59,268 bases of DNA from contig CAYVME010000002.1 in the NCBI GenBank assembly GCA_964452415.1, positions 1 through 59,268 on the forward strand, written 5' to 3'. The notes under the pieces were generated by a model, which saw only the letters and a list, made by a program, of their open reading frames with translations, did no database searches and was not told the origin of the DNA. The position numbers and the translations under genes are program-made. Of the stretch, positions 1-59,268 are shown piece by piece. The stretch's first letter is position 1, and every line of letters starts with the position of its first letter. Source of the DNA: an uncultured Bdellovibrionales bacterium. Its GTDB lineage: Bacteria > Patescibacteriota > Minisyncoccia > Moranbacterales > GWC2-37-73.

Positions 1-96
1 GAGGAAAAATTTCTTAACGCTCCACTCGTTGCAGATTTGTATCGGCACATTTCTAGTGCGAAAGGGGCTCGGAGTGCAAACATAAAATTCACATAA
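1..96 (+). CDS. 3' end of an unidentified CDS cut by the window edge (...SANIKFT*)
   Basis: Frame 1 is open from nt 1 to TAA at 94-96 and runs straight into a hairpin terminator shared with the convergent ctp gene. It is too short to identify. Confidence 0.35.
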   Translation, partial: EEKFLNAPLVADLYRHISSAKGARSANIKFT

Positions 97-131
97 AAAA
101 AATCCTCAGCCTTTCGGAGAGGATTTTTTTA
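94..131. terminator. Bidirectional rho-independent terminator
   Basis: Stem AATCCTC (101-107) / GAGGATT (119-125), flanked by an A-run (94-102) and a T-run (124-130). It lies between the convergent partial CDS and ctp. Confidence 0.75.
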
Positions 132-142
132 TATTCAACTTT

Positions 143-1429
143 CTACTTTATTGAAAGTTTTTCCTTCAAGATTTTAAGTGCTTCATTAAGTTGTGGATCT
201 CGATCATTTTCGAAATCATCATTAGTAATCTCAACTTCTTTATCTGGACTGATTCCTTTCTCGTTGATCTGCTCACCTTTTGGAGTTAGCCAACGAGCCA
301 CAGTGATCTTGGCAGCTGTTCCCTGTGGCATTTCAATGAATTCTTGCACGCTTCCCTTGCCAAATGATTTCTTGCCGACCAAGGTCACATTCAAGCGATT
401 TTCTTTCAATGCCCCAGCTAAAATTTCAGAAGCACTGGCACTTCCCTCATTAATAAGGACGACTGTTTCAATTCCGCTTGCCAAATCACCCCCACGGGTA
501 TACATTTTTTTCTGACTCTTGTCACCGTTTTCCTCAATCACAACAATTGTTTCTTTTGGAAGCAATTTGCTCGCAACATCAATTGAACCTTCCAAATATC
601 CGCCCGGGTTATTACGAAGGTCAATAACAAGACCTTTGGCTTTCTGGGCCTTAACCCTGGCAATTGCATCTGCAAAATTCTTCGAAGTGTCATCCCCAAA
701 GCGCGTAATTTGAATGTTTGCGATGTTGTTTTCATCAAATTCAAGCATCACACTCTTAACAGTGATTAATCCCCTTTGGATTGTGATGTCCTGCGTGTCA
801 TTTGAACCTTCCCGGAAAATTGTGAGCACCACAGAAGTTCCTTTTTTTCCTCGAATATTATCGACAGCTTCATCGATGCTCATGTCACCAGCTGTTTTTC
901 CATCAATTTTAATAATCTTATCTCCAGCTCTGAGGCCTGCTTTTTGCGCAGGTGTTCCCTCAAGTGGCGCAACAACTGTTAAAATTCCATTTTTAATTCC
1001 AAGCTCAGCACCAATACCTTCAAAATTTCCTGAAATATCCTCGCCGAATTTTTTGTTCTCGTCAGGAGAAAGAAAGGTGGTATACGGATCGCCAGTTGCT
1101 TGCATCATTCCATTGATAGCACCATAGAACAATTTTTTTGCATCAAGACTGTCCTGGTCAACATATTTCTCCTTAAGCAAATCCCAAACATTCCAAAATA
1201 ATGCAAAATCAATATTATTATCCCCAATTTTTTCTTTGTTCACAAAAACAGCATTCTCAATCGCAATCGGCTCCAATTTCTTTTCAGAATTCCTCCCTTG
1301 GTTATATCCAACCCAAAAAATTCCCAGAGTAAAAATCGCAACTCCAATTATTTGCAAATAATAACGGAACATTCTTTTCCTGTATATTTTAAACTCTTGT
1401 GGCAAATTTTTTTTCTCTATATTTTCCAT
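143..1429 (-). CDS. ctp: S41 family C-terminal processing peptidase (Ctp/Prc-like), N-terminally membrane anchored
   Basis: 428-aa ORF with one N-terminal TM helix, a PDZ-like segment (GLRAGDKIIKIDG) and S41 motifs (DLRNNPGGY, GSASASEILAG, SFGKGS). Confidence 0.9.
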   Translation of the reverse strand: MENIEKKNLPQEFKIYRKRMFRYYLQIIGVAIFTLGIFWVGYNQGRNSEKKLEPIAIENAVFVNKEKIGDNNIDFALFWNVWDLLKEKYVDQDSLDAKKLFYGAINGMMQATGDPYTTFLSPDENKKFGEDISGNFEGIGAELGIKNGILTVVAPLEGTPAQKAGLRAGDKIIKIDGKTAGDMSIDEAVDNIRGKKGTSVVLTIFREGSNDTQDITIQRGLITVKSVMLEFDENNIANIQITRFGDDTSKNFADAIARVKAQKAKGLVIDLRNNPGGYLEGSIDVASKLLPKETIVVIEENGDKSQKKMYTRGGDLASGIETVVLINEGSASASEILAGALKENRLNVTLVGKKSFGKGSVQEFIEMPQGTAAKITVARWLTPKGEQINEKGISPDKEVEITNDDFENDRDPQLNEALKILKEKLSIK

Positions 1430-1450
1430 TTTTGAAATTGTTTAACAGAA

Positions 1451-2260
1451 TTACTCGTGAACTGGCAACGGTTTGCCTAAAAATTTCTTGAAATATTTCA
1501 CACCACTAGCAATATGAATCCAGGTATACTTATTAAGCAACAGTTGTTTGATGACATTGCCTTTGGCGCTTCCCTTGCCGTGGTAATGATGCATACTGGC
1601 AAAAGGATCATACACAACCCTGAAGCCGTTTTCCCAAAACCTTCTGCACCAATCAACATCTTCCATATACATGAAATATCGAGGATCCAAAAGTCCAACT
1701 TTCTCAATTGCTTTTCTTGAAATCATAAGCGCGCTTCCCATCAGCCAATCCACATTTTTTGGCTCCTTTCGATCATAGCCATTCATCAAAAACCAATCCA
1801 GATGTTTTTTGGCAAAAGAAAATTTCCCCAGAATCGTTCTGCGATACAAAATGGTGAGAGGTTTATAGAAGCGAAAACAAGATGGCTGCACGGTTCCATT
1901 GAAATTCAAAAGTTTCGGACCAACCATGCCAACAGAAGAATCTTTTTTCAAGAAAGCCAACAACTCCTGAATGGCTGATGGGGTCACAATAATATCACCA
2001 TTCAAAAGCAAAACATATTCTCCCTGACTATTTTCAATCCCTTTTTTAACCAAGGCTTGAAAACCCACATTCTCTTCAAAGGAAAAGAACCGCACTTCCG
2101 GATAATCTTCACGCATCATCATCTCAGTTTCTTGACCTGTTTGGCCATCAGAAACAATCAATTCATGCTCAACATCAGTTGCGCACTTTTTGATTGAATC
2201 CAGACAAACTTTCAAAAGCTCCGGATTCTTATAACTGGTAACAATAATCGATAAGTCCAT
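1451..2260 (-). CDS. GT2 family glycosyltransferase (rhamnosyltransferase-like)
   Basis: 269-aa ORF with a GT-A N-terminus (LSIIVTSYKNPELLKVCLDSI), LLNGD, and the EDVDWCRR motif typical of GT2 enzymes. Confidence 0.8.
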   Translation of the reverse strand: MDLSIIVTSYKNPELLKVCLDSIKKCATDVEHELIVSDGQTGQETEMMMREDYPEVRFFSFEENVGFQALVKKGIENSQGEYVLLLNGDIIVTPSAIQELLAFLKKDSSVGMVGPKLLNFNGTVQPSCFRFYKPLTILYRRTILGKFSFAKKHLDWFLMNGYDRKEPKNVDWLMGSALMISRKAIEKVGLLDPRYFMYMEDVDWCRRFWENGFRVVYDPFASMHHYHGKGSAKGNVIKQLLLNKYTWIHIASGVKYFKKFLGKPLPVHE

Positions 2261-2303
2261 CAGGCAACAGAATCAGGCATTGCTTAAAATAACAAGCAAC
2301 TTA

Positions 2304-3515
2304 TTAGTTTGAAGTTGTTGTTGTAATGTCTTGTTGTGTAGGAGCGGTGAAAATATTCTTGAACAATTCTCGAATTTTGTCATAGTTGTCTCCGATTGGA
2401 AGCAAGATATATCCAGTTTCTGGTCTTTGTTCTGGATTGTACAAAAGTCCTTCGGCATTGTTTTCCAGAACCCGTTGAGCTATTTGTGGATTGCTCATTT
2501 TTCCTTCAATTTCAAACAACTTCTTCATTTCCCAGGCTTGCAAATCAGTTTTCACATTGTTTCCGAGACTCTCAATGATTCCATTGACCTTGTTGAAATC
2601 GGTCAAAGTTCCAGCAGAAAGAGCTTTCTCCTTGATTTTCTGAATCACAACCTGTTGTCTTTTGGCTCTGTCAAAATCACTGGTTGTTTTTCGAGATCTT
2701 GCATAGCAAAGAGCTTGTTCCCCGCTGAGAGTCTGCTTTCCAGCTGGAAGCTTGAAATCTCCACCACATTCAACATTTGGGTTTGTGCAGAGAGGATATT
2801 GGGCGGTTATCTTCCCAGGCGTTCCGAGAGAGGTCTTTCTTCTTTTAATTTCAAAATTACCCGTTGGTTTCGTGAACACATATGCATCGCAAACTTTTTC
2901 TTCATTAAATTGCATAGCTTCTTCAAATGGTTGCTTCAAGTCAATTTCAATACCACCAATAGCATCAACCAAGTCTGTGAACCCCTTAAAATTAATAGCC
3001 AAAGCATAACTAACGGGTTGACCAACAATTTCACTTACCACAGTTTTCATATCTTCCATGCCACCGCCTTTTCTTTTTTCTTCCCCATAAGCATATACAG
3101 CATTAATTTTGCTCTTGGAATCTGCTGCCGGATCTTGAACATACAAATCTCGCGGAATTGAAAAAAGAGAAATCTTATTATCAGCAGGTGCAATGCTAGC
3201 AACCATAATTGTATCAGCCAAAAGACCTCCACCAGTCAAAGCCTCACCGCGCATACCCAAAAGCAACACATTAATTCTACCCTCTTTTTCTCCAATCAAC
3301 TCATTGCCAACACCAGGAATCATATGGGTCAAACCACTAAAAACATTACCACCACTAGAAATCCTATTAAAAACACTGCCTGTTTTCCATGCAAGAGCCG
3401 CGCCAACAAGCAAAAGAATTCCACCAATAATAAGGCTTATTTTGAGCCATTTTTTCATTCCTGTTTTTGTCTTTCCATCTTTACCATGGCGATTTAACAT
3501 TTGTCCATTTTCCAT
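2304..3515 (-). CDS. LytR-CpsA-Psr (LCP) family glycopolymer ligase
   Basis: 403-aa ORF with an N-terminal TM anchor and LCP core motifs (INVLLLGMRGE, GGLLADTIMVASI, SIPRDLYV). The start is uncertain, with alternative ATGs at 3500 and 3458. Confidence 0.85.
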   Translation of the reverse strand: MENGQMLNRHGKDGKTKTGMKKWLKISLIIGGILLLVGAALAWKTGSVFNRISSGGNVFSGLTHMIPGVGNELIGEKEGRINVLLLGMRGEALTGGGLLADTIMVASIAPADNKISLFSIPRDLYVQDPAADSKSKINAVYAYGEEKRKGGGMEDMKTVVSEIVGQPVSYALAINFKGFTDLVDAIGGIEIDLKQPFEEAMQFNEEKVCDAYVFTKPTGNFEIKRRKTSLGTPGKITAQYPLCTNPNVECGGDFKLPAGKQTLSGEQALCYARSRKTTSDFDRAKRQQVVIQKIKEKALSAGTLTDFNKVNGIIESLGNNVKTDLQAWEMKKLFEIEGKMSNPQIAQRVLENNAEGLLYNPEQRPETGYILLPIGDNYDKIRELFKNIFTAPTQQDITTTTSN

Positions 3516-3560
3516 AAAAAATATTTTTACTCTTAATTAAATAACTTGGAATTAATCTGC

Positions 3561-4709
3561 TTAATTATGACTCAGTTTCTCATAAATAGCAAGCATCTTT
3601 TGTGCTGATTTTTGCCAAGAAAAAAAGCTAATTCTTTTTTTGCCATTTGAAATTAGCTTATTTCTGAGATCTTCATCCTTGCAGATATCATACAATTTTT
3701 TTGAAAAATCATCAAGTGATGATACTTCGAAGTATAATGCGCCATCAGTGGCAATTTCTTTCAAACTTGAGATATTGGAGCAAATAACAGGAACCCCTTG
3801 ACTCATTGCTTCCAGTGGTGGAATTCCAAATCCTTCATATAAAGATGGAAAGGCAAAGACATGCGCCGAAGCAAAAATGGCTCTCTTATCCTCTTCATCA
3901 ATAAAGCCCGGAAAGAAAACCTTATCTCCCAATCCAAGCTCTTGAACTGCCGTGTCAATCCTGGAATCGAAATTTTTACCTTTTCTGTTTCCACAAATAA
4001 CCAGATCGACATCCCCCAAGTCCTTCTGGACATTGCCAAAAGCCATCACCAATTGATCCAAATTTTTTCTTGGTTGAAGCGTGCCCACATACAAGACGAA
4101 TTTTTTTGGCAAGGCATATTTTTTTCTAACCAATTCCAATTTCTCAGGCGAAACATCCTGATTCAAAAAATCTTCACTGATCGCATTATGAATCCACTCA
4201 ACTTTTTCGGGAACAATTTTATAATATTCAATAATCTCGTTTCGAGTAAACTCAGAAACTCCCACAATTTTGTCAGCGCGTTTCAAGCTAAGCGGGATCA
4301 ACATTTTCAAAAACAAAAGATCAGCCAATCTGATGAACTGTGAAAAAAAATTGAAAGAAATGTCATGCACGATTGTCACAATCTTAATCTTTTTTGAAAC
4401 AAAAAACGGAGTGATGTATTGAGTGTGAAAAACATCAACCGGATTCTTGGCAAGATATCTCGGCAGGGTCCAAAAATTCCAACTGAATTTATTTTTACTT
4501 GGAAGACTTACAATTTCAAAATTATTTTTCCCAACAATTCCCAATTGCTTAGCAATCTCATCCAAACCCTCTTTTTCCGTAACATCCGTGAATAATCTGA
4601 AATTATGCTCAGATTCCAATTGCGCAAAATTTTTCACCAAATTAAAAATAACAACCTCATCGCCAGTTCTATTTTTTCCTATTAATCTGACATCAATTCC
4701 AATATTCAT
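3561..4709 (-). CDS. GT4 family glycosyltransferase
   Basis: 382-aa ORF with the GT-B EX7E region (YEGFGIPPLEAMSQGVPVICSN). Confidence 0.85.
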   Translation of the reverse strand: MNIGIDVRLIGKNRTGDEVVIFNLVKNFAQLESEHNFRLFTDVTEKEGLDEIAKQLGIVGKNNFEIVSLPSKNKFSWNFWTLPRYLAKNPVDVFHTQYITPFFVSKKIKIVTIVHDISFNFFSQFIRLADLLFLKMLIPLSLKRADKIVGVSEFTRNEIIEYYKIVPEKVEWIHNAISEDFLNQDVSPEKLELVRKKYALPKKFVLYVGTLQPRKNLDQLVMAFGNVQKDLGDVDLVICGNRKGKNFDSRIDTAVQELGLGDKVFFPGFIDEEDKRAIFASAHVFAFPSLYEGFGIPPLEAMSQGVPVICSNISSLKEIATDGALYFEVSSLDDFSKKLYDICKDEDLRNKLISNGKKRISFFSWQKSAQKMLAIYEKLSHN

Positions 4710-4710
4710 A

Positions 4711-4745
4711 GCTTTCAGCTGTCAGCTTTTAGCTTTCAACTTTTG
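4711..4745. repeat. Short 'word' repeat (GCTTTCAGCTGTCAGCTTTTAGCTTTCAACTTTTG)
   Basis: Degenerate oligonucleotide words of the same kind as at 14445, 38413, 42983 and 46640. It lies directly upstream of the GT4 start. Confidence 0.5.
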
Positions 4746-4771
4746 TTAAAATTTAAAAATGTATTCAAATT

Positions 4772-4887
4772 TTGTCAGTTCAATTATTTTCCTTTTTGGC
4801 CCATATGCAACGAGAGTGAATCGGAGCTTTTGGATATTGGGCATTCATCCAAAAGCGTGCCAGAAATAAAGATAATTGAACTGACAA
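4772..4887. repeat. Conserved structured intergenic element, copy A
   Basis: Three nested helices: an outer 16-bp inverted repeat (4772-4787 / 4872-4887), a middle helix (4793-4800 / 4859-4866) and an inner hairpin (4826-4856). The core is near-identical to copies at 6210-6398 and 8115-8211. Confidence 0.8.
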
Positions 4888-4906
4888 TCCACAGGCAAAG
4901 CAAAAG

Positions 4907-6187
4907 CTAAACAGACTCGAAATTATTATTAGCCCCTACAGTAATTCCAACAACGAATCCTAGCAAAATCACGCCAAAATGCAAGTCCCAGAGCCAATGA
5001 TCCAAAAATATTGGCGACAAAAGTGAAAGCCACATAGCAAAATGAAAAACACTCTTTTTCCAAGCATAAAATCCAAAAGAAACAGAAAGTGCCAACAATA
5101 AAAGCATAGCAAAAAAACCAACTTCTGCCCACACCAAAAGAAAAACATTGTGGACAGGCTGATATGTCCAAGCCGAATCCTTAGGATTTTTCACTGTCAA
5201 TTCTTGAACATAGTTACCCACACCCACCCCAAAGAAAACATTTTCGGAAATTATTTCTTTCCCCTGATTGAAATACAACGCTCTTTCATTTATCGATTTT
5301 TGCTCCAATCTTGCACCAAAGTCAGTGCGAGCAAAAATAAGCTCCGAATGCCAAAAAGTTAGTGTTGCCAAAATAAAAAATACAACAACCAACGGCTTGA
5401 TGATTTTCAAAAAACCGATTCTAAAAAACACAGCCACCATAGCCAAAATCAGTGCCAGAAAAGCACTTCGACTCAGACTTGAAAAAAGCCCGAAAGAAAA
5501 ACTCACCAAAGCAACATACAAAAAAATATTTTCATTTTTCCCTCTCTTTTTTTCATAAAAAAGCCACAAAACCAAGATTATTCCCAAGGCCATCGCATAG
5601 CCGAAAATATTCGGATGATCAAAACTTCCATATGATCTCAAGTGACGAATCATCTGACTATTTTCACTATAAATCTCCAAATATGAAACTCCTCCATCGA
5701 CAACAGAATGACTGGCCAATCCCAACCATTTGCTAGCAAAAGCATTTTGAGCAAAAAATTGCCAAATTCCAAGCCATGCAGAGAGCATTAAACCTGAAAT
5801 AAAACAAAAAAGAAGTCTGGTTTTGCTTTTAAAAGAAGCAATGAGAAATGCCAAAATTGCAGCCAACAAAATCCAACCTGCTCGTTGAACTGCGAGCATC
5901 ACATTATCAGCCCAAAAAACAGAGATTGCCGTCAAAATAACAAACAGGAAAAATGCACTCCATCTCTTTATTGAAAATTTAAAAATGGAAGCTATCATAT
6001 TTTCACGATATTTGTTAATTGCCAACAGTACAACAACTAGAACAATTACGACATCCGCAACATAGACACTTCCCGTCAAATATTCATTTTGATTTCCATT
6101 GATCATCCCCTGCTCAAAAATCCACCTAGTTTGCCAAGGCAATAGAAAAACCAACAAGAATGTTCCGATTTCAACAATTTTTTTCAT
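4907..6187 (-). CDS. O-antigen ligase / Wzy-like polymerase family membrane protein
   Basis: 426-aa polytopic ORF with Wzy_C-type motifs (SLSRSAFLALILAMV and FFGVGVGNY). Confidence 0.75.
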   Translation of the reverse strand: MKKIVEIGTFLLVFLLPWQTRWIFEQGMINGNQNEYLTGSVYVADVVIVLVVVLLAINKYRENMIASIFKFSIKRWSAFFLFVILTAISVFWADNVMLAVQRAGWILLAAILAFLIASFKSKTRLLFCFISGLMLSAWLGIWQFFAQNAFASKWLGLASHSVVDGGVSYLEIYSENSQMIRHLRSYGSFDHPNIFGYAMALGIILVLWLFYEKKRGKNENIFLYVALVSFSFGLFSSLSRSAFLALILAMVAVFFRIGFLKIIKPLVVVFFILATLTFWHSELIFARTDFGARLEQKSINERALYFNQGKEIISENVFFGVGVGNYVQELTVKNPKDSAWTYQPVHNVFLLVWAEVGFFAMLLLLALSVSFGFYAWKKSVFHFAMWLSLLSPIFLDHWLWDLHFGVILLGFVVGITVGANNNFESV

Positions 6188-6209
6188 TATATGATTTTAT
6201 TTACTTTGA

Positions 6210-6398
6210 TTTTTTGCGAACCCATTTTCTTTTTTGGCCCAATGCATCGTGCTTCGCACTCTTTCAAACCCCTCGGTTTGAATAATTCCGCCACGGGAAA
6301 ACCCAGTTTTTCCCGACCCCTTTCCTGAATCGAAGCTTTTGGATATTGAGCATTCATCCAAAAGCGTGCCAAAAAATGGAAACGGGCGAAGCAAAAAA
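6210..6398. repeat. Conserved structured intergenic element, copy B (expanded)
   Basis: Same core and inner hairpin (6335-6365) as copies A and C, closed by TTTTTTGC (6210-6217) / GCAAAAAA (6391-6398). It carries an ~85-nt insertion holding three extra small hairpins. Confidence 0.8.
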
Positions 6399-6415
6399 TC
6401 CCGTGCAATAAGAAA

Positions 6416-8065
6416 CTATTCCTTATTTAATAGCAACCCTACCGCCACTCCCAAGAAAACCCAAACGAATCCCAGAAAAATTCCGGAGTTAAACAGATTC
6501 GGAATGATGATTGCGAAAAGTCCAAGCATGACAAAGACAAGATCGAAATTTTCACCTTTTGATTTCACGAAGCTAAAGATTGAAAAAACAAAAATATATC
6601 CAAACAAAATCACCAAAGACAAAAATCCAATGAGTCCACTGCCTAGCCAAACTTCCAAGAAAAGATTGCTCGCATTGAGTCCAGCGCCTCTGGAATCATT
6701 TCCCAAAATTTCAGAAATACTCCCCCAGCCTGTTCCCAAAACTGGATGAGATTTTATCTGCTCAAAGACAACTCGATAAATGCTTGCTCGAATTCCAACA
6801 TTTGGGTCTGGCCTTGAAACTTCTTGAATGACTCTCCCACTCAACATTTCTCTATCAATATCCTCAAGGTTTATGTATTTGCAAGAATAAGCTTCCAATT
6901 CTTCGATCTTTGCAATTTTTTCTGGCGCAGATTTTCCAATCTCGCAAGAAATGGTAATTTTTTGCAAGCCACCTGTACTTTGAGCTCTTTGCCCAAGCTG
7001 AAAACTTGTCAGCTTGAAAATATATATAAACCCAACGGCGACAAGCACAATCAAAAAGATTTTTCCGAATTCCAAAAGCCACCCAATCCAATTCCATTTT
7101 TGTTTCATCAAAATCCAAAAATTGCCCCAAAATTTTCCAGCAACTTTTTGTGAGTCACTTTTTCCATAAAACAAAGCCAACTTCAAATATCCAAAAATCA
7201 CAATCACTGCCCCAATCCAAGCACTACGGGAAACAGTCAGAAACAAAGTTATGAAAATTAAAAAAAGAAAAACATACAAAAATACGCACGAAGATGACTG
7301 GCAACTCATGATTGATGATTTCTTTCTAAGCAAATGAAACATGGACAATACGATAGCCAGCAAAAACACAATATACACTCCCAACCAATCCGCCTCCACA
7401 AATGTTCCATTTGGTCTGCCAGGCATCACCTCAAAAGAATTCCAACCATATGAAAAAGCCAGATTTTGCCAAATCGCATACAAACAAACAACCACGCCAG
7501 TTGAGAGAAAAAATGGAGCAATTCGTTTCAAATCCTCAAATGATTGCACAAAAATTCTGGTCAAGAAATATATTCCTACAAATGAAGCAGCGACGATTGC
7601 TTGCTTAAAACTCATACCTTTATTAACAGAAGCAAGCGCGCTCACAAATCCACCGACAACGAAAAGCACTGGCAAAAGATCGATCCAAGTCCATTTTGGC
7701 CAAAATTCACCCTTTGGTGCAGGCATTTTTTTGGTCAAATATCGTCCAAGCAAAGCCAAAATAAGCACAGTTAGCAGCAATTGGAATGGCCTGATTTGCA
7801 CTCCAAAAGCCACTGGGGCAAGGTTTATGTTCTCCAGAGCCAACGAACCGATAAACAGAGTGAAAGCCCATCCTGGACGGTACAATGCCAGCAGAGCGCA
7901 AAGCACCACGAAAAACCCGAAGTCCCCAGCATTTTTGAATGGCAAAAATCCCACATTTGCAAACCAAATCGCGAAGCAAGCCAAAATCACATTAGCCAAA
8001 ATCAAATATGTTTTGATAGCATTTTTTTCAAAAAGGTCCAGTAACTGTTTCAAATATTTTTCCAT
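6416..8065 (-). CDS. O-antigen ligase / Wzy-like polymerase family membrane protein with an inserted soluble loop
   Basis: 549-aa polytopic ORF with Wzy_C-type motifs (TVSRSAWIGAVIVIFG, HPVLGTGWGS). Confidence 0.75.
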   Translation of the reverse strand: MEKYLKQLLDLFEKNAIKTYLILANVILACFAIWFANVGFLPFKNAGDFGFFVVLCALLALYRPGWAFTLFIGSLALENINLAPVAFGVQIRPFQLLLTVLILALLGRYLTKKMPAPKGEFWPKWTWIDLLPVLFVVGGFVSALASVNKGMSFKQAIVAASFVGIYFLTRIFVQSFEDLKRIAPFFLSTGVVVCLYAIWQNLAFSYGWNSFEVMPGRPNGTFVEADWLGVYIVFLLAIVLSMFHLLRKKSSIMSCQSSSCVFLYVFLFLIFITLFLTVSRSAWIGAVIVIFGYLKLALFYGKSDSQKVAGKFWGNFWILMKQKWNWIGWLLEFGKIFLIVLVAVGFIYIFKLTSFQLGQRAQSTGGLQKITISCEIGKSAPEKIAKIEELEAYSCKYINLEDIDREMLSGRVIQEVSRPDPNVGIRASIYRVVFEQIKSHPVLGTGWGSISEILGNDSRGAGLNASNLFLEVWLGSGLIGFLSLVILFGYIFVFSIFSFVKSKGENFDLVFVMLGLFAIIIPNLFNSGIFLGFVWVFLGVAVGLLLNKE

Positions 8066-8114
8066 TTTGTTTTCTAAAATATAATAATACTTAAATATTT
8101 ACACAGCAATGTGA

Positions 8115-8211
8115 GACCATTTTTCTTTTTGGCCCATATGCAACGAGAGTGAATCGGAGCTTTTGGATATTGAGTATTTATCCAAAAGCGTGCCAGAAAC
8201 GGGAAATGGTC
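8115..8211. repeat. Conserved structured intergenic element, copy C
   Basis: Outer helix GACCATTT (8115-8122) / AAATGGTC (8204-8211), middle helix 8126-8133 / 8192-8199, inner hairpin 8159-8189. Confidence 0.8.
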
Positions 8212-8251
8212 GAGCAATTGCGTAAGTCGAAATAAATAGGCAAAACAATAT

Positions 8252-9415
8252 TCACCATGCATTTTTTTCCTCCTTAATAATATTCAAAAATTTGTGCACG
8301 AATTTGTCCCAAGAAAAATGGAGGGCTCTTTCTTTTCCCTTGGTCGCAAGTCTTGAGCGCAAATGATCATTTGTCAAAACATTTCGAAGGACCATCGCCA
8401 AATCGTCAACATCGCTCGGATTGCAATACAAAACAGCATCAGAGCCAACCTCAGGAAGAGAAGATTTTTTTGAAGTGATCACAGCGATCCCCTGGTTCAT
8501 TGCCTCAAGCACAGGAAGTCCAAATCCTTCATATAAAGAAGGATACACAAAAACAGAAGCGTTTTTATACAAGGCAGGCAAATCAGCTTGCTGAACAAAA
8601 CCAAGCAGGTCGACTTCTTTTTCAAGTTCGAGTCCCTGCACTATTGCTTCAACATCCGCAATCAATGGAGCAAGCTCAGGCATCATCTTTCCAGAAATAA
8701 CCAAGCGTGGAAGCCAACTGGCTCGACCATATGATTTGAGCAAAATTTTGTATGCTCGAAGAACACTCTCGGTGTTTTTGCGAAGATCCAATCCCCCTCC
8801 AGTATAGATGTACCCTCGTTTAATCCCATATTCATTCAAAACTTCTTCGCTTTTTTTCTCATCAACTTCTTTTTTATATATATCATCAACATCAACATGA
8901 CTGACAGAGATTTTGGCAGGATCGATTCCCAATTGTTGAATCAAATCTTTTTCGGTGCGATGCGAAACTGCAATAATCTTGTCTGATTTTTTTATGGCTT
9001 TCTTGCTGAGTCTCCAGAAATATTTCTTTCGCCAATTGTTCAGATACTGAGGGAAAAATTCCAACAGCACATCGTGCACCAACATAATGTGTTTCATGTT
9101 TTTTGGCATGATGGTGGCACATTGAAACAAGCTGAAGAAAATGTCACAACCGTCTTTTTTGGCAAACTTGGGCAAAAGATGCTTCTGCCACCAAATCGCA
9201 CGAATGATGTCGTCTCTTTTATACATTTTTGGCAAGAAAACTTTTTTGCTGAAATTTGTTGGCAATTCAAAATCAACATCCTCTTCAAGATATAGAATGT
9301 ATTCATTCTTGCCATCATTTGAAATTTCAATCAATTTCTTGATGAAATTTGCAGTGACTTGTCCGATGCCGGTGTTTGGCTTGCGAAGAAAAGATGCATT
9401 AATTCCAATACGCAT
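8252..9415 (-). CDS. GT4 family glycosyltransferase
   Basis: 387-aa ORF with the EX7E region (YEGFGLPVLEAMNQGIAVITS). Confidence 0.85.
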   Translation of the reverse strand: MRIGINASFLRKPNTGIGQVTANFIKKLIEISNDGKNEYILYLEEDVDFELPTNFSKKVFLPKMYKRDDIIRAIWWQKHLLPKFAKKDGCDIFFSLFQCATIMPKNMKHIMLVHDVLLEFFPQYLNNWRKKYFWRLSKKAIKKSDKIIAVSHRTEKDLIQQLGIDPAKISVSHVDVDDIYKKEVDEKKSEEVLNEYGIKRGYIYTGGGLDLRKNTESVLRAYKILLKSYGRASWLPRLVISGKMMPELAPLIADVEAIVQGLELEKEVDLLGFVQQADLPALYKNASVFVYPSLYEGFGLPVLEAMNQGIAVITSKKSSLPEVGSDAVLYCNPSDVDDLAMVLRNVLTNDHLRSRLATKGKERALHFSWDKFVHKFLNIIKEEKNAW

Positions 9416-9538
9416 TTTGATTTAAACATTAATCGTATTAAGCCTAAAACATTACTCTTCAAGTATAGCTCAATTTGAGCAAAAAGAAAGAGCGCGCCAG
9501 TTGTTACTGACCCGCCCTTGTTCTTCTGCTTTCATCAT

Positions 9539-9754
9539 TTAAATCCTTTTTTTCAACCTCATACAGAGGTAAAGAATCAATAGACCAAAAATAATGAAGA
9601 CAGGAATTATTATCTCCCCGACCGTTTTTAAATCTTCAACGGCAGACCAGTTAAAAACATGCAACAACAACAAAATAACAGCTGTTGCTACAAGCGATAA
9701 AAAAAATATCGCCGATAACATGAAAATCATTTCCTTTGTTTTCTCAGTTGGCAT
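9539..9754 (-). CDS. Small two-TM membrane protein (hypothetical)
   Basis: 71-aa ORF with two hydrophobic helices. It has a strong SD (GGGGAGGG) 4 nt upstream of the ATG and its own promoter. Confidence 0.6.
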   Translation of the reverse strand: MPTEKTKEMIFMLSAIFFLSLVATAVILLLLHVFNWSAVEDLKTVGEIIIPVFIIFGLLILYLCMRLKKRI

Positions 9755-9844
9755 TTAGCCCTCCCCTGTTTCCTTTATTTTTAAATGATTATTGAATCAT
9801 ATTAAGAACCATTGAATACTGTATCACAAATTATTCAACAGATA

Positions 9845-9873
9845 ATAGTAACACCTATTTCAACTTTTGTCAA
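9845..9873 (-). promoter_or_regulatory. Sigma70-type promoter for the 71-aa membrane protein
   Basis: On the minus strand: TTGACA (9873-9868), a 17-nt spacer, then TGtTACTAT as an extended -10 (9850-9845). Confidence 0.55.
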
Positions 9874-9923
9874 GAGAAAGAAAAAGACTGCCTATTTTTC
9901 AATAAACAGCCTTATTTTTCAGC

Positions 9924-10856
9924 TCATGACAAAGTGATAATAACCGCCCCAACAACCATGATTAGTGTGGCTATGATTTTTTGTGTCAGATTGCTTCGCT
10001 CCTTGAAATAGAAAACTCCAATCAAAAAAGCAAAGAGTGGCATGGTTCGCTTGATTGCAAAAACATTGGCAACTGTTGCCGACTGCAAAGCATAATTAAT
10101 GCTTCCATTGGCAATTGCAATTGCAACTCCCGCCAAAACGGTTGCTAACAAGAAAGTTTTTCCTGCTTTTCCAGTGAGGTTTTGTCTGATAATTTGCAAC
10201 GACTCGCTGCGCTTTCCTGCCACGGGAATAAGAAACGCAAGCGGAATGAAACCAATAGCAATGAACAAGTGAATTACATATGATGCAAAAAGAGCACTTC
10301 CGCTTTCAACCACGAGAATTTTTGCAAATGTTGGCGTGAAAGTGTAACAAATTGCTGTCGCGAGAAAATACAAAACTCCTTTGCGGTTGTTCTTTCTTTT
10401 TTCAAGCTCCTTTTCTGTTAATTTTCCCTTGCCCTTCCAATCCATTGCAAGCGCTCCCACAACAACAACGGTAATTCCGACAAAACTCATCACGGAAGGA
10501 TATTCGCCAAGCAAAATCATTGGTGGAATTATCAAGGACAAACTTGTCAATGTCATGAAAGGCATCAGATAACTCAAGTCAGCCGCATCCAATGCCTTGT
10601 AACTGAACCAAACTGCAATGATATTAAGCCCAACCATCCAACCTAAATTGATCCAGAATGTGTTGGAAAGATTATGCACGGGCGCAAGAGTTCCCTCTTG
10701 AAACGCATATGTCAGCGCAAACAAAATTCCTGCAACCAAAAAAGCAATAACAGCAACGACATTATTCATGCCCTTGGTTTGCAATGCCTTTTTCTTGATA
10801 CCGCTTTCAACTGCCTGAAACATTGCACCTAAAAGTGCAAATATTATCCAATTCAT
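9924..10856 (-). CDS. EamA/DMT superfamily transporter
   Basis: 310-aa polytopic ORF with the duplicated 5-TM layout typical of EamA proteins. A strong SD (GAGGAGGTGA) precedes the ATG. Confidence 0.65.
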   Translation of the reverse strand: MNWIIFALLGAMFQAVESGIKKKALQTKGMNNVVAVIAFLVAGILFALTYAFQEGTLAPVHNLSNTFWINLGWMVGLNIIAVWFSYKALDAADLSYLMPFMTLTSLSLIIPPMILLGEYPSVMSFVGITVVVVGALAMDWKGKGKLTEKELEKRKNNRKGVLYFLATAICYTFTPTFAKILVVESGSALFASYVIHLFIAIGFIPLAFLIPVAGKRSESLQIIRQNLTGKAGKTFLLATVLAGVAIAIANGSINYALQSATVANVFAIKRTMPLFAFLIGVFYFKERSNLTQKIIATLIMVVGAVIITLS

Positions 10857-10905
10857 AAGCTCACCTCCTCAGTGATATTATTTTACTGTTAATGTGCAAC
10901 GGTAA

Positions 10906-10934
10906 ATAATAACACTTTATTGTTAAAAAGTCAA
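10906..10934 (-). promoter_or_regulatory. Sigma70-type promoter for the EamA gene
   Basis: On the minus strand: TTGACT (10934-10929), a 17-nt spacer, then TATTAT (10911-10906). Confidence 0.5.
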
Positions 10935-10940
10935 ATGTTT

Positions 10941-11648
10941 TTATTGCAAAATATCTTCCAAGTACTTTTTTACTTCTAATTGTTGTTCTATTGAATTTTC
11001 CAACTCAATAGCTGAAATTTTTGGAACATATTTCACATAATTTTTCAAATAATCAAATTCTCTGAAATTATTCATTCTGTGTGAATCGTGCTGTAAAAGT
11101 TCTGGCTTAACAGGATTGGGAATAAGTTCATCGCTTATTGGCGAAAGATGACAAACCCCGATGGGATATTTTGCAATGCGCTCTTTCATCTGTCTGTCAT
11201 ATTCTTCGTTGCCAAGACGCACTTGGTTTTCCCAGTGAGAAAAATCAATGCAAAGTCCACCGAATTTTGAAAGTTCTTCCTCAGTTGGAACAAGCTTGCC
11301 ATTTTCAATAAAAATTTGTTTGGCATATTTTGAATAGTCAAAAACAACTGGCCAAGTTGCAGTCGTGTGAATGTTGAAGACCTTAGTGTGAAAATTTTCC
11401 ACCAAAAAATCCAATTCTTCCAAATCCATGTCTTGTCCACGCAAATGCACAAAGGGAATTTTTTCAATTGAAGTTTTTTTCAATTCCTCATACAATTTGT
11501 AGCGAGCTTCTTTTTCCAAGACTGTTGGAAAAAGTCCAATTTCTTTCAATTTTAATCTTCTGATATCTTCAATCATTTTCATCCAATCACCCACTCCAGC
11601 CTGCATTGTGACAGTGGTCAAGCTTGGCAAAAAATTTACTTCTTTCAT
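10941..11648 (-). CDS. Hypothetical cytoplasmic protein (function not recognised)
   Basis: 235-aa ORF with no TM segments and no motif I can name. Coding is supported by its length and tight packing. Confidence 0.6.
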   Translation of the reverse strand: MKEVNFLPSLTTVTMQAGVGDWMKMIEDIRRLKLKEIGLFPTVLEKEARYKLYEELKKTSIEKIPFVHLRGQDMDLEELDFLVENFHTKVFNIHTTATWPVVFDYSKYAKQIFIENGKLVPTEEELSKFGGLCIDFSHWENQVRLGNEEYDRQMKERIAKYPIGVCHLSPISDELIPNPVKPELLQHDSHRMNNFREFDYLKNYVKYVPKISAIELENSIEQQLEVKKYLEDILQ

Positions 11649-11699
11649 AGAATATTTTCAGCTAATCGTTACGACTTCAGAATACACCAATTTGAACAA

Positions 11700-11737
11700 T
11701 TAAAAAACCCCGGGGAGAATACTCTCCGGGGTTTTCT
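11700..11737. terminator. Rho-independent terminator (serves the minus-strand oxidoreductase gene)
   Basis: GC-rich stem CCCCGGGGAGA (11708-11718) / TCTCCGGGG (11723-11731). An A6 run on the plus strand (11702-11707) gives the U-tract on the minus strand. Confidence 0.75.
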
Positions 11738-11747
11738 TTCAGCATTG

Positions 11748-12869
11748 TTACATATTCGCGACTCTTGCTATGGGAGTGTCATAAGTAATGTTATACACCA
11801 CCATCAATCCACCGCCATTCATATGACTGCGTAGTACGGAGTCCGAGAAACGAACTGCCATCAACGCTTCGGCAAAGTCAGTTGAGCGTGGGTCTTTTGC
11901 CTGGCCATCAGTAACGGCGAGGAATGCGCGGGTTTCTTCCAGGATTTTGTTGCAGGCTTTCTCTATAACTTCAACCGAGTTGTTCTCGATTTTGGTAAGA
12001 GTCAGCCGGTCGGTGAATTTCCCTGCGCCGAGCGGAATGTCGAATTCCATACCAGCATAATAAACCGGCTTGCGCGGGTCATCAGCACTGCAGAGCAGAA
12101 CACCGACTTCACGACGCTGAGTGCCCATGATGTAGGAACTGTGAATACTGAAAGTCAAACATTCGCATTTGTCAGTCACCACCTGCTCCGTAATCATGGA
12201 GCTGGCATTGACTGAATCAGCGGCAGGGAATGTCGGGTCAAGCTCTCTGGCTTTGTCCTGAGCAGCTTCGTCGACATATTTCGGAAAAGTAAGCCGTCCC
12301 GAAACACTGATTCCCTGAATCGTTTGGTTGATGCCAGCGAGCATATGAAGCACGCCGACGCCGTGAACACTTTCGTCTTCCAGGTCGCCCGGAGTCGGAC
12401 GGTTGTTGCCGAAACGATTCTTGCCCCAGAGCACATGTCCTTCAGTAAGAATCAGGTTTTCTTTTTTCATCAGTTCGGTCAAATCCGCAAGGATAGGGCT
12501 GAAATTAATGAGAAAAGCAGAATAAACCTTGGTTCCGGTTTTGGCGATAACATCACGGATAGCGTATACCGCATCGATGTTCATGCCTAAGGGTTTTTCG
12601 CAGAAGATGTGATGACAATGACGCAAAGCCAAGGCAATGATGACCTTGTGATGACTCGGAGTATTTGTGCAGACAATAGCCACACCTGGCACATTTCCTG
12701 TCATCATGTCACGGCAATCAATCCCCGGCCACTGCTTTTGGGCCTGTTCGACCTTCGACAAGTCAATGTCAAAGCCGACAATTTCATCTTCCCTGAAACC
12801 CATGGCTAGCAGGTTATTGATATACACCTTCCCCATCTGCCCCAATCCAGCAATAATAATTTTTTGCAT
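11748..12869 (-). CDS. Gfo/Idh/MocA family NAD-dependent oxidoreductase (WbpB-like sugar-nucleotide dehydrogenase candidate)
   Basis: 373-aa ORF with an N-terminal Rossmann motif (IIIAGLGQMGKVY) and the EKP motif (FCEKPLG). SD AAGGAG lies 7 nt upstream. G+C is visibly higher than in its neighbours. Confidence 0.8.
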   Translation of the reverse strand: MQKIIIAGLGQMGKVYINNLLAMGFREDEIVGFDIDLSKVEQAQKQWPGIDCRDMMTGNVPGVAIVCTNTPSHHKVIIALALRHCHHIFCEKPLGMNIDAVYAIRDVIAKTGTKVYSAFLINFSPILADLTELMKKENLILTEGHVLWGKNRFGNNRPTPGDLEDESVHGVGVLHMLAGINQTIQGISVSGRLTFPKYVDEAAQDKARELDPTFPAADSVNASSMITEQVVTDKCECLTFSIHSSYIMGTQRREVGVLLCSADDPRKPVYYAGMEFDIPLGAGKFTDRLTLTKIENNSVEVIEKACNKILEETRAFLAVTDGQAKDPRSTDFAEALMAVRFSDSVLRSHMNGGGLMVVYNITYDTPIARVANM

Positions 12870-13018
12870 TTTTCTTTCTCCTTATTTGGCCGAAGCCGGA
12901 TATAAGCCGAAAAACGGCTGTTTGTTAAGTTTCAAAATCCACTGTGGCCATTCCACTATGGATTTTCTATTATACGCTCTTTTAATGAAAAAGTCAAGCC
13001 GCCAAACACAGGATTCCA

Positions 13019-13047
13019 TTGACCGCATTTCCATAAAAGAATATAAT
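13019..13047 (+). promoter_or_regulatory. Sigma70-type promoter for the nucleotide-sugar dehydrogenase gene
   Basis: TTGACC (13019-13024), a 17-nt spacer, then TATAAT (13042-13047). Confidence 0.55.
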
Positions 13048-13105
13048 GACTCCAGTTGGTTTTGAGGCAATTTCACTGCCAATCTAATATGTAAATAAAA
13101 ATTTT

Positions 13106-14386
13106 ATGACAAAAACGAAGGATCAAAAAGTGTGCATCATCGGAATGGGATATGTCGGATTGCCACTGGCTGCAGTTGCTGCCAAGAATGGCTATGTTGT
13201 CACTGGATTTGATTTGGATGAAAAAAAACTTGAAATCATTCGCCAAGGAAAGAGTCCTTTCTATGAAAAATTCTTGGAGGACATGCTCCCTCAACCAAAC
13301 CTGACTGTTTCCTCTGATCCTTTGGATATCAGAGATCATGACATCTATGTCATCTGCGTTCCAACGCCAGTTGATGACAAACACAACCCAATCATAAAGA
13401 TTGTTGCTGATGCATCCAGAACCGTTGCGCAAAACATGAGCAAGGGCGCTTTGGTCATTTTAGAATCAACCGTGAACCCTGGTGTTAGTGAAGAAGTGGT
13501 GAAACCAATTTTTGAAAAAGAAGGATTTGTTGTCAGCAAAGATGTTTTCATCTCTCACTGCCCTGAACGCGTGAACCCAGGAGATGAAAAATGGAATGTC
13601 ACCAATCTTCCACGAGTGGTTGGTTCTTTTGATGAAATTGGACTCAAGCGCACCATGGATTTCTACAAAAACATTACCTCTGGGGAACTCGCTCCAATGG
13701 ACAACATTCGTGAAGCTGAAGCCACAAAGATTTTGGAAAATTCTTTCCGCGACATCAACATCGCATTTGTTAATGAAATGGCAATGTCTTTTGCGAGAAT
13801 TGATATTGACATCACTAATGTAATTCGAGGAGCTTCATCCAAATTTTCTTTCATGCCACACTGGCCAGGTTGCGGGGTTGGTGGACATTGCATTCCAGTT
13901 GATCCATATTACATGATTGAAAAAGGTAAAGAAAACAATTTTGATCACAAATTTTTGTCAGCTGCTCGACAGATAAATGACGGGATGATGGGTTTTACAG
14001 TGGAATTGCTTCAAGACAAACTCAATGAGGTTGAACTTCCCGTCAAAGGAACCAAGGTTGGATTACTGGGAATTTCATACAAAGCCAATATTGGAGATCT
14101 GCGAGAAAGTCCAGCTTTGCACATTATCAAGATGATCAAAAAAATGGGAGCAAATTTGAAAACTTTCGATCCATATGTTGAAAGTCTTTCCACAGCCAAG
14201 AGCATTGAGGAAATATTAAAGCACTCACAAGCTTTGGTGATCACAACTGACCACAATGAATTCAAAAAAATTCCTGTCCAAGCGTTTATTGACAATGGCA
14301 TTAAAGTAATCGTTGACGGCAAAAATTGTCTTGACAAGAAAGCCATCCGCGCAGCAGGAATTATTTATGCTGGAATCGGACGATAA
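13106..14386 (+). CDS. Nucleotide-sugar dehydrogenase, UDP-GlcNAc/UDP-ManNAc 6-dehydrogenase family (WbpA/WecC-like)
   Basis: 426-aa ORF with a Rossmann motif (KVCIIGMGYVGLPLA) and the catalytic-Cys motif (GVGGHCIPVDPYY). Confidence 0.85.
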   Translation: MTKTKDQKVCIIGMGYVGLPLAAVAAKNGYVVTGFDLDEKKLEIIRQGKSPFYEKFLEDMLPQPNLTVSSDPLDIRDHDIYVICVPTPVDDKHNPIIKIVADASRTVAQNMSKGALVILESTVNPGVSEEVVKPIFEKEGFVVSKDVFISHCPERVNPGDEKWNVTNLPRVVGSFDEIGLKRTMDFYKNITSGELAPMDNIREAEATKILENSFRDINIAFVNEMAMSFARIDIDITNVIRGASSKFSFMPHWPGCGVGGHCIPVDPYYMIEKGKENNFDHKFLSAARQINDGMMGFTVELLQDKLNEVELPVKGTKVGLLGISYKANIGDLRESPALHIIKMIKKMGANLKTFDPYVESLSTAKSIEEILKHSQALVITTDHNEFKKIPVQAFIDNGIKVIVDGKNCLDKKAIRAAGIIYAGIGR

Positions 14387-14388
14387 TA

Positions 14389-14417
14389 TTGTCCTAAATT
14401 CAATAAGGATGTATAAT
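14389..14417 (+). promoter_or_regulatory. Sigma70-type promoter with an ATAAGGA block upstream of the -10
   Basis: TTGTCC (14389-14394), a 17-nt spacer, then TATAAT (14412-14417). The spacer ends in AATAAGGATG, similar to the promoters at 44695 and 48088. Confidence 0.5.
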
Positions 14418-14444
14418 CTGAAAAGAAACAGGACGATAATTTAT

Positions 14445-14524
14445 AAGTCCATCAAGTCGAAAGTCCATCGAGTCGAAAGCATTTTTGCTTTATAGACTTT
14501 ATGAACTTTATAGGCTTTTGACTC
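14445..14524. repeat. Long imperfect hairpin built from complementary 'word' repeats
   Basis: Left arm AAGTCCATCAAGTCGAAAGTCCATCGAGTCGAAAGC, loop ATTTTT, right arm GCTTTATAGACTTTATGAACTTTATAGGCTTTTGACTC. The arms pair in blocks with regular internal loops. Confidence 0.6.
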
Positions 14525-14528
14525 TCTC

Positions 14529-14759
14529 ATGTTTCATTTAATAAAATTCATCATTTGGTTGGCTGGCATCGCGGTGGTTGCATATTTTGTGCTCCCCTAT
14601 TTTGGATATGAGATAAACATGAATTATTTCAATGAAAGCAAGATCTCTTGCCAACAAAGAATTAATGACTGTTCCAAGAATCTGATCCAACAAGGAACAC
14701 AAAATGCGCAGTGCGATCTAATGTGCGTTGATCCAACCCTAATAATTAAAAAACAATAA
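14529..14759 (+). CDS. Small membrane-anchored Cys-containing protein (hypothetical)
   Basis: 76-aa ORF with an N-terminal TM helix and four Cys in the tail. It ends 1 nt before the next gene's ATG. Confidence 0.55.
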   Translation: MFHLIKFIIWLAGIAVVAYFVLPYFGYEINMNYFNESKISCQQRINDCSKNLIQQGTQNAQCDLMCVDPTLIIKKQ

Positions 14760-14760
14760 A

Positions 14761-15711
14761 ATGAGACTGATTGTAAACCTTCCAGCTTTCAATGAGGAAG
14801 AAAAGATTGCGGAAACTATTAAGCGCATCCCGAGACAAATTGAAGGAATTGATGAAGTGTTGGTCCAAATTATTGACGATGGTTCAAAAGACAAAACCAT
14901 TGAAGCCGCCAAGAATGCTGGTGCTGATTTTATCTATCCAAACGGAATCAATCGCGGAATTGGAATCACTTTCAAGAATGCCGTTGAGCATGCATTGGAC
15001 AATGGAGCTGACATTATGTGCAACATGGATGCTGACGGACAATTCAATCCTCAAGACATCATCAAGATTATATCTCCAATCCTGAAAAAAGAAGCTGACA
15101 TGGTTAGCGCAACTCGCTTTGGCGACAAGGAAGCCAAAGACATGCCAAAAGCGAAATATTACCTCAATCTTATTGCTGCCAAAATTATTGGAAATTTCAT
15201 GGATTATCCAATCGATGATCTTACTTGCGGTTTCAGGGCTTACAGCAGAGAAACAATGATCCGCTTGAACATAACCCCTGGGTTCACATATACACAAGAA
15301 ACAATCATCGATGCGATTGGAAAAAATTTAAAATTAAAATGGATTCCTGTTGAAGTGACATATTTCGCTGGTCGAAAATCCAGAGTTGTAAAAAGCATCT
15401 TCAACTATGTCAGCAACAGCGGAAAAATCATCCTTGAAGCGGTTCGTGATGTGCGCCCAATGAAATTTTTTGGTTGGCCAGCACTCATACTACTTTTGAT
15501 ATCTTTTGGTTTTTTTGCATACTTTTTCACTCTATACTTCCAAGATTTCAAGATAACAGCTCACCGAAACATCTTGTTTGCCGGCATAACCCTTTTGATT
15601 GTCGGGGTTCAATTCTTGATTTTTGCCTTCATTGCAGACATGATCAAATCTGCACGAAAGCTCATCGAAGATCAAGCGCACACTCTTCGGAAATGGCGTT
15701 ACAAAAAATAA
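14761..15711 (+). CDS. GT2 polyprenyl-phosphate glycosyltransferase (GtrB/ArnC/Dpm1-like)
   Basis: 316-aa ORF with a GT-A N-terminus (NLPAFNEEEKIAETIKRI, DDGSKDKT, DADGQ) and two C-terminal TM helices. Confidence 0.85.
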   Translation: MRLIVNLPAFNEEEKIAETIKRIPRQIEGIDEVLVQIIDDGSKDKTIEAAKNAGADFIYPNGINRGIGITFKNAVEHALDNGADIMCNMDADGQFNPQDIIKIISPILKKEADMVSATRFGDKEAKDMPKAKYYLNLIAAKIIGNFMDYPIDDLTCGFRAYSRETMIRLNITPGFTYTQETIIDAIGKNLKLKWIPVEVTYFAGRKSRVVKSIFNYVSNSGKIILEAVRDVRPMKFFGWPALILLLISFGFFAYFFTLYFQDFKITAHRNILFAGITLLIVGVQFLIFAFIADMIKSARKLIEDQAHTLRKWRYKK

Positions 15712-15735
15712 AGTCTCATTTGTTCCACATCCTCA

Positions 15736-15768
15736 AAAGAATACCACTAATTCGTGGTATTTTTTTCT
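15736..15768 (+). terminator. Rho-independent terminator
   Basis: Stem ATACCAC (15741-15747) / GTGGTAT (15754-15760), followed by a T-run (T6 at 15761-15766). Confidence 0.75.
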
Positions 15769-15796
15769 TGTAAAAAGCTTCAATATGCGGTATCAT
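15768..15796 (+). promoter_or_regulatory. Sigma70-type promoter for the GT4 gene
   Basis: TTGTAA (15768-15773), a 17-nt spacer, then TATCAT (15791-15796). Confidence 0.45.
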
Positions 15797-15822
15797 ATAT
15801 GCATGATTATTAAGTGAAAATT

Positions 15823-16911
15823 ATGGAAAAAATCAAGATATTATTCATTTCTCACACCTATCCCCCAATTGTTGGTGGTGTTGAAACTCAAAATTTTGAG
15901 CTTTTTTCATCGCTCTCAAAAATTTCAGATTGCAAGCTTTTGGCCAACCGAAATCGAAAAATGATCCCTCTGTTTTTGCCATTCGCACTCATCCATGCAG
16001 TCTTTCAAATTCGAAAATATGATGTGCTTGTTTTGGGTAGCAGTCTTTTGGGGATTATTGGTTGGACGGTGAAGTTTTTTTCAAAAAAACCAGTCATCGC
16101 TGTCGCGCACGGACTTGATCTGACCTGGAAAAACAGCCTGTATCAAAAATTGTGGGTGCAAAAATTCATCCCTTCGTTGGACAAACTTATTGCAGTTGGA
16201 AACGAAACAATCAGGGCCGGAGTTGAAAGAGGAATTCCTGCAGAAAAATTCGTCTTCATTCCAAACGGAGTGGATGCTGACAAACATCTTGTTTCGGCCA
16301 CCCGGCAAGACATGGAAAAAATCATTGGCCAATCAGCTGAAAACAAAAGAATTCTTCTGACAACTGGCAGACTCGCCAAACGAAAAGGTGTAGCGTGGTT
16401 CATTGAAAATGTCATGCCCACATTAAGCGAAGATTTTGTATATATCATTGCTGGTGCCGGACCAGACAAAGAAAATATTGCTTCAGCTATCAAAAAAACA
16501 AATCTTGCACAGCGTGTGCTGACTCTTGGATATGTTTCAGATGAAGATCGAAATATTCTTTGGGCCACAGCTGATCTTTTCGTGCAACCAAATATCAAAG
16601 TTTCTGGCGATATGGAAGGTTTTGGAATTTCAGTTATTGAAGCTGGGGCATCCAGACTTCCAGTTCTGGCTTCTGATATGGAGGGATTGAAAGATGCAAT
16701 CAAGGATGGCAAAAATGGTTTCTTGGTTGAATCACAAAATGCCGAAGCATACGCTGCAAAAATCAATGAGCTTTTTGCAGATGGAAGTCCCCGAGAAAAA
16801 TTCGGCGAGCAAGTGCGAAATTTTGTGGTTGAAAATTATCAATGGAAAAACATCGCGAAAACATATTTAGAAGAAATCAAAAAGACAATCACGGTGATCA
16901 GTCATCAGTGA
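15823..16911 (+). CDS. GT4 family glycosyltransferase
   Basis: EX7E region EGFGISVIEAGASRLPVLASD. I prefer the ATG at 15823 over the track's GTG at 15814. Confidence 0.85.
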   Translation: MEKIKILFISHTYPPIVGGVETQNFELFSSLSKISDCKLLANRNRKMIPLFLPFALIHAVFQIRKYDVLVLGSSLLGIIGWTVKFFSKKPVIAVAHGLDLTWKNSLYQKLWVQKFIPSLDKLIAVGNETIRAGVERGIPAEKFVFIPNGVDADKHLVSATRQDMEKIIGQSAENKRILLTTGRLAKRKGVAWFIENVMPTLSEDFVYIIAGAGPDKENIASAIKKTNLAQRVLTLGYVSDEDRNILWATADLFVQPNIKVSGDMEGFGISVIEAGASRLPVLASDMEGLKDAIKDGKNGFLVESQNAEAYAAKINELFADGSPREKFGEQVRNFVVENYQWKNIAKTYLEEIKKTITVISHQ

Positions 16912-16974
16912 CCAGTCATCAAAAAATAACCCTGCATTCACAAAAGATGACTAATGAAGGATTACTGATGACTC
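16894..16974. repeat. Imperfect inverted 'word' repeat (GTCATCAGT family)
   Basis: AGTCATCAGT and AGTCATC blocks at 16894-16920 pair with GATGACT...ACTGATGACT at 16946-16974. The left arm encodes the last codons of the GT4 gene. Confidence 0.55.
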
Positions 16975-17007
16975 TTAATTGATTATAATCAAAACAACAC
17001 TAAAAAA

Positions 17008-18942
17008 ATGCTTGATTTCATAATTTCACAACTGCTATTTTATCTTTCAATCGCCATTGTGCTTTTTTTGCCTGGATATGCAATCTTGCATGCAACATAT
17101 GGCAAAAGAAAACCTTTCCATTCTATTGAAACATTTCTACTGTCATTTGGCATAAGTCTTGTCACAATCGATATTGTCATGATTCTTTTGGGCAAAGCAG
17201 GAATTCCGTTGACGGCAATATCCATAATATCTTCACTGATATTACTTTTTCTTGCATGTTTCGTCATCTTCACTCTCAGACTCAGAAAATCAAAGATATC
17301 AAACAAGAACACTGTTTCAAAAATTTTATTTTCCAAAAAAGAATTCTACCTCTTTGTTTTTCTCATGTTTTTAACCATTTTTTTCAGAACAGCCTATCTC
17401 AACAAAACCATAGCTCCAACAGCCACAGACCTTGGGCACCACATGTATTGGGTTAATGTTATAACTCAAACACATTCTTTGCCAGATTATGCAAAAACAG
17501 ACATCGTGCAAAAAGATGGAAACTATCAAATAAGTGATCCGCAAAAAATTGATGACTTCATCATTGGAGAACATTTATTTATTGCTGCTATAGTCCTGAC
17601 AACCAAGATAAATGTAATTTCATCATTTCCAGTGATATTATTATATTTAACAGATATAATGGGGATACTTGCCATTTTTATTTTGACGCAGACTCTCTTT
17701 TCGAAATTTTCTTTTGCTAATAACTCTGCCCTGTTTTCTCTGTTCTTGTTGGGACCACTTTTTGCAATGTCATCTTCTCAGGCAAATTTTGTGAGCGGTG
17801 GCGTGATTGGAAATCTGCTTGGAAACGTACTTATTCCACTGTCCATATATTTGTTCTATCGGGCAATTGCAGAAAAACGAGCTTCCTTTTTTATGTTTGG
17901 AATGCTTACAGCTTTTGGATTGTTGTACACTCATCATTTGAGCGCATTCATTTTTATCTTTGCAATATCTGCAACTTTTTTATTGCTTTTTTCCAATCCG
18001 CGCAAAGGCCTTGAGGACTTCAAAGAATTGTTGCGTCAGATGATTAATCCTTTTTCATTGGTCATTATTGCACTTACTGTTCTCTTCTTCTTTTTCATTT
18101 TGATGCCGAGCTACATTCAAAACAACGCCGTGCAAACAGTCATTGGCGCACCGACTCGCTCAACAAAAGAAGGTTTGGCAATCAGTCAACTGTCATCACT
18201 TACAGGCCAAGTTCGAATGGCTTTGGCATTTGTTGGTCTTTTGGGTCTTTTTATCTTCAGAAACAAATTCCGCAGACAATTTGCAGTTCTTGCTGGTTGG
18301 ACAGGTGTCATCTTTTTGATGTCATGGAAACCGACACTTGTGAATATCAACATTCCATCATCAAGAATAGCCAACTATTTGGTTTTTCCTGCTGTTATTG
18401 CTGGATCATTTTTACTCGCATGGTTTTTTGAAAAATTAAAATCATCTGAATCCAAAAAATTCTATTTGAAAGAAAATTGGCTATTTGCCAGTCTTCTCGT
18501 TCTTTTGGTTTTCGCTTCAGTTGAAGGATACAGAGACAACGCAAACTCAATAAAAGAAAAGATCAGCGCCGACTCAGCGGTCATAACTTATGATAGCGCA
18601 AAATATTTGGTTTCACATACTGACAAATCAGACATCATCTTGAAAGATCACAATTTCATTTCAAACGATTCTTGGATGAAAATATTCTTCATGCGCGATT
18701 ACAACTATCCACTCACCAGAAGTTTTTTCTTTCGCTATGAAGGCTCAACCACAAGAGAAACCTGCACTCTTGAAATGATCTCGAATCCAAATTCAGACCT
18801 TGGCAAAAAATGTTTCCAACAAACAGGAACCAGATTTGTCCTGGTAAACCCGGTTTTTGATGGAGCACAATTTGAAAAGAACAATTCATTCTGGAAAGTG
18901 TACAACAGTGGCGCAATATCAACATATTATCTTAAGAAATAA
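17008..18942 (+). CDS. Large polytopic membrane protein with a C-terminal soluble domain (possible GT-C-like enzyme; function unassigned)
   Basis: 644-aa ORF with more than 10 hydrophobic helices followed by a ~150-aa hydrophilic tail. I could not recognise a diagnostic motif. Confidence 0.6.
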   Translation: MLDFIISQLLFYLSIAIVLFLPGYAILHATYGKRKPFHSIETFLLSFGISLVTIDIVMILLGKAGIPLTAISIISSLILLFLACFVIFTLRLRKSKISNKNTVSKILFSKKEFYLFVFLMFLTIFFRTAYLNKTIAPTATDLGHHMYWVNVITQTHSLPDYAKTDIVQKDGNYQISDPQKIDDFIIGEHLFIAAIVLTTKINVISSFPVILLYLTDIMGILAIFILTQTLFSKFSFANNSALFSLFLLGPLFAMSSSQANFVSGGVIGNLLGNVLIPLSIYLFYRAIAEKRASFFMFGMLTAFGLLYTHHLSAFIFIFAISATFLLLFSNPRKGLEDFKELLRQMINPFSLVIIALTVLFFFFILMPSYIQNNAVQTVIGAPTRSTKEGLAISQLSSLTGQVRMALAFVGLLGLFIFRNKFRRQFAVLAGWTGVIFLMSWKPTLVNINIPSSRIANYLVFPAVIAGSFLLAWFFEKLKSSESKKFYLKENWLFASLLVLLVFASVEGYRDNANSIKEKISADSAVITYDSAKYLVSHTDKSDIILKDHNFISNDSWMKIFFMRDYNYPLTRSFFFRYEGSTTRETCTLEMISNPNSDLGKKCFQQTGTRFVLVNPVFDGAQFEKNNSFWKVYNSGAISTYYLKK

Positions 18943-18951
18943 TCACCTCCT

Positions 18952-19314
18952 ATGGAAAAATCAAAGCAAATATTAATAATAACCATAGCAATGTTTCTGT
19001 TTAGCGCTATTTGGCTTTCTCATATTTCGCAAAAACAAATGGATCCAGATTATCAAAAAAATTGGTGGACTCTTTCCTTTGATGATCCCAAGGACAACAG
19101 TGTTAACTTTGTGATCGCAAATCATTCCTCACAAAAAACATTCCATTGGAAAATCATGATCAACAAGAAGACAATAAAGGAGGGCGACCTTGAGGTCGAA
19201 ACAGGAAAAACAAGAACCGTGCCCGTATCCTCGGCCAACATCAAGGACAGCAAAATAACAATTTCAGTCACTGATCAGGAAAATAACAAGAAAGAAATAT
19301 ACAAAAAGTTATAA
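18952..19314 (+). CDS. Small N-terminally anchored protein (hypothetical)
   Basis: 120-aa ORF with one TM helix and a beta-rich tail. It is tightly packed behind the 644-aa membrane protein. Confidence 0.55.
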   Translation: MEKSKQILIITIAMFLFSAIWLSHISQKQMDPDYQKNWWTLSFDDPKDNSVNFVIANHSSQKTFHWKIMINKKTIKEGDLEVETGKTRTVPVSSANIKDSKITISVTDQENNKKEIYKKL

Positions 19315-19326
19315 AAAATATCAGCA

Positions 19327-19360
19327 ATTCGCAGATTGGCGTTTATTCGCGGATTAGCAT
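19327..19360. repeat. ATTCGC...GGATTAGCAT repeat family, copy 1
   Basis: ATTCGCAGATTGGCGTTTATTCGCGGATTAGCAT. Related copies lie at 40782-40835, 43612-43665 and 44761-44800. Confidence 0.55.
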
Positions 19361-19373
19361 AACACCTCAAAAT

Positions 19374-20489
19374 ATGAAAAAAATATTATTAATCACTCGT
19401 CCCATTGCTCCCCCGTGGGATGAAGCCTCAAAAAACTTCGCCTATTACCTCGCCAAAAGCGTGGAGGGTTTTGAATTCAGTGTTCTCACACCTGGGAAGA
19501 TTGATGCTCTTGAAGAAAAAATACACCAGCTTCCAATTTATTCGAAAAACCACCTCGACTGGGGTGAGCGTCTTCGAATGTTCAAACTTGCGCCAATGAT
19601 CAAGAACTTTGATATTGCCCACTTCATGCTGACACCAAACAAGCTGAACACTTTTGCTTTCAAAACTTTCTTGTCCAGCCCAAAAACCAAAACGGTTCAA
19701 ACGATTGCGACTCTGCGCGAAGATCTTTTTTCAGATGATGATTTCAAGAAAATAATTTTTGCAGATTTGATAATAACCTATTCTGACTATGCAAAAAACA
19801 AGCTGGAAAAAATAGGTCTTGAAAATGTCATCAGAATTTATCCTGGAATTGATGTTGAAAAATTTTCACCAACCCCAAAAGACTTGCAGACAATGTCAAT
19901 GTTCAACATTGATCAAAATGATTTTGTGATAACTTATCCGGGAGAATACACTCGACTTGGCGCCACAGATGACATTGTTGAAATGCTTCCTGCTCTTTTT
20001 GCCAGAATTCCCAATGCAAAATTTATCTTTGCCAACAGAGTAAAAAATGAAAAAGATGCTCGCAAAAAAGATGAAGTGATTGCGATATTGGAAGAAAAAG
20101 ACATTCTTGATCGCGTCATTTTCACTGACACATTTTCAGATATGCCTAAAATATACAACCTTTCTGATGTGGTTATCTTCCCTGTTCGTGACATGAAAGG
20201 AAAATTCGATGTTCCGCTTGCAGTCATTGAAGCATTTGCCTGCGCCAAACCTGTGATAATCTCCAATCTCCCAATCTTGAAAGAATTTTCCTCGGATGAG
20301 ACTTCAATTTCAATTGATCCAACAGACAAAAGCCAATTGCCAAATGCCATCATTGACCTATTTGAAAACCAAGACAAATGTGCCAAAATAGGAGAAGTAT
20401 CCAGAAAATATGCAATGGAAAATTTCAACATCAAGGATGTCGCCAATCTTTATAATCAGGCATACAATAAACTTAATCCAAATGAATAA
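19374..20489 (+). CDS. GT4-like (GT-B fold) glycosyltransferase
   Basis: 371-aa ORF with a C-terminal E-X7-E-like region (DVPLAVIEAFACAKPVIISN). Its stop overlaps the next start (ATGAATAA). Confidence 0.7.
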   Translation: MKKILLITRPIAPPWDEASKNFAYYLAKSVEGFEFSVLTPGKIDALEEKIHQLPIYSKNHLDWGERLRMFKLAPMIKNFDIAHFMLTPNKLNTFAFKTFLSSPKTKTVQTIATLREDLFSDDDFKKIIFADLIITYSDYAKNKLEKIGLENVIRIYPGIDVEKFSPTPKDLQTMSMFNIDQNDFVITYPGEYTRLGATDDIVEMLPALFARIPNAKFIFANRVKNEKDARKKDEVIAILEEKDILDRVIFTDTFSDMPKIYNLSDVVIFPVRDMKGKFDVPLAVIEAFACAKPVIISNLPILKEFSSDETSISIDPTDKSQLPNAIIDLFENQDKCAKIGEVSRKYAMENFNIKDVANLYNQAYNKLNPNE

Positions 20490-21879
20490 CAAATTTGAAA
20501 AAATCTCAGATTTCATTCAAGAAATGAAAAACAAAAACGAACCGGGTTCGGGAATTTTTTTTGTGGCAGAAAATGAAAAACCAAACGAGCAAATTTTGCA
20601 AAGCATTCAAGATCTGACCAAGGAACCAAAAATAGATCAGCCGGTGGCAGTTCTTAGTGAAGCCCACAAGAAACCAATCATCAAGAGCCCCAGTGGAACC
20701 GTTGTGGCATCCAGTTTGCACATGTTGCCTGAAGTTATGGATGCGGCTCCAAATTGCGGGATGAGAGTGATCAAAACTGATTTGAAGGATGAAGAAATGA
20801 CAAGCGAAAATATTGAACTTCTTTTTGATGAGATTAAAAAAACCATACCAACTGGCGGCCTGAGCGGAGAAGTGATTTCAAAAAACCTTGCCAATGAAAT
20901 TTTCGCCAGCGGAACCTCAGCACTGACAAAAAGATTTGAATTGAGAACACTAAATGAAATGGGAAACACCTATGAAAATGGAAATTTTTTCAAACCAGCC
21001 CAGCATCAATTGCTCGCTGATCCAACAAAATCAATACCATCAATAATCAAATGGATAGCAAAATTCAGATTGAATCTGCTCGGAGCAACCAACAGTCATT
21101 TTCTGTATCTTGCTAAAATATCCGAAATCACAAATCCCGAAAAAGCTGAGGCACTTGGACTGAAAGATGGCCAATATGTTTTTTTCATGCACACCGGATC
21201 AAGCATCGTGGGAAGATACACGGCTTCACTATACACGCCCAGAAAAATAAAAAGTTTTCTTCAAAGAACCATCGTTTCTTTCTTGAGAAAGGTTTCTCCA
21301 CAGCGCATAATATCAATTCTCCCCTCAGCAAGAAAAACAAACGATGCACTTTTTGCATATGACGGAGAAAGTGAAGCTGGAAAAATGTTTTTTTCAGCTC
21401 TGGGGGCAGTCAGCAACTATGGTTTTGCCAATCGCGCATTGATAACAAGAAGTCTTGATTTTACTTTGGAAAAATTTTTCAAAAGGCAAGTGGAAATGGA
21501 TTTATTGTATGATGCTCCACATGTTTTCTTGAGTCGAGAGAGACAATCAGACAAGACTCTTTGGATTCACCGCAATGGAGCAAACAGAGCATTTGGGCCC
21601 TCCTTGATGAGTGACCACGAGATCTTTCAAAAAACTGGAGAGCCAGTTTTGATTGCTCCATTTGAAGGAACGGCTGGATTCATAGGAGTTGGAACTGATG
21701 AAAATTCCCTGTCCTATTATTCTGCGAATCATGAAATTGGAAAAATTAAAGACCTTTCAATTACACCTGAAGAATACAAGGAACATGGAGAAAAGATTAT
21801 ATTTGAAATGGAAAAAAATAAGCTCATCACACTGGTCGCAAAAGTAGAGCCCATTAAAGTCTTAACATATCAAAAATGA
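20482..21879 (+). CDS. Divergent RtcB-family (RNA 3'-phosphate ligase-like) protein
   Basis: By-eye motif alignment to RtcB: EAH (for PDxH), NCGM (DIGCGM), NSHF (GNHF), MHTGSS (HSGSRG), IHRNGA (HRKGA) and SANHEIGK (SxxHGAGR). I prefer the start at ATG 20482 (MNNKFEK), which overlaps the upstream stop by 8 nt. Confidence 0.6.
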   Translation: MNNKFEKISDFIQEMKNKNEPGSGIFFVAENEKPNEQILQSIQDLTKEPKIDQPVAVLSEAHKKPIIKSPSGTVVASSLHMLPEVMDAAPNCGMRVIKTDLKDEEMTSENIELLFDEIKKTIPTGGLSGEVISKNLANEIFASGTSALTKRFELRTLNEMGNTYENGNFFKPAQHQLLADPTKSIPSIIKWIAKFRLNLLGATNSHFLYLAKISEITNPEKAEALGLKDGQYVFFMHTGSSIVGRYTASLYTPRKIKSFLQRTIVSFLRKVSPQRIISILPSARKTNDALFAYDGESEAGKMFFSALGAVSNYGFANRALITRSLDFTLEKFFKRQVEMDLLYDAPHVFLSRERQSDKTLWIHRNGANRAFGPSLMSDHEIFQKTGEPVLIAPFEGTAGFIGVGTDENSLSYYSANHEIGKIKDLSITPEEYKEHGEKIIFEMEKNKLITLVAKVEPIKVLTYQK

Positions 21880-22466
21880 AAATAATTTCCATTTCCGGAC
21901 TGGATGGCTCTGGGAAATCAACACAATTGGAACTTTTGAAAAAGGATTTTGAATCGCAAGGGAAAAAAGTTTTCTATTTCCATGCGGTCAATTTCAGCAT
22001 TGCCAATTTGCTCAATAAAAATAAAAAGGCTGGTGCCAACAATGGCGTCACCCAGGCCAGCTGGATCAAGATCTTATTGCGTTTTTTGGCGATGAGAATA
22101 GACATTTTTCGCTTCAAAAAACTCAAAAAAGACTTGTCCTCCCAGGGATACGATTTCATCCTTTCTGACCGCTTTTTCTATGATTCAGTGGTCAATTTAG
22201 CCTATCTAATGACTCAAAAAATGCCCCCGGGCATCGAAAAAAGCATACCCCGCTCTGATATCGCTTTTTACCTAAAAACCGATCCTAAGTCAATAATGAA
22301 GCGCAAGCGAGCTCCTGAGCAAGGTTTTTCCTATCTTGAGAGCAAAAATGCCCTATATGACACTTGTGCCCCAATTTGGGACATGATTACCGTGGACGGG
22401 AATGATTCAGCCGAAAATATCCATGAAAAAATTGCATCGTACGCAATACAAGGTTTCAATAAGTGA
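21876..22466 (+). CDS. Thymidylate-kinase-like P-loop kinase
   Basis: 196-aa ORF with a P-loop (ISGLDGSGKSTQ) and a Tmk-like motif (SDRFFYDSVVNLAY). It shares an ATGA start/stop overlap with the RtcB-like gene. Confidence 0.65.
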   Translation: MKIISISGLDGSGKSTQLELLKKDFESQGKKVFYFHAVNFSIANLLNKNKKAGANNGVTQASWIKILLRFLAMRIDIFRFKKLKKDLSSQGYDFILSDRFFYDSVVNLAYLMTQKMPPGIEKSIPRSDIAFYLKTDPKSIMKRKRAPEQGFSYLESKNALYDTCAPIWDMITVDGNDSAENIHEKIASYAIQGFNK

Positions 22467-22482
22467 GGGCTACCTTTTTGAT

Positions 22483-22509
22483 TTGACTGTTTTCTTTTGA
22501 GACTATAAT
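22483..22509 (+). promoter_or_regulatory. Candidate promoter for wzx
   Basis: TTGACT (22483-22488) and TATAAT (22504-22509), but the spacer is only 15 nt. Confidence 0.35.
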
Positions 22510-22647
22510 GAACGACAGTGAATTCTTAGCGAGCAATCATAGTATTTCGATTGCGAAGCGTGTCGAGAAAGGAAACAGGCAAAGCAAAAAATTTCAAAAG
22601 AACCATGTATTGCGTACAACCTCATAAAACATATAACGAAAATATCC

Positions 22648-24156
22648 ATGAAAAAACAATCAGTAGTTTCATCAATACTCTGGCTCACAATTGCGGAAGT
22701 GTTTTTCAATCTTTCGGGCTACATCATTCATTCAAGCCTTGGAAGAATGCTTGGACCTGCTGACTATGGAAGATACGCCCTCATTATAACCCTGACCACG
22801 ATGGTGATCATGCTCATTGGTAATGGAATCCCAACTGCAATGAGCAAATATCTCAGCGAAATTTTTGAAACAAAACCAGATTTGGTTTTCGTGATCAAAA
22901 AACAAGCCGCAATTCTGCAATTCTCACTTATTGGAATTGTCACTTTGGCATTCTATCTCCTTGCGCCGGTCATCGCCGTTCTTTTGGGCGATCCATCTCT
23001 GACCCCACTGCTCAAAATTTCAACTTTCATCATTCCATCATATGCAGCTGCTTCTTTCTATCTCTACTATTACATCGGCATTCATCGCTTCTCCATGCAA
23101 TCAACCATGAAGATTATTCGCTCTTTTGCTCGCATCGGTTTCGTGCTTTGGCTGGCATATCTCTTCAAACTCAAAGGCTCAATCGCATCATACATTCTTT
23201 CTCCTGCTCCAGTTTTCCTGATTGCATTTCTCGTGGACAAATTTTGGATAAACAAACAATTTCCAAAAAAATCAATTCACACTTTTGATTGGAAAAAACT
23301 CTTGAATTATGCCTGGCCAGTGACGCTCTTTATGCTTTTTTATGAAATGCTGATTTCTTTGGATTTGTACATGGTCAAAGCTTTGCTTCACGATGATGCC
23401 TTGACTGGAATTTACAACGCTTCACTGACGGTTGGACGCATTCCCTATTATCTTTTCTATGCACTTACCATGGTGATGTTGCCGTCAATTTCACGCACAA
23501 CTTCTCAAAATGATCACACCGAAACAAATCGAATCATCAGTCAAACTTTTCGCATAATGATAATGCTTCTTTTTCCTTTGACCATTGCCATGATTGCCTA
23601 TGCTTCGCCATTGGTATCTCTCTTTTTTGGCTCAAAATTTGCCTTGGCCGCACTCTCAACGCAAATATTAACATTTGGCGTTGCATTCCTCACCGTTTTC
23701 TATGTTATGTGTTTTGCGCTCAATGGCGCAGGCATGGTCTTCATCCCAATGTACATCTCACTTTTCGGAATGATTCTAAATGGCGTCCTGAATTATTTTT
23801 TGGTTTTGAAATATGGAATCACAGGAAGCGCCATTGCCACCTCAATCACAGCGATTGTCATCACAATCATAATTCTTTTTTTCATTCACAAGCACTTCAA
23901 AGGATTAATGCGAATTAAAAGTTTCTTGAAATTTTTCCTGGCTGGAACCGTGATGACACTGGCATCATTTCTTTTTCCCGCACACAATTTGCTCTTCATC
24001 CTCTGGAGCTTTGTTTTGACCGGAATCTACATCATGGCTTTATACTTTCTGGGAGAATTCACCAAGAAAGATATCTCTCTTTTTCACCACATGCTTTTTT
24101 CCCGAAAGAAAAAAGCATCCCCTGCTTCCCCAGAAGATGCCAACCAATTAAATTAA
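22648..24156 (+). CDS. wzx: Wzx-type oligosaccharide flippase (MOP superfamily polysaccharide biosynthesis protein)
   Basis: 502-aa ORF with about 14 hydrophobic helices. Its N-terminal region is typical of polysaccharide flippases. Confidence 0.7.
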   Translation: MKKQSVVSSILWLTIAEVFFNLSGYIIHSSLGRMLGPADYGRYALIITLTTMVIMLIGNGIPTAMSKYLSEIFETKPDLVFVIKKQAAILQFSLIGIVTLAFYLLAPVIAVLLGDPSLTPLLKISTFIIPSYAAASFYLYYYIGIHRFSMQSTMKIIRSFARIGFVLWLAYLFKLKGSIASYILSPAPVFLIAFLVDKFWINKQFPKKSIHTFDWKKLLNYAWPVTLFMLFYEMLISLDLYMVKALLHDDALTGIYNASLTVGRIPYYLFYALTMVMLPSISRTTSQNDHTETNRIISQTFRIMIMLLFPLTIAMIAYASPLVSLFFGSKFALAALSTQILTFGVAFLTVFYVMCFALNGAGMVFIPMYISLFGMILNGVLNYFLVLKYGITGSAIATSITAIVITIIILFFIHKHFKGLMRIKSFLKFFLAGTVMTLASFLFPAHNLLFILWSFVLTGIYIMALYFLGEFTKKDISLFHHMLFSRKKKASPASPEDANQLN

Positions 24157-24194
24157 TATTCAATTTCTCTCGCTTCACCAAACAATAAAAAAAA

Positions 24195-25742
24195 CTACTT
24201 CTTTTCCCGCTTAAAAATCACCACATCTCCGAACTTTTTATCGACCATAAATTCCTTTTTGATCAAGGCCAAGGCTTCCTTGTCGAAACTCCCACTGTTC
24301 TTTTCGAAAACTCCCCAAACTGTATCATTTTCCGACATTATCCTCTCAAGCTCGGCAAGGCTTATTTTTTGATGAGCCTTGAGATCATGGGCGATCAGCC
24401 CTGCCCTAGCATAATAAAAATTACGGAAATTTCTGGTTATCAAGGCGTCTCCCCTTGAAGAATTTTTAGTAAGATAAGCAAAAGCCTCTCTGTAATCATC
24501 CTTTTCGTCAATCTGGGAATAAATACCCTGACTGAAAAATAACTTATTATAATCAGGCAAGGCTAGCAAGAAAAAAGTTACCGTGAGCATAAAGAAAAAT
24601 TTCTTGCTGGACAGAGAATTTTCTTGGACAAATTTAGCAATATAATAGATACCGGAAGCAAGCAAAATTATTCCAAATGGCATTGCAAAATAAATAAATC
24701 GCAGTCCATATCCGAATTTCAAAACAAACGTCATGGCTCCCACAATGCCAAAGAAAGATGCCAGCAACCACAATCCCTTCTTACTGCCCTCTTCATTATT
24801 CTTTATTAAAAAATAAGATCCGATACATATTAGAGCATACGCCACAAAAGGATTAACATAGTCACTCACTGCTCCCAATATATATCTGGAATTAAATCTG
24901 AAAAACTCAATCGATCCTTGATAATAGCTATCCTTAAAAAAGTTTATGCTTCCATTTTTGTAACTTATTATTTCTGGGAATAATAACATTGTGGAAATAA
25001 ATGCAAGCATTGAGGCAACAACGAAGAAAACATACTTATTCTTCCAGGAATGCTCCTGTTTAAAAATAAAAAGAGCTTTCATCAGACAATACAACAGAAA
25101 CACTCCACCAATAACCACAGTCAAAAGATGCAGATTAAAAGACAAGGTAAAAACAATAAAAACAAAAGGTGCCCAGAAGAAGTTAAAGCCCGTCTTTCTT
25201 TTCAGGTATTCAATACTTTCCCAATCTTTTCCTGTTTTCCCCTCAAAAAACAGAAACACGAGCCAAGACAAAAGCAAGAAGATTGGAAATAACATGGCAT
25301 ACATTCTCAAGGTTCTATCAATTGTTATTCCTGCAATACTTATTGAGAATAAAAAAGAAGAAATCAAGCCCACAGCATTTTTGCCAGTGAAATATCTCCC
25401 TGCGAAATACACCAACACGATACTTACAACACCCCAGAAAACACTCACGGTTCTGGCAACAAAAATAGTAGGATCAAAAAAATTAAACAATTGACTAACT
25501 TGAATCTTATACATCCAAGCCCTGTTGTCTCGAGGGGCAAACAGACTATCGTTAACCATCTGACTGTTGAAATCCCAAGCTTTCCACTGTCCGGTCATGT
25601 GATAGCCAAAGGAGGAATTGATATCCAAAAATTCATCCGTGGTCAATGGCAATGCATCAAGTTTATACAATCGAAGAAAAAGCCCCAAAAGCACTATGGA
25701 AATCAAAATTAACAAGGATTTCTTATTGATCATACTTTTCAT
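24195..25742 (-). CDS. GT-C fold membrane glycosyltransferase (ArnT/PMT-like), tandem paralog 3 of 3
   Basis: First-loop DE motif (LTTDEFLD), the arm ARTVSVFWGVVSIVLVYFAGRYF, and a C-terminal soluble domain. I trimmed the start to ATG 25742, 1 nt after the upstream stop. Confidence 0.75.
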   Translation of the reverse strand: MKSMINKKSLLILISIVLLGLFLRLYKLDALPLTTDEFLDINSSFGYHMTGQWKAWDFNSQMVNDSLFAPRDNRAWMYKIQVSQLFNFFDPTIFVARTVSVFWGVVSIVLVYFAGRYFTGKNAVGLISSFLFSISIAGITIDRTLRMYAMLFPIFLLLSWLVFLFFEGKTGKDWESIEYLKRKTGFNFFWAPFVFIVFTLSFNLHLLTVVIGGVFLLYCLMKALFIFKQEHSWKNKYVFFVVASMLAFISTMLLFPEIISYKNGSINFFKDSYYQGSIEFFRFNSRYILGAVSDYVNPFVAYALICIGSYFLIKNNEEGSKKGLWLLASFFGIVGAMTFVLKFGYGLRFIYFAMPFGIILLASGIYYIAKFVQENSLSSKKFFFMLTVTFFLLALPDYNKLFFSQGIYSQIDEKDDYREAFAYLTKNSSRGDALITRNFRNFYYARAGLIAHDLKAHQKISLAELERIMSENDTVWGVFEKNSGSFDKEALALIKKEFMVDKKFGDVVIFKREKK

Positions 25743-25743
25743 G

Positions 25744-27300
25744 CTAATTGTTATTCCAATAATAAACCATTCCCTCTCCCTTAATCTCCTTGCTTTCTTT
25801 TTTTTCAAAATTATCTTCAATATATTCCAAGACTCCCTTTTTTAAAAAGGCATTATCCTTTTCGGGTATAACTATCCAACCCGACTTATTCTCTGATCTT
25901 ATTTTGTTCAAATAATCCTTAGAAATAAGTTTGTTTTGCAGATTAAATTCACCTCCAAAATCATAAACTTCAAGATTCAAATCTGAAAAATAATAATTCC
26001 TATATTCCCTCGTTATTAAAACATCTCCTGCCTGAGCATTTTTTTTGACATATTCAAAAACACTGCGATAATCAAGTTCATCCCTAACTGGATTGTCATC
26101 ATAAATGCCTTCATCCGATGAAAGAAATTTCCAATTTGGAATAAGCACTAGCATCACCAACAAAGAAAGATAAAATATTTTCTCTTTATTTATTTTGAAA
26201 TTATTTCTCAAGCAATCCGCAACATAAAAAATCCCAGAGGCCAACAATGTCATTTCAAAGGATCTTGCAATAAAAATATAGCGATCAAAAGGACCAACGC
26301 TCCAAACAAATATTGCAAGAAAAATAATCACAAGATACGACAAAGCCATCCAGAGAGCTCTCTTTGATAGGAATCTTTTTTCATCATTAAACATCATATA
26401 AGAACCATAAGCCATTAAGACCAAAGCAACTGAAAAGAAAGAATAATTATCCGACAAACGATTCACATAGGCATAGTTGCTTTCAAATATTTCAAAGATA
26501 CCAGAATTACCGATAATGATTTGAGGAAAATAAAAATATACAACCAAATAAGCAACAAACATGGTCGCTACTGCCACCACATATTTGTTGAAAAATGATT
26601 TCGTTTTGAAATAAACAAAAATCACCTGCGTCAAACAATACACAAAAAAAACAGGAGCAATGTCAACCACTAGTGGTTGCAAGTGATATCCAAGCAGGCC
26701 AAACAAAAAAGTTGGCAAAATCCACACAGGATTTACAATTATCTTTTCCTGTATCAATTTAATGATACCAATCTTTCCTGCATATTTTTCCTCCCACAAC
26801 ATATACACAGACCATGAAAAAGCCACAAAAACCGGGAAAAACATGGCGTACATTCTGAGCATGCGATCAAGAACGATTGCTGAAACACTAACGGAAAACA
26901 AAAATGCGCTCAGAAGCCCGATAGTCTTATTTTTTGTAAAATAAGTCGAAAAGAAATACATCAACACAATTGAAATAACTCCCCAAAAAATACTGACCAA
27001 ACGAGCAACTGATTCTGCGGGAGGAAAAATTTTGAAAAGTTGTGCCACTTGCCATCTGTAAATCCAACTTCTCTCGTTTCTTGATTTTTTGATGTCTTCT
27101 GTCAAATTTTCATCAACTGCAACCGCATCAGTCTTGAAATCCCAAGCTTTCCATTGCCCAGTTTGGTGAAAACCATATGCGGCAGCCACATCAAAGAATT
27201 CATCGCCAGCGAAAGACTTCTCTCCCAGATTATATGCGCGCAAAAAAAATCCAAGAACAACGATCGCAAAGAGTATCGAAAATATTTTTTTATTGTTCAT
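25744..27300 (-). CDS. GT-C fold membrane glycosyltransferase (ArnT/PMT-like), tandem paralog 2 of 3
   Basis: FAGDEFFD and ARLVSIFWGVISIVLMYFFSTYF. It is collinear with its neighbours. I trimmed the start to ATG 27300. Confidence 0.75.
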   Translation of the reverse strand: MNNKKIFSILFAIVVLGFFLRAYNLGEKSFAGDEFFDVAAAYGFHQTGQWKAWDFKTDAVAVDENLTEDIKKSRNERSWIYRWQVAQLFKIFPPAESVARLVSIFWGVISIVLMYFFSTYFTKNKTIGLLSAFLFSVSVSAIVLDRMLRMYAMFFPVFVAFSWSVYMLWEEKYAGKIGIIKLIQEKIIVNPVWILPTFLFGLLGYHLQPLVVDIAPVFFVYCLTQVIFVYFKTKSFFNKYVVAVATMFVAYLVVYFYFPQIIIGNSGIFEIFESNYAYVNRLSDNYSFFSVALVLMAYGSYMMFNDEKRFLSKRALWMALSYLVIIFLAIFVWSVGPFDRYIFIARSFEMTLLASGIFYVADCLRNNFKINKEKIFYLSLLVMLVLIPNWKFLSSDEGIYDDNPVRDELDYRSVFEYVKKNAQAGDVLITREYRNYYFSDLNLEVYDFGGEFNLQNKLISKDYLNKIRSENKSGWIVIPEKDNAFLKKGVLEYIEDNFEKKESKEIKGEGMVYYWNNN

Positions 27301-27310
27301 TTTTATATAT

Positions 27311-28858
27311 TCACTTCCCCCAAGTGTAGACAACCACCCATTTGGAAAAAGATTTATCACTGACTCTGGTCAAATTATTTTTCAGATATTCCCTGCCGGC
27401 CTTGCAAACATAGTTGTTATCGATATTGGGCAAAACAATCCAGCCACTCTTGTTCTCAGCTATAATTTGCCCAAACAACTTGTCACAATTCGGACTTTTG
27501 AAAGAATATCTTTGACTTTTTATGCCATAGGTTTTGAAGTTTGCTCCCGACCAATAAAAACTCCTATAAGCCCTGGTCACGATAACATCTTCCGGACTGG
27601 AATTTGGCAAAATATAAGCAAAAACATCTCGAAAATCTGCATACGCAGAATTCTTGTTGGCCACATACATCGATTTTTCACCCTTGAAATAACTGAAGTC
27701 AAGAACAAATAGCATCAAAATCAATCCTGCGATGATGATCATTTTTTTGTAAGCCTTGAAATGATCCATGAAAAATCGCAATATTGCCACAATACCAACT
27801 GCTGACAATATGGCCACAAAAGATTGAATAAAATACACATATCTGTGAGCAGGCGTTCTGTTCCAAATAAAAATTGAACTCAAAAGAGGAAGCGCCAAGG
27901 AAATGAAAAGAAACAGTGATTCTTTTGGACGCTTTAATTTTTTTGCCAGATACCAAGCACCGATCAAAACAAAAAATATGCCAACCCAGGGATATGTTGT
28001 GTCTGAAAAAACATTCCCGATATAACTATAATCATCAGAAAAGAAACTGACCTGTTTGTCGAGATATTTATAAAAGTTACCAAAAAATAATTTCACCCCA
28101 ATAAAACTTCCCAGTGCGCCAAAAATTATTATGGTGTGAACATTGATTATTTTTTGAATCAGTGGTTTTTTTCTGATAAACCATATTGACCTGATCAAAG
28201 AATATGCAACGACAGTGAAGCCGACATTTAATGTCGCCAAATGAATGTCTGCACTGATAAGCCCAAAAATCAAAACACCCCACAAGTATGATGGATTGAA
28301 ACCAAGAAATTCGTGAAGCTTCTCAAAGTAGAAATTCTTTCCCCTATATTTAGCTTCATAAAATTTATAGATAAACCAAGACAGAATCAAATAAACAGGA
28401 TACAGCATGGAATACATCCTAAGCCTTCTTCCGAAAATAATGCCAGATTCTCCAACTGCCACCAAAAAAGCTGCCAAAAGCGCAATATAAATATCCCCCG
28501 TAAATGAAAATGCCACCAAGAAGACCACAACCACTCCCAATGTCCCCCAAAAGGCACTCAAGGATCGCATTAGCGTCTCCGAAGGCTCAAAGAAATGATA
28601 CAGTTGAGCCAATTGCCAACGATACACCTCGGCTCTTTCATTACTGGAACTGTCTTGCAAATCCTCATCAAAAGGTTTTCCCATATTGAAATCCCAGGCC
28701 ACGAAATCTCCAGTTTTAAAATATCCATAAGAAGTATTGGCCTCAAAAAATTCATCCCTGTCCAGCGCTGTCACTCCGAGATTATAAAAACGCAGAATTC
28801 CGCCCAAAAGAACAATAATTACCAAAGAAATGATGACTAATTTTTTTTCATTTAACAT
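27311..28858 (-). CDS. GT-C fold membrane glycosyltransferase (ArnT/PMT-like), tandem paralog 1 of 3
   Basis: LDRDEFFE and MRSLSAFWGTLGVVVVFLVAFSF. It has the same architecture as the two downstream paralogs. Confidence 0.75.
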   Translation of the reverse strand: MLNEKKLVIISLVIIVLLGGILRFYNLGVTALDRDEFFEANTSYGYFKTGDFVAWDFNMGKPFDEDLQDSSSNERAEVYRWQLAQLYHFFEPSETLMRSLSAFWGTLGVVVVFLVAFSFTGDIYIALLAAFLVAVGESGIIFGRRLRMYSMLYPVYLILSWFIYKFYEAKYRGKNFYFEKLHEFLGFNPSYLWGVLIFGLISADIHLATLNVGFTVVAYSLIRSIWFIRKKPLIQKIINVHTIIIFGALGSFIGVKLFFGNFYKYLDKQVSFFSDDYSYIGNVFSDTTYPWVGIFFVLIGAWYLAKKLKRPKESLFLFISLALPLLSSIFIWNRTPAHRYVYFIQSFVAILSAVGIVAILRFFMDHFKAYKKMIIIAGLILMLFVLDFSYFKGEKSMYVANKNSAYADFRDVFAYILPNSSPEDVIVTRAYRSFYWSGANFKTYGIKSQRYSFKSPNCDKLFGQIIAENKSGWIVLPNIDNNYVCKAGREYLKNNLTRVSDKSFSKWVVVYTWGK

Positions 28859-28860
28859 AG

Positions 28861-28889
28861 TTGACTTTTATTTAAAAAAATGCTATACA
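28861..28889 (+). promoter_or_regulatory. Sigma70-type promoter with extended -10 for the metallophosphoesterase pair
   Basis: TTGACT (28861-28866), a 17-nt spacer, then TGcTATACA (28881-28889). This supports the ATG at 28917 as the start. Confidence 0.55.
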
Positions 28890-28916
28890 TGTTTAAACAA
28901 TGATCTATTTAACACT

Positions 28917-30296
28917 ATGATATCAAAAATTAAGAAATTTGTAAAATTGATAAATAGGTTAAAAATATACTTCCTCGCAAAGAAAGAACGCCTCTTTTAC
29001 ATGAATTTTTTCAAATTTTCCAATAATCCACCTCACCCAAAGAAAAGAGTCCTCACTACCTTGTCAATTATCATTTTTTCCTTTCTCTTGATCTGCATTG
29101 GGACATTGTATTACCTGGGGTATTTCAAAAAAGTTAGCGACGGCTTTCCCGAAACCATTGAGTACTTGCACTCTCTGCCAAAAGCAGAAAAACTCTACAT
29201 ATGGTCAAATAGCGAAAATTTTTGCAAACTGTTCAATGGCAAATGCGTTTGGGGAAATAGCATTCCCGAATATTCAGAATTCGACTATTTTGTCTTTTTT
29301 GTAAATCAAGACAAAAGCGTCCTCACCAACGATGGAAAATATTCAGATTTCAAAAAATATGCATCCGAAAAAATAGTTGTCAAAAAGAGAAGCAATCTGG
29401 TGACAAAAGCTGAAATAGTTAGTCATTTGGATATTCCTTCCGAGCTTATTCCGCCACCATCAGAATTTACTTTTGCCATTATCGGTGATTCTCAACGATG
29501 GAAACAACGCGACTTGGAAACAAGTCAATTCTATTCAATTCTAGGAAATATAAAGAAGATTAAGCCCGACTTCCTCTTGGCCATGGGAGATTTGACGCCT
29601 GACTACGCTTGTCCAGATGCAACAGCAACTTGTCGCGCTCATTACGAAAAATGGAAAAGTGAGATTGAAAAATATGTCCCAATCATATATCCTGCAATGG
29701 GAAACCATGATGAAGCAAACAAAGGAAGATTATTTTATAAGGATGTTTTTTCTCTGCCAAACAATGGCCCCGTCGGTTCTGACGCCATGGCATATTCATT
29801 AAATTACAAGAATTCACTTTTTGTCTTTTTTGATGATTTTTATGAATCAGAAGAAAAAAAACTTACAACAAGCTTTCAAAAACAAACTGATTGGCTAAAT
29901 CAAAATCTTAAAAATACCACAAGGAGAAACATTTTTTTTGTAGCTCATGCTCCAAGTTTCAACAGAGCAGAACCCATAAACACTCCCCGTTGGAAGAATC
30001 TTTTTGAAAATAATGTCTTTGCAACCTTTGCTGGTCACACCCACGTTTTCTGTCAAAGAACTGCCACGGCTGAAGAATTTGAAGCTGGGAATGGAGAATT
30101 ACATCATTTTATCATTGGAAATTCAGGCTCCATGAATCATCCTTTCCCGCCGGATTGTGAAAAAAAATATCAAGGTCCCCACTTTGCCATTGTGAAAATA
30201 AAAGGATCAGAAATGCAAATAACTATCCACGATTTCAGGGGCAACGAAATAGCAAAAACAATTGTTAACAACGAAAATTATTATCTGAGCAAATAA
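28917..30296 (+). CDS. Membrane-anchored calcineurin-like (purple-acid-phosphatase-like) metallophosphoesterase, paralog 1
   Basis: One TM helix, an N-terminal module (YLHSLPKAEKLYIWSN...FDYFVFF), then metallophosphoesterase motifs (IIGDSQ, GDLT, GNHD, HAP, GHTH). The start could alternatively be 29001. Confidence 0.8.
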   Translation: MISKIKKFVKLINRLKIYFLAKKERLFYMNFFKFSNNPPHPKKRVLTTLSIIIFSFLLICIGTLYYLGYFKKVSDGFPETIEYLHSLPKAEKLYIWSNSENFCKLFNGKCVWGNSIPEYSEFDYFVFFVNQDKSVLTNDGKYSDFKKYASEKIVVKKRSNLVTKAEIVSHLDIPSELIPPPSEFTFAIIGDSQRWKQRDLETSQFYSILGNIKKIKPDFLLAMGDLTPDYACPDATATCRAHYEKWKSEIEKYVPIIYPAMGNHDEANKGRLFYKDVFSLPNNGPVGSDAMAYSLNYKNSLFVFFDDFYESEEKKLTTSFQKQTDWLNQNLKNTTRRNIFFVAHAPSFNRAEPINTPRWKNLFENNVFATFAGHTHVFCQRTATAEEFEAGNGELHHFIIGNSGSMNHPFPPDCEKKYQGPHFAIVKIKGSEMQITIHDFRGNEIAKTIVNNENYYLSK

Positions 30297-30306
30297 GAAC
30301 AGTCCT

Positions 30307-31671
30307 ATGAAAAATAAGATTATTGCGGTTATAAAAAAACATCTCAAGAGATTTATTAGCCTGAAAAGTGTGCGGGTTAGAATTGATAAAATGCTTGAAA
30401 TAATCACTGCCATTCCGAGAAAGCATCCCGTATCTTTTCTTTTGCGATTGCCAATTCTATTTTTATCTGTTTGCGCATTGCTAATAATCGCGACACTTTT
30501 TAATCTGGATAAAAAGAATGATGGCTCCCAAGAAACTGCAACATATCTGAACAACCTGCCTGGAAACGAAAATGCAGTTATTTGGTCAAACAAAAAAAAT
30601 CTTTGCGAAAAATATCAACACACCTGTTATTGGGGTTCTGAGTTGCCAAAAGACACTGATATCGACTATCTTGTGTTTTTCATGAACCAAGCTGATGAAT
30701 CTGACATGGATAATGGTGATTTTTCACATCTAACAAATTTTTCAAATCCCACAAAAGAAATAAGTCGAGAAAATTTCTTCTTTGATTCCAAAAAATCAAG
30801 GATGCTTGAAGCTAAAAATATTCCGCAAAATCTTCTCCCCAACGCCCCGGAGTTTTCTTTCGCAATTCTTGGAGATTCGCAAAATTGGCCCAACAGTCCA
30901 ATTCAAAATGCGCAATTTGAAAGGATTATAGACAAAGTGAAAGATCTCAATCCTGATTTCATTTTATCAGTCGGAGATCTGACAAGTCTTGCGGGTTGCG
31001 TGAATGCCCAGACATGCCTGCCCTATTTCCAGAAATGGAAAGACCGAGTCAATCAAGCAAGCCCCAATGTGTATCCAGCAATTGGCAATCACGATTTCGA
31101 AAAGGGCGGTATGCGAATTTGGCAAACACTCTTTGAAACACCAAAAAATGGGCCCCTGGATCTCAAAGGAACTGTTTTTTCATTTGACTACAAAAATTCA
31201 CATTTTGTTTTTCTCAACAGTGAACTGTTCGAAGAAAGAAATGAGAACTCAACTCAATTCAACTGGCTGACACAAGATTTGAAAAACAACACAAAACAAA
31301 ACACATTTGCAATTTCACACCGTCCTGATTTTCCAAATGCATCATTCCCACAAATGCACAAATGGAAAACACTATCAGATGGCAAAACTTTGGCTTATTT
31401 TTCTGGACACATCCACACCCATTGCTACAGACAGATCGCATCATCAGATGTGGCTTCTTCAGCCAACTGGACAATCAATCATTTCATCATAGGCAACTCA
31501 GGGTCAAAAACAACAAATGCCCAAGCCAATTGCATGCAAGAAACAAGAAAGGCTCATTTTGCAATAGCCAAAGTTAAAGGAAGCAATCTCAACATCCAAA
31601 CATACGACTCCGAGGGAAACAAATTATTCGAAAACGATATTGATAACAATAAATACTACGATCCGAAATAG
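30307..31671 (+). CDS. Membrane-anchored calcineurin-like metallophosphoesterase, paralog 2
   Basis: Same architecture as paralog 1: YLNNLPGNENAVIWSN...IDYLVFF, then ILGDSQ, GDLT, GNHD, HRP and GHIH. Confidence 0.8.
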   Translation: MKNKIIAVIKKHLKRFISLKSVRVRIDKMLEIITAIPRKHPVSFLLRLPILFLSVCALLIIATLFNLDKKNDGSQETATYLNNLPGNENAVIWSNKKNLCEKYQHTCYWGSELPKDTDIDYLVFFMNQADESDMDNGDFSHLTNFSNPTKEISRENFFFDSKKSRMLEAKNIPQNLLPNAPEFSFAILGDSQNWPNSPIQNAQFERIIDKVKDLNPDFILSVGDLTSLAGCVNAQTCLPYFQKWKDRVNQASPNVYPAIGNHDFEKGGMRIWQTLFETPKNGPLDLKGTVFSFDYKNSHFVFLNSELFEERNENSTQFNWLTQDLKNNTKQNTFAISHRPDFPNASFPQMHKWKTLSDGKTLAYFSGHIHTHCYRQIASSDVASSANWTINHFIIGNSGSKTTNAQANCMQETRKAHFAIAKVKGSNLNIQTYDSEGNKLFENDIDNNKYYDPK

Positions 31672-31684
31672 CACTTCGGAAAAA

Positions 31685-32338
31685 TTATTCAAGATTAATA
31701 ACCTCGTAATTCAAATCAAATCTGTTGGTTAATCCTTGAATGGCTTGATATTTTATTCCGCCATATTCTCTTTTCCAGAAATCGCCATGCCTGTGGCCTG
31801 AAAAAACATAATCCACTTTATATTTCTTGAAAACATCATTTATTTTTTTACAATCCTTGAGCACACCATCTGTTCCATATTTAAAAACAGGATAGTGCAT
31901 AAAAATCGCCACTTTCTTGTCTCCATATCCATTTAATTGCTTCTTGGGCCAATTTACATCACCCTTACCGCAATTTTTGTAATCAACAATGACAATTCTC
32001 CAATCTTCCTTATTAAAAGAATAATGCTTTGATCCACCAACCTGAAGCTTTTTGTCGTGATTTCCGTTGGCCCAATATACATCTCTTCCAGCAGTCATTT
32101 CTTTCAACTGCGTGGCGTATTTTTTCTCTCCTCTTTCTGTGTTATCACCCAAAGTAACAATGATTCCCTTTGTTTTATTCAAAACTTCCTGAAATGCCGT
32201 CTTCCATCTTGGAACACAAACAAAGTCGCCACATCTATTTGTACCTCCGGCATGAATATCCGCAACCACATTCAAGGTTAATGCTTTTCCCGGAAGAGGA
32301 AAAAGCAAAATCAACACCAAAACAATTATATTTTTCAT
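31685..32338 (-). CDS. Secreted calcineurin-like metallophosphoesterase
   Basis: 217-aa ORF with a signal peptide (MKNIIVLVLILLFPLPGKA) and motifs ADIHAGG, GDN, GNHD, MHYP and GHRH. Confidence 0.8.
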   Translation of the reverse strand: MKNIIVLVLILLFPLPGKALTLNVVADIHAGGTNRCGDFVCVPRWKTAFQEVLNKTKGIIVTLGDNTERGEKKYATQLKEMTAGRDVYWANGNHDKKLQVGGSKHYSFNKEDWRIVIVDYKNCGKGDVNWPKKQLNGYGDKKVAIFMHYPVFKYGTDGVLKDCKKINDVFKKYKVDYVFSGHRHGDFWKREYGGIKYQAIQGLTNRFDLNYEVINLE

Positions 32339-32420
32339 AGAAATATACTTTACAGATGCCTTTATATTTATTATAGTTTTATTATATTAATTATATCTCA
32401 TTATAACTCAAAATAAAATT

Positions 32421-34304
32421 ATGGCCAAATTGAACTTTTTCAGAAAAATCCGATTTTACATAAAAAATAAACCGAAACTCATACCCATAACCTTTCTTTT
32501 TGGAATAGTATATCTGATTTATTTTTCATTTAGCTTTAACCATATTTCAGAATTTATAACGGCGGATGAACATTTTTGGGTAAACCAAAGAATATATACC
32601 TATTGGAACAGTGTTTTTAGTCCTGACAAATGGTCCAAAACAAAGCTGAGCGACAAACCAGGAGTCACAGTGGCATTGGTTTCAGGAGTGGGACTGTTAA
32701 AAGAAAGCAACCCCTACAAGACAATCAAGGATGCTGCCTCCGACAACATCAACGAACCCTTGGTGATAAAATCAGTCTACACAACATTTCGCATTCCTTT
32801 TGTTTTTTTCACGGCATTCTTTTCCATTTTTCTTTTTTGGATAACCAAAAAATTAACCGGGGATTTCTGGATTGCCTTTTGGTCATTCTCTTTGATGCTT
32901 CTTTCGCCCACTCTTTTGGGAATTTCTCAAATCACAAACGCTGATGCAGTCATGTGGTCCTTTTCATGCGCAACTCTGTTGTCATTTCTTGCCTATCTAA
33001 AAACAGAGGAGAAAAAAATCTTAATTCTTTCGCCGATTTTTCTGGGTCTTTCATTGCTGACAAAACTGGTAAGTGTCATTTTCTTTCCATTTTTGCTTCT
33101 TGTGGCTTTGTTGTTCATGATTGAAAAATTTGATGATTGGAAAAAAGATGGCACAGATGTCAGCAAGAAAATAACGATGGCACTGACTGCCTTTTTAATA
33201 ACCTTTCTGGGATCCCTTGTTGTTTTTTCCGTCTTTATGCCGGCAGTTTTCACTGATATCCAAATATTCCTTGAATACACCATCGGTTTTTCAGTAATGA
33301 AATACATTGTTCCGTTGATTCTTTTGTTTGTGACAACAATGTTGTTGGATGCTTGGAGACTTAAAAGCTTTTTAGCGATCAAGATTCTTGAGATTCTCAC
33401 ACCACGCAAAAATCTCATTTACAAATCAATTCCAATAATGCTTTTAGCATTTTTCGTCTTAACCATTCTGAACTGGAATTTGGGGCAATTCCTCCTTGAC
33501 CCAGAAAATGTTCTCAATCGCAACAGGGCAGAATTGCATTTCCTGTCCCGATATGCCCTGCATGAAAATCTGCTATATCAATTTTATCCGCTTGTGTTCT
33601 CGCTGACACCAATAGCGCTTATTTCCATTTTGTTTCTCTGGTCAAAATTCATTTTCAAAAACATCAAGGAGAGATTTTTGGTTTTGATCCTTTCTTTGTT
33701 TATATTGGTTTTCCTGGCAGCTTTGGTTGCTCTTGATATGCCTGCAATTATAAGATACATCATCGCTCTCTATCCCATATCTCTCATTTTGGCCAGCATA
33801 GGAATCAAGGAGTTATCAGAAAGCAAAAAATTCGCAAAAATAAGCAAGTTCCACATATCCCTCGTTCTTATTTTGTTCAGCTTTGCCAGTCTTTGGGCGA
33901 TAAAACCTTTCTATTTTAACTACACCAGCAATCTACTACCAAAGGAATATTCAATCGCATACGCCTGGGGTTATGGAGGCTACGAGGCTGCTCAATTCAT
34001 GAATTCATTGCCAAATGCTGAAAATCTCACTGTTTGGTCAGATTATTATGGTTTTCGAAATTTTTTCATTGGAACAACAACTACCGATTACATTCCCAAA
34101 AAAGGATCTGCGCCTATTGACTACTATATTTTAACAAAACAAGGACAAATAAAATATGATTACTGGTGCAATAAAGCCAAGAACTCTTGCGCGAAGAAAT
34201 ATGTTCCAGCTGGAAAATATTACACCAAAGAAAATCCGCTTTGGGAAATAAACATAGATGAGCGTCCGAATAATTTTATCAAAATTTATAAATCCGAAGA
34301 GTAA
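32421..34304 (+). CDS. GT-C fold membrane glycosyltransferase (ArnT/PMT-like), paralog A
   Basis: First-loop DE (ITADEHFW), KPGVTVALVSGVGLL, FRIPFVFFTAFFSIFLFWITKKL, and a C-terminal module (YEAAQFMNSLPNAENLTVWSD...IDYYIL). Confidence 0.75.
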   Translation: MAKLNFFRKIRFYIKNKPKLIPITFLFGIVYLIYFSFSFNHISEFITADEHFWVNQRIYTYWNSVFSPDKWSKTKLSDKPGVTVALVSGVGLLKESNPYKTIKDAASDNINEPLVIKSVYTTFRIPFVFFTAFFSIFLFWITKKLTGDFWIAFWSFSLMLLSPTLLGISQITNADAVMWSFSCATLLSFLAYLKTEEKKILILSPIFLGLSLLTKLVSVIFFPFLLLVALLFMIEKFDDWKKDGTDVSKKITMALTAFLITFLGSLVVFSVFMPAVFTDIQIFLEYTIGFSVMKYIVPLILLFVTTMLLDAWRLKSFLAIKILEILTPRKNLIYKSIPIMLLAFFVLTILNWNLGQFLLDPENVLNRNRAELHFLSRYALHENLLYQFYPLVFSLTPIALISILFLWSKFIFKNIKERFLVLILSLFILVFLAALVALDMPAIIRYIIALYPISLILASIGIKELSESKKFAKISKFHISLVLILFSFASLWAIKPFYFNYTSNLLPKEYSIAYAWGYGGYEAAQFMNSLPNAENLTVWSDYYGFRNFFIGTTTTDYIPKKGSAPIDYYILTKQGQIKYDYWCNKAKNSCAKKYVPAGKYYTKENPLWEINIDERPNNFIKIYKSEE

Positions 34305-34325
34305 TCTCTAAACAAAATTCCAACC

Positions 34326-36197
34326 ATGAAAAAATTCTCATTCATGCTTTTGCAAAATAAAAAAGCCAAAATAACACTGCTCTTTTTATTATCCTTGATC
34401 ATGTATTTTTCGTTCGGCTTCAATCATATTGGAAAATTTTCCACTGTCGATGAATTGCATTGGCTCTATGATCGCATTCCGCAATATTGGAAAGGCGTAA
34501 CTCAACAAAAATGGAAATTGACATACATTCATGAAAAACCAGGCATAACACTTGCCATAGTATCAGGAACAGGACTTCTTGAATTTGACAATCCATTAAA
34601 ATACGAAAAGCAAAACAATCCAGGAAAAACAAAGGAGACCATGTCCATGGAGAATTTTTACACAGCATTCAGACTTCCAATTTTGATCTTTAATGGTCTT
34701 TTTTCAATATTCTTCTTTTGGGTGATGAGGAAAATAACAAGGGATTCATGGATATCTCTTTGGTCATCAATATTAATTCTTTCCTCCCCGATTCTTCTTG
34801 GAATGACTCAGATGGTCAATTCAGATGCTCTTCTTTGGACATTCACCACTGCAACCATCCTCTCCTTTGTGGCACTGCTGAAAACATCCGAAAAAAAATT
34901 AGCCTTTCTGACAGCTCTTTTTCTTGGTCTTTCAGTTTTGACAAAATTCACTTCCGTAATCCTGATGCCGTTTCTCTTCGTTATTTCTTTCATCTTTTAT
35001 TTCGAAAAAATAAAAGATTGGCAAAAAAACAATAACGACTCGTCCAGAGAGATAATGAAAATATCCCTGAACTATCTTTCAATTATTCTTGGATCGATAG
35101 TCGTTTTTGCACTGTTGATGCCTGCAAGCATAATAAAACCAAAATATCTATACGAAGGAACAATAGGCTATCCAGGCATGGAATTTGTTCTTTGGCCTAT
35201 TCTTGGAATTCAAATTCTCATAATTATTGATGGCCTCATTTCCAAAAACAAAATAACCATAAACATAATAGCTTTTTTGCAAAAAATTTGGGAAAAATAT
35301 TCAAAAATAATCCAAATTTCATTATCCTTCTCTTTTATTTTGCTTTTGGTTAACTATGCTTTCGGTTCTGACTTCTTGGGCTTTGAAAAAATTCCTTTCG
35401 ATGCATACCAGGAGCCCATTTTCTATCAGCAAAATTGGCTGAAAAAGATGCTACTCGAATTCAGGCCTATAATTTTCTCCCTGACACCACTTGTCCTTTT
35501 TTCTGTGATATATGTTTGGATTAAATCAATCTTCAAACCAATCAAAGAAAATGTTCTGGTTGCCACCATATCCCTATTTTTCTTGATTTTCTGCGCAGCC
35601 GTAATTCAAGAGAAACTCTTAAACATAATCCGCTACAGCATAATAATATATCCACTGATGTCTGTTTTGGCTGCAATCGGGATAAGTGAACTACTCTCCG
35701 GCAAGAAAAATGAAAAAATAAGCAAAACATTTGTCACCATTATCATAATAGCCATAAGTTTTGTCAGTCTCTGGCAAATAAAGCCTTTCTATTTAAATTA
35801 CACAAGTGACCTACTCCCCAAGAAATATGTCATAACTGACGCCTGGGGATATGGAGGCTATGAAGCTGCACAATATCTCAACTCACTCCCTGACGCGGCA
35901 AATAAGAGTGTCTGGAGCGATAGCACCGGAGTTTGCGAATTTTTCATAGGCACATGCAGGAAATCAAAATGCGAATTTCAAGATGACAGCACAAAATTTG
36001 ACTATTTGGTTTTCAGCAGAAGAGGAGAAATTCTCTTTTCCAGAGAAGCTCTCACAGTCAAAAGCAGGCTCTGCAACCAAAACAAGGATATCTACGACAC
36101 CATTAGTAAAGGATATTCAAGCAAAGACAAAGCGATTTTCAATTTATCAATAGATGGAAGGCCAGCAAATTCAATCACAGTAGTAGAGGCGAGATAA
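34326..36197 (+). CDS. GT-C fold membrane glycosyltransferase (ArnT/PMT-like), paralog B
   Basis: STVDELHW, KPGITLAIVSGTGLL, and a C-terminal module (YEAAQYLNSLPDAANKSVWSD...FDYLVF). It is collinear with paralog A. Confidence 0.75.
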   Translation: MKKFSFMLLQNKKAKITLLFLLSLIMYFSFGFNHIGKFSTVDELHWLYDRIPQYWKGVTQQKWKLTYIHEKPGITLAIVSGTGLLEFDNPLKYEKQNNPGKTKETMSMENFYTAFRLPILIFNGLFSIFFFWVMRKITRDSWISLWSSILILSSPILLGMTQMVNSDALLWTFTTATILSFVALLKTSEKKLAFLTALFLGLSVLTKFTSVILMPFLFVISFIFYFEKIKDWQKNNNDSSREIMKISLNYLSIILGSIVVFALLMPASIIKPKYLYEGTIGYPGMEFVLWPILGIQILIIIDGLISKNKITINIIAFLQKIWEKYSKIIQISLSFSFILLLVNYAFGSDFLGFEKIPFDAYQEPIFYQQNWLKKMLLEFRPIIFSLTPLVLFSVIYVWIKSIFKPIKENVLVATISLFFLIFCAAVIQEKLLNIIRYSIIIYPLMSVLAAIGISELLSGKKNEKISKTFVTIIIIAISFVSLWQIKPFYLNYTSDLLPKKYVITDAWGYGGYEAAQYLNSLPDAANKSVWSDSTGVCEFFIGTCRKSKCEFQDDSTKFDYLVFSRRGEILFSREALTVKSRLCNQNKDIYDTISKGYSSKDKAIFNLSIDGRPANSITVVEAR

Positions 36198-36207
36198 AAG
36201 AAACGCT

Positions 36208-36240
36208 CAAAAAACGGTCCCAAGTGGGACTGTTTTTTTA
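36208..36240. terminator. Bidirectional rho-independent terminator between convergent genes
   Basis: Stem ACGGTCCC (36214-36221) / GGGACTGT (36226-36233) with one G.U pair, flanked by an A-run and a T6 run. Confidence 0.75.
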
Positions 36241-36273
36241 ATAATCTTGAAAGGTAGACTTGATCAAATATTA

Positions 36274-38370
36274 CTAACTTGAAATATCATTTTCCTTTTT
36301 CTCTTGAAGATAAAAAGGCAGGGCAAAAAAACTGACGAACATCTGAATCACGCGTCCAAAAATTGCAATCGAAATTACAGCTTCTCCACTAACACCAAAC
36401 ATCCCAAAGAAAGTAAGGTAAGCCCACTCTTTGATGCCAATATTTCCAATACTGATGGGTATTGCAGAAACGATACTAACAATAGAAATAGCCACAATAA
36501 ATTCCGAAAAACCAATGTTGATGTGCAAATCCTGAAACAACATCCAAGTTGCCATGCCAACACCAATGAAATTATAGATTGCGCCCAACATTATCGTCTT
36601 GCCCAATATCTTATAATCCTTTCTGTATGTTCGGATATCCTGAAGCAAATCAATGACAGTCTTTGGCACAAAACGGACAACATGCCCCCAAATTGGCAAC
36701 ATACGCAACACAAACAAAAAGACTTCGACGCAAAGAGATGCAATAATAATCAAATTTATGGCCAACAAAATGGGATTCTGAATAACAGTATTAATATTGA
36801 ACAAACTAAAAACGAGTATCAAAACCATGACTCCGATAAACCCAGTTATCCTGTCCACCAAAACAGTGGAGGTCGCTTCCAAATATTTTCCACCATCAGA
36901 CTTCCCCATTCTATATGCGCGATAGGTGTCACCGCCAACGATTGAAGGGAAAAAATTATTAATGAATGTGCCCGTCAAATAAACCATGAAAACATCATAA
37001 AAATTTGTTTTTATCTTCTTAAAATCAAGAAATATTTTCCACTTATAAGATGACATTACAACACCAAAAGTATAAATGGCAGCAAAAGCAACCGCCCACC
37101 AAATGTCAATTTGACGGAAATCAGACACAACACCTTGCCAACTAATTTTCTTCAATATCCAAGCAATAAAACCCAAGGCAATCAAAATTTTCACAAATAT
37201 TTTCATTTTGTTGTTTTTTTTCTTGATATTTTTCTTGGCTCCCAATAAATTGTCAAAAAGCTTCGCATATTCAACAGCAACATTCTTCCAACTCATTTTT
37301 TCCGCCAATTGTCTGCTTTCCTGTGAGGCAATCTCCCTGAGCTTATGGTCAGAAATGAAACCTTCAATCCCCTGCTCAATCTCACGCGCCGAACATTTTT
37401 CAATCAAGATTCCTTGTTTGCCAACAATCTCCGCAGCGCCAGTTCTCGTGGTGATCATTGGAAGACCAGAGGCCAATGCTTCCTGGGTTACATTGCCCAG
37501 AGCTTCATTAAGCGATGGCAAAACAAAGACATGCGACCGTTGATACACTTTGACAATTTCTTCATGCTTGACCACACCCAAAAATTCTATCTTTTCTTCC
37601 AGATTGTTGTCTTTCGCATACTGTTGGTATGTTTGGCTGAGTGGACCATCCCCAGCAACCAAAAGCCTTGCATTTGGATATTTCACCGAAAGAGACGAGA
37701 AGGCTTCCAGCAAAAAATTCAAACCTTTTCTCTCAATCAATCTTCCCACAAAAAGAATGTTGAAGGTTTTTTCCTTGGCCAAAATTTCCTCATTCGGACG
37801 AAATTCTTCAACATCAATTCCATTATACAAAACACTAATCTCCTGTTTTTTTGATGTTTTCCTCGCAATATCAATCAAATCATTGCTCAAAGCAACAACA
37901 GCATTCGCTTTTTTCCAAACAATTTTGCTCAAATATTTGAAAAATATCAAATCAATAATGAAAAAACGCTTACTGTAAAATGGAACATCGCTTCCACGAA
38001 GACTCACGATGTATGGCAACCCCAGACACATTGCAATAAATCCACATGGTATTCCAAAAAAAGCCAACGACAAATCATATTTTTCTTTCTTGGCCAATTT
38101 TCGCGCAAACCAATACGCCCGCCATGAATAAACAAGCAACTCCTTGTTGCTTTGATAATGCAATTTGTCGGGATTTTTTCCAATAGGAAGCTTGTGTATT
38201 TTCACATTATCACCAACAAGCTCCAAATGATATTTGTCATCAATCGAAGAAGTCACAAAATCTATTTCCAGATCCTTCATTTTTGAATACTCCCTTAGCA
38301 AATAAAATGAAGCATTGCCAGCTCCCCCTCCAAGAGGTGGGAATTCATAATTGAAAAATAATATTTTCAT
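36274..38370 (-). CDS. Fusion protein: N-terminal GT4 glycosyltransferase plus C-terminal LPG-synthase-TM / flippase-like (UPF0104-type) membrane domain
   Basis: 698-aa ORF. The GT4 part has MKILFFNYEFPPLGGGAGNASFYLL and NEALGNVTQEALASGLPMITT. The C-terminal ~310 aa are polytopic and carry FINNFFPSIVGGDTYRAYRM. Confidence 0.75.
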   Translation of the reverse strand: MKILFFNYEFPPLGGGAGNASFYLLREYSKMKDLEIDFVTSSIDDKYHLELVGDNVKIHKLPIGKNPDKLHYQSNKELLVYSWRAYWFARKLAKKEKYDLSLAFFGIPCGFIAMCLGLPYIVSLRGSDVPFYSKRFFIIDLIFFKYLSKIVWKKANAVVALSNDLIDIARKTSKKQEISVLYNGIDVEEFRPNEEILAKEKTFNILFVGRLIERKGLNFLLEAFSSLSVKYPNARLLVAGDGPLSQTYQQYAKDNNLEEKIEFLGVVKHEEIVKVYQRSHVFVLPSLNEALGNVTQEALASGLPMITTRTGAAEIVGKQGILIEKCSAREIEQGIEGFISDHKLREIASQESRQLAEKMSWKNVAVEYAKLFDNLLGAKKNIKKKNNKMKIFVKILIALGFIAWILKKISWQGVVSDFRQIDIWWAVAFAAIYTFGVVMSSYKWKIFLDFKKIKTNFYDVFMVYLTGTFINNFFPSIVGGDTYRAYRMGKSDGGKYLEATSTVLVDRITGFIGVMVLILVFSLFNINTVIQNPILLAINLIIIASLCVEVFLFVLRMLPIWGHVVRFVPKTVIDLLQDIRTYRKDYKILGKTIMLGAIYNFIGVGMATWMLFQDLHINIGFSEFIVAISIVSIVSAIPISIGNIGIKEWAYLTFFGMFGVSGEAVISIAIFGRVIQMFVSFFALPFYLQEKKENDISS

Positions 38371-38412
38371 ATAATAATTTTACAATATTCCTAAAGACCA
38401 AAAAGTATTTCT

Positions 38413-38449
38413 CTTTATAGACTTTATGGACTTTCAACTTTATGGACTT
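38413..38449. repeat. 'Word' repeat (CTTTATAGACTTTATGGACTTTCAACTTTATGGACTT)
   Basis: Same word family as 14487-14524, 38977-39012, 43580-43606 and 46640-46737. Confidence 0.55.
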
Positions 38450-38490
38450 ATTTAACAATCCTATCATTTTTCAAAGATTTCAACAAACAG

Positions 38491-38519
38491 TTGACACTTG
38501 TTCATTTTAGGTGTATAAT
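38491..38519 (+). promoter_or_regulatory. Consensus sigma70 promoter for the 95-aa gene
   Basis: TTGACA (38491-38496), a 17-nt spacer, then TATAAT (38514-38519). Confidence 0.65.
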
Positions 38520-38580
38520 AACAAGAACATCAAAAAGTGCACATGCACTTTAAAAACCAAGCAGTAAAAGGAGAGGACCA

Positions 38581-38868
38581 ATGTCCCTAAGAAAAACGGC
38601 ATTCTATGCCCTGGCCAGCGAGGGAACACGGCGTGAGCTTTTGCAAGTCAAAGCAGCACTTGACGACGCAATACACAATTTACCCAGGCGTCACGCAATT
38701 GAAAAGGATGGGAGCGGGAAAATGATTCTTTTCGTCAATATTTCCTTTGAGCCCTCAGATGAAACTCTCACCGCACTGAAGAAGTGCTATGTGAACGACG
38801 CCCATGGTTGGAGAGACATCCAGCATGCCAAAATGGCCTGCCATCAGCTTAAATTCTACGAAGCCTGA
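38581..38868 (+). CDS. Small cytoplasmic protein (hypothetical), own transcription unit
   Basis: 95-aa ORF with SD AAAGGAGAGG 4 nt upstream of the ATG, a consensus promoter and a strong terminator. G+C is clearly above the local background. Confidence 0.65.
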   Translation: MSLRKTAFYALASEGTRRELLQVKAALDDAIHNLPRRHAIEKDGSGKMILFVNISFEPSDETLTALKKCYVNDAHGWRDIQHAKMACHQLKFYEA

Positions 38869-38893
38869 CACAAAGCAACACCTGCAACAAAAA

Positions 38894-38930
38894 ACGACCC
38901 GACGAGAAGTTCTCGGGTCGTTTTAATTTT
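38894..38930. terminator. Rho-independent terminator (also usable by convergent ugd)
   Basis: Stem ACGACCCGA(C)GA / TCTCGGGTCGT (38894-38921), then TTTTAATTTT. An A-run lies upstream. Confidence 0.8.
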
Positions 38931-38976
38931 ATCCTCTAAATTTACCGCTTCGCATTTTGTATTTCTGAGTTTTGCA

Positions 38977-39012
38977 CTTTATAGACTTTATGAACTTTTG
39001 ACTTTATGAACT
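38977..39012. repeat. 'Word' repeat (CTTTATAGACTTTATGAACTTTTGACTTTATGAACT)
   Basis: Same family as 38413-38449. It lies just downstream of the ugd stop. Confidence 0.55.
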
Positions 39013-39017
39013 GTCCT

Positions 39018-40343
39018 TTACCTCCCTATCGAAAAATATTCAATCCCCAATTCTTTCATCTTTTTTGGTTCATACATCAAGCGACCATCAAAAATCATTG
39101 GTGTTTTCAAAAGTTTTTTGATTTGATCGAAATCTGGTGTGCGAAATTCTTTCCACTCAGTGATGATCAGGAGGGCGTCAGCATCTTTGAGTGCATCATA
39201 TTTATTTTCAAAATATGAAATTGCAAGATTTTCACCAAAATATTCTTCTCGCTGAGCCATTTGCATTGCTTCAGGATCATGCGCTTGAATTTTGGCTCCT
39301 CTTTTCACCAGCTCATTGATAATTGTGATTGCTGAAGATTCTCGCATGTCATCAGTCCCAGCTTTGAAAGCCAGCCCCCAAACTGCAAAAGTTTTTTCCT
39401 TCAAATCCTCGCCCAATTTTTCCACAACCATTTGCGACAAGACAAATTTCTGCTTCTCATTTGTATCCAAAGTTTGTTTCAACATCTCAGCATCATAACC
39501 AAAATCTTTGGCTGTTTTAATCAGAGCTTTCACATCTTTTGGGAAACATGATCCTCCGAATCCTGGACCAGCATACATGAAAGGCTCTCCAATTCTTGGA
39601 TCGGCGCCCATGGCTTTTCGCACATGGTCAAAATCAGCTCCCGCTTTTGAGCAAATGTTCGCCAAGTCATTATTCACAGAAATCTTTGCTGCCAAAAAAC
39701 AGTTCGAGGCATATTTCACAATTTCTGCAGTCTTGGCATCCATCGAAAAAAATCTTCCCTCTCGACGCATAAAAGGTTCATACAATTCTTGCATCGTCTG
39801 GGCGGTTTTGGCGTCATCGGTTCCCACCACCACGCGACTTGGCTCAAGAAAATCTTTAACCGCAGTTCCTTGTGCCAAAAACTCGGGATTGCTCACCACA
39901 TGAAATTCAATTTTTTCACCTCTCTTTTCCAACTCCTTGGAAATTTCCTTGGCCACCATTTCCGCTGTTCCAACTGGAACGGTTGATTTGTCCACAATGA
40001 TCAAAGGATGATCCATGAATTGCCCAATTGAAGTTGCCACACCCAAAACATGAGAAAGATCAGCGCTTCCATCTTCATTTGGAGGTGTTCCCACGGCAAT
40101 AAAAACGATGTCGCTTTTTTTGATCGCATCTTCAAAATTTGTTGTATATTCAAGAGTTTCATTTTTCAAATTTCTTGCCACCAACTCATCCAAGCCCTTT
40201 TCGTGAAGTGGCACTTTTCCACTTTTGAATTGCTCGACTTTTTTTGCATCCTTGTCCACACAAATAACCGTGTTCCCCATTTCTGCAAAACATGCTCCGG
40301 TCACAGAGCCAACATATCCAGTTCCAATAACACCAATTTTCAT
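39018..40343 (-). CDS. ugd: UDP-glucose 6-dehydrogenase
   Basis: 441-aa ORF with MKIGVIGTGYVGSVTGACFAEMGN and the catalytic motif GFGGSCFPKDV. Confidence 0.9.
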   Translation of the reverse strand: MKIGVIGTGYVGSVTGACFAEMGNTVICVDKDAKKVEQFKSGKVPLHEKGLDELVARNLKNETLEYTTNFEDAIKKSDIVFIAVGTPPNEDGSADLSHVLGVATSIGQFMDHPLIIVDKSTVPVGTAEMVAKEISKELEKRGEKIEFHVVSNPEFLAQGTAVKDFLEPSRVVVGTDDAKTAQTMQELYEPFMRREGRFFSMDAKTAEIVKYASNCFLAAKISVNNDLANICSKAGADFDHVRKAMGADPRIGEPFMYAGPGFGGSCFPKDVKALIKTAKDFGYDAEMLKQTLDTNEKQKFVLSQMVVEKLGEDLKEKTFAVWGLAFKAGTDDMRESSAITIINELVKRGAKIQAHDPEAMQMAQREEYFGENLAISYFENKYDALKDADALLIITEWKEFRTPDFDQIKKLLKTPMIFDGRLMYEPKKMKELGIEYFSIGR

Positions 40344-40393
40344 AAGATTTAATATTATGCTAATTATACAAATAAATGCCCATCCACGAATTA

Positions 40394-40783
40394 CTAATCC
40401 TTGAATTCAGAATTTATAACTCTTTTAGGTTTAAGGTATTTTTCCCTAAAATTTACCAACAAGCCCAATTTTTTATTCAAGGCAATCAAATATCTTTTGG
40501 TCTGATAAAAATCAGGCCTCTCTATTAACCTTTTTACTTTAAGCTCTAGAATTATCAAGTCCTCAACTAAAAAATCAATTTTATTTCTATTCGCTTTTTC
40601 TCCTTCGAATGATGCGGGTAGAAATTTCTCTCTTTCAAATCTCAACTTTCTCTCTTCAAGTTTCTTTTCGAGCAAATCTCCATATTGTTTTTCATTACAA
40701 TATCTTCCAAGCTCATTTTGAACATCAAAAAGCGCTCCATTGATACCATACGACAGCTCAGCATAAATAAGCTCTTGCTTCAT
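40394..40783 (-). CDS. GxxExxY family protein (PD-(D/E)XK nuclease-like fold)
   Basis: YGINGALFDVQNELGRYCNEKQYGDLLEKKL ... IDFLVEDLIILELKV. I prefer the ATG at 40783; the track start at 40795 is a TTG lying inside a repeat. Confidence 0.7.
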   Translation of the reverse strand: MKQELIYAELSYGINGALFDVQNELGRYCNEKQYGDLLEKKLEERKLRFEREKFLPASFEGEKANRNKIDFLVEDLIILELKVKRLIERPDFYQTKRYLIALNKKLGLLVNFREKYLKPKRVINSEFKD

Positions 40784-40835
40784 TTTTATTCGCAATTAGT
40801 GGATTAGTATTTATTCGTGGATTGGCATCACATCC
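40782..40835. repeat. ATTCGCAATTAGTGGATT... repeat family, copy 2
   Basis: About 90% identical, by eye, to 43612-43665. It spans the stop codon of the GT2 gene and encodes its last residues (DVMPIHE*). Confidence 0.7.
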
Positions 40836-41779
40836 TTATTACTTCTCTTTCTGACAACATACATTGGCCTTCCAATCACTTCTTCGTGAATATTTGCAAC
40901 ATACAGAGCCAACAGGCCAATCGAAGACAGCAATATTCCAACCAAGAAAACCAACAAAATTGCCAAACCTTCAGCATCTGAAAATTTTGCAATCAAGAAT
41001 TGATTACGAAAAAAGTATCTCCCCACAAGAATGAAAAAGCCAACTGGCCCAGAAGTGACAACAATCAAAATCCCGAGATATCCCGCCAACTTGAGCGGAA
41101 ACAAACTCAACGAAACAAAACTGTTCATGGCCAATTTCAAAAGCATCCAAGTGGAATAACTTGCAGTTCCGTGCAAGCGATCTTTGGCATCAAAATTAAT
41201 ATACGCCCTCTTAAAACCGAGCCAGTCAATCAAAGCTCTGGTCATTCGACTTTTTTCAGTAAACTTATTAAATTCCTCAATAACAACCCTGTCAATCAAT
41301 CGAAAATCCGTTGCATTTGGAATAATTCTAATTTCGGCAATTTTATTTATGAGCTCGTAAAACAAAACCGAACCAACTCGTTTAATGAAACCCTCACTTT
41401 TTGAACTGTTGCGAACGCCAACCACCACTTCCGCTCCAGCTTCCCACTTGGCAATAAAATCCGGAATGAGCTCTGTTGGATGCTGAAGATCACCATCAAT
41501 CATGATGCAAGCATCCCCTTTACAATTATTGATGCCGGCGGTTGTGGCAAGCTCCTTGCCAAAATTACGCGAAAAATCAAGAAATCTCACTGATTCATCT
41601 TGGGCGGAAAGCTTCTCAATTTCAACCATTGTTCCATCCCTGCTCCCATCATTCACAAAAAGAATGTCAAAAACATATCCGTTCTCCAGTTTTGCAAAAA
41701 CTTTTTTCAATTCAGCATAAAGCGGAAGAATGTTTTCCTTTTCATTATAAACAGGGATAATTATTGTTATCGATTTCAT
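40811..41779 (-). CDS. GT2 polyprenyl-phosphate glycosyltransferase (GtrB/ArnC/Dpm1-like)
   Basis: 322-aa ORF with ITIIIPVYNEKENILPLYAEL, NDGSRDGT and IDGDLQH, plus two C-terminal TM helices. Confidence 0.85.
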   Translation of the reverse strand: MKSITIIIPVYNEKENILPLYAELKKVFAKLENGYVFDILFVNDGSRDGTMVEIEKLSAQDESVRFLDFSRNFGKELATTAGINNCKGDACIMIDGDLQHPTELIPDFIAKWEAGAEVVVGVRNSSKSEGFIKRVGSVLFYELINKIAEIRIIPNATDFRLIDRVVIEEFNKFTEKSRMTRALIDWLGFKRAYINFDAKDRLHGTASYSTWMLLKLAMNSFVSLSLFPLKLAGYLGILIVVTSGPVGFFILVGRYFFRNQFLIAKFSDAEGLAILLVFLVGILLSSIGLLALYVANIHEEVIGRPMYVVRKRSNKDVMPIHE

Positions 41780-41808
41780 ATTAAAAAAATACTATACAGA
41801 AATTCAAT

Positions 41809-42975
41809 TTAGCTGTTAATTTTTCTTAAATTTCTAATTTTTTCATAAAGCTCGAAATATTGACCAGCCAAGCTTCTCCAGCTCAATTTTTCTGCCAATT
41901 TTTTGCTTTCCAAACTCAAGGATTTTTCAAGATCATGATCCAAGATTATTTTTTCAATTTTTTCCGCCAAATCATCTGGGTCTTTCATTCTCACCATCAA
42001 ACAATTAACGCCATCCGTCAAGAGTTCAGCAGTTCCCTCTGTATTTGTGGCAACAACAGCAAGACCACAAGCCAGAGCTTCGAGCGTTGAGTCGCTAATG
42101 CCATCAGCCAAAGATGTTGAAACAAAAACATTGGATTTTTGATAATATTTGAGCATATTTTCATGTGAAACCAATCCAGCAAATTCAACCTTTTCTCTCA
42201 AATCAAGACCCTGCACCAAATCTTCCAGAGACTGCCTTTCATTTCCATCGCCAACAACAACCAAGCGAGCATTCTCATATCGCCCAGAAAGAATCTTGAA
42301 AGCTTGAATCAAAAATCTGACTCCTTTCATTGGCGTCACTCGCGAAGCACAAATCATTGTGAATTGCTCAGAATTTCTCTTGTTTTCATCTGGGAAAAAT
42401 TCATCTGTGTCCACGCCATCATGAATGATTCCAATTTCTTTTTTTGGCTCAAGCTTCAATGCAAGTTCTTTCATTTTCTGACCATTTGCAACAACAAATG
42501 TTGCACCTTTCCAGATTCTCAAAATCATTGGAGTGATCCATTTGTAAAGCTTCGAAAATCTCTCATTGAAACCGGGAACATCTGATCCGCGAAGTGAAAC
42601 AACATATGGCAAGCCGAATTCCCACTTGAGAAGCATGGAAACGAATCCGCAAGGAACTGAAAAAAATGAATGTGACAAATCATAAGAATTTTTCTTGGCC
42701 AATTTCCTGGCGAACCAAAATGCATTCCAAGCATATGAGATCAACTCCTTTTTGGTTTGATAATGAATATTATCAACATTTTTTCCAACTGGAAGTCTGT
42801 GAATATTTATATTGTCCCCCATTTTCAGCAGATGATACTGCCCATCGATTGAAGCCGTCACAAAATCAATCTCGACTTCGGGATTCTTGGCATATTCTCG
42901 CAAAAGATGAAATGAAGCATTGCCTGCTTCCGTGCCCAATGGTGGAAATTTATAATTGAAAAATAGAATCTTCAT
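41809..42975 (-). CDS. GT4 family glycosyltransferase (paralog of the GT4 domain of 36274-38370)
   Basis: 388-aa ORF. The N-terminus MKILFFNYKFPPLGTEAGNASFHLLREY aligns along its length with the fusion protein's GT4 part. Confidence 0.85.
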   Translation of the reverse strand: MKILFFNYKFPPLGTEAGNASFHLLREYAKNPEVEIDFVTASIDGQYHLLKMGDNINIHRLPVGKNVDNIHYQTKKELISYAWNAFWFARKLAKKNSYDLSHSFFSVPCGFVSMLLKWEFGLPYVVSLRGSDVPGFNERFSKLYKWITPMILRIWKGATFVVANGQKMKELALKLEPKKEIGIIHDGVDTDEFFPDENKRNSEQFTMICASRVTPMKGVRFLIQAFKILSGRYENARLVVVGDGNERQSLEDLVQGLDLREKVEFAGLVSHENMLKYYQKSNVFVSTSLADGISDSTLEALACGLAVVATNTEGTAELLTDGVNCLMVRMKDPDDLAEKIEKIILDHDLEKSLSLESKKLAEKLSWRSLAGQYFELYEKIRNLRKINS

Positions 42976-42982
42976 GAATTTT

Positions 42983-43063
42983 AGCCTATAAAGCTAAAAG
43001 CCTATGAAGTCCGTAAAGCATTTCACTTGATGGACTTGATGGACTCTGTGACTTGATGAACTT
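42983..43063. repeat. Long imperfect hairpin built from complementary 'word' repeats
   Basis: Core AAGTCCGTAAAG (43007-43018) pairs with CTTGATGGACTT (43026-43037) at 11 of 12 positions. The flanking words extend the stem imperfectly. Confidence 0.6.
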
Positions 43064-43124
43064 ATTTCACAATCTTACCATTTTCCGACCCAAAAATCAA
43101 TTTTGCAATCAAAAACCACAGGTA

Positions 43125-43153
43125 TTGACAAAATCGCCATATTGTGCAATACT
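43125..43153 (+). promoter_or_regulatory. Sigma70 promoter with extended -10 for the 97-aa gene
   Basis: TTGACA (43125-43130), a 17-nt spacer, then TGcAATACT (43145-43153). Confidence 0.6.
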
Positions 43154-43211
43154 CACATGTGGCTCAAAACAGTTCTCAAGCAATCAAAAAAACACATACA
43201 GGAGGCAGGAC

Positions 43212-43505
43212 ATGAACACGGAATCAACATACAATGATGTGAAGAATCCCGGAGAACGCGATGCTGCAATGAGGCTCAACTTGCAAATAAGGGCTGAGCT
43301 TCAAAAAAAGCCTTCTCTGCCATTTGAGGTTAAAACAAGTGCCCCTCAGTTCACTGAGAAAGCGGAAAAGTTAGTCCGCAATGACTGGCGCAAGGATGCC
43401 AGCATTGAGTTCTCATTCAACGCCGAAAAGGAGGAAGTGACCGCCACAGTCACTCCAATAGCGCCAAAAAAGAATGAGGATGAAAAAGAGAAAGAAACAC
43501 AGTAG
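43212..43505 (+). CDS. Small cytoplasmic protein (hypothetical), own transcription unit
   Basis: 97-aa product (MNTESTYND...) with SD GGAGG 6 nt upstream of the ATG, its own promoter and its own terminator. The track's longer ORF (from 43053) would begin upstream of the promoter. Confidence 0.65.
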   Translation: MNTESTYNDVKNPGERDAAMRLNLQIRAELQKKPSLPFEVKTSAPQFTEKAEKLVRNDWRKDASIEFSFNAEKEEVTATVTPIAPKKNEDEKEKETQ

Positions 43506-43510
43506 AAAGA

Positions 43511-43549
43511 AAGACCCCGCCGAGCAACAGCTCAGCCGGGGTCTTTTTA
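43511..43549 (+). terminator. Rho-independent terminator
   Basis: Stem AGACCCCG (43512-43519) / CGGGGTCT (43537-43544), followed by T5. Confidence 0.8.
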
Positions 43550-43579
43550 ATTGCATTTTCACGATCTCATATCCAGCAT

Positions 43580-43606
43580 TTGACTTTATGGACTTTCCGC
43601 TTTAGC
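43580..43606. repeat. 'Word' repeat (TTGACTTTATGGACTTTCCGCTTTAGC)
   Basis: Same family as 38413-38449. Confidence 0.5.
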
Positions 43607-43611
43607 TATTT

Positions 43612-43665
43612 ATTTTTATTCGCAATTAGTGGATTGGCATTCATTCGTGGATTAGCATCACATCT
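43612..43665. repeat. ATTCGCAATTAGTGGATT... repeat family, copy 3
   Basis: Near-identical to 40782-40835. It sits in the same position, at the 3' end of the paralogous GT2 gene. Confidence 0.7.
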
Positions 43666-44596
43666 TTATCACCTCTTTAATATTGTAATTCATTTTTCCT
43701 TGTCCTTTGTAATAATTCTTCAGCATGATGTCGGCAAGAAGGCCGAAAACGAAAAGCTGAATTCCAACAAGCACCAAGAAAATTCCAACCAAGGGCCAAA
43801 TCTTTTCCGAAAGTGATCCCCCGAAGAAAAGTTTTTCAATTGCCATCCAGCCAAGAATCAAAAAACCACCGAATGAGAGGATCATCCCTGTTCCACCAAA
43901 AAGATGGAGTGGTCGGTTTGAATATTTTCGCCAAAACCAAACAGAAATCATGTCCACGACTCCCTTCATGCCTCTTTTCCAATTATATTTAGTCACGCCA
44001 TGAACTCGCGGATGATGAGTCACTTTAACTTCTCCAATTTTGTATCCTTGAAGTTCCAAAATAGCAGGAATGAAACGATGCATTTCTCCAAACAGATCCA
44101 CATCCTTGAAACACTCTTTTTTATATGCCTTAAGAGAACAACCGCTGTCGTGAATTGTGTCGTTGATCAAAACCTTGCGAAGAAGATTGGCCGCTCTGGA
44201 TGCCAAGTGCTTGCTCAAAGTGTCTTTTCTTTGATAGCGCCAGCCAGAAACAACATCAAATCCTTTCCCCATTTCTTCCAGAAGAAGCGGGATATCAGCT
44301 GGATCATTTTGCAAATCACTGTCCATCGTCACAATTATTTCACCCTGAGCTTGCTTGAAACCAGCATCCATGGCAGCAGTTTGCCCAAAATTTTTGCGAA
44401 ACTTGATCAAAATGAGTGGAGAAAGACCCTCGCAATCCTTCACTGTTCCATCTTTCGATCCATCATCAATAAAAATAATTTCAAATGTTTTCCCAAGTTT
44501 CTGACAAGCTTCCACAATCTTTGCATGAAGCTCCCTGACATTCCCTTCCTCATTATACACAGGAGCCACAATTGATAAATACGGTTTTTCACTCAT
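43658..44596 (-). CDS. GT2 polyprenyl-phosphate glycosyltransferase (GtrB/ArnC/Dpm1-like)
   Basis: 312-aa ORF with LSIVAPVYNEEGNVRELHAKI, DDGSKDGT and MDSDLQN, plus two C-terminal TM helices. Confidence 0.85.
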   Translation of the reverse strand: MSEKPYLSIVAPVYNEEGNVRELHAKIVEACQKLGKTFEIIFIDDGSKDGTVKDCEGLSPLILIKFRKNFGQTAAMDAGFKQAQGEIIVTMDSDLQNDPADIPLLLEEMGKGFDVVSGWRYQRKDTLSKHLASRAANLLRKVLINDTIHDSGCSLKAYKKECFKDVDLFGEMHRFIPAILELQGYKIGEVKVTHHPRVHGVTKYNWKRGMKGVVDMISVWFWRKYSNRPLHLFGGTGMILSFGGFLILGWMAIEKLFFGGSLSEKIWPLVGIFLVLVGIQLFVFGLLADIMLKNYYKGQGKMNYNIKEVIKM

Positions 44597-44694
44597 AGCA
44601 TTGAATTAAATAAATTAGATTCTTCTTGACTGATTAATTATAACTTATTTCCAATTTGTGAGCAATATCCAAATCTAGCAGTGGAAAACTCCAC

Positions 44695-44722
44695 TTGTTG
44701 TCTTTTCTATAAGGAGTATAAT
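44695..44722 (+). promoter_or_regulatory. Sigma70-type promoter sharing the CCACTTGTT...ATAAGGAGTATAAT block
   Basis: TTGTTG (44695-44700), a 16-nt spacer, then TATAAT (44717-44722). The same block occurs at 48084-48116. Confidence 0.5.
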
Positions 44723-44760
44723 AAAAGAAGAATAAAACAGCTCCAAAATAGCGAGTCGAG

Positions 44761-44800
44761 ATTCGCAATTAGTGGATTGGCATTTATTCGTTGATTAGTA
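44761..44800. repeat. ATTCGCAATTAGTGGATT... repeat family, copy 4
   Basis: ATTCGCAATTAGTGGATTGGCATTTATTCGTTGATTAGTA. Here it lies in the 5' leader of a plus-strand gene. Confidence 0.6.
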
Positions 44801-44825
44801 TAATAATTAAAATAAACAAAAAAAT

Positions 44826-45515
44826 ATGCACAAAAAAATTGCATTGTTCTCGGCGATTGCGATTGCAACCATTCCCTTTGCTCCAGCTTTTGCTGTTGGT
44901 GAGCAAATGACGCAAACAAAAGCCCAAGAAACAAAAGAAGAGAGAATCAAAAACAGAACTTTGGCCATAGAAGAAAAGCAAGAAGCACGATCAGCCAAAG
45001 CACTCCAATTCCAGGATCGAAAAGAGAAAATGGAAGAGGCGAAATGCAAAAACCTTGAAAACAAAATCGCAAACAGAGTCAAGAGATATGAAAACAATGG
45101 AAACATGCTCAGCACAGTGTATGGCAACATGCAGACAAGATTGGCTCGCCTTCTCGAAAGACTAAACACTGCCAAAGCAGACACAGCCAAATTGACAGCT
45201 GACCTTGCGATTTTGGATGGAAAAATTGCCAAACTCAAAACCGACCACGCAACTTTCATGACAACATTGAAAGATTCGCAATCGTTTGTCTGCGGAAGCT
45301 CTGAAGGCGAATTCAAAAACAAACTTGAAGAAGCTAGAAAAGTTCCTGAAATAATCAAACAGGATCGTCAAGACATCAAAGACTTTTTTCAAACAACAAT
45401 CAAAGCTGATCTCAAAGAAATTCGAACGGCTTTAGCCGAGGAGAAAGAAGCAACAGAGCCAGAAGATGATGAAAAAGACAAAGACGAAGCTCCAACCCCT
45501 GTCTCACTTCCATAA
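44826..45515 (+). CDS. Secreted coiled-coil protein (hypothetical)
   Basis: 229-aa ORF with a signal peptide (MHKKIALFSAIAIATIPFAPAFA). The rest is charged and heptad-like. Confidence 0.65.
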   Translation: MHKKIALFSAIAIATIPFAPAFAVGEQMTQTKAQETKEERIKNRTLAIEEKQEARSAKALQFQDRKEKMEEAKCKNLENKIANRVKRYENNGNMLSTVYGNMQTRLARLLERLNTAKADTAKLTADLAILDGKIAKLKTDHATFMTTLKDSQSFVCGSSEGEFKNKLEEARKVPEIIKQDRQDIKDFFQTTIKADLKEIRTALAEEKEATEPEDDEKDKDEAPTPVSLP

Positions 45516-45526
45516 TTTAAAAAGCG

Positions 45527-45613
45527 TGTCATCCCGGACAGCAGATCCGGGATCCAGGATTCAAAAAGATGGTAGTGCTAAGTTCTGGATTCCGGGTCAA
45601 GCCCGGAATGACA
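45527..45613. repeat. GC-rich palindromic double-hairpin element (REP/MITE-like)
   Basis: The left arm TGTCATCCCGGACAGCAGATCCGGGATCCAGGA is mirrored by TTCTGGATTCCGGGTCAAGCCCGGAATGACA. Each arm also folds on itself through an 8-bp stem. Confidence 0.7.
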
Positions 45614-45622
45614 AATAAAAGT

Positions 45623-45656
45623 AGGTTTCTTTTGCGGAAAAAGAAATGTGGAAAAT
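45623..45656 (+). promoter_or_regulatory. 34-nt hairpin motif, copy 1 (AGGTTTCTTTTGCGGAAAAAGAAATGTGGAAAAT)
   Basis: An exact reverse-complement copy lies at 59145-59178. Internal stem is TTTCTTTT/AAAAGAAA. It ends 31 nt upstream of the ATG at 45688. Confidence 0.6.
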
Positions 45657-45687
45657 CAAAGCCAATAATTAGCATAACTTTATAAAA

Positions 45688-45978
45688 ATGAACAAAACAA
45701 AAAAAATCGTCTTGGTAGTGGTAGCCGTTCTTGTGACCATTTTACTAATTTTCTTGGGATATAAAAAAACAACTGCACCAACAATCGAAACTCCTCAGGC
45801 AGTTCAAAAAACAACAACTCCAAAAACAACTCCGCAAGCAGTCCAGAACAGACCCCCTGAACTTCCTGCAGACAACAAACAAGCAATCGACAGCGAGCTT
45901 CAAGGAATTGACCGAACACTCCAGGAAGCTGACACCGCCCTTTCTGCAGACATGGCAGATGATGAACTTGGACTTTAG
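45688..45978 (+). CDS. Small N-terminally anchored protein with a T/P/Q-rich linker (hypothetical)
   Basis: 96-aa ORF with one TM helix, a repeated TPQAVQ segment and an acidic tail. It has its own terminator. Confidence 0.6.
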   Translation: MNKTKKIVLVVVAVLVTILLIFLGYKKTTAPTIETPQAVQKTTTPKTTPQAVQNRPPELPADNKQAIDSELQGIDRTLQEADTALSADMADDELGL

Positions 45979-46065
45979 TTCATTTGACGAACACATTTCA
46001 CAAAAATTAGCTACTGTCAGGGGAAATTAGGAAAATAAGCCCCTGAACGCCCACAAAGAAGCTAA

Positions 46066-46100
46066 CAAAAAAAATTCAGCACTGTGCTGAATTTTTTTCT
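46066..46100. terminator. Bidirectional rho-independent terminator
   Basis: Stem ATTCAGCA (46074-46081) / TGCTGAAT (46085-46092), flanked by an A8 run and a T7 run. Confidence 0.8.
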
Positions 46101-46295
46101 TTTATTCCCGCTTTTGACTTTCGACTTTATGTTGTACTTGAAACAAAAAAATGTTAAAATTAAAACATGAATGAGGATGATTTGAAAATATCAGCCTAAT
46201 AAAAGAAGAGTTTGGTGATAAAATTAAACTTAACTTGGTCATAAAAAACAAAGACAACTCAATTGCAAAAATTGAATACGATATAAATTTCAATA

Positions 46296-46324
46296 TTGAC
46301 ATCTATATAAAAATTCAATATAAT
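46296..46324 (+). promoter_or_regulatory. Consensus sigma70 promoter for the 64-aa gene
   Basis: TTGACA (46296-46301), a 17-nt spacer, then TATAAT (46319-46324). Confidence 0.65.
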
Positions 46325-46347
46325 AGAGAATCATTAAATACAATACT

Positions 46348-46542
46348 ATGTTAAAAAGAATTATTTCACATATCAGAAGAAAGGAACCGAAAAAAGAGCC
46401 TGTTGGTTTTTTTGATTTGCCAATTGGCGAACAACAAAAAATAATTCAGAAAGCAGCTGAACTCTCAGCACAGGATCAAAAAAATCTCTTGAAAGAATAC
46501 GAGAAAAAATTTGGAGAACTTCAAACAAATTCTTGCAAATAA
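46348..46542 (+). CDS. Small basic/helical protein (hypothetical)
   Basis: 64-aa ORF bracketed by a consensus promoter and a terminator. No SD is visible in the short leader. Confidence 0.5.
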   Translation: MLKRIISHIRRKEPKKEPVGFFDLPIGEQQKIIQKAAELSAQDQKNLLKEYEKKFGELQTNSCK

Positions 46543-46552
46543 CAATATTCAC

Positions 46553-46583
46553 AAAAAAAATCCGCCTTTAGCGGATTTTTTAT
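46553..46583 (+). terminator. Rho-independent terminator
   Basis: Stem AATCCGC (46559-46565) / GCGGATT (46571-46577), followed by a T-run. Confidence 0.8.
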
Positions 46584-46610
46584 TTGTACCCTACATCCCA
46601 CACCTTTTTT

Positions 46611-46737
46611 GTCATCCCGGACTTGATCCGGGATCCAAACCTGCTTTCGACTTTCGATTTCTTTGCTTCCCTTTTTCAACTTTTAACTTTCAACTTTATG
46701 GACTTTTTATTTTCCCGCTTTCCCCTTTCAACTTTTT
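46611..46737. repeat. Composite repeat, left copy (GTCATCCCGGACTTG hairpin unit plus an 83-nt 'word' block)
   Basis: The block 46640-46722 is about 95% identical, by eye, to 47925-48007 in the same orientation. Both copies are preceded by GTCATCCCGGACTTG. Confidence 0.8.
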
Positions 46738-46741
46738 ACGA

Positions 46742-47728
46742 TTACACTTCACTAATCACATCAAATCCCTTGAAGCTTCCCACTACGGAATATCCAATAA
46801 TCTTAACATTCGTACTATGCCCCAATATATTTCTTATTTTACCGGCAGTTTCATTAAGAGTTGCTCCTGATCCAGTTGCATCATCAATAATTAAAATATT
46901 TGATGTTATTTTCTGATTAGGATTAACAGCGATTGTTTTTTGAGCATTTATAATCCTATCTTCCAATTTTCGCAAAGTCTTCTGGGGCACTTTTGTCGCA
47001 CTTGGAATTTTTACAGCAACAATTTCAGGCAATTTCAATTTAAGTCTATTTTTCAAAACATCCAAAAATTGAACTTTGCGATCGATGGTCGGCGGTATAA
47101 AACAAATCATGCCTATCTCATATTTCTCAATCAAATCAAGAATGGCTGGCTTTATTATTGTTGCAATTTCACCAATAATTTCCTTGTTTTGCGAAGATTT
47201 TCCAAGATACACCAACTGACCGAGTTTTGTTTTTCCAAAATGATCCAAATTATAGAAATCACTAAAAAAAACTTCGTTCAGATTCAAATTTCCGGTTGCT
47301 GATAGAATTTTTTTCTTTGCTGACACCAGCCCATTTTTTTTGATTTTCTGCACTGCTTTGATTTTTTCTGCGAGCAACTTTTTTTCTTTTGAAAAATCAA
47401 ACGCATTTTTTTGACACCAAGTCTTAAATCCATCAATTCCCCTTCGTATTTCACCACTAGGAGAAACATAGACATAGTTGTTTTCAATAACTTGGTCGTC
47501 TTCATCAGAAATAATCACACCATCGGAGATTGCTTCATTATACACATAAAAAATCCTGGGTATTTTCCCAGTTTTTTTTATCAATTGCTCATCTAACAAA
47601 ATTAACAAGTGTTTATAAACTGTTTTAGGTGAAACACCGAGCATTTTTACAATTTCCGATGAGCGCATTGGCCCATATTGCTTTATCATTTTTAACACTG
47701 CCTCTGTTTCTTTGGATATAGAATTCAT
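46742..47728 (-). CDS. Winged-helix DNA-binding domain fused to a ComF-like phosphoribosyltransferase domain
   Basis: 328-aa ORF with an N-terminal wHTH (MRSSEIVKMLGVSPKTVYKHLLILLDEQLIKK) and a C-terminal PRPP-binding motif (NILIIDDATGSGATLNE). Confidence 0.7.
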   Translation of the reverse strand: MNSISKETEAVLKMIKQYGPMRSSEIVKMLGVSPKTVYKHLLILLDEQLIKKTGKIPRIFYVYNEAISDGVIISDEDDQVIENNYVYVSPSGEIRRGIDGFKTWCQKNAFDFSKEKKLLAEKIKAVQKIKKNGLVSAKKKILSATGNLNLNEVFFSDFYNLDHFGKTKLGQLVYLGKSSQNKEIIGEIATIIKPAILDLIEKYEIGMICFIPPTIDRKVQFLDVLKNRLKLKLPEIVAVKIPSATKVPQKTLRKLEDRIINAQKTIAVNPNQKITSNILIIDDATGSGATLNETAGKIRNILGHSTNVKIIGYSVVGSFKGFDVISEV

Positions 47729-47753
47729 AATGTTTATTTAAAATTACACTTAC

Positions 47754-47790
47754 ATTATAACAGGTGAGTATTAACCAGTCAATACTCACC
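47754..47790 (-). promoter_or_regulatory. Promoter plus overlapping perfect palindromic operator of the wHTH-PRT gene
   Basis: On the minus strand: TTGACT (47782-47777), a 17-nt spacer, then TATAAT (47759-47754). The palindrome GGTGAGTATT-N8-AATACTCACC (47763-47790) covers the -35 and the spacer. Confidence 0.65.
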
Positions 47791-47869
47791 CATTGAAGAA
47801 TATCCTGGCTTATTTTAGCCATTTTTTATATCATTTCTGCACCCCTTTTGTTGTATCTGTCTCTCCCGT

Positions 47870-48025
47870 GTCATCCCGGACTTGCCCATCCGCCTCTGGA
47901 AGGATCCAGAATCCAGACCCGCATCCTGCTTTCGACTTTCGATTTCTTTGCTTCCCTCTTTCAACTTTTAACTTTTGACTTTATGGACTTTTTATTTTCC
48001 AGCTTTCGACTTTCGATTTTTTTTG
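47870..48025. repeat. Composite repeat, right copy
   Basis: GTCATCCCGGACTTG at 47870, a ~40-nt insertion relative to the left copy, then the shared block at 47925-48007. Confidence 0.8.
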
Positions 48026-48087
48026 TATCTCGATGACTAATTACTAATGACTTGAATTTTGTTTAACTTTCAGCTTTTTCATCCCAC

Positions 48088-48116
48088 TTGTTTGACTTTT
48101 CCATAAGGAGTATAAT
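48088..48116 (+). promoter_or_regulatory. Sigma70-type promoter sharing the CCACTTGTT...ATAAGGAGTATAAT block
   Basis: TTGTTT (48088-48093), a 17-nt spacer, then TATAAT (48111-48116). Confidence 0.5.
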
Positions 48117-48153
48117 AGAGAGGTCAATAAAATCAAATTAACAAAAATAAAAC

Positions 48154-49629
48154 ATGAGAAAAATCTTAGGACTTATTTTAATAGTTGCATTTTTGACGCC
48201 ATTTTTGTCGTCTTCCCTGACAACAAAGACGCAAGCACAATCAACAGACACATTGCTTGATGACTACACAGCCTATCAGCAATACAAGCAGTACTTGGAT
48301 TACGACAAAAAACAAAAATATGCCGGCTATTTGCGCTACAAAAAAGTTGCAAAATACAGATTCAAAAATGAATCAACCAGAGCAAAATATCAACTGATGC
48401 ATGACAATTATCAGTTGTATCTCTCCGATCCAGTGACCAATGCTCAATTCAAGAAATTGAAAAAGCAATATGTTCGCTATGAAAACTATTTGAACAAATA
48501 TCTCCCCCTTGTTCAATATTCAACCTTCAAGAGCTATAAACGATACAACAAAAAGAAATACAATGCTGGCGCAAATTATGGCACTCAGGAGCATTTGGAT
48601 GGATACAACCGATATTTGGCAGCTCAAGGAGGTGCCAACATGGGATTGGGAGAAGCGGATCTTGGCGGAGGAGCGCTTGGACCAGAAATAGCAATCGGAT
48701 TGGAAAACTATTCCAGAACATATTTGAAAAACAATGATTTTGAAATAACAGCCAAAAGCGCATCGTCGGGCAATCCACTTTCATACAACATTAAAAATGA
48801 AAGTGGAGATATCCTGGCAACCATCGCCGGAAATTCCACAACCAAAGTCAACTACACAACCAACAAGATATTTTCCATTTCAAATTCCATCCCGACTCCA
48901 ATAACCGTTTCAACTGAAATAAGATTTGAAGCTTCTGACAGTGCCAACGACACAGACATTGTCTTTCATTTCAATCGCCCATCGAGCAGTTTTGATGATT
49001 TTCGCAGCAAAATAAAACTGCGATATTACGACGATCCAAATCCCGATAATTCCGACACAATTTGGGCCATCAACACCCTGCCACTGGAGCAATACATTTG
49101 GGGAATGGGCGAAATGGCAGGCACAGGACCAAACAACCACAGCAGAGTCATGACAACCGTTTTTCGAACATACGGCTATTGGAAACTGAAATTCAGCACA
49201 AAATATGCCCTTCAGAGATTCAAAGTCAATGCCACTCCAGGAAACCAATTGTACTATGGCTACGATTGGGAGGTGACGCATTCAGGAATACGCAATGCAG
49301 CTGAAGCCACTGCTGGAAAATTGGTGATGTATGCATCTTCAGGGAAAAATGAAATTGCACTGACACCATACAGTTCTTGGTCAGACGGAAGAACAAGAAG
49401 TTTCGAAGAACGCTGGGGATCAAAAGATTATCCGTGGTGCAAATCAGTGAAAGATCCATATGGAAAAAATTCAAGCAAATCAACAGAAGTTCTTGAGTCC
49501 GATGGAAATCACATGGTTGGCTTGATTGCCAATGGATCACTCAAATTGGCTGGAGACAGCTACAAGTGGGAATGGGACAGAATATTAAGATACTATTTCA
49601 CCAATATCAACATCATCAAAGCCTACTAA
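48154..49629 (+). CDS. Secreted SpoIID/LytB-domain protein with a Tyr/Lys-rich N-terminal region
   Basis: 491-aa ORF with a signal peptide. The C-terminal half carries SpoIID-like motifs (INTLPLEQYIWGMGEM, TVFRTYGYW, GNQLYYGY, ATAGKLVMY, YSSWSDGRT). Confidence 0.7.
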   Translation: MRKILGLILIVAFLTPFLSSSLTTKTQAQSTDTLLDDYTAYQQYKQYLDYDKKQKYAGYLRYKKVAKYRFKNESTRAKYQLMHDNYQLYLSDPVTNAQFKKLKKQYVRYENYLNKYLPLVQYSTFKSYKRYNKKKYNAGANYGTQEHLDGYNRYLAAQGGANMGLGEADLGGGALGPEIAIGLENYSRTYLKNNDFEITAKSASSGNPLSYNIKNESGDILATIAGNSTTKVNYTTNKIFSISNSIPTPITVSTEIRFEASDSANDTDIVFHFNRPSSSFDDFRSKIKLRYYDDPNPDNSDTIWAINTLPLEQYIWGMGEMAGTGPNNHSRVMTTVFRTYGYWKLKFSTKYALQRFKVNATPGNQLYYGYDWEVTHSGIRNAAEATAGKLVMYASSGKNEIALTPYSSWSDGRTRSFEERWGSKDYPWCKSVKDPYGKNSSKSTEVLESDGNHMVGLIANGSLKLAGDSYKWEWDRILRYYFTNINIIKAY

Positions 49630-49648
49630 CTTCATTTCGCAAATCAAT

Positions 49649-50179
49649 ATGATGTCAAAAATCTCAAAAGTTTCATTGGTTGTGTTTGTGGTGTTGCTCA
49701 TCGGCTTGAGTTTCTGGGGAGTTTCCATCTTTAAAGATCGAAACTCAACTTCCCCATCAAGCCAAAATTCCGAAGATCAATCTGATTCATCAACTGAAGA
49801 ATCAGGCGATGATCAAAAAACGGATGCTTCTCTGGACGAAGTTGACTCAGACAGCGAAGATGGAGCAGTTTCTGAGCCTGTGGGTGGCCTTTTGGATGTG
49901 AGCGAGAAAGAATGCAACGATCAATGCAAATCATTCGAGAATGATCCAGAGGATTTGAAATATTGCCGTGAAGTCTGCGGTCTTGCTCTGCCAAATCCGA
50001 TTGCCAACGGATGTGATGCAATTGAGGATGATCTGGAAAAGGATTATTGCCTGAAAGATTTGGCCATAAAAAAGAATGAAATGAAAATATGTGATCAAAT
50101 CGCGGATTCAAACATCAAAAAAACCTGTCGCAACAGGATTCTTGAAGACATTGTCGACAAACAAATGCTGGAGCAATAA
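49649..50179 (+). CDS. Membrane-anchored acidic, Cys-rich protein (hypothetical)
   Basis: 176-aa ORF with one TM helix, a D/E/S-rich linker and eight Cys in the C-terminal domain. Confidence 0.6.
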   Translation: MMSKISKVSLVVFVVLLIGLSFWGVSIFKDRNSTSPSSQNSEDQSDSSTEESGDDQKTDASLDEVDSDSEDGAVSEPVGGLLDVSEKECNDQCKSFENDPEDLKYCREVCGLALPNPIANGCDAIEDDLEKDYCLKDLAIKKNEMKICDQIADSNIKKTCRNRILEDIVDKQMLEQ

Positions 50180-50186
50180 CTCAAAA

Positions 50187-51179
50187 ATGAATATGAAAAT
50201 ATTAGTAACTGGCGGAGCTGGATATATAGGAAGTCACACAGTGCGAAAATTAAAACAAGCAAATCACGATGTGGTCATTTTCGACAACCTTTCTTCTGGA
50301 CATAAGGATGCCATCAAAGGCTTCGAACTTTTTATTGGAGACCTTGCAAACAAGCAAGATTTGGAAAAAGTTTTCAGTGAAAACAAATTTGACGCAGTTG
50401 TTCACTTTGCAGGATCAATTGAAGCAGGAGAATCAATGACTGATCCCAAGAGATTTTTTGACAACAACTTAGTCTGTGGTCTCAATCTTTTAGAGGCAAT
50501 GCTTATTCATGATGTGAAAAAAATTGTCTTTTCCTCCACTGCCGCAGTGTACGGCGAGCCAGAAACAATGCCGATCACCGAGGACACGCCAAAAAATCCA
50601 ACGAATGTGTATGGCCTGACCAAATTGATGTTTGAACAGGTTTTGGATGCCTATGACAATGCTTATGGCCTCAAATCAGTGTGTCTTCGCTATTTCAATG
50701 CCACTGGGGCTGACCCATCGGGAGAAATTGGACCTGATCACAAAAACAAAACGCATCTTCTCACACTCACACTTTTGACCGCTCTTGGAAAACGAGATTC
50801 AATCAAAATCTTTGGCACTGACTACTCGACTCCAGATGGAACTGGCGTCAGAGACTATGTGCATGTCAACGACCTGGCTGATGCTCATGTTCTTGCTCTG
50901 GATTTTCTTAAAAAAAACAACGCTTCAGACAAATTCAATCTTGGAAATAATAAAGGAATTTCAGTAAGGGAAGTTATTGAAATGTCCAAAAAAATCACGG
51001 GTGCTTATTTCAAGGTTATCGAAGAACCAAGGCGTGCTGGAGACCCAGCAAACCTTTTGGCCAGCTCGCAAAAAGCCCATACTATTTTAGATTGGCATCC
51101 AAAATTTGACACCATGGAACAGATCATCCAAACCGCTTGGAATTGGCACAAGAAAAATCCAGACGGTTTTGAGAAATGA
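50187..51179 (+). CDS. galE: UDP-glucose 4-epimerase
   Basis: ILVTGGAGYIGSH, the YxxxK motif (NVYGLTK), and a GalE-like sequence throughout. I trimmed the start to ATG 50187, after the upstream stop. Confidence 0.9.
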   Translation: MNMKILVTGGAGYIGSHTVRKLKQANHDVVIFDNLSSGHKDAIKGFELFIGDLANKQDLEKVFSENKFDAVVHFAGSIEAGESMTDPKRFFDNNLVCGLNLLEAMLIHDVKKIVFSSTAAVYGEPETMPITEDTPKNPTNVYGLTKLMFEQVLDAYDNAYGLKSVCLRYFNATGADPSGEIGPDHKNKTHLLTLTLLTALGKRDSIKIFGTDYSTPDGTGVRDYVHVNDLADAHVLALDFLKKNNASDKFNLGNNKGISVREVIEMSKKITGAYFKVIEEPRRAGDPANLLASSQKAHTILDWHPKFDTMEQIIQTAWNWHKKNPDGFEK

Positions 51180-51224
51180 ATACTGAGAATAGAAGGTTTT
51201 GCTATTAATCAAAAGCTAAAGAAA

Positions 51225-52385
51225 TTATTGATTAGTTTCATTTATAATTCTTTCCAATGCTTCACTTGACCTGTCCCAACTCCAATTCTTAACTGTTGCG
51301 TATCCCTCATTGATAAGCTTATTCCGAAGCTCAATATCCTCTGTTAATCGCTGAATTGCTTTTTTTGCACCCTCAATATCTTCTTGCTCAATCACAAGTG
51401 CATTTTCTCCATCTTCAATATATTCATCGAAGCCAGTAACTTTTCCAACCACCACCGCGCAACCACATGCCATTGCCTCCATGGGTGGCCCAAAGAAACC
51501 TTCAATCCTGCTCATTTTCAAAAAAACATCACACGATGAATAAATTTTTGACATTTCCCCATAGGGAACATTTTCAAAAAATCTATCAAATCTCCAATCT
51601 TTTTTGGGCTTCCCATTATTACTCACAATCCAAAGCTCACAATCCAAATCCTTCGCAGCGTCATACGCATCATCCATACCCTTATATGAAACATCTATTG
51701 CACCCTCAATCAAGACGCGAGGCCTTTTTGTTTTTGCAACCATCGGTTCGGTATTTTTAAAAACTTCCAAGTCAATTCCATTTGGCACATAATGTGCATC
51801 TTGACCAAATTCGTCTTTGAGCCAAGCCTGAATCCATTTAGCTTCTGTCATATACTCCATCTTTAAAGCATATGTCCTTTTGATAATTTCACACAGGCCA
51901 TTATTTCCTGGGAAAAATCGACTTTCATCTGACTGCACAAAATATATCTTTCGCCGAGCCTTTGCCATATCAACCGTAAATGCCGTACTGTATGCCGTGG
52001 CTATAAGAATATCCACCTCTCCACTTTGAAGCACTTTTTTCGTTTTTCTATATGGAAATATTTCAACTTTTTGATTCGGAAACCAGCTCCCATCATTATC
52101 ATTACTAAGTGATAATATTTTTACATCATACCCGTCATCCTTCAATCTATTTGCATGTTGAAAAATAACAGCAATTCCACCAGAAATTGAAACCCCTGGA
52201 ACCAAATAATAAATTTTTTGCTCCTTGCCATTTTTTCTATTTATAAAATTTTCATCTAAAAGCCTCTCCTCATTAAACTTCTTCCATCTTTTAAATTCAA
52301 TATTAAAAGAAAAAAAGTTCTTAAATGTTTTATCGTCAAGAAAAAAAATAATACTTTTACTAATTTTTTTTATAAAAATTTTCAT
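51225..52385 (-). CDS. GT4-like (GT-B fold) glycosyltransferase
   Basis: EX7E-like region IEGFFGPPMEAMACGCAVVV. I trimmed the start to ATG 52385, 2 nt after the upstream stop. Confidence 0.75.
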   Translation of the reverse strand: MKIFIKKISKSIIFFLDDKTFKNFFSFNIEFKRWKKFNEERLLDENFINRKNGKEQKIYYLVPGVSISGGIAVIFQHANRLKDDGYDVKILSLSNDNDGSWFPNQKVEIFPYRKTKKVLQSGEVDILIATAYSTAFTVDMAKARRKIYFVQSDESRFFPGNNGLCEIIKRTYALKMEYMTEAKWIQAWLKDEFGQDAHYVPNGIDLEVFKNTEPMVAKTKRPRVLIEGAIDVSYKGMDDAYDAAKDLDCELWIVSNNGKPKKDWRFDRFFENVPYGEMSKIYSSCDVFLKMSRIEGFFGPPMEAMACGCAVVVGKVTGFDEYIEDGENALVIEQEDIEGAKKAIQRLTEDIELRNKLINEGYATVKNWSWDRSSEALERIINETNQ

Positions 52386-52387
52386 CC

Positions 52388-53803
52388 CTATTTTTTTTTC
52401 AATGAAGGAAATATTTCCATAAATCGGGTTTTTAACTGATCCTGATTTGCATTTGATTTCAACAATTCTTCGAAATCTGCGATGACATTTACTATGTTCA
52501 TTGGGCATTCTTCGTGATTCTTCAATTGAAACACATTATCAATCTCAGTTTTAATCAAATTTCCCATCTCTTTTTCGGTAAATAATTCTTCAATCATTTT
52601 TTCACCTTCCTTCAAGCCAATGATATTAATCTTAACATCTTCTTCAGGAATCAGATTTTTAGTTCGAATTAAGCACAAAGCTGTTTCATAGATATTAATA
52701 AGCTCCCCCATATCGAGGATATAAATTTCACCATGATTATCCCGTGCAACACTTGTCACAACAAGCTGAGCAGCTTCACGGATAGACATGAAAAAACGCC
52801 TCACTTCCTTGTGCGTCACCGTAATTAGCCGGTTTTCAGCAATCTGACGCTCAAACAGAGGAAGGACTGATCCGTTTGAATTGATAACATTTCCAAATCG
52901 CACAATGTTAAATTTGGTTTTTGACTCTCCAATACATTTAATGTAATATTCTGCCAATTTTTTTGTTGAACCCATTATGCTGGTTGGATTCACAACCTTG
53001 TCAGTTGAAATGAAAATAAAATTCTTTATCTCATTTTCAATAGCTGCATCGACAACATTTCTTGTTCCAATAACATTATTCAAGACAGCTTCATCAATGT
53101 TGTCCTCCATCAGGTATACATGCTTATAGGCGGCCGCATGAAAAACAAAATCTGGTTGTTCCTCCTTGATGATTCTGCTCATTTTTTCCTTATTGAGAAT
53201 ACTGCCAATGACAAGTCTGTATTTTTCCCTTGAAACAGCTTTTTCTTTCAAATTTTGATCAATATTGAAAATCAAATATTCCGAATTATCATACACAATA
53301 ACTTTTTTCACACCAAGATCAAAAAGCTGACGGACAATTTCTGAGCCAATTGATCCTGCGCCTCCGGTTATAAAAGCAGTTTTATTTTTATAAAAATCCT
53401 TAAGCTTTTCAACATTTTGCTTCAAAAATGGCCTTCCAAGAAAGTCCTCAAGGGCAAAGTCCTTAACATCTGAATACTTAACATCATTTTGTCCAATAAC
53501 ATGCTGAGAGCGTGGCACGAGCCTGATTTGAGTTCTGTTTTTTAAGCTATTCAGCAATATTTTCCTCATTAATTCTCCATTTGCTGATGGTATAGCAATA
53601 ATTATTTCATCAATTTTATAAATTTTATTTAATTTTGACAGCTCCTCAATCTTGCCAATGACATCAAGGCCCTCTTCTGTTGATTCTTGGTCATCAACAA
53701 AACCGATGATTTTAGCATCGGACACATTTTTTTCAATATCTTCTTTCAATAATTTACCCGCAATTCCAGCACCAATTATTAATATATTTCTGTATTCACT
53801 CAT
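52388..53803 (-). CDS. CapD/PglF/WbpM-type NDP-sugar 4,6-dehydratase (polysaccharide biosynthesis protein), soluble form
   Basis: 471-aa ORF with an N-terminal Rossmann-like domain (ILIIGAGIAGKLL) and a second Rossmann motif (FITGGAGSIGSEI). It is CapD-like throughout, and no TM helices are seen. Confidence 0.8.
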   Translation of the reverse strand: MSEYRNILIIGAGIAGKLLKEDIEKNVSDAKIIGFVDDQESTEEGLDVIGKIEELSKLNKIYKIDEIIIAIPSANGELMRKILLNSLKNRTQIRLVPRSQHVIGQNDVKYSDVKDFALEDFLGRPFLKQNVEKLKDFYKNKTAFITGGAGSIGSEIVRQLFDLGVKKVIVYDNSEYLIFNIDQNLKEKAVSREKYRLVIGSILNKEKMSRIIKEEQPDFVFHAAAYKHVYLMEDNIDEAVLNNVIGTRNVVDAAIENEIKNFIFISTDKVVNPTSIMGSTKKLAEYYIKCIGESKTKFNIVRFGNVINSNGSVLPLFERQIAENRLITVTHKEVRRFFMSIREAAQLVVTSVARDNHGEIYILDMGELINIYETALCLIRTKNLIPEEDVKINIIGLKEGEKMIEELFTEKEMGNLIKTEIDNVFQLKNHEECPMNIVNVIADFEELLKSNANQDQLKTRFMEIFPSLKKK

Positions 53804-53804
53804 G

Positions 53805-54647
53805 TTATTTTTTGTTCTGATTAATAATGTACATATTATTTCTATAAAAATCCAATGTTTTCCTTAATCCTTCCTCTATTGGCGTAAGAATTATTTTCCC
53901 TATTAAATTATTTTTTGCTATTGGACAAACAACATCTTCCTTGTTTCCCTTATCATTTATCTTTATCTTTTCCATCACTACTTCATTTTCAATAATATCT
54001 ATCAATTCTCCTACTTTTATAAGCTTTTCCGTGGCAAGATCAGTGCAACCAAAATAGCTATTGTCTATTGCATATTTTATGAATTTTACCATATCCGAAG
54101 CAAAAATGAAATCTCGCTCAGCACTCATGTCATTAATTTCAGTTGTTGCATCATCCAAATAATTCACCAATAAATTCGCAACCAGACTTCCCTGCTTGAA
54201 GGGAATTTGATATTCGCCATATATATTAAACAATCTAAATATGGTTAAATTTATGTTGTTTTTCTTACAATATGCTTTGCATGTTTCTTCCAGCAATATC
54301 TTCCTTTTTGCATATTCAGAATCTGGGTTTGCATAAATAACTGCAGATGAGAATAAGATGCAGTGTCCAGTGTCGACAAAAGTGATATTTTTAAGCAAAT
54401 TTAGCTCCTGCTGTTTGAAATCATCCTGTGCGGTTGCATTATCAATCAAATGGATAACGACATCGTATTCACCAGAAATCTTATCTTTGTAGGGATTTCC
54501 TTCCATGAATTCATCCTTACGCTCAATAAAAGGTGATTTTTCAATACCCAATGAAAAACAATCATTTTCAATCGAAAGGTGTTTGGCGATGTTTCTGCCG
54601 ATAAAGCCCTCGCCTCCCAAAATCAAAATTTTCTTTCTATTATTCAT
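53805..54647 (-). CDS. NAD-dependent epimerase/dehydratase (extended SDR)
   Basis: KILILGGEGFIGRNI and the YxxxK motif (EYAKRK). The ATG at 54647 overlaps the upstream stop (ATGAATAA). Confidence 0.75.
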   Translation of the reverse strand: MNNRKKILILGGEGFIGRNIAKHLSIENDCFSLGIEKSPFIERKDEFMEGNPYKDKISGEYDVVIHLIDNATAQDDFKQQELNLLKNITFVDTGHCILFSSAVIYANPDSEYAKRKILLEETCKAYCKKNNINLTIFRLFNIYGEYQIPFKQGSLVANLLVNYLDDATTEINDMSAERDFIFASDMVKFIKYAIDNSYFGCTDLATEKLIKVGELIDIIENEVVMEKIKINDKGNKEDVVCPIAKNNLIGKIILTPIEEGLRKTLDFYRNNMYIINQNKK

Positions 54648-56715
54648 TAACGCTTTTATACAAATTTTTATATTTTTCCGCAAGCACTTCAATGGAAAAG
54701 TTTTCCTCGACTGATTTTCTGGCATTTTTGGAAATATTTTTCAATGTTTCTTTTTGTGATATTGCAAATTCAATTTTTTCAGCAAGCTCTTCTGAAGAAT
54801 TGGGCTGCATTAAAAATCCCGTCTCCCCATCCTTTATTGCATCGCTAACACCACCAACATCTGAAGCAATCACGCAAACTCCCATAGACATCGCTTCCAC
54901 ATTTGAAAGAGGGAAACCTTCAGCACTTGAGGGCAAAACAAAAATATCAGCTGTGCTCAAGAATCGAGGAATATCTATTTGGTAACCAAGGAAAGCGAGA
55001 TTAGGATTATCAAATGCGTTTATTGATTTCTCAATTTCCATACGCATTGGACCATCGCCAATAACAAAAAATTTTACATTTGATTGATTTGCCAAAACCT
55101 TTTTTGCAGCTTCAACAAAAACATCAGGATTTTTCTCTGGTGAAAGCCTGCCGATGAAATACACTGCAAATTCATCTTCTTTTATGTTTAACTTGGTTCT
55201 CTCCGAAGATCTGTCGTATGTAGCAGGATTAAATTTCACACTGCAATCAATACCATTACATATAACCACCTTCTTTACATTATTTATTTTGGCCTGATTT
55301 TCATAGGCATTCAAAACTTTTGTGTTGTCAGTGGTGAAAACATCAATGAAATCTCCACATTCTATTGAATTTGAAAAATGATCTGCAATAACATTAAACA
55401 CCGTACTTATGACTTTTACCCGTGGAAATTCTCGTTTAATTTCTGGCAACATTTCATAAAAACTGCTGTTGTGAACAATGTGAATGACATCTATTTTCTT
55501 ACTCCTGATATAGTTTTTCATAAATTCCAAATACTCTTCCTCCCTTTGAAATAAATTGGGTAGATGATAAATATTTCCAGTAATTTCCTTGAATTTATAC
55601 TCCCACTCATTTTGACTTTTCAAGCTTGTTATTATTGAAAAGTTAAAATCATTTTTTAATCTTGAGCAGTAATTATATACCAGCGTTTCCGCGCCACCAA
55701 AAGTAAGCCAGGGCATCAAAATAAGAATCTGTCTATTACCTTCAAATTCAGTATTTGATTCTCCATAAATATTTAGATATGGATTTAAAACCTTTATTTG
55801 AGAATGTATATTTTTTTGAATTTCATTCGCAACTTTATCATTTTTAAAAAAATCTTTTCTATCATTCTTTAAATCCAGCAGCTTTTTGTTAAATCCTGAT
55901 TTATGAATGGCGCTAAGTGAATTTTTATGTATTCTATATTTAATTAATGTTTCTTTTATAGCAATACCACCAAATCCGCTCCTTACCATATCAATCCAAA
56001 AAACCCAATCCTCGAAAAAACCGTTATACTGACTCAAGAAACCTTCTCCATTCAATTTAACAACAGATTGCCATGCCTCTTTCCTTATTACGCTATGTGA
56101 AGATGCAACATTTTCATCTCTCATTAAAAATACATCTAGATCCTGCGTTTTCCATATAGAATCATTATCGCCAAAACATTGAAGCCAGCTATAAACACAT
56201 CCGAGATTTTCATCTGCTTCCAATTTCAATAATGCCTTTTCGATATATGTAGGATCCATTATGTCATCCGCATCCAAATAGCACACATATTTACCCCTGG
56301 CAACTTTAGCTCCATTATTTCTAGTCCTTGCTAAGCCCTGGTTTGCCTGATGAATAACTATTGTTCTTGGATAATTTAATGTGTTTAAAACATCTACGGT
56401 ATTTTTATCGGTAGAACCGTCATTAATAATAACAATTTCAATGTTTTTAAAAGTTTGGTTTATTGCAGACTCCAAGGCCTCTTTGACGAAGTTGCCATAA
56501 TTATAGCAAGGTATGATTATCGAAACTAATGGAATACTTTGTGGCCACCTCTCTTGCTTTACCATGTCTATAATTGTCTGTGATTTTAATACTTGTGATT
56601 TTTTTTTAAAATTATTCCTAATAAATTTAAAAATTCTTTTAAGCAAAACAAAAAAACCATCTCTTTTAAAAATTACAGAGACAATTCTCACGAAATATAT
56701 GAACTTATTTACCAT
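54640..56715 (-). CDS. Bifunctional glycosyltransferase (N-terminal GT2 plus C-terminal GT4)
   Basis: 691-aa ORF. The GT2 part has VSIIIPCYNYGNFVKEALESAINQTF, NDGSTD and LDADD. The GT4 part has AEGFPLSNVEAMSMGVCVIASDVGG. Confidence 0.8.
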   Translation of the reverse strand: MVNKFIYFVRIVSVIFKRDGFFVLLKRIFKFIRNNFKKKSQVLKSQTIIDMVKQERWPQSIPLVSIIIPCYNYGNFVKEALESAINQTFKNIEIVIINDGSTDKNTVDVLNTLNYPRTIVIHQANQGLARTRNNGAKVARGKYVCYLDADDIMDPTYIEKALLKLEADENLGCVYSWLQCFGDNDSIWKTQDLDVFLMRDENVASSHSVIRKEAWQSVVKLNGEGFLSQYNGFFEDWVFWIDMVRSGFGGIAIKETLIKYRIHKNSLSAIHKSGFNKKLLDLKNDRKDFFKNDKVANEIQKNIHSQIKVLNPYLNIYGESNTEFEGNRQILILMPWLTFGGAETLVYNYCSRLKNDFNFSIITSLKSQNEWEYKFKEITGNIYHLPNLFQREEEYLEFMKNYIRSKKIDVIHIVHNSSFYEMLPEIKREFPRVKVISTVFNVIADHFSNSIECGDFIDVFTTDNTKVLNAYENQAKINNVKKVVICNGIDCSVKFNPATYDRSSERTKLNIKEDEFAVYFIGRLSPEKNPDVFVEAAKKVLANQSNVKFFVIGDGPMRMEIEKSINAFDNPNLAFLGYQIDIPRFLSTADIFVLPSSAEGFPLSNVEAMSMGVCVIASDVGGVSDAIKDGETGFLMQPNSSEELAEKIEFAISQKETLKNISKNARKSVEENFSIEVLAEKYKNLYKSVNE

Positions 56716-56729
56716 AAATATTTATTGAA

Positions 56730-57860
56730 TTATTTATTTGCATCAGCCTTTAGCATGCATCTTATCTTATTAACAAATAAAATATTACATGTTTTTAATT
56801 TAAATAATTCTATAACAGTATTAAAATATTTTCCTAACGAGAAATGTAGTGCTTCATGCAACATTTCGAATCCAAATTTGTTAATATTTGTCACTTTGAA
56901 GATTGCTCTATCGCCGAATAAATTTTCAATTCCGCTAAATTTTTCCTTATAATACTCACTTTCATATATGGCAATACTAGGTACAAGTGAATACAAAGAT
57001 GCAAGAACAGCATGGTAACTAGTAGTTATAACCAAATCATTTTTTCTCACAATTTTAACTAACTCTTTGTAATTCTTGGGTCTTTGATGAAATTTAATGT
57101 CTTTAATTCCAAATTCTAAAAGCATGCTTCGTATATCGCCTTCTTCTGTTACATGTTGATTTTCTAGCATACTAAAAAAACAAATTGAATATTCACTATT
57201 TTTTTCAAACACAGTTCGTAAAAAATCGAGATATTTTACTCTTTCCACACCAACAAAATCCGCAATTCTTAGATTGATTGCAACTCTCATTTTTTTTCTA
57301 AAAATTTTTCTTACAATTAAAGAATGGATAAGGTTTGCAATAAATTTTATTTTATCAAATAAGAAAATTGAATCATCAAAAGAAAATTGTTTTGCATTGA
57401 AATTGTTTAGAAGCAGTAAATCTCTGACTCCAAAAATACTAGCATCATTAATTATTTTTAGCATATCTTCTCTTTTTTCATTTGAAAAAGGACCAAGACC
57501 TTGTCCAGAGAAAATAATCCCGTCCTTAGAAAATCCATTTTTTGAAATCATTTTATAAAACCAAATTTTTTCCTCAAACCAATGATCATTTAAATATCCC
57601 CCTCCATAATAATGAACGAGAACAATAGAACTAAGATCTATATTCATCGCATTAAAGCTTGCCTCGTTATCGGAAACATAGATAAAACCGTCTTGTTTTT
57701 CTTTATCAATATTGGCCTTTAAAATAATGATCCTGTATTCGCAAAGGAACTTCCTGTAAAAAGATTTTACAGCGTCCAATATAAATTCATCTCCAAGATT
57801 TCCATATCCCCCATCACTACCTGTTAATATTATATATTTTTTTTTGTTATCATGTAACAT
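56730..57860 (-). CDS. Polysaccharide pyruvyl transferase family protein
   Basis: GGYGNLGDEFILDAV, YYGGGYLNDHW, GQGLGPF and TTSYHAVLASL resemble the pyruvyl-transferase family. I trimmed the start to ATG 57860. Confidence 0.6.
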   Translation of the reverse strand: MLHDNKKKYIILTGSDGGYGNLGDEFILDAVKSFYRKFLCEYRIIILKANIDKEKQDGFIYVSDNEASFNAMNIDLSSIVLVHYYGGGYLNDHWFEEKIWFYKMISKNGFSKDGIIFSGQGLGPFSNEKREDMLKIINDASIFGVRDLLLLNNFNAKQFSFDDSIFLFDKIKFIANLIHSLIVRKIFRKKMRVAINLRIADFVGVERVKYLDFLRTVFEKNSEYSICFFSMLENQHVTEEGDIRSMLLEFGIKDIKFHQRPKNYKELVKIVRKNDLVITTSYHAVLASLYSLVPSIAIYESEYYKEKFSGIENLFGDRAIFKVTNINKFGFEMLHEALHFSLGKYFNTVIELFKLKTCNILFVNKIRCMLKADANK

Positions 57861-57882
57861 ATTTATTATTAAAATGAACTTA

Positions 57883-59118
57883 TTATTTCCAAGAATGATC
57901 AATATTGGCCACACCTGGTGATTTTTCATGATTACTTAAAACATTGAAAAATATTTCTGATTTCCTACTGTCAAAAAAATCATAATAGCTATTCAAAACT
58001 GGATCCCCGTTAAATATACTAACCAAGATAAAGAACTCCCCCTGATTAAAAAAATCTCCTTGTAATTCGAGCTTTCTTATGTTTTTTCCTAGTTTCCAAT
58101 CATTTTTTATTTTTTCAAAAAAAGTATTAAAGCCAGCGATTCTACACCCGGATTCTTTTTCATATATACCAAGTCCCACGCCCATCTCTGGATCAACCTC
58201 ATTTACATCTATGAAAATATCAATCACGATAGTTTCTGAACAATTGAAAATTTGTGTTTTATTATTATTTACATTTTTTATGCAGATATTTTCAAAGTAA
58301 TTAGTTTTTTTATGGCTATTAATTTGCCTTTTATCTTTTTTGTCTTTCTTAGAATCTATTGCTGTTTTTTTTAAGTATTCAAAATTTGATTTTCCGTAAT
58401 GGAACGCTGCATCCTCAGCATCACTAATGAAATTAACATGTCCATTATCTAGAAGCAAAACTCTATTGCAGTACTTCCTGACAACCTCTATATCGTGAGA
58501 TACCAATATAACAGTTTTGCCCTGACTTTTGTACTTTTCAAACTCACCCAAGCATTTCCGCTGAAAATTTGAATCTCCCACAGCCAAAACCTCATCCATC
58601 AAAAGAATTTCGCGATTTGCATGGATTGAAACAGAAAAAGCCAACCGTACCTGCATTCCCGAAGAATAATTTTTGAGTTTTTGATCAATGAATCGTTCCA
58701 ATTCAGAAAATTGCACAATCGAGTCAAATTTTTTATCAATCTCTTTTTTGGTCATTCCCAGAACAGTTGCGTTGAGATACACATTGTCCCTTCCAGAGAG
58801 TTCAGGGTTGAAACCGATTCCCAGCTCCAAAAATGGAGAGATCATCCCGTCAATTTCAACACTTCCTTTGTCAACCTGATAAATTCCAGCCAGAATTTTG
58901 AGCAAAGTTGATTTTCCGCTTCCATTTCGTCCAATTATTCCAAAAAATTCACCTTTTTTCACTTCAAAAGAAACATCGTCAAGCGCCTTGAATTCTTCAA
59001 ACCCCTTGTTTCGAGAAAAAACAGAAACCGCAGCCCCTCTGAGTGAGGAGACTTTTTCATGGGGTATTTTGAATGTTTTTGACACATTCTTGACTGATAT
59101 TGCAATGTCTTTTTCCAT
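57883..59118 (-). CDS. wzt: Wzt/TagH-type polysaccharide-export ABC transporter ATP-binding protein with a C-terminal extension domain
   Basis: Walker A (GRNGSGKST), signature (YSSGMQVRLAF) and Walker B (ILLMDEVLAVGD), followed by a ~170-aa beta-rich C-terminal domain. Confidence 0.85.
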   Translation of the reverse strand: MEKDIAISVKNVSKTFKIPHEKVSSLRGAAVSVFSRNKGFEEFKALDDVSFEVKKGEFFGIIGRNGSGKSTLLKILAGIYQVDKGSVEIDGMISPFLELGIGFNPELSGRDNVYLNATVLGMTKKEIDKKFDSIVQFSELERFIDQKLKNYSSGMQVRLAFSVSIHANREILLMDEVLAVGDSNFQRKCLGEFEKYKSQGKTVILVSHDIEVVRKYCNRVLLLDNGHVNFISDAEDAAFHYGKSNFEYLKKTAIDSKKDKKDKRQINSHKKTNYFENICIKNVNNNKTQIFNCSETIVIDIFIDVNEVDPEMGVGLGIYEKESGCRIAGFNTFFEKIKNDWKLGKNIRKLELQGDFFNQGEFFILVSIFNGDPVLNSYYDFFDSRKSEIFFNVLSNHEKSPGVANIDHSWK

Positions 59119-59144
59119 CTAAATATTGTACTTATTTTCAGATT

Positions 59145-59178
59145 ATTTTCCACATTTCTTTTTCCGCAAAAGAAACCT
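59145..59178 (-). promoter_or_regulatory. 34-nt hairpin motif, copy 2
   Basis: An exact reverse complement of 45623-45656. On the minus strand it ends 26 nt upstream of the wzt ATG. Confidence 0.6.
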
Positions 59179-59268
59179 GGAGGAAAGAAAACTCCCGCAC
59201 GGAGAAATACGGCGACAAACTGCCAGTTCACTACGCTAAAATTTACACTGCGCGCTTCCGTCTGCTGA

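Follow-up and report, generated by a model that had tools for sequence, protein, structure and literature searches.

The window analysed here, a stretch of 59,268 nucleotides, contains four copies (A, B, C and D) of what is probably, at odds that we put at roughly 0.7, a previously undescribed MITE family of Moranbacteria and Parcubacteria with a conserved, RNA-like core. Members of the family are small and non-coding, occur in many dispersed copies, and have terminal repeats, target-site duplications and sites at which whole copies are present in one genome and absent in a relative.

Structured repeats in the window

Copies A (4772-4887), B (6210-6398) and C (8115-8211), all at the coordinates given for them in the initial annotation, lie on the plus strand in successive gaps of a minus-strand glycan operon and are antisense to its genes (Table 1). 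The window contains exactly three instances of the inner hairpin by which they had been recognized, GCTTTTGGAT-N11-ATCCAAAAGC (4826-4856, 6335-6365 and 8159-8189), compared with a mean of 0.01 in the shuffled window, and a count of three was reached in 0/100 shuffles. Copies A and C are 95% identical over an 81-nt core, relative to which copy B carries an additional insertion of ~80 nt with a 95% identical counterpart in L106 of MAG ELA218. The middle helix (TTTTTGGC/GCCAGAAA, with one U.G) agrees with its earlier description, as do the outer helices, which differ among A, B and C yet pair; the outer stem of C extends beyond the limits first drawn. Predicted folding energies are -45.6, -60.4 and -37.5 kcal/mol for A, B and C, respectively (z-scores -5 to -6.3), and in A and C the plus strand folds better than its complement. 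No ORF of at least 80 aa is present in the element-bearing gaps, and the two Wzy genes of the operon show no sequence relation to each other.

Rfam scanning gave no match on the elements over 4500-8500 even at E<=10 and no gathering-score match anywhere in the window, and we found no description of this family in the literature consulted or in Rfam. Searching with a covariance model, as the initial annotation had suggested alongside the Rfam scan, recovered members in other genomes and a diverged fourth copy, D (27.1 bits), that had been missed in the window. The P3 stem of copy D (22529-22538 with 22549-22559) has another sequence, with the loop AUAGUAUUUC retained. The left of the two 20-nt direct repeats beside D lies within the 3' end of the ORF at 21876-22466, and this ORF terminates inside copy D.

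Table 1. Coordinates of the four copies, their helices and the neighboring genes in the window.
Feature	Position	Strand	Remarks
GT4	3561-4709	-	
Copy A	4772-4887	+	covariance-model match 4761-4902, 101 bits
Copy A, outer arm	4772-4787 with 4872-4887	+	
Copy A, P1 top	4793-4800 with 4859-4866	+	
Copy A, P2 region	4805-4822	+	GAGA loop
Copy A, P3	4826-4835 with 4847-4856	+	
Wzy_C	4907-6187	-	
Copy B	6210-6398	+	covariance-model match 6225-6382, 58 bits
Copy B, outer arm	6210-6217 with 6391-6398	+	
Copy B, P1 top	6230-6238 with 6368-6376	+	
Copy B, insertion	about 6248-6326	+	~80 nt in place of P2 top; three small hairpins
Copy B, P3	6335-6344 with 6356-6365	+	
Wzy_C	6416-8065	-	
Copy C	8094-8236	+	covariance-model match 8094-8236, 125 bits; encloses 8115-8211
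Copy C, TTTACAC terminus	8098-8104	+	
Copy C, long stem	8106-8122 with 8204-8221	+	tandem G.A included
Copy C, P1 top	8126-8133 with 8192-8199	+	
Copy C, P2 region	8138-8155	+	
Copy C, P3	8159-8168 with 8180-8189	+	
Copy C, GCGTAAG terminus	8220-8226	+	
GT4	8252-9415	-	
Left 20-nt direct repeat	22412-22431	+	CGAAAATATCCATGAAAAAA; exact; candidate target-site duplication of copy D
Copy D	22434-22622	+	'long/type 2' member; core 22464-22605
Copy D, terminal inverted repeat	22439-22455 and 22601-22617		17 nt; GTACGCAATACAAGGTT / AACCATGTATTGCGTAC
Right 20-nt direct repeat	22637-22656	+	same CGAAAATATCCATGAAAAAA; holds start codon of downstream gene (22648)

Fold, covariation and strand preference

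The fold comprises a long interrupted P1 stem, a three-way junction, a GNRA-capped P2 and a 10-bp P3. P1 is formed by the paired terminal arms (the inverted repeats) and includes tandem G.A mismatches, P2 is a short hairpin with a GACA or GAGA loop, and the P3 loop spans 11-12 nt; tandem G.A pairs recur among copies, and optional extra hairpins occur at junctions and loops. The helices proposed initially are real, but their arrangement as three nested helices is not, since a small hairpin stands between the middle helix and the inner hairpin and turns the structure into a three-way junction.

In an alignment of 45 or more copies built without a structure model, 96.4% of pair cells are paired (at most 53% in slid-alignment controls) and 131 cells carry double changes (39 ± 8 in shuffles), although many copies share descent and these counts are therefore not independent events. 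Double changes fall in 4/4 P2 pairs and 6/10 outer P1 pairs, and P3 covaries in type 2 copies and metagenome variants (GGAA/UUCC, GAAU/AUUC and GCAAUC/GAUUGC). The arms of copy A and L090 are homologous, and three double substitutions between them preserve pairing. Maintenance of the helices by compensatory changes across this set agrees with the earlier proposal of a structured element. The pairing is also asymmetric, with 79 G.U cells vs 14 A.C cells, and the plus orientation gives the better fold in 54/62 copies. The fold is genuine, and only one of the two strands maintains it. Conservation extends to unpaired parts, namely the GNRA loop, the P3 loop (despite replacement of its stem) and the junction GCGUGCC.

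Structure of this kind might arise without selection, through template switching and gene conversion acting on quasi-palindromes in neutral selfish DNA. Template-switch correction yields long perfect arms like the 16-bp stem of A, and the many near-identical 134-bp copies could serve as conversion donors. However, such processes predict Watson-Crick symmetry of both strands, not the observed excess of G.U over A.C, and they leave unexplained both the better fold of one strand and the conserved loops and junction. We consider this origin very unlikely.

Distribution and gene context

The family is found in at least 8 Moranbacteria/Parcubacteria species at ~10 or more copies per genome. An inner-hairpin scan of species-representative genomes returned members only in Patescibacteria, from 8 MAGs; inner-hairpin and covariance-model matches together amounted to as many as 13 copies in one MAG within the retrieved stretches. 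A metagenome scan yielded 73 loci, and individual contigs of 230-480 kb bore 6-7 exact-pattern copies. Copies measure 97-245 nt (133-134 bp for type 1a), and the consensus, by reading, has stops throughout all frames. Every copy is intergenic and lies beside unrelated housekeeping genes, in either orientation and in AT-rich DNA often adjoining terminators; the 104 flanking ORFs match 139 Pfam families, none of which is represented in more than 3 ORFs. The element had been thought to be tied to the glycan operon. That link is lost given the dispersal of the family, the diversity of the flanking Pfams and the syntenic operon of a relative (L116), which has no copy of the family.

Within the window, three copies facing the same way enclose single genes, the Wzy pair is as unrelated in sequence as swapped cassettes would be, and long hairpins follow stop codons, features that might be expected of gene-cassette boundaries (integron attC-like) or of unusual terminators between GT4, Wzy, Wzy and GT4. 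We regard either as extremely improbable: copies are single among housekeeping genes rather than arrayed, ordinary hairpin-plus-T-run terminators stand right by the elements, and two thirds of the copies between co-directional genes are antisense (37 antisense, 17 sense). We rejected an integron attC site specifically because the ends (GTTACGC...GCGTAAG) have the wrong order and consensus when set against RYYYAAC/GTTRRRY, and copies are mostly solitary. Intrinsic terminators were rejected for want of a T-run after A, B or C on either strand. A terminator scan of 3400-9600 gave six terminator-like sites, none at an element, and the earlier statement that these are not simple terminators stands.

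Termini, target-site duplications and empty sites

The terminal inverted repeats of type 1a, the principal subfamily (134 bp), are imperfect (CAGAAGTTACGC...GCGTAAGTCCTA, a pair also read as CAGAAGTTACGC / TAGGACTTACGC), and the long subfamily has a 22-bp terminal repeat, GGATCATRCGCAATACATGGTTC, at both ends. At a fixed offset, 6/19 and then 8/34 distinct type 1a copies are flanked by an exact AT-rich duplication of 5 bp, and 21/34 by one that matches at 4/5 or better; shuffled pairings at the same offset gave a mean of ~1 exact duplication and a maximum of 5, never 8. Two copies of the long subfamily have long direct repeats, of 20 nt in copy D and of 32 nt in L041, the latter abutting both terminal repeats. 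Comparison of orthologous sites identified filled and empty states (L007/L027, L096/L030 and L065/L039). L115/L116 lack copies at A and C (A is empty in both relatives, and C is a 12-nt gap in the syntenic L116), and site B in L115 is occupied by a diverged 'type 2' copy (relative at 75% identity). Whole copies, outer stems included, are present or absent at orthologous sites.

The initial annotation took the differing closing stems as an argument against a MITE. Given the conserved terminal repeats, the duplications and the whole-copy presence or absence seen in other members, those stems do not exclude one; they are arms belonging to the element itself, which diverged between subfamilies and through compensatory change. 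Short assemblies end within copies A and B, and the Wzy gene call in L115 runs through a copy.

Several observations weigh against the MITE reading. No target duplication is visible at copies A, B and C, the family terminal motif is absent from A and B, which have inverted arms, and copy C has only TTACAC...GCGTAAG at its ends. Across the window and ~1.4 Mb of scanned loci, we found no parent IS or transposase with matching ends, and inward-facing end pairs were 133-245 bp apart, aside from five spurious cases in which ends of separate copies were paired with each other. The 25 most frequent of the 139 Pfam families matched by the 104 flanking ORFs include no transposase. Finally, conservation is higher in the core than at the termini, whereas an ordinary MITE shows the opposite.

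Copies have inserted into AT-rich intergenic DNA, probably by means of a transposase supplied in trans. The 134-bp subfamily produces a 5-bp duplication, duplications of 20-32 nt flank two copies from the long subfamily, and A and C are lineage-specific insertions in the glycan operon.

Mobility could instead be that of a REP/REPIN- or IS200/IS605-like element moving as single-stranded DNA, with a Y1 (HUH) transposase that recognizes the folded core on one strand; such recognition would explain the strand-specific structure and suits a core conserved above its termini. Copy orientation is biased with respect to local GC skew (49/63 and 56/80 copies), the four window copies are co-oriented in a window of uniformly negative skew, and REP-associated tyrosine transposases (RAYTs) do occur in these bacteria, one of them (NF047646, 85 bits) exactly at the B site of L116. 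However, that transposase is flanked by unrelated 26-nt REPs of its own in a locus devoid of family copies, and tblastn with it detected no Y1 gene in the window or the retrieved loci. Y1 elements leave no target duplication, in contrast to the 5-bp and 20-32-nt duplications observed here, and a palindrome of 20-40 nt is unlike this element of 130-245 nt with its three-way junction. In most cases the C-rich strand is the folded one; by analogy with IS608, the opposite strand would be expected. On balance, we judge this route unlikely.

Constraint on the core and candidate function

In one clean pair of orthologous copies, L040 and L075, identity is 94.6% while third codon positions of the flanking genes are 67-70% identical, a divergence ~6x slower than at synonymous sites, although this identity could also come from gene conversion among copies. 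Taken together, the one-strand fold and the slow change of orthologs indicate that the sequence is constrained after insertion. By analogy with bcr1 of Bacillus cereus, the constraint would most likely reflect a transcribed structured RNA module, an alternative cause being a need for the fold in single-stranded DNA; mixed orientation fits poorly with a solely cis-acting role in the mRNA. Because the core outconserves the termini, the fold favors one strand, loops outlast stems and the orthologous pair changes slowly, we tentatively admit that the core may be the functional unit (either an RNA with a defined structure or a module for recognition in single-stranded DNA), under purifying selection in each copy and joined to various terminal arms, although we lean against this. 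If so, it could be a multi-copy RNA useful to the host, which genome-reduced Patescibacteria domesticated from a mobile element, or else the handle of a structure-recognizing mobilization system of a new kind.

The covariation, together with the GNRA loops, the tandem G.A pairs and the optional added hairpins, resembles functional RNA. Orthologous copies are conserved well above synonymous sites, and mixed orientation to neighbors would be expected of a stand-alone gene. The repeats could accordingly be copies of independent small RNA genes, or antisense or cis-regulatory RNAs of the glycan operon. This appears improbable in view of the terminal repeats, duplications and filled and empty sites, which show insertion as a unit. 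Nor is there a conserved promoter or terminator: scanning the operon gave 17 promoter-like sites vs 15.6 expected, and the upstream flanks show no sequence conservation beyond AT-richness. A link to glycan genes is absent, and the syntenic operon does without any copy.

Under the preferred MITE reading, the effect on the glycan operon would probably be incidental. As copies A, B and C are antisense, the operon mRNA would have weaker complementary hairpins between cistrons, which may influence intercistronic processing, stability or pausing. Recombination between the 81-nt direct repeats could also remove both Wzy genes, and with a direct repeat in each of the three gaps flanking these unrelated genes, the locus offers ready substrates for the deletion or exchange of surface-glycan polymerases. 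Patescibacteria have very small genomes, and their mobile DNA and non-coding RNAs are little known. A repeat occupying entire intergenic gaps, fragmenting short-read assemblies and leading gene prediction astray is of concern for MAG quality, and if constraint on resident copies holds, an uncultured phylum would have a functional RNA candidate in this core.

Comparison with known systems

REP/REPIN systems with RAYT are likewise intergenic hairpin repeats, their single-strand logic suits a strand-specific fold, and a RAYT is present in a related genome. We rejected them as a match on the grounds of size (the Moranbacteria element is far larger), branched fold, target duplications and lack of an associated RAYT; moreover, the REPs of the related genome are unrelated in sequence to the Moranbacteria element.

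ERIC/Correia/RUP-type MITEs are imperfect intergenic palindromes of 100-160 bp, often in co-transcribed regions and in either orientation, which include variants carrying internal insertions and have reported effects on mRNA processing (PMC3184786). In these respects, they resemble the present family. However, theirs are essentially two-armed palindromes with TA or short duplications, whereas the Moranbacteria core is a non-palindromic three-way junction with a pronounced G.U over A.C bias, and one subfamily has 20-32-nt duplications.

A possible transposase source, suggested by analogy of footprints, is the IS1634/IS1549 family, which makes 5-6-bp AT-rich duplications and in two members 8-514-bp direct repeats (PMC2266710). 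The 5-bp and 20-32-nt repeats resemble these, a likeness of footprint only, and the long subfamily differs in that its ends begin with GG, not C.

The closest known system is bcr1 of the Bacillus cereus group, a transcribed element of ~155 bp with 5-bp direct repeats, in which compensatory changes preserve a cruciform-like RNA with two stem-loops (PMC3184786). It belongs to another phylum, and the likeness is drawn from size, repeats and fold; transcription has been demonstrated for bcr1 and is a prediction for the Moranbacteria family. Unlike bcr1, the Moranbacteria core is common to subfamilies with different termini, and the element has a GNRA loop on P2 and recurrent tandem G.A pairs. Both are non-coding, dispersed elements of ~130-155 bp at positions not conserved between relatives, flanked by 5-bp AT-rich repeats, and both have a branched fold, kept by compensatory changes, in which a closing stem bears two independent stem-loops. 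Should the constraint hold, the present family would join bcr1 as an independent second example among MITEs of an RNA fold under selection.

Hairpin elements in the glycan operon

The initial annotation had placed three hairpin elements, copies A, B and C, in consecutive gaps of the glycan operon, and their coordinates on the plus strand were borne out (see table). The window has exactly three matches to the inner hairpin, GCTTTTGGAT-N11-ATCCAAAAGC, with an average of 0.01 in shuffled sequences. An 81-nt core is common to A and C at 95% identity, and B carries an additional segment of approximately 80 nt relative to both. The helices first drawn for these copies fold as described, but together they form a three-way junction and are not simply nested. 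Predicted folding energies of A, B and C lie between -37 and -60 kcal/mol (z-scores between -5 and -6), and for A and C the plus strand folds better than its complement. Rfam returned no match at the elements (E ≤10 for the region, gathering score for the whole window).

In the consensus, read in the plus orientation of the window, P1 is a long closing stem with internal loops and tandem G.A/A.G in 5'-Py-GA-Pu contexts, P2 is a short hairpin with a GNRA cap (GACA or GAGA), and P3 is a 10-bp inner hairpin with the loop AUUGAGUAUUU; the junction reads GGCC-AAUAG ... UCUUGA ... GU-GCC. P2 of A and C has just two Watson-Crick pairs and a possible tandem G.A around the GAGA loop. Among loci from other genomes and metagenomes (L-numbers), extra hairpins occur at the P1/P2 junction in L030, L041 and L070 and within the P3 loop in L088 and L001. 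Those of window copy B replace the top of P2, and its insertion matches the one in L106, from another species, at 95% identity. We also considered a ribozyme, but on visual inspection the junction strands bear no resemblance to the core of the hammerhead (CUGANGA/GAAA/UH).

Copies A to C are antisense to the operon genes, so that the hairpins in the mRNA are their weaker complements (-27 to -66 kcal/mol), which could plausibly affect mRNA processing or stability. The two Wzy genes bracketed by the 81-nt direct repeats are unrelated in sequence, and recombination between the repeats would be plausible. Scanning the surroundings of the operon for promoters and terminators gave no enrichment. Assemblies of the window's own Wzy gene from short reads break within copies A and B: contigs of ∼1.47 kb each from two independent Logan assemblies (L118, SRR446576; L119, SRR446577) encode the exact Wzy protein and stop inside B and A, breaks typical of assembly at multi-copy repeats.

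Two further intergenic or gene-end repeats were noted. AAAGT/AAAGC repeats recur every ∼11 nt on the coding strand (motif type CTTTATGGACTTTCAACTTTATGGACT), and a 98-nt pair is 92% identical. The two cases checked, at 4720 and 38404, lie just upstream of a minus-strand gene start, the former belonging to the gene adjoining copy A, and such motifs may be a promoter or leader feature. A distinct 68-nt repeat contains two AATCCAC half-sites ∼18 nt apart, and its first two copies are 88% identical.

Features of the window discussed in the text
Feature	Position	Strand	Context
Copy A	4772-4887	+	gap GT4/Wzy_C
Copy B	6210-6398	+	gap Wzy_C/Wzy_C
Copy C	8115-8211	+	gap Wzy_C/GT4
Copy D	22434-22622		long subfamily
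20-nt exact direct repeat	22412-22431, 22637-22656		around copy D
GT4	3561-4709	-	glycan operon
Wzy_C	4907-6187	-	glycan operon
Wzy_C	6416-8065	-	glycan operon
GT4	8252-9415	-	glycan operon
Periodic motif	4720-4765, 14479-14523, 38404-38448, 38968-39012, 43017-43061, 46091-46135		intergenic
Periodic motif, 98-nt pair	46640-46737, 47925-48022		intergenic
68-nt repeat	40779-40846, 43609-43676, 44752-44819		3' ends of three minus-strand genes

A large dispersed family

The proposed tie to the glycan operon was not upheld by the survey of flanking genes: the element is a large dispersed family and is not operon-specific. An inner-hairpin scan of one genome per species detected it in at least eight MAGs, namely the Moranbacteria UBA12142, GW2011_GWE2_36_40, GW2011_GWC2_37_8 and STA_10, the Parcubacteria GWD2_38_11 and GWC1_36_108, and SMAG_U2610 and ELA218. 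Among the matches listed, family members were confined to Patescibacteria, the rest being chance matches in other phyla. Leaving the inner hairpin free in a metagenome scan added 73 loci, and single metagenome contigs of 230 to 480 kb hold 6-7 exact-pattern copies each. A covariance model built from 45 copies identified more, further-diverged copies in loci already fetched, as well as a fourth copy in the window, D (model match 22464-22605).

Every copy is intergenic. The 104 flanking ORFs matched 139 Pfam families, none of them in more than three ORFs, and include ABC transporters, S1, SMC, ClpB, tRNA ligases, PNPase and RmuC; the best 25 of the 139 families contained no transposase. Viral contigs, a phage collection and a plasmid collection contained no match to the element.

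Some copies adjoin one another, either head-to-head (L006:1217-1358, minus strand, and 1360-1502, plus strand, a pair of types 2 and 1) or in tandem (L001:5439-5580 and 5713-5910; L113:5940-6082, 6116-6269 and 6813-6956), which suggests that certain zones are preferred for landing or that new copies insert next to old ones. A lone right half of a long-subfamily copy, comprising arm and terminal repeat, abuts a gene start at L045:270-345 and is a truncated remnant.

Ends, target duplications and empty sites

Copies of the main subfamily, type 1a, are uniformly 133 to 134 bp long with ends CAGAAGTTACGC...GCGTAAGTCCTA. An exact 5-bp AT-rich direct repeat is present at both ends, at one fixed offset, in 6 of 19 and, in the larger set, 8 of 34 distinct copies (21 of the 34 match at ≥4/5 positions); shuffled pairings averaged ∼1 and never reached 8. 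The long subfamily, to which D belongs, has a 22-bp terminal inverted repeat, GGATCATRCGCAATACATGGTTC. The 20-nt repeat around D duplicates the start of the downstream gene, and the last 18 codons of ORF 21876-22466 (ending in NIHEKIASYAIQGFNK and a stop) derive from the duplicated target and the left arm of D (22412-22466); insertion thus rewrote the C-terminus of the upstream gene. At L041, a 32-nt direct repeat abuts each terminal repeat.

Orthologous sites filled in one species and empty in another were found for three pairs (L007 vs L027, L096 vs L030 and L065 vs L039), and the element is mobile DNA that inserted as a unit. At the empty site L027 the whole hairpin is absent, outer stem included; the outer stem therefore belongs to the element, which rules out insertion into pre-existing hairpins as the source of the differing outer stems. 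Searching all fetched loci by end motifs for a parent insertion sequence gave MITE-sized pairs only. The terminal repeats are too variable for exact-pattern matching. No transposase of the element was found by this search or among the best 25 Pfam families of the flanking ORFs, and we infer that one acts in trans.

The operon itself also exists free of the element. A syntenic operon on JGI 3300022664 contig Ga0247854_1000073 (L116), in the order GT4-Wzy-...-Wzy-GT4-LytR-GT2-S41, has no copy, with gaps of 65 nt at site A and 12 nt at site C. In L115, from a closer relative with a 75% identical Wzy, overlapping genes leave site A empty, and a diverged copy of type 2 occupies site B. The L115 Wzy call (L115:927-2354; P0002, 475 aa) extends ∼49 residues further N-terminally than the 426-aa protein of the window; it runs through the B-site element, and the extra length is thus probably an annotation artefact. 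The insertion footprints contradict a reading as stand-alone sRNA genes or an operon-specific regulator, as do the absence of conserved signals for promoters or terminators and the copy-free syntenic operon.

Covariation and strand preference

In a structure-free MAFFT alignment, standard pairs make up 96.4% of pair cells and double-sided changes fill 131 cells, compared with 39 ± 8 in shuffles, these and the strand counts being of non-independent events as many copies share common descent. Sliding the pair partners lowers pairing to ≤53%. P2 covaries at all four pairs (GUUG/CAAC, GCCG/CGGC, GAAA/UUUC, GCUA/UAGC, GAUAC/GUAUC). The first search pattern had set the sequence of P3, but this stem covaries in every case in which it was left free: type 2 copies (window D, L085, L006, L113 and L115) have the stem GCGAGCAAUC/GAUUGCGAAGC with the loop AUAGUAUUUC retained, and metagenome variants have GGAA/UUCC and GAAU/AUUC. 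A and L090 have homologous outer arms, which differ by three double substitutions with pairing preserved. G.U pairs exceed A.C mismatches by 79 to 14, and the plus orientation gives the better fold in 54 of 62 copies (means of -47.5 vs -41.9 kcal/mol). The fold is thus maintained on a single strand. Template switching or conversion could also produce compensatory changes, but would not yield the G.U excess or the conserved loops.

Slow divergence of a resident copy is seen in one clean orthologous pair. L040 and L075 share the same insertion at the same site with the same ATTTT duplication; their elements are 94.6% identical, whereas identity at third codon positions of both flanking genes is 67 to 70%. 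This points either to purifying selection acting on the copy after insertion or to conversion from elsewhere in the family.

A strand bias would also fit a single-strand mechanism of the REP/IS200 kind, and a REP-associated tyrosine transposase (NF047646, 85 bits; L116:3652-4158) does lie at the B site of the syntenic operon. It is part of a 2.5-kb insertion (L116:3441-6001, also in L117) that further encodes a DUF3800 protein and a cyclodipeptide synthase. However, this enzyme, though genuine, lies between REP hairpins of its own, GCAGGTTCAAGTTTGTAACTTGAACC and GCAGGTTRCAAACCTGC, which are unrelated to the element; its locus is free of the family, no counterpart occurs near any copy, and Y1 elements leave no target duplication. 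We therefore rejected it as the mobilizer.

Orientation

Copies between co-directional genes are more often antisense (37) than sense (17; p = 0.009). Divergent gene pairs enclose nine copies and convergent pairs eight. Read in the direction of the element, local GC skew is negative for 56 of 80 copies (49 of 63 in a smaller set). Skew and gene direction are confounded, and a replication-linked orientation is not separable from either. All four window copies point the same way in a stretch of uniformly negative skew, D being sense and A to C antisense to their neighbors. Canonical hairpin and T-run terminators often lie directly beside copies, and hence the element is not the terminator of these organisms. 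Integron attC sites fail likewise as an identity; the element lacks the defining features of attC sites and of terminators.

Relationship to known elements

With its repetition, insertion as a unit, terminal repeats, target duplications, covariation and strand bias, the element is best read as a new MITE family, a class the initial annotation had set aside, with a conserved, strand-specific three-way-junction core. It goes beyond an ordinary MITE in two respects: conservation is higher in the core than at the termini, and one of the resident copies diverges slowly. As the cause of this constraint we favor, by analogy with bcr1 of Bacillus cereus, an element that would be transcribed as a structured RNA module; alternatively, the fold would be needed in single-stranded DNA. 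It is less likely than not that the core by itself serves as a functional RNA or as a module for single-strand recognition.

Rfam and the literature searched on structured RNAs or MITEs in CPR/Moranbacteria yielded no description of the family. The 5-bp AT-rich duplications and occasional very long ones resemble the footprint of the IS1634/IS1549 family (PMC2266710), a likeness that we treat as a lead only. The bcr1 element of the Bacillus cereus group is ∼155 bp long, has 5-bp direct repeats and is transcribed, and compensatory changes preserve its cruciform-like RNA (PMC3184786). The kind of element is known, a structured MITE like bcr1 or ERIC; what is new is the family and the phylum that hosts it.

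Follow-up and report, generated by a model that had tools for sequence, protein, structure and literature searches.

A C-terminal domain of GT-C glycosyltransferases recurs in membrane-anchored, PAP-like metallophosphoesterases of a candidate-phyla-radiation glycan island

Why should two membrane-anchored phosphoesterases carry, directly behind their transmembrane (TM) helix, a module of about 50 residues that is also found at the C-termini of the GT-C glycosyltransferases encoded beside them? The question is raised by the window, by which we mean the whole stretch of 59,268 nucleotides analysed here (positions 1-59,268 of the forward strand of contig CAYVME010000002.1, assembly GCA_964452415.1), which comes from an uncultured Bdellovibrionales bacterium with the GTDB lineage Bacteria; Patescibacteriota; Minisyncoccia; Moranbacterales; GWC2-37-73. 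The host is an uncultivated Parcubacteria-type bacterium, and its genome is AT-rich with a biased composition. In character the window is a glycan island of the Wzx/Wzy/LCP type, whose products include GT2 enzymes, several GT-C enzymes and a flippase-type protein. The genes of the two phosphoesterases (MPE1 and MPE2) and of the two transferases (GT-C A and GT-C B) all lie inside 7.3 kb. The features that matter here are as follows.

22648-24156, + strand: Wzx/MurJ-type flippase (Pfam Polysacc_synt and MurJ)
24195-28858, - strand: three paralogues of ~520 aa, membrane proteins that are at most GT-C-like, without the module
28917-30296, + strand: MPE1, 459 aa, single-TM PAP-like metallophosphoesterase (Pfam Metallophos, E 7e-12)
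29151-29297, + strand: module copy of MPE1, residues 79-127 (ETIEYLHSLP...FDYFVF)
30307-31671, + strand: MPE2, 454 aa, single-TM PAP-like metallophosphoesterase (Pfam Metallophos, E 1.4e-12)
30526-30810, + strand: N-terminal alpha/beta domain of MPE2, residues ~74-168, with the module as its first half
30532-30678, + strand: module copy of MPE2, residues 76-124 (ETATYLNNLP...IDYLVF)
31685-32338, - strand: third phosphoesterase, small and secreted-type, 217 aa (Pfam Metallophos), signal-peptide-like N-terminus, without the module
32421-34304, + strand: GT-C A, 627 aa, PMT/PMT_2-type glycosyltransferase (Pfam PMT and PMT_2)
33984-34133, + strand: module of GT-C A, residues 522-571, without the Cys pair
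34326-36197, + strand: GT-C B, 623 aa, PMT/PMT_2-type glycosyltransferase (Pfam PMT and PMT_2)
35856-36188, + strand: C-terminal extracytoplasmic domain of GT-C B, residues ~511-621
35862-36014, + strand: module of GT-C B, residues 513-563, first half of that domain
36274-38370, - strand: fusion of a GT4 glycosyltransferase with an LPG_synthase_TM domain (Pfam), adjoining the GT-C pair downstream

The open reading frame of MPE1 opens at 28830, and P0134, a database protein identical to MPE1, starts at M30 (nt 28917). With Pfam PF00149 (Metallophos; cut-off 21.5 bits) the three phosphoesterases score 46.6, 48.9 and 47.8 bits, and the third is, as had been noted before, a Metallophos protein whose N-terminus resembles a signal peptide. 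GT-C A and GT-C B are 42% identical and score 32.4 and 37.1 bits with PMT (cut-off 22.7) and 29.2 and 34.9 bits with PMT_2 (cut-off 26.1). The ~520-aa paralogues, one of which has a weak, sub-threshold PMT_2 match, are 30-47% identical among themselves and to proteins of contigs L002 and L005, and are conserved in the cluster.

A preliminary description of this DNA had singled out one segment in each of the four proteins, and all four are present in the open reading frames where it placed them. In BLASTP with composition-adjusted statistics, MPE2 matches GT-C B with E 4e-8 (41% identity over 59 aa) and MPE1 does so with E 7e-7, and the matches to GT-C A have E 4e-4 (MPE2) and 6e-4 (MPE1). Furthermore, an HMM built from the 200 C-terminal residues of each of 119 GT-C homologues, the window sequences and the phosphoesterases being left out, gave 33.1-33.2 bits for MPE1 (conditional E 2e-11) and 29.4 bits for MPE2; GT-C A scored 272.8 bits against the C-terminal HMM. 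Aligned by hhalign, the phosphoesterase N-terminal profile and the GT-C C-terminal profile matched over 49 columns (MPE2 76-124) with 97.1% probability and E 6e-11. Finally, a phosphoesterase-only module profile, run exhaustively over 1.84 billion proteins, recovered GT-C C-termini with E down to 7.7e-6. These comparisons confirm, far beyond chance, the common segment of the preliminary description: the modules of the phosphoesterases and of the GT-C proteins are homologous. The detectable likeness is confined to about 50 residues: downstream of the DY[LF]VF strand, the second half of the domain gave no profile signal in hhalign (probability 0.4%).

Two ways in which such a likeness might mislead can be weighed against these figures. 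A segment of some 50 residues is short, and in an AT-rich genome of biased composition two membrane-proximal segments of similar bias might come to look alike by chance. However, this reading is refuted by the composition-adjusted BLASTP values, the agreement of independent profiles and the library-wide search, and by a protein (P0135, below) that is colinear with both partners, so that we give it practically no weight. A recent local gene conversion or recombination between the adjacent genes would suit their crowding within 7.3 kb, as well as the scores of the window phosphoesterases against the GT-C profile (33 and 29 bits, against 14-19 bits for their relatives). It is nevertheless very improbable, because the module-coding segments are just 43-56% identical as DNA, the module is kept in all seven orthologues from other genomes, and the best GT-C matches fall in another subfamily.

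What, then, is the module? The homologues of GT-C B (n = 217) are mostly from Parcubacteria/Moranbacteria. Its AF2 model (pLDDT 92.8, pTM 0.94) has about 13 long helices and matches STT3, PglB, DPY19, ArnT and PMT/Pmt4 in Foldseek with probability 1.00, at TM-scores of just 0.3-0.46; the GT-C profile found no sequence match among solved structures. Across 72 homologues, D42 is invariant and E43 nearly so, in a motif F38..D42 E43..W46..R50 after TM1; we take this acidic motif of the first extracytoplasmic loop to be the catalytic Asp/Glu of the GT-C superfamily. At the C-termini, G510, E513 and F539 are invariant and Y512, A514, A515, L518, N519, P522, W530 and D532 nearly so, and a strict regular expression for the module motif fits 35 of 120 GT-C homologues among the matches listed. 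In the module a helix (YEAAQYLNSLP) precedes a strand (VWSD), after which come a Cys-x6-Cys loop and two more strands. Its two cysteines occur in 99 of 107 GT-C modules and throughout the phosphoesterase modules, a pattern that fits a disulfide outside the cytoplasm. In the AF2 models, the elements of the GT-C B domain (H511-519, E528-531, E543-546, E560-564, helices 565-602, E605-609 and E612-621) and those of MPE2 (H74-82, E91-94, H97-102, E106-109, E121-125, H137-142, E150-155 and E160-168) come in the same order, which is not independent evidence as the alignment behind the MPE2 model contained GT-C fragments. Thus, the module is the conserved first half of a C-terminal domain of about 110 residues, predicted to be extracytoplasmic, that is family-wide in these GT-C enzymes, and not the discrete targeting or substrate-recognition unit of about 50 residues that it had been thought to be. 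No Pfam or NCBIfam model covers this domain. The analysis defines an undescribed C-terminal domain in a large GT-C family. STT3/PglB/AglB and ArnT, which share the GT-C fold, likewise have a soluble alpha/beta domain after the last TM helix, at the outer face.

Among the 1.84 billion proteins, the module was found only in PMT/PMT_2-type GT-C proteins, in a small phosphoesterase clade and in short proteins or fragments that could not be assigned, in every case with a TM helix directly before it and the remainder of a domain behind it; 347-aa phosphoesterases, small phosphoesterases and the ~520-aa paralogues gave no module match. The GT-C family is widespread, and module-bearing phosphoesterases occur in a handful of genomes, making up two clusters in the protein library and appearing in one of 185,579 GTDB species in a pattern scan. 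The phosphoesterase, being far rarer, is thus not a general partner of these transferases, and the tiny size of its clade limits the importance of the finding.

The best GT-C match of the phosphoesterase-only profile is P0135, a protein of 1050 aa in which PMT_2 (269-378) is followed by the module (668-718) and then by Metallophos (780-968). It aligns with GT-C B 30-622 through residues 187-766 (E 2e-73) and with MPE2 66-452 through residues 660-1049 (E 2e-69). The gene is one continuous open reading frame whose fusion junction lies outside repeated sequence, and read-through of two genes is ruled out by the single module and the lack of an additional TM helix. P0135 is known from one 6.1-kb contig (L005) from one sequencing run, so a chimeric assembly is formally possible. 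P0146 is another fusion, between a GT-C of the same family and an outer-face enzyme (GH28). In a neighbour-joining (NJ) tree of the catalytic domains, module-less phosphoesterases split from all others with 100% bootstrap, and the standalone module-bearing ones, P0135 excluded, are monophyletic (99%). The junction of module and phosphoesterase is shown by these relationships to have arisen once, either by fission of a fused gene or by a later fusion. An HMM of the phosphoesterase module gave 9.6 bits for GT-C A, 27.1 bits for GT-C B and a median of 18 bits for the family of these neighbours, against 33-39 bits for a 'KDMGDGSYE' GT-C subfamily that includes P0135. Judged by these scores, the phosphoesterase module is closest to that subfamily and not to the adjacent paralogues.

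MPE2 has orthologues in related Parcubacteria (P0002-P0007, 41-48% identity), together with which it splits off with 100% bootstrap in NJ, and MPE1 is its deep paralogue. In the AF2 model of MPE2 (pLDDT 88.4), the best fold matches of the catalytic domain in the PDB are purple acid phosphatases (PAPs; 1ute, TM 0.65, E 7e-13), and PAP profiles match with E as low as 7e-10. The metal motifs D190, G223-D224, G260-N261-H262-D263, H338, G367-H368 and H370 are invariant, and motif I reads GD-S-Q, with a Gln in place of His that is found in many Metallophos members. In the PAP motif GDxxY the tyrosine binds Fe(III); here it is missing, and Ser or Pro stands in its place (GDLTS, GDLTP or GDLSS). By sequence and model, the domain is PAP/ASMase-like, and the earlier label 'PAP-like' is apt for the fold and would be wrong as membership of the PAPs proper. 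MPE1 and MPE2 keep the GD, GD, GNHD, H and GHxH metal motifs of PAPs and acid-sphingomyelinase-like phosphodiesterases; they differ from PAPs in being membrane-anchored and bacterial (candidate phyla radiation), and the plant PAP beta-sandwich is unrelated to their N-terminal domain. The tail before the single TM helix holds 7-13 K+R against 0-2 D+E in these phosphoesterases (13 against 1 in MPE1, helix at residues 45-63), from which the positive-inside rule predicts the tail inside and the module and catalytic domain outside the membrane. C-terminal domains of STT3/PglB/ArnT GT-C enzymes face outward, and the fold of the GT-C B model predicts the same for its module. The extracytoplasmic placement in both protein types is thus borne out as a prediction.

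The gene neighbourhood speaks for a functional connection. The order flippase, phosphoesterase, GT-C pair is kept in four distinct relatives with enough flank; the neighbourhood is conserved in the window, L001/L006, L002/L003 and L004, and shorter contigs are consistent with it. In L001-L004, L165, L167 and L168 the next gene downstream of the flippase is that of the module-bearing phosphoesterase, orthologues of the third phosphoesterase (57-64% identity) occupy the same position in L002 and L004, and the GT4/LPG_synthase_TM architecture does so in L001, L002 and L004. Around module-less phosphoesterase relatives, this GT-C family was nearby at none of 158 loci. Having both a colinear fusion and a conserved neighbourhood, the GT-C and the phosphoesterase are, by sequence, a Rosetta-stone (fusion-linked) pair. 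In a related organism the two are fused into a single protein, which makes it very probable that they act jointly at the cell surface, and this coupling, suggested in the preliminary description, is well supported by the predicted outside location, the conserved gene order and the fact that module-less relatives are never near the GT-C family. Candidate-phyla-radiation bacteria have many GT-C transferases without known substrates or partners, and a fusion-validated link offers a concrete hypothesis, namely that at the cell surface the phosphoesterase hydrolyses phosphate on a phosphoglycan or on an intermediate linked to the lipid carrier. To our knowledge, no GT-C C-terminal domain common to a phosphoesterase has been described, and a literature search found no published description of the pairing.

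The explanation that we prefer, at a probability of about 0.8, is that a surface PAP-like phosphoesterase of a lipid-carrier glycan pathway inherited its GT-C domain through fusion or fission, of which it would be a clean example. On this account, a PAP-like metallophosphoesterase was joined once to the C-terminal end of the GT-C alpha/beta domain. The P0135 lineage keeps the full fusion of GT-C core, C-terminal domain and phosphoesterase; in the window lineage the phosphoesterase is encoded separately, with a single TM anchor, the domain derived from GT-C and the catalytic part left to it, and a later duplication gave rise to MPE1 and MPE2. The phosphoesterases owe the module to that fusion or fission. 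Anchor and GT-C-derived domain may hold the enzyme at the outer membrane surface in the geometry of the fusion, probably beside its GT-C partner.

The earlier view, in which the module is a self-contained and mobile domain for targeting or recognition that was recruited independently for a common ligand, could appeal to its good conservation in both contexts, Cys pair included, and to P0146, which indicates that the region tolerates different partners. However, GH28 and the phosphoesterase were each appended after a complete GT-C C-terminal domain, so that the module did not move alone; the catalytic-domain tree gives one acquisition; and a module confined to GT-C C-termini and one monophyletic phosphoesterase clade, always between a TM helix and the rest of its domain, with P0135 running end-to-end with both proteins, is not a free-standing targeting device. 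We therefore consider independent recruitment distinctly unlikely. A more specific version of inheritance by fusion or fission, compatible with it, is that the phosphoesterase domain mimics the GT-C C-terminal domain and docks, binding the GT-C membrane core or pairing with the C-terminal domain, to rebuild the fusion complex in trans. P0135, in which both catalytic parts can work in one polypeptide, the strict adjacency to two module-bearing GT-C genes and the retained membrane-proximal placement, with the single TM helix aligned positionally with the last GT-C helix, all agree with docking. Nonetheless, GT-C A and GT-C B retain complete C-terminal domains of their own, which leaves no docking site obviously vacant, and the phosphoesterase module is nearer to another GT-C subfamily than to these neighbours; we hold docking to be possible, with the odds against it.

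As to the chemistry, a glycan island of this type must release polyprenyl-PP at the outer face. The phosphoesterase may hydrolyse a phosphate ester or anhydride made or used by the lipid-carrier-dependent pathway of the island; the most likely candidate substrates would be polyprenyl diphosphate or a polyprenyl-(di)phosphate-linked glycan, and a phosphodiester in a surface polymer would be a less likely one. PMT/ArnT-type GT-C enzymes draw on monophosphate-linked donors, and the polyprenyl-P that they set free requires no phosphatase; this counts against carrier hydrolysis. If the donor were instead polyprenyl-diphosphate-linked, GT-C and phosphoesterase might act at the outer face as a single machine, held together covalently in P0135 and by docking via the GT-C-derived domain in the window, that couples transfer to polyprenyl diphosphate hydrolysis or to the proofreading of stalled lipid-linked glycans. 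We think this improbable; were it true, a metallophosphoesterase would recycle the carrier lipid in place of BacA/UppP or PAP2 enzymes.

UpsH (YpbG) of Bacillus subtilis is an undecaprenyl-pyrophosphate sugar hydrolase that frees the lipid carrier, a single-TM-anchored metallophosphoesterase acting on UndPP-linked envelope intermediates with a catalytic domain that faces the cytoplasm by protease protection (PMC11898649). As another single-TM metallophosphoesterase it offers, by analogy, a precedent for the possible function of MPE1 and MPE2. However, the predicted outward orientation of MPE1 and MPE2 departs from the UpsH topology, UpsH has neither a GT-C-derived domain nor a link to a GT-C gene, and it is COG1408-type where MPE1 and MPE2 are PAP-like.

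The general logic of lipid-carrier-dependent outer-face glycosylation is that of three-component systems: a GT2 polyprenyl-P-sugar synthase, a flippase and a GT-C transferase. We know of no phosphoesterase in these systems as described. The island resembles them in its GT2 enzymes, flippase-type protein and GT-C enzymes, and differs in that a PAP-like enzyme is tied to the GT-C genetically and, in one lineage, physically.

The 59-kb island is devoted to surface-glycan synthesis and belongs to a genome of low GC content and Parcubacteria/Moranbacteria type, as judged by its closest database proteins. It encodes an LCP transferase, two Wzy_C proteins, a Wzx/MurJ-type flippase, many GT2 and GT4 enzymes, two UDP-glucose dehydrogenases, sugar epimerases and dehydratases, and a pyruvyl transferase. 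The genes that concern us here are the following:

24195-28858, minus strand: three paralogous membrane proteins of ~520 aa
28917-30296, plus strand: MPE1, a single-TM metallophosphoesterase (Pfam Metallophos)
30307-31671, plus strand: MPE2, its paralogue (Pfam Metallophos)
31685-32338, minus strand: small signal-peptide phosphoesterase (Pfam Metallophos)
32421-34304, plus strand: GT-C A, a glycosyltransferase (Pfam PMT/PMT_2)
34326-36197, plus strand: GT-C B, its paralogue (Pfam PMT/PMT_2)
36274-38370, minus strand: GT4::LPG_synthase_TM fusion, with a UDP-glucose dehydrogenase beyond

A preliminary description had proposed that the N-termini of the two phosphoesterases and the C-termini of the two transferases have a ~50-residue module in common, and had placed a third, signal-peptide-bearing phosphoesterase between the two gene pairs. 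The peptides that it quoted were found in the ORFs at the positions it gave, the third phosphoesterase lies where described, and the homology is significant by three approaches. In composition-adjusted BLASTP, MPE2 and MPE1 matched GT-C B with E values of 4e-8 and 7e-7, respectively, and the two phosphoesterases matched GT-C A at 4e-4 and 6e-4. An HMM trained solely on GT-C C-termini (119 foreign homologues) scored MPE1 at 33 bits, MPE2 at 29 bits and the phosphoesterase orthologues of other genomes at 14-19 bits. Finally, profile-profile comparison (hhalign) of the phosphoesterase and GT-C modules gave a probability of 97.1% (E 6e-11) over 49 columns, covering MPE2 residues 76-124; in the second half of the domain there was no sequence similarity between the two protein types (hhalign probability 0.4%). 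Together with the E values of the library-wide search described below, these scores rule out chance similarity. The module is kept in all six public MPE2 orthologues (P0002-P0007, ~440 aa); four phosphoesterases of this type that are more remote (P0008-P0011) show just an anchor and a linker in its place. Across the C-termini of 72 GT-C homologues, G510, E513 and F539 are invariant and Y512, A514, A515, L518, N519, P522, W530 and D532 nearly so, and the module motif characterises the GT-C C-terminus throughout the family.

The module was also placed outside the membrane in both protein types by the preliminary description, and our predictions agree. The N-terminal tails of the phosphoesterases carry 7-13 Lys and Arg against 0-2 Asp and Glu ahead of the single hydrophobic helix, so that the module and catalytic domain are predicted to lie outside. 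The GT-C B model (pLDDT 92.8, pTM 0.94) matches as a whole the structures of STT3, PglB, DPY19, ArnT and PMT, enzymes whose C-terminal domain is on the non-cytoplasmic side. Its C-terminal domain is modelled as a helix (511-519), three strands (528-531, 543-546 and 560-564), a helical insert (565-602) and a hairpin (605-621). After the anchor helix, the MPE2 model (pLDDT 88.4) has the same order of elements (helix 74-82, strands 91-94, 106-109 and 121-125, helix 137-142, hairpin 150-168), an agreement that is not independent, because GT-C fragments were present in the MPE2 alignment. Furthermore, every phosphoesterase module and 99 of 107 GT-C modules contain a Cys-x6/7-Cys pair, which is compatible with an extracytoplasmic disulfide.

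How widely the module is distributed was addressed with a profile made from eight phosphoesterase modules only, searched exhaustively against 1.84 billion representative proteins (E <= 1e-3). This phosphoesterase-only profile retrieved GT-C proteins: two of the 24 matches were the phosphoesterase clusters P0002 and P0134 (the latter being MPE1 itself), and 12 of the other 22 were recognisable PMT/PMT_2 proteins, the remainder being fragments or shorter proteins to which no Pfam family was assigned. Among these 24 matches there was no third protein type with the module. Within the cluster, neither the relatives' 347-aa phosphoesterase nor the small secreted phosphoesterase nor the ~520-aa paralogues carry the module. 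The clade of module-bearing phosphoesterases is extremely narrow: a GTDB scan placed them in one species only, and the matches listed from a metagenome scan held solely module-less phosphoesterase relatives and no further fusions.

The best non-phosphoesterase match, P0135 (1050 aa), joins both enzymes in one polypeptide, with PMT_2 at 269-378, one module at 668-718 and Metallophos at 780-968. Alignment with GT-C B covers residues 187-766 of P0135 (GT-C B 30-622, which extends to the final residues of that enzyme; 33% identity, E 2e-73), and residues 660-1049 align in one segment with MPE2 66-452 (35% identity, E 2e-69). In the fusion, a full transferase C-terminal domain stands where MPE2 has residues about 66-177. 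Since it has one module and no extra anchor helix, P0135 is a true fusion rather than a read-through of two genes. Its coding sequence is uninterrupted on contig L005, where a PMT_2 gene and a homologue of the window's 515-aa protein lie beside it. Residues 1-170 (L005 nt 2961-3470) add about four predicted TM helices before the GT-C core, which GT-C A and GT-C B do not have. In P0146, a public protein of 1138 aa from a 20.5-kb NCBI contig, a GT-C core of this family with its complete C-terminal domain precedes GH28, a polygalacturonase-like glycoside hydrolase and hence a second kind of outer-face enzyme in this position. The two architectures indicate that the end of the GT-C C-terminal domain is a site where outer-face enzymes get appended. 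Two further GT-C homologues, P0091 (921 aa) and P0130 (924 aa), extend ~300 residues past the module domain without a Pfam match, and these extensions may be further appended outer-face domains.

The coupling is also apparent in gene order. In the related loci L001/L006, L002/L003 and L004, thymidylate kinase, a Wzx-type flippase, the module-bearing phosphoesterase, (the 347-aa phosphoesterase) and an LPG_synthase_TM protein are followed by two ~500-aa membrane proteins, the small phosphoesterase, two module-bearing GT-C genes, GT4::LPG_synthase_TM and UDP-glucose dehydrogenase; shorter contigs keep this order as far as they extend. Loci of module-less phosphoesterase relatives (78 from GTDB and at least 80 from metagenomes) served as controls, and the window's GT-C family was present at none of the 78 GTDB and 80 listed metagenome loci. 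Thus, a phosphoesterase with the module coincides with module-bearing transferases that are adjacent or, in P0135, fused.

The catalytic domains were placed in a neighbour-joining tree with bootstrap support computed as splits. It separated module-less from all module-bearing phosphoesterases (100%), grouped the standalone module-bearing enzymes to the exclusion of P0135 (99%), and united MPE2 with P0002-P0007 (100%), leaving MPE1 as a deeper paralogue. From these splits, the module-phosphoesterase junction arose once. The phosphoesterase modules are most similar to the 'KDMGDGSYE' GT-C subfamily, that of P0135 itself (33-39 bits), and score lower with their neighbours (GT-C A 9.6 bits, GT-C B 27.1 bits; median of the neighbours' family 18.4). 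Recent local gene conversion between the MPE and GT-C genes would also have produced a common segment, but it is excluded because, at the DNA level, the four module-coding segments of the window share only 43-56% identity. The standalone genes may derive from fission of a fused gene, or P0135, the one fusion sequence found, may be a later merger.

Precedents exist for C-terminal domains on the outer face of GT-C enzymes, for metallophosphoesterases with an anchor and for the inheritance of domains through gene fusion. What is new is the GT-C C-terminal domain itself, which has no Pfam coverage, scored nothing above the NCBIfam cut-offs and gave no match when PDB sequences were searched with the GT-C profile, and the genetic and physical link between this GT-C family and a PAP-like phosphoesterase, of which we found no description in the literature.

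By fold and sequence, the MPE catalytic domain is nearest to purple acid phosphatases and acid-sphingomyelinase-like enzymes. It keeps the GD, GD, GNHD, H and GHxH motifs, but the motif II tyrosine of purple acid phosphatases is replaced by Ser or Pro, and Gln stands in the first motif where many metallophosphoesterases have His. This motif reads GD-S-Q at 30874-30885 (MPE2 residues 190-193) and at the MPE1 equivalent, and GD-T-Q in relatives. The most plausible substrate for the anchored phosphoesterase, which it would hydrolyse, is polyprenyl diphosphate or a glycan linked to polyprenyl-(di)phosphate: in relatives its gene directly follows that of the flippase, its membrane-proximal anchoring was inherited from a transferase that depends on a lipid carrier, the island has Wzx/Wzy/LCP content, and there is the precedent of UpsH. 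This single-TM metallophosphoesterase of Bacillus subtilis, described in 2025, frees undecaprenyl phosphate from UndPP-linked polymers (PMC11898649); it acts at the cytoplasmic face, whereas the MPEs are predicted to lie outside. The main alternative is that the MPEs hydrolyse a phosphodiester within the polymer.

Several other features of the island deserve mention. The ~520-aa paralogues (24195-25820, 25744-27360 and 27311-28858, all minus strand, the listed ORFs overlapping at their ends) are 30-37% identical to one another, have no Pfam family except for one sub-threshold PMT_2 match, and carry a C-terminal soluble part of their own, unlike the module domain; orthologues occur in every related cluster and beside the fusion gene in L005. 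The GT4::LPG_synthase_TM gene, whose second part is a flippase-like membrane domain, adjoins the GT-C pair in relatives too, where the cluster additionally encodes a standalone LPG_synthase_TM gene. Genes for an RtcB RNA ligase (20410-21879, plus strand) and thymidylate kinase (21876-22466, plus strand) immediately precede the flippase gene inside the glycan cluster, an arrangement kept in L001, L002 and L004. A 644-aa membrane protein (17008-18942, plus strand) with a sub-threshold DUF1616 match is a conserved island member, its orthologues being listed as DUF1616/DUF6541. On metagenome contig L086, a catalytic-domain match spans 1.8 kb (nt 4377-6157) for 265 query residues and may represent two tandem phosphoesterase domains or genes. 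Finally, UDP-glucose/GDP-mannose dehydrogenase genes flank the core cluster (13106-14386, plus strand; 39018-40343, minus strand), as they do in L001, which suggests a polymer containing uronic acid.
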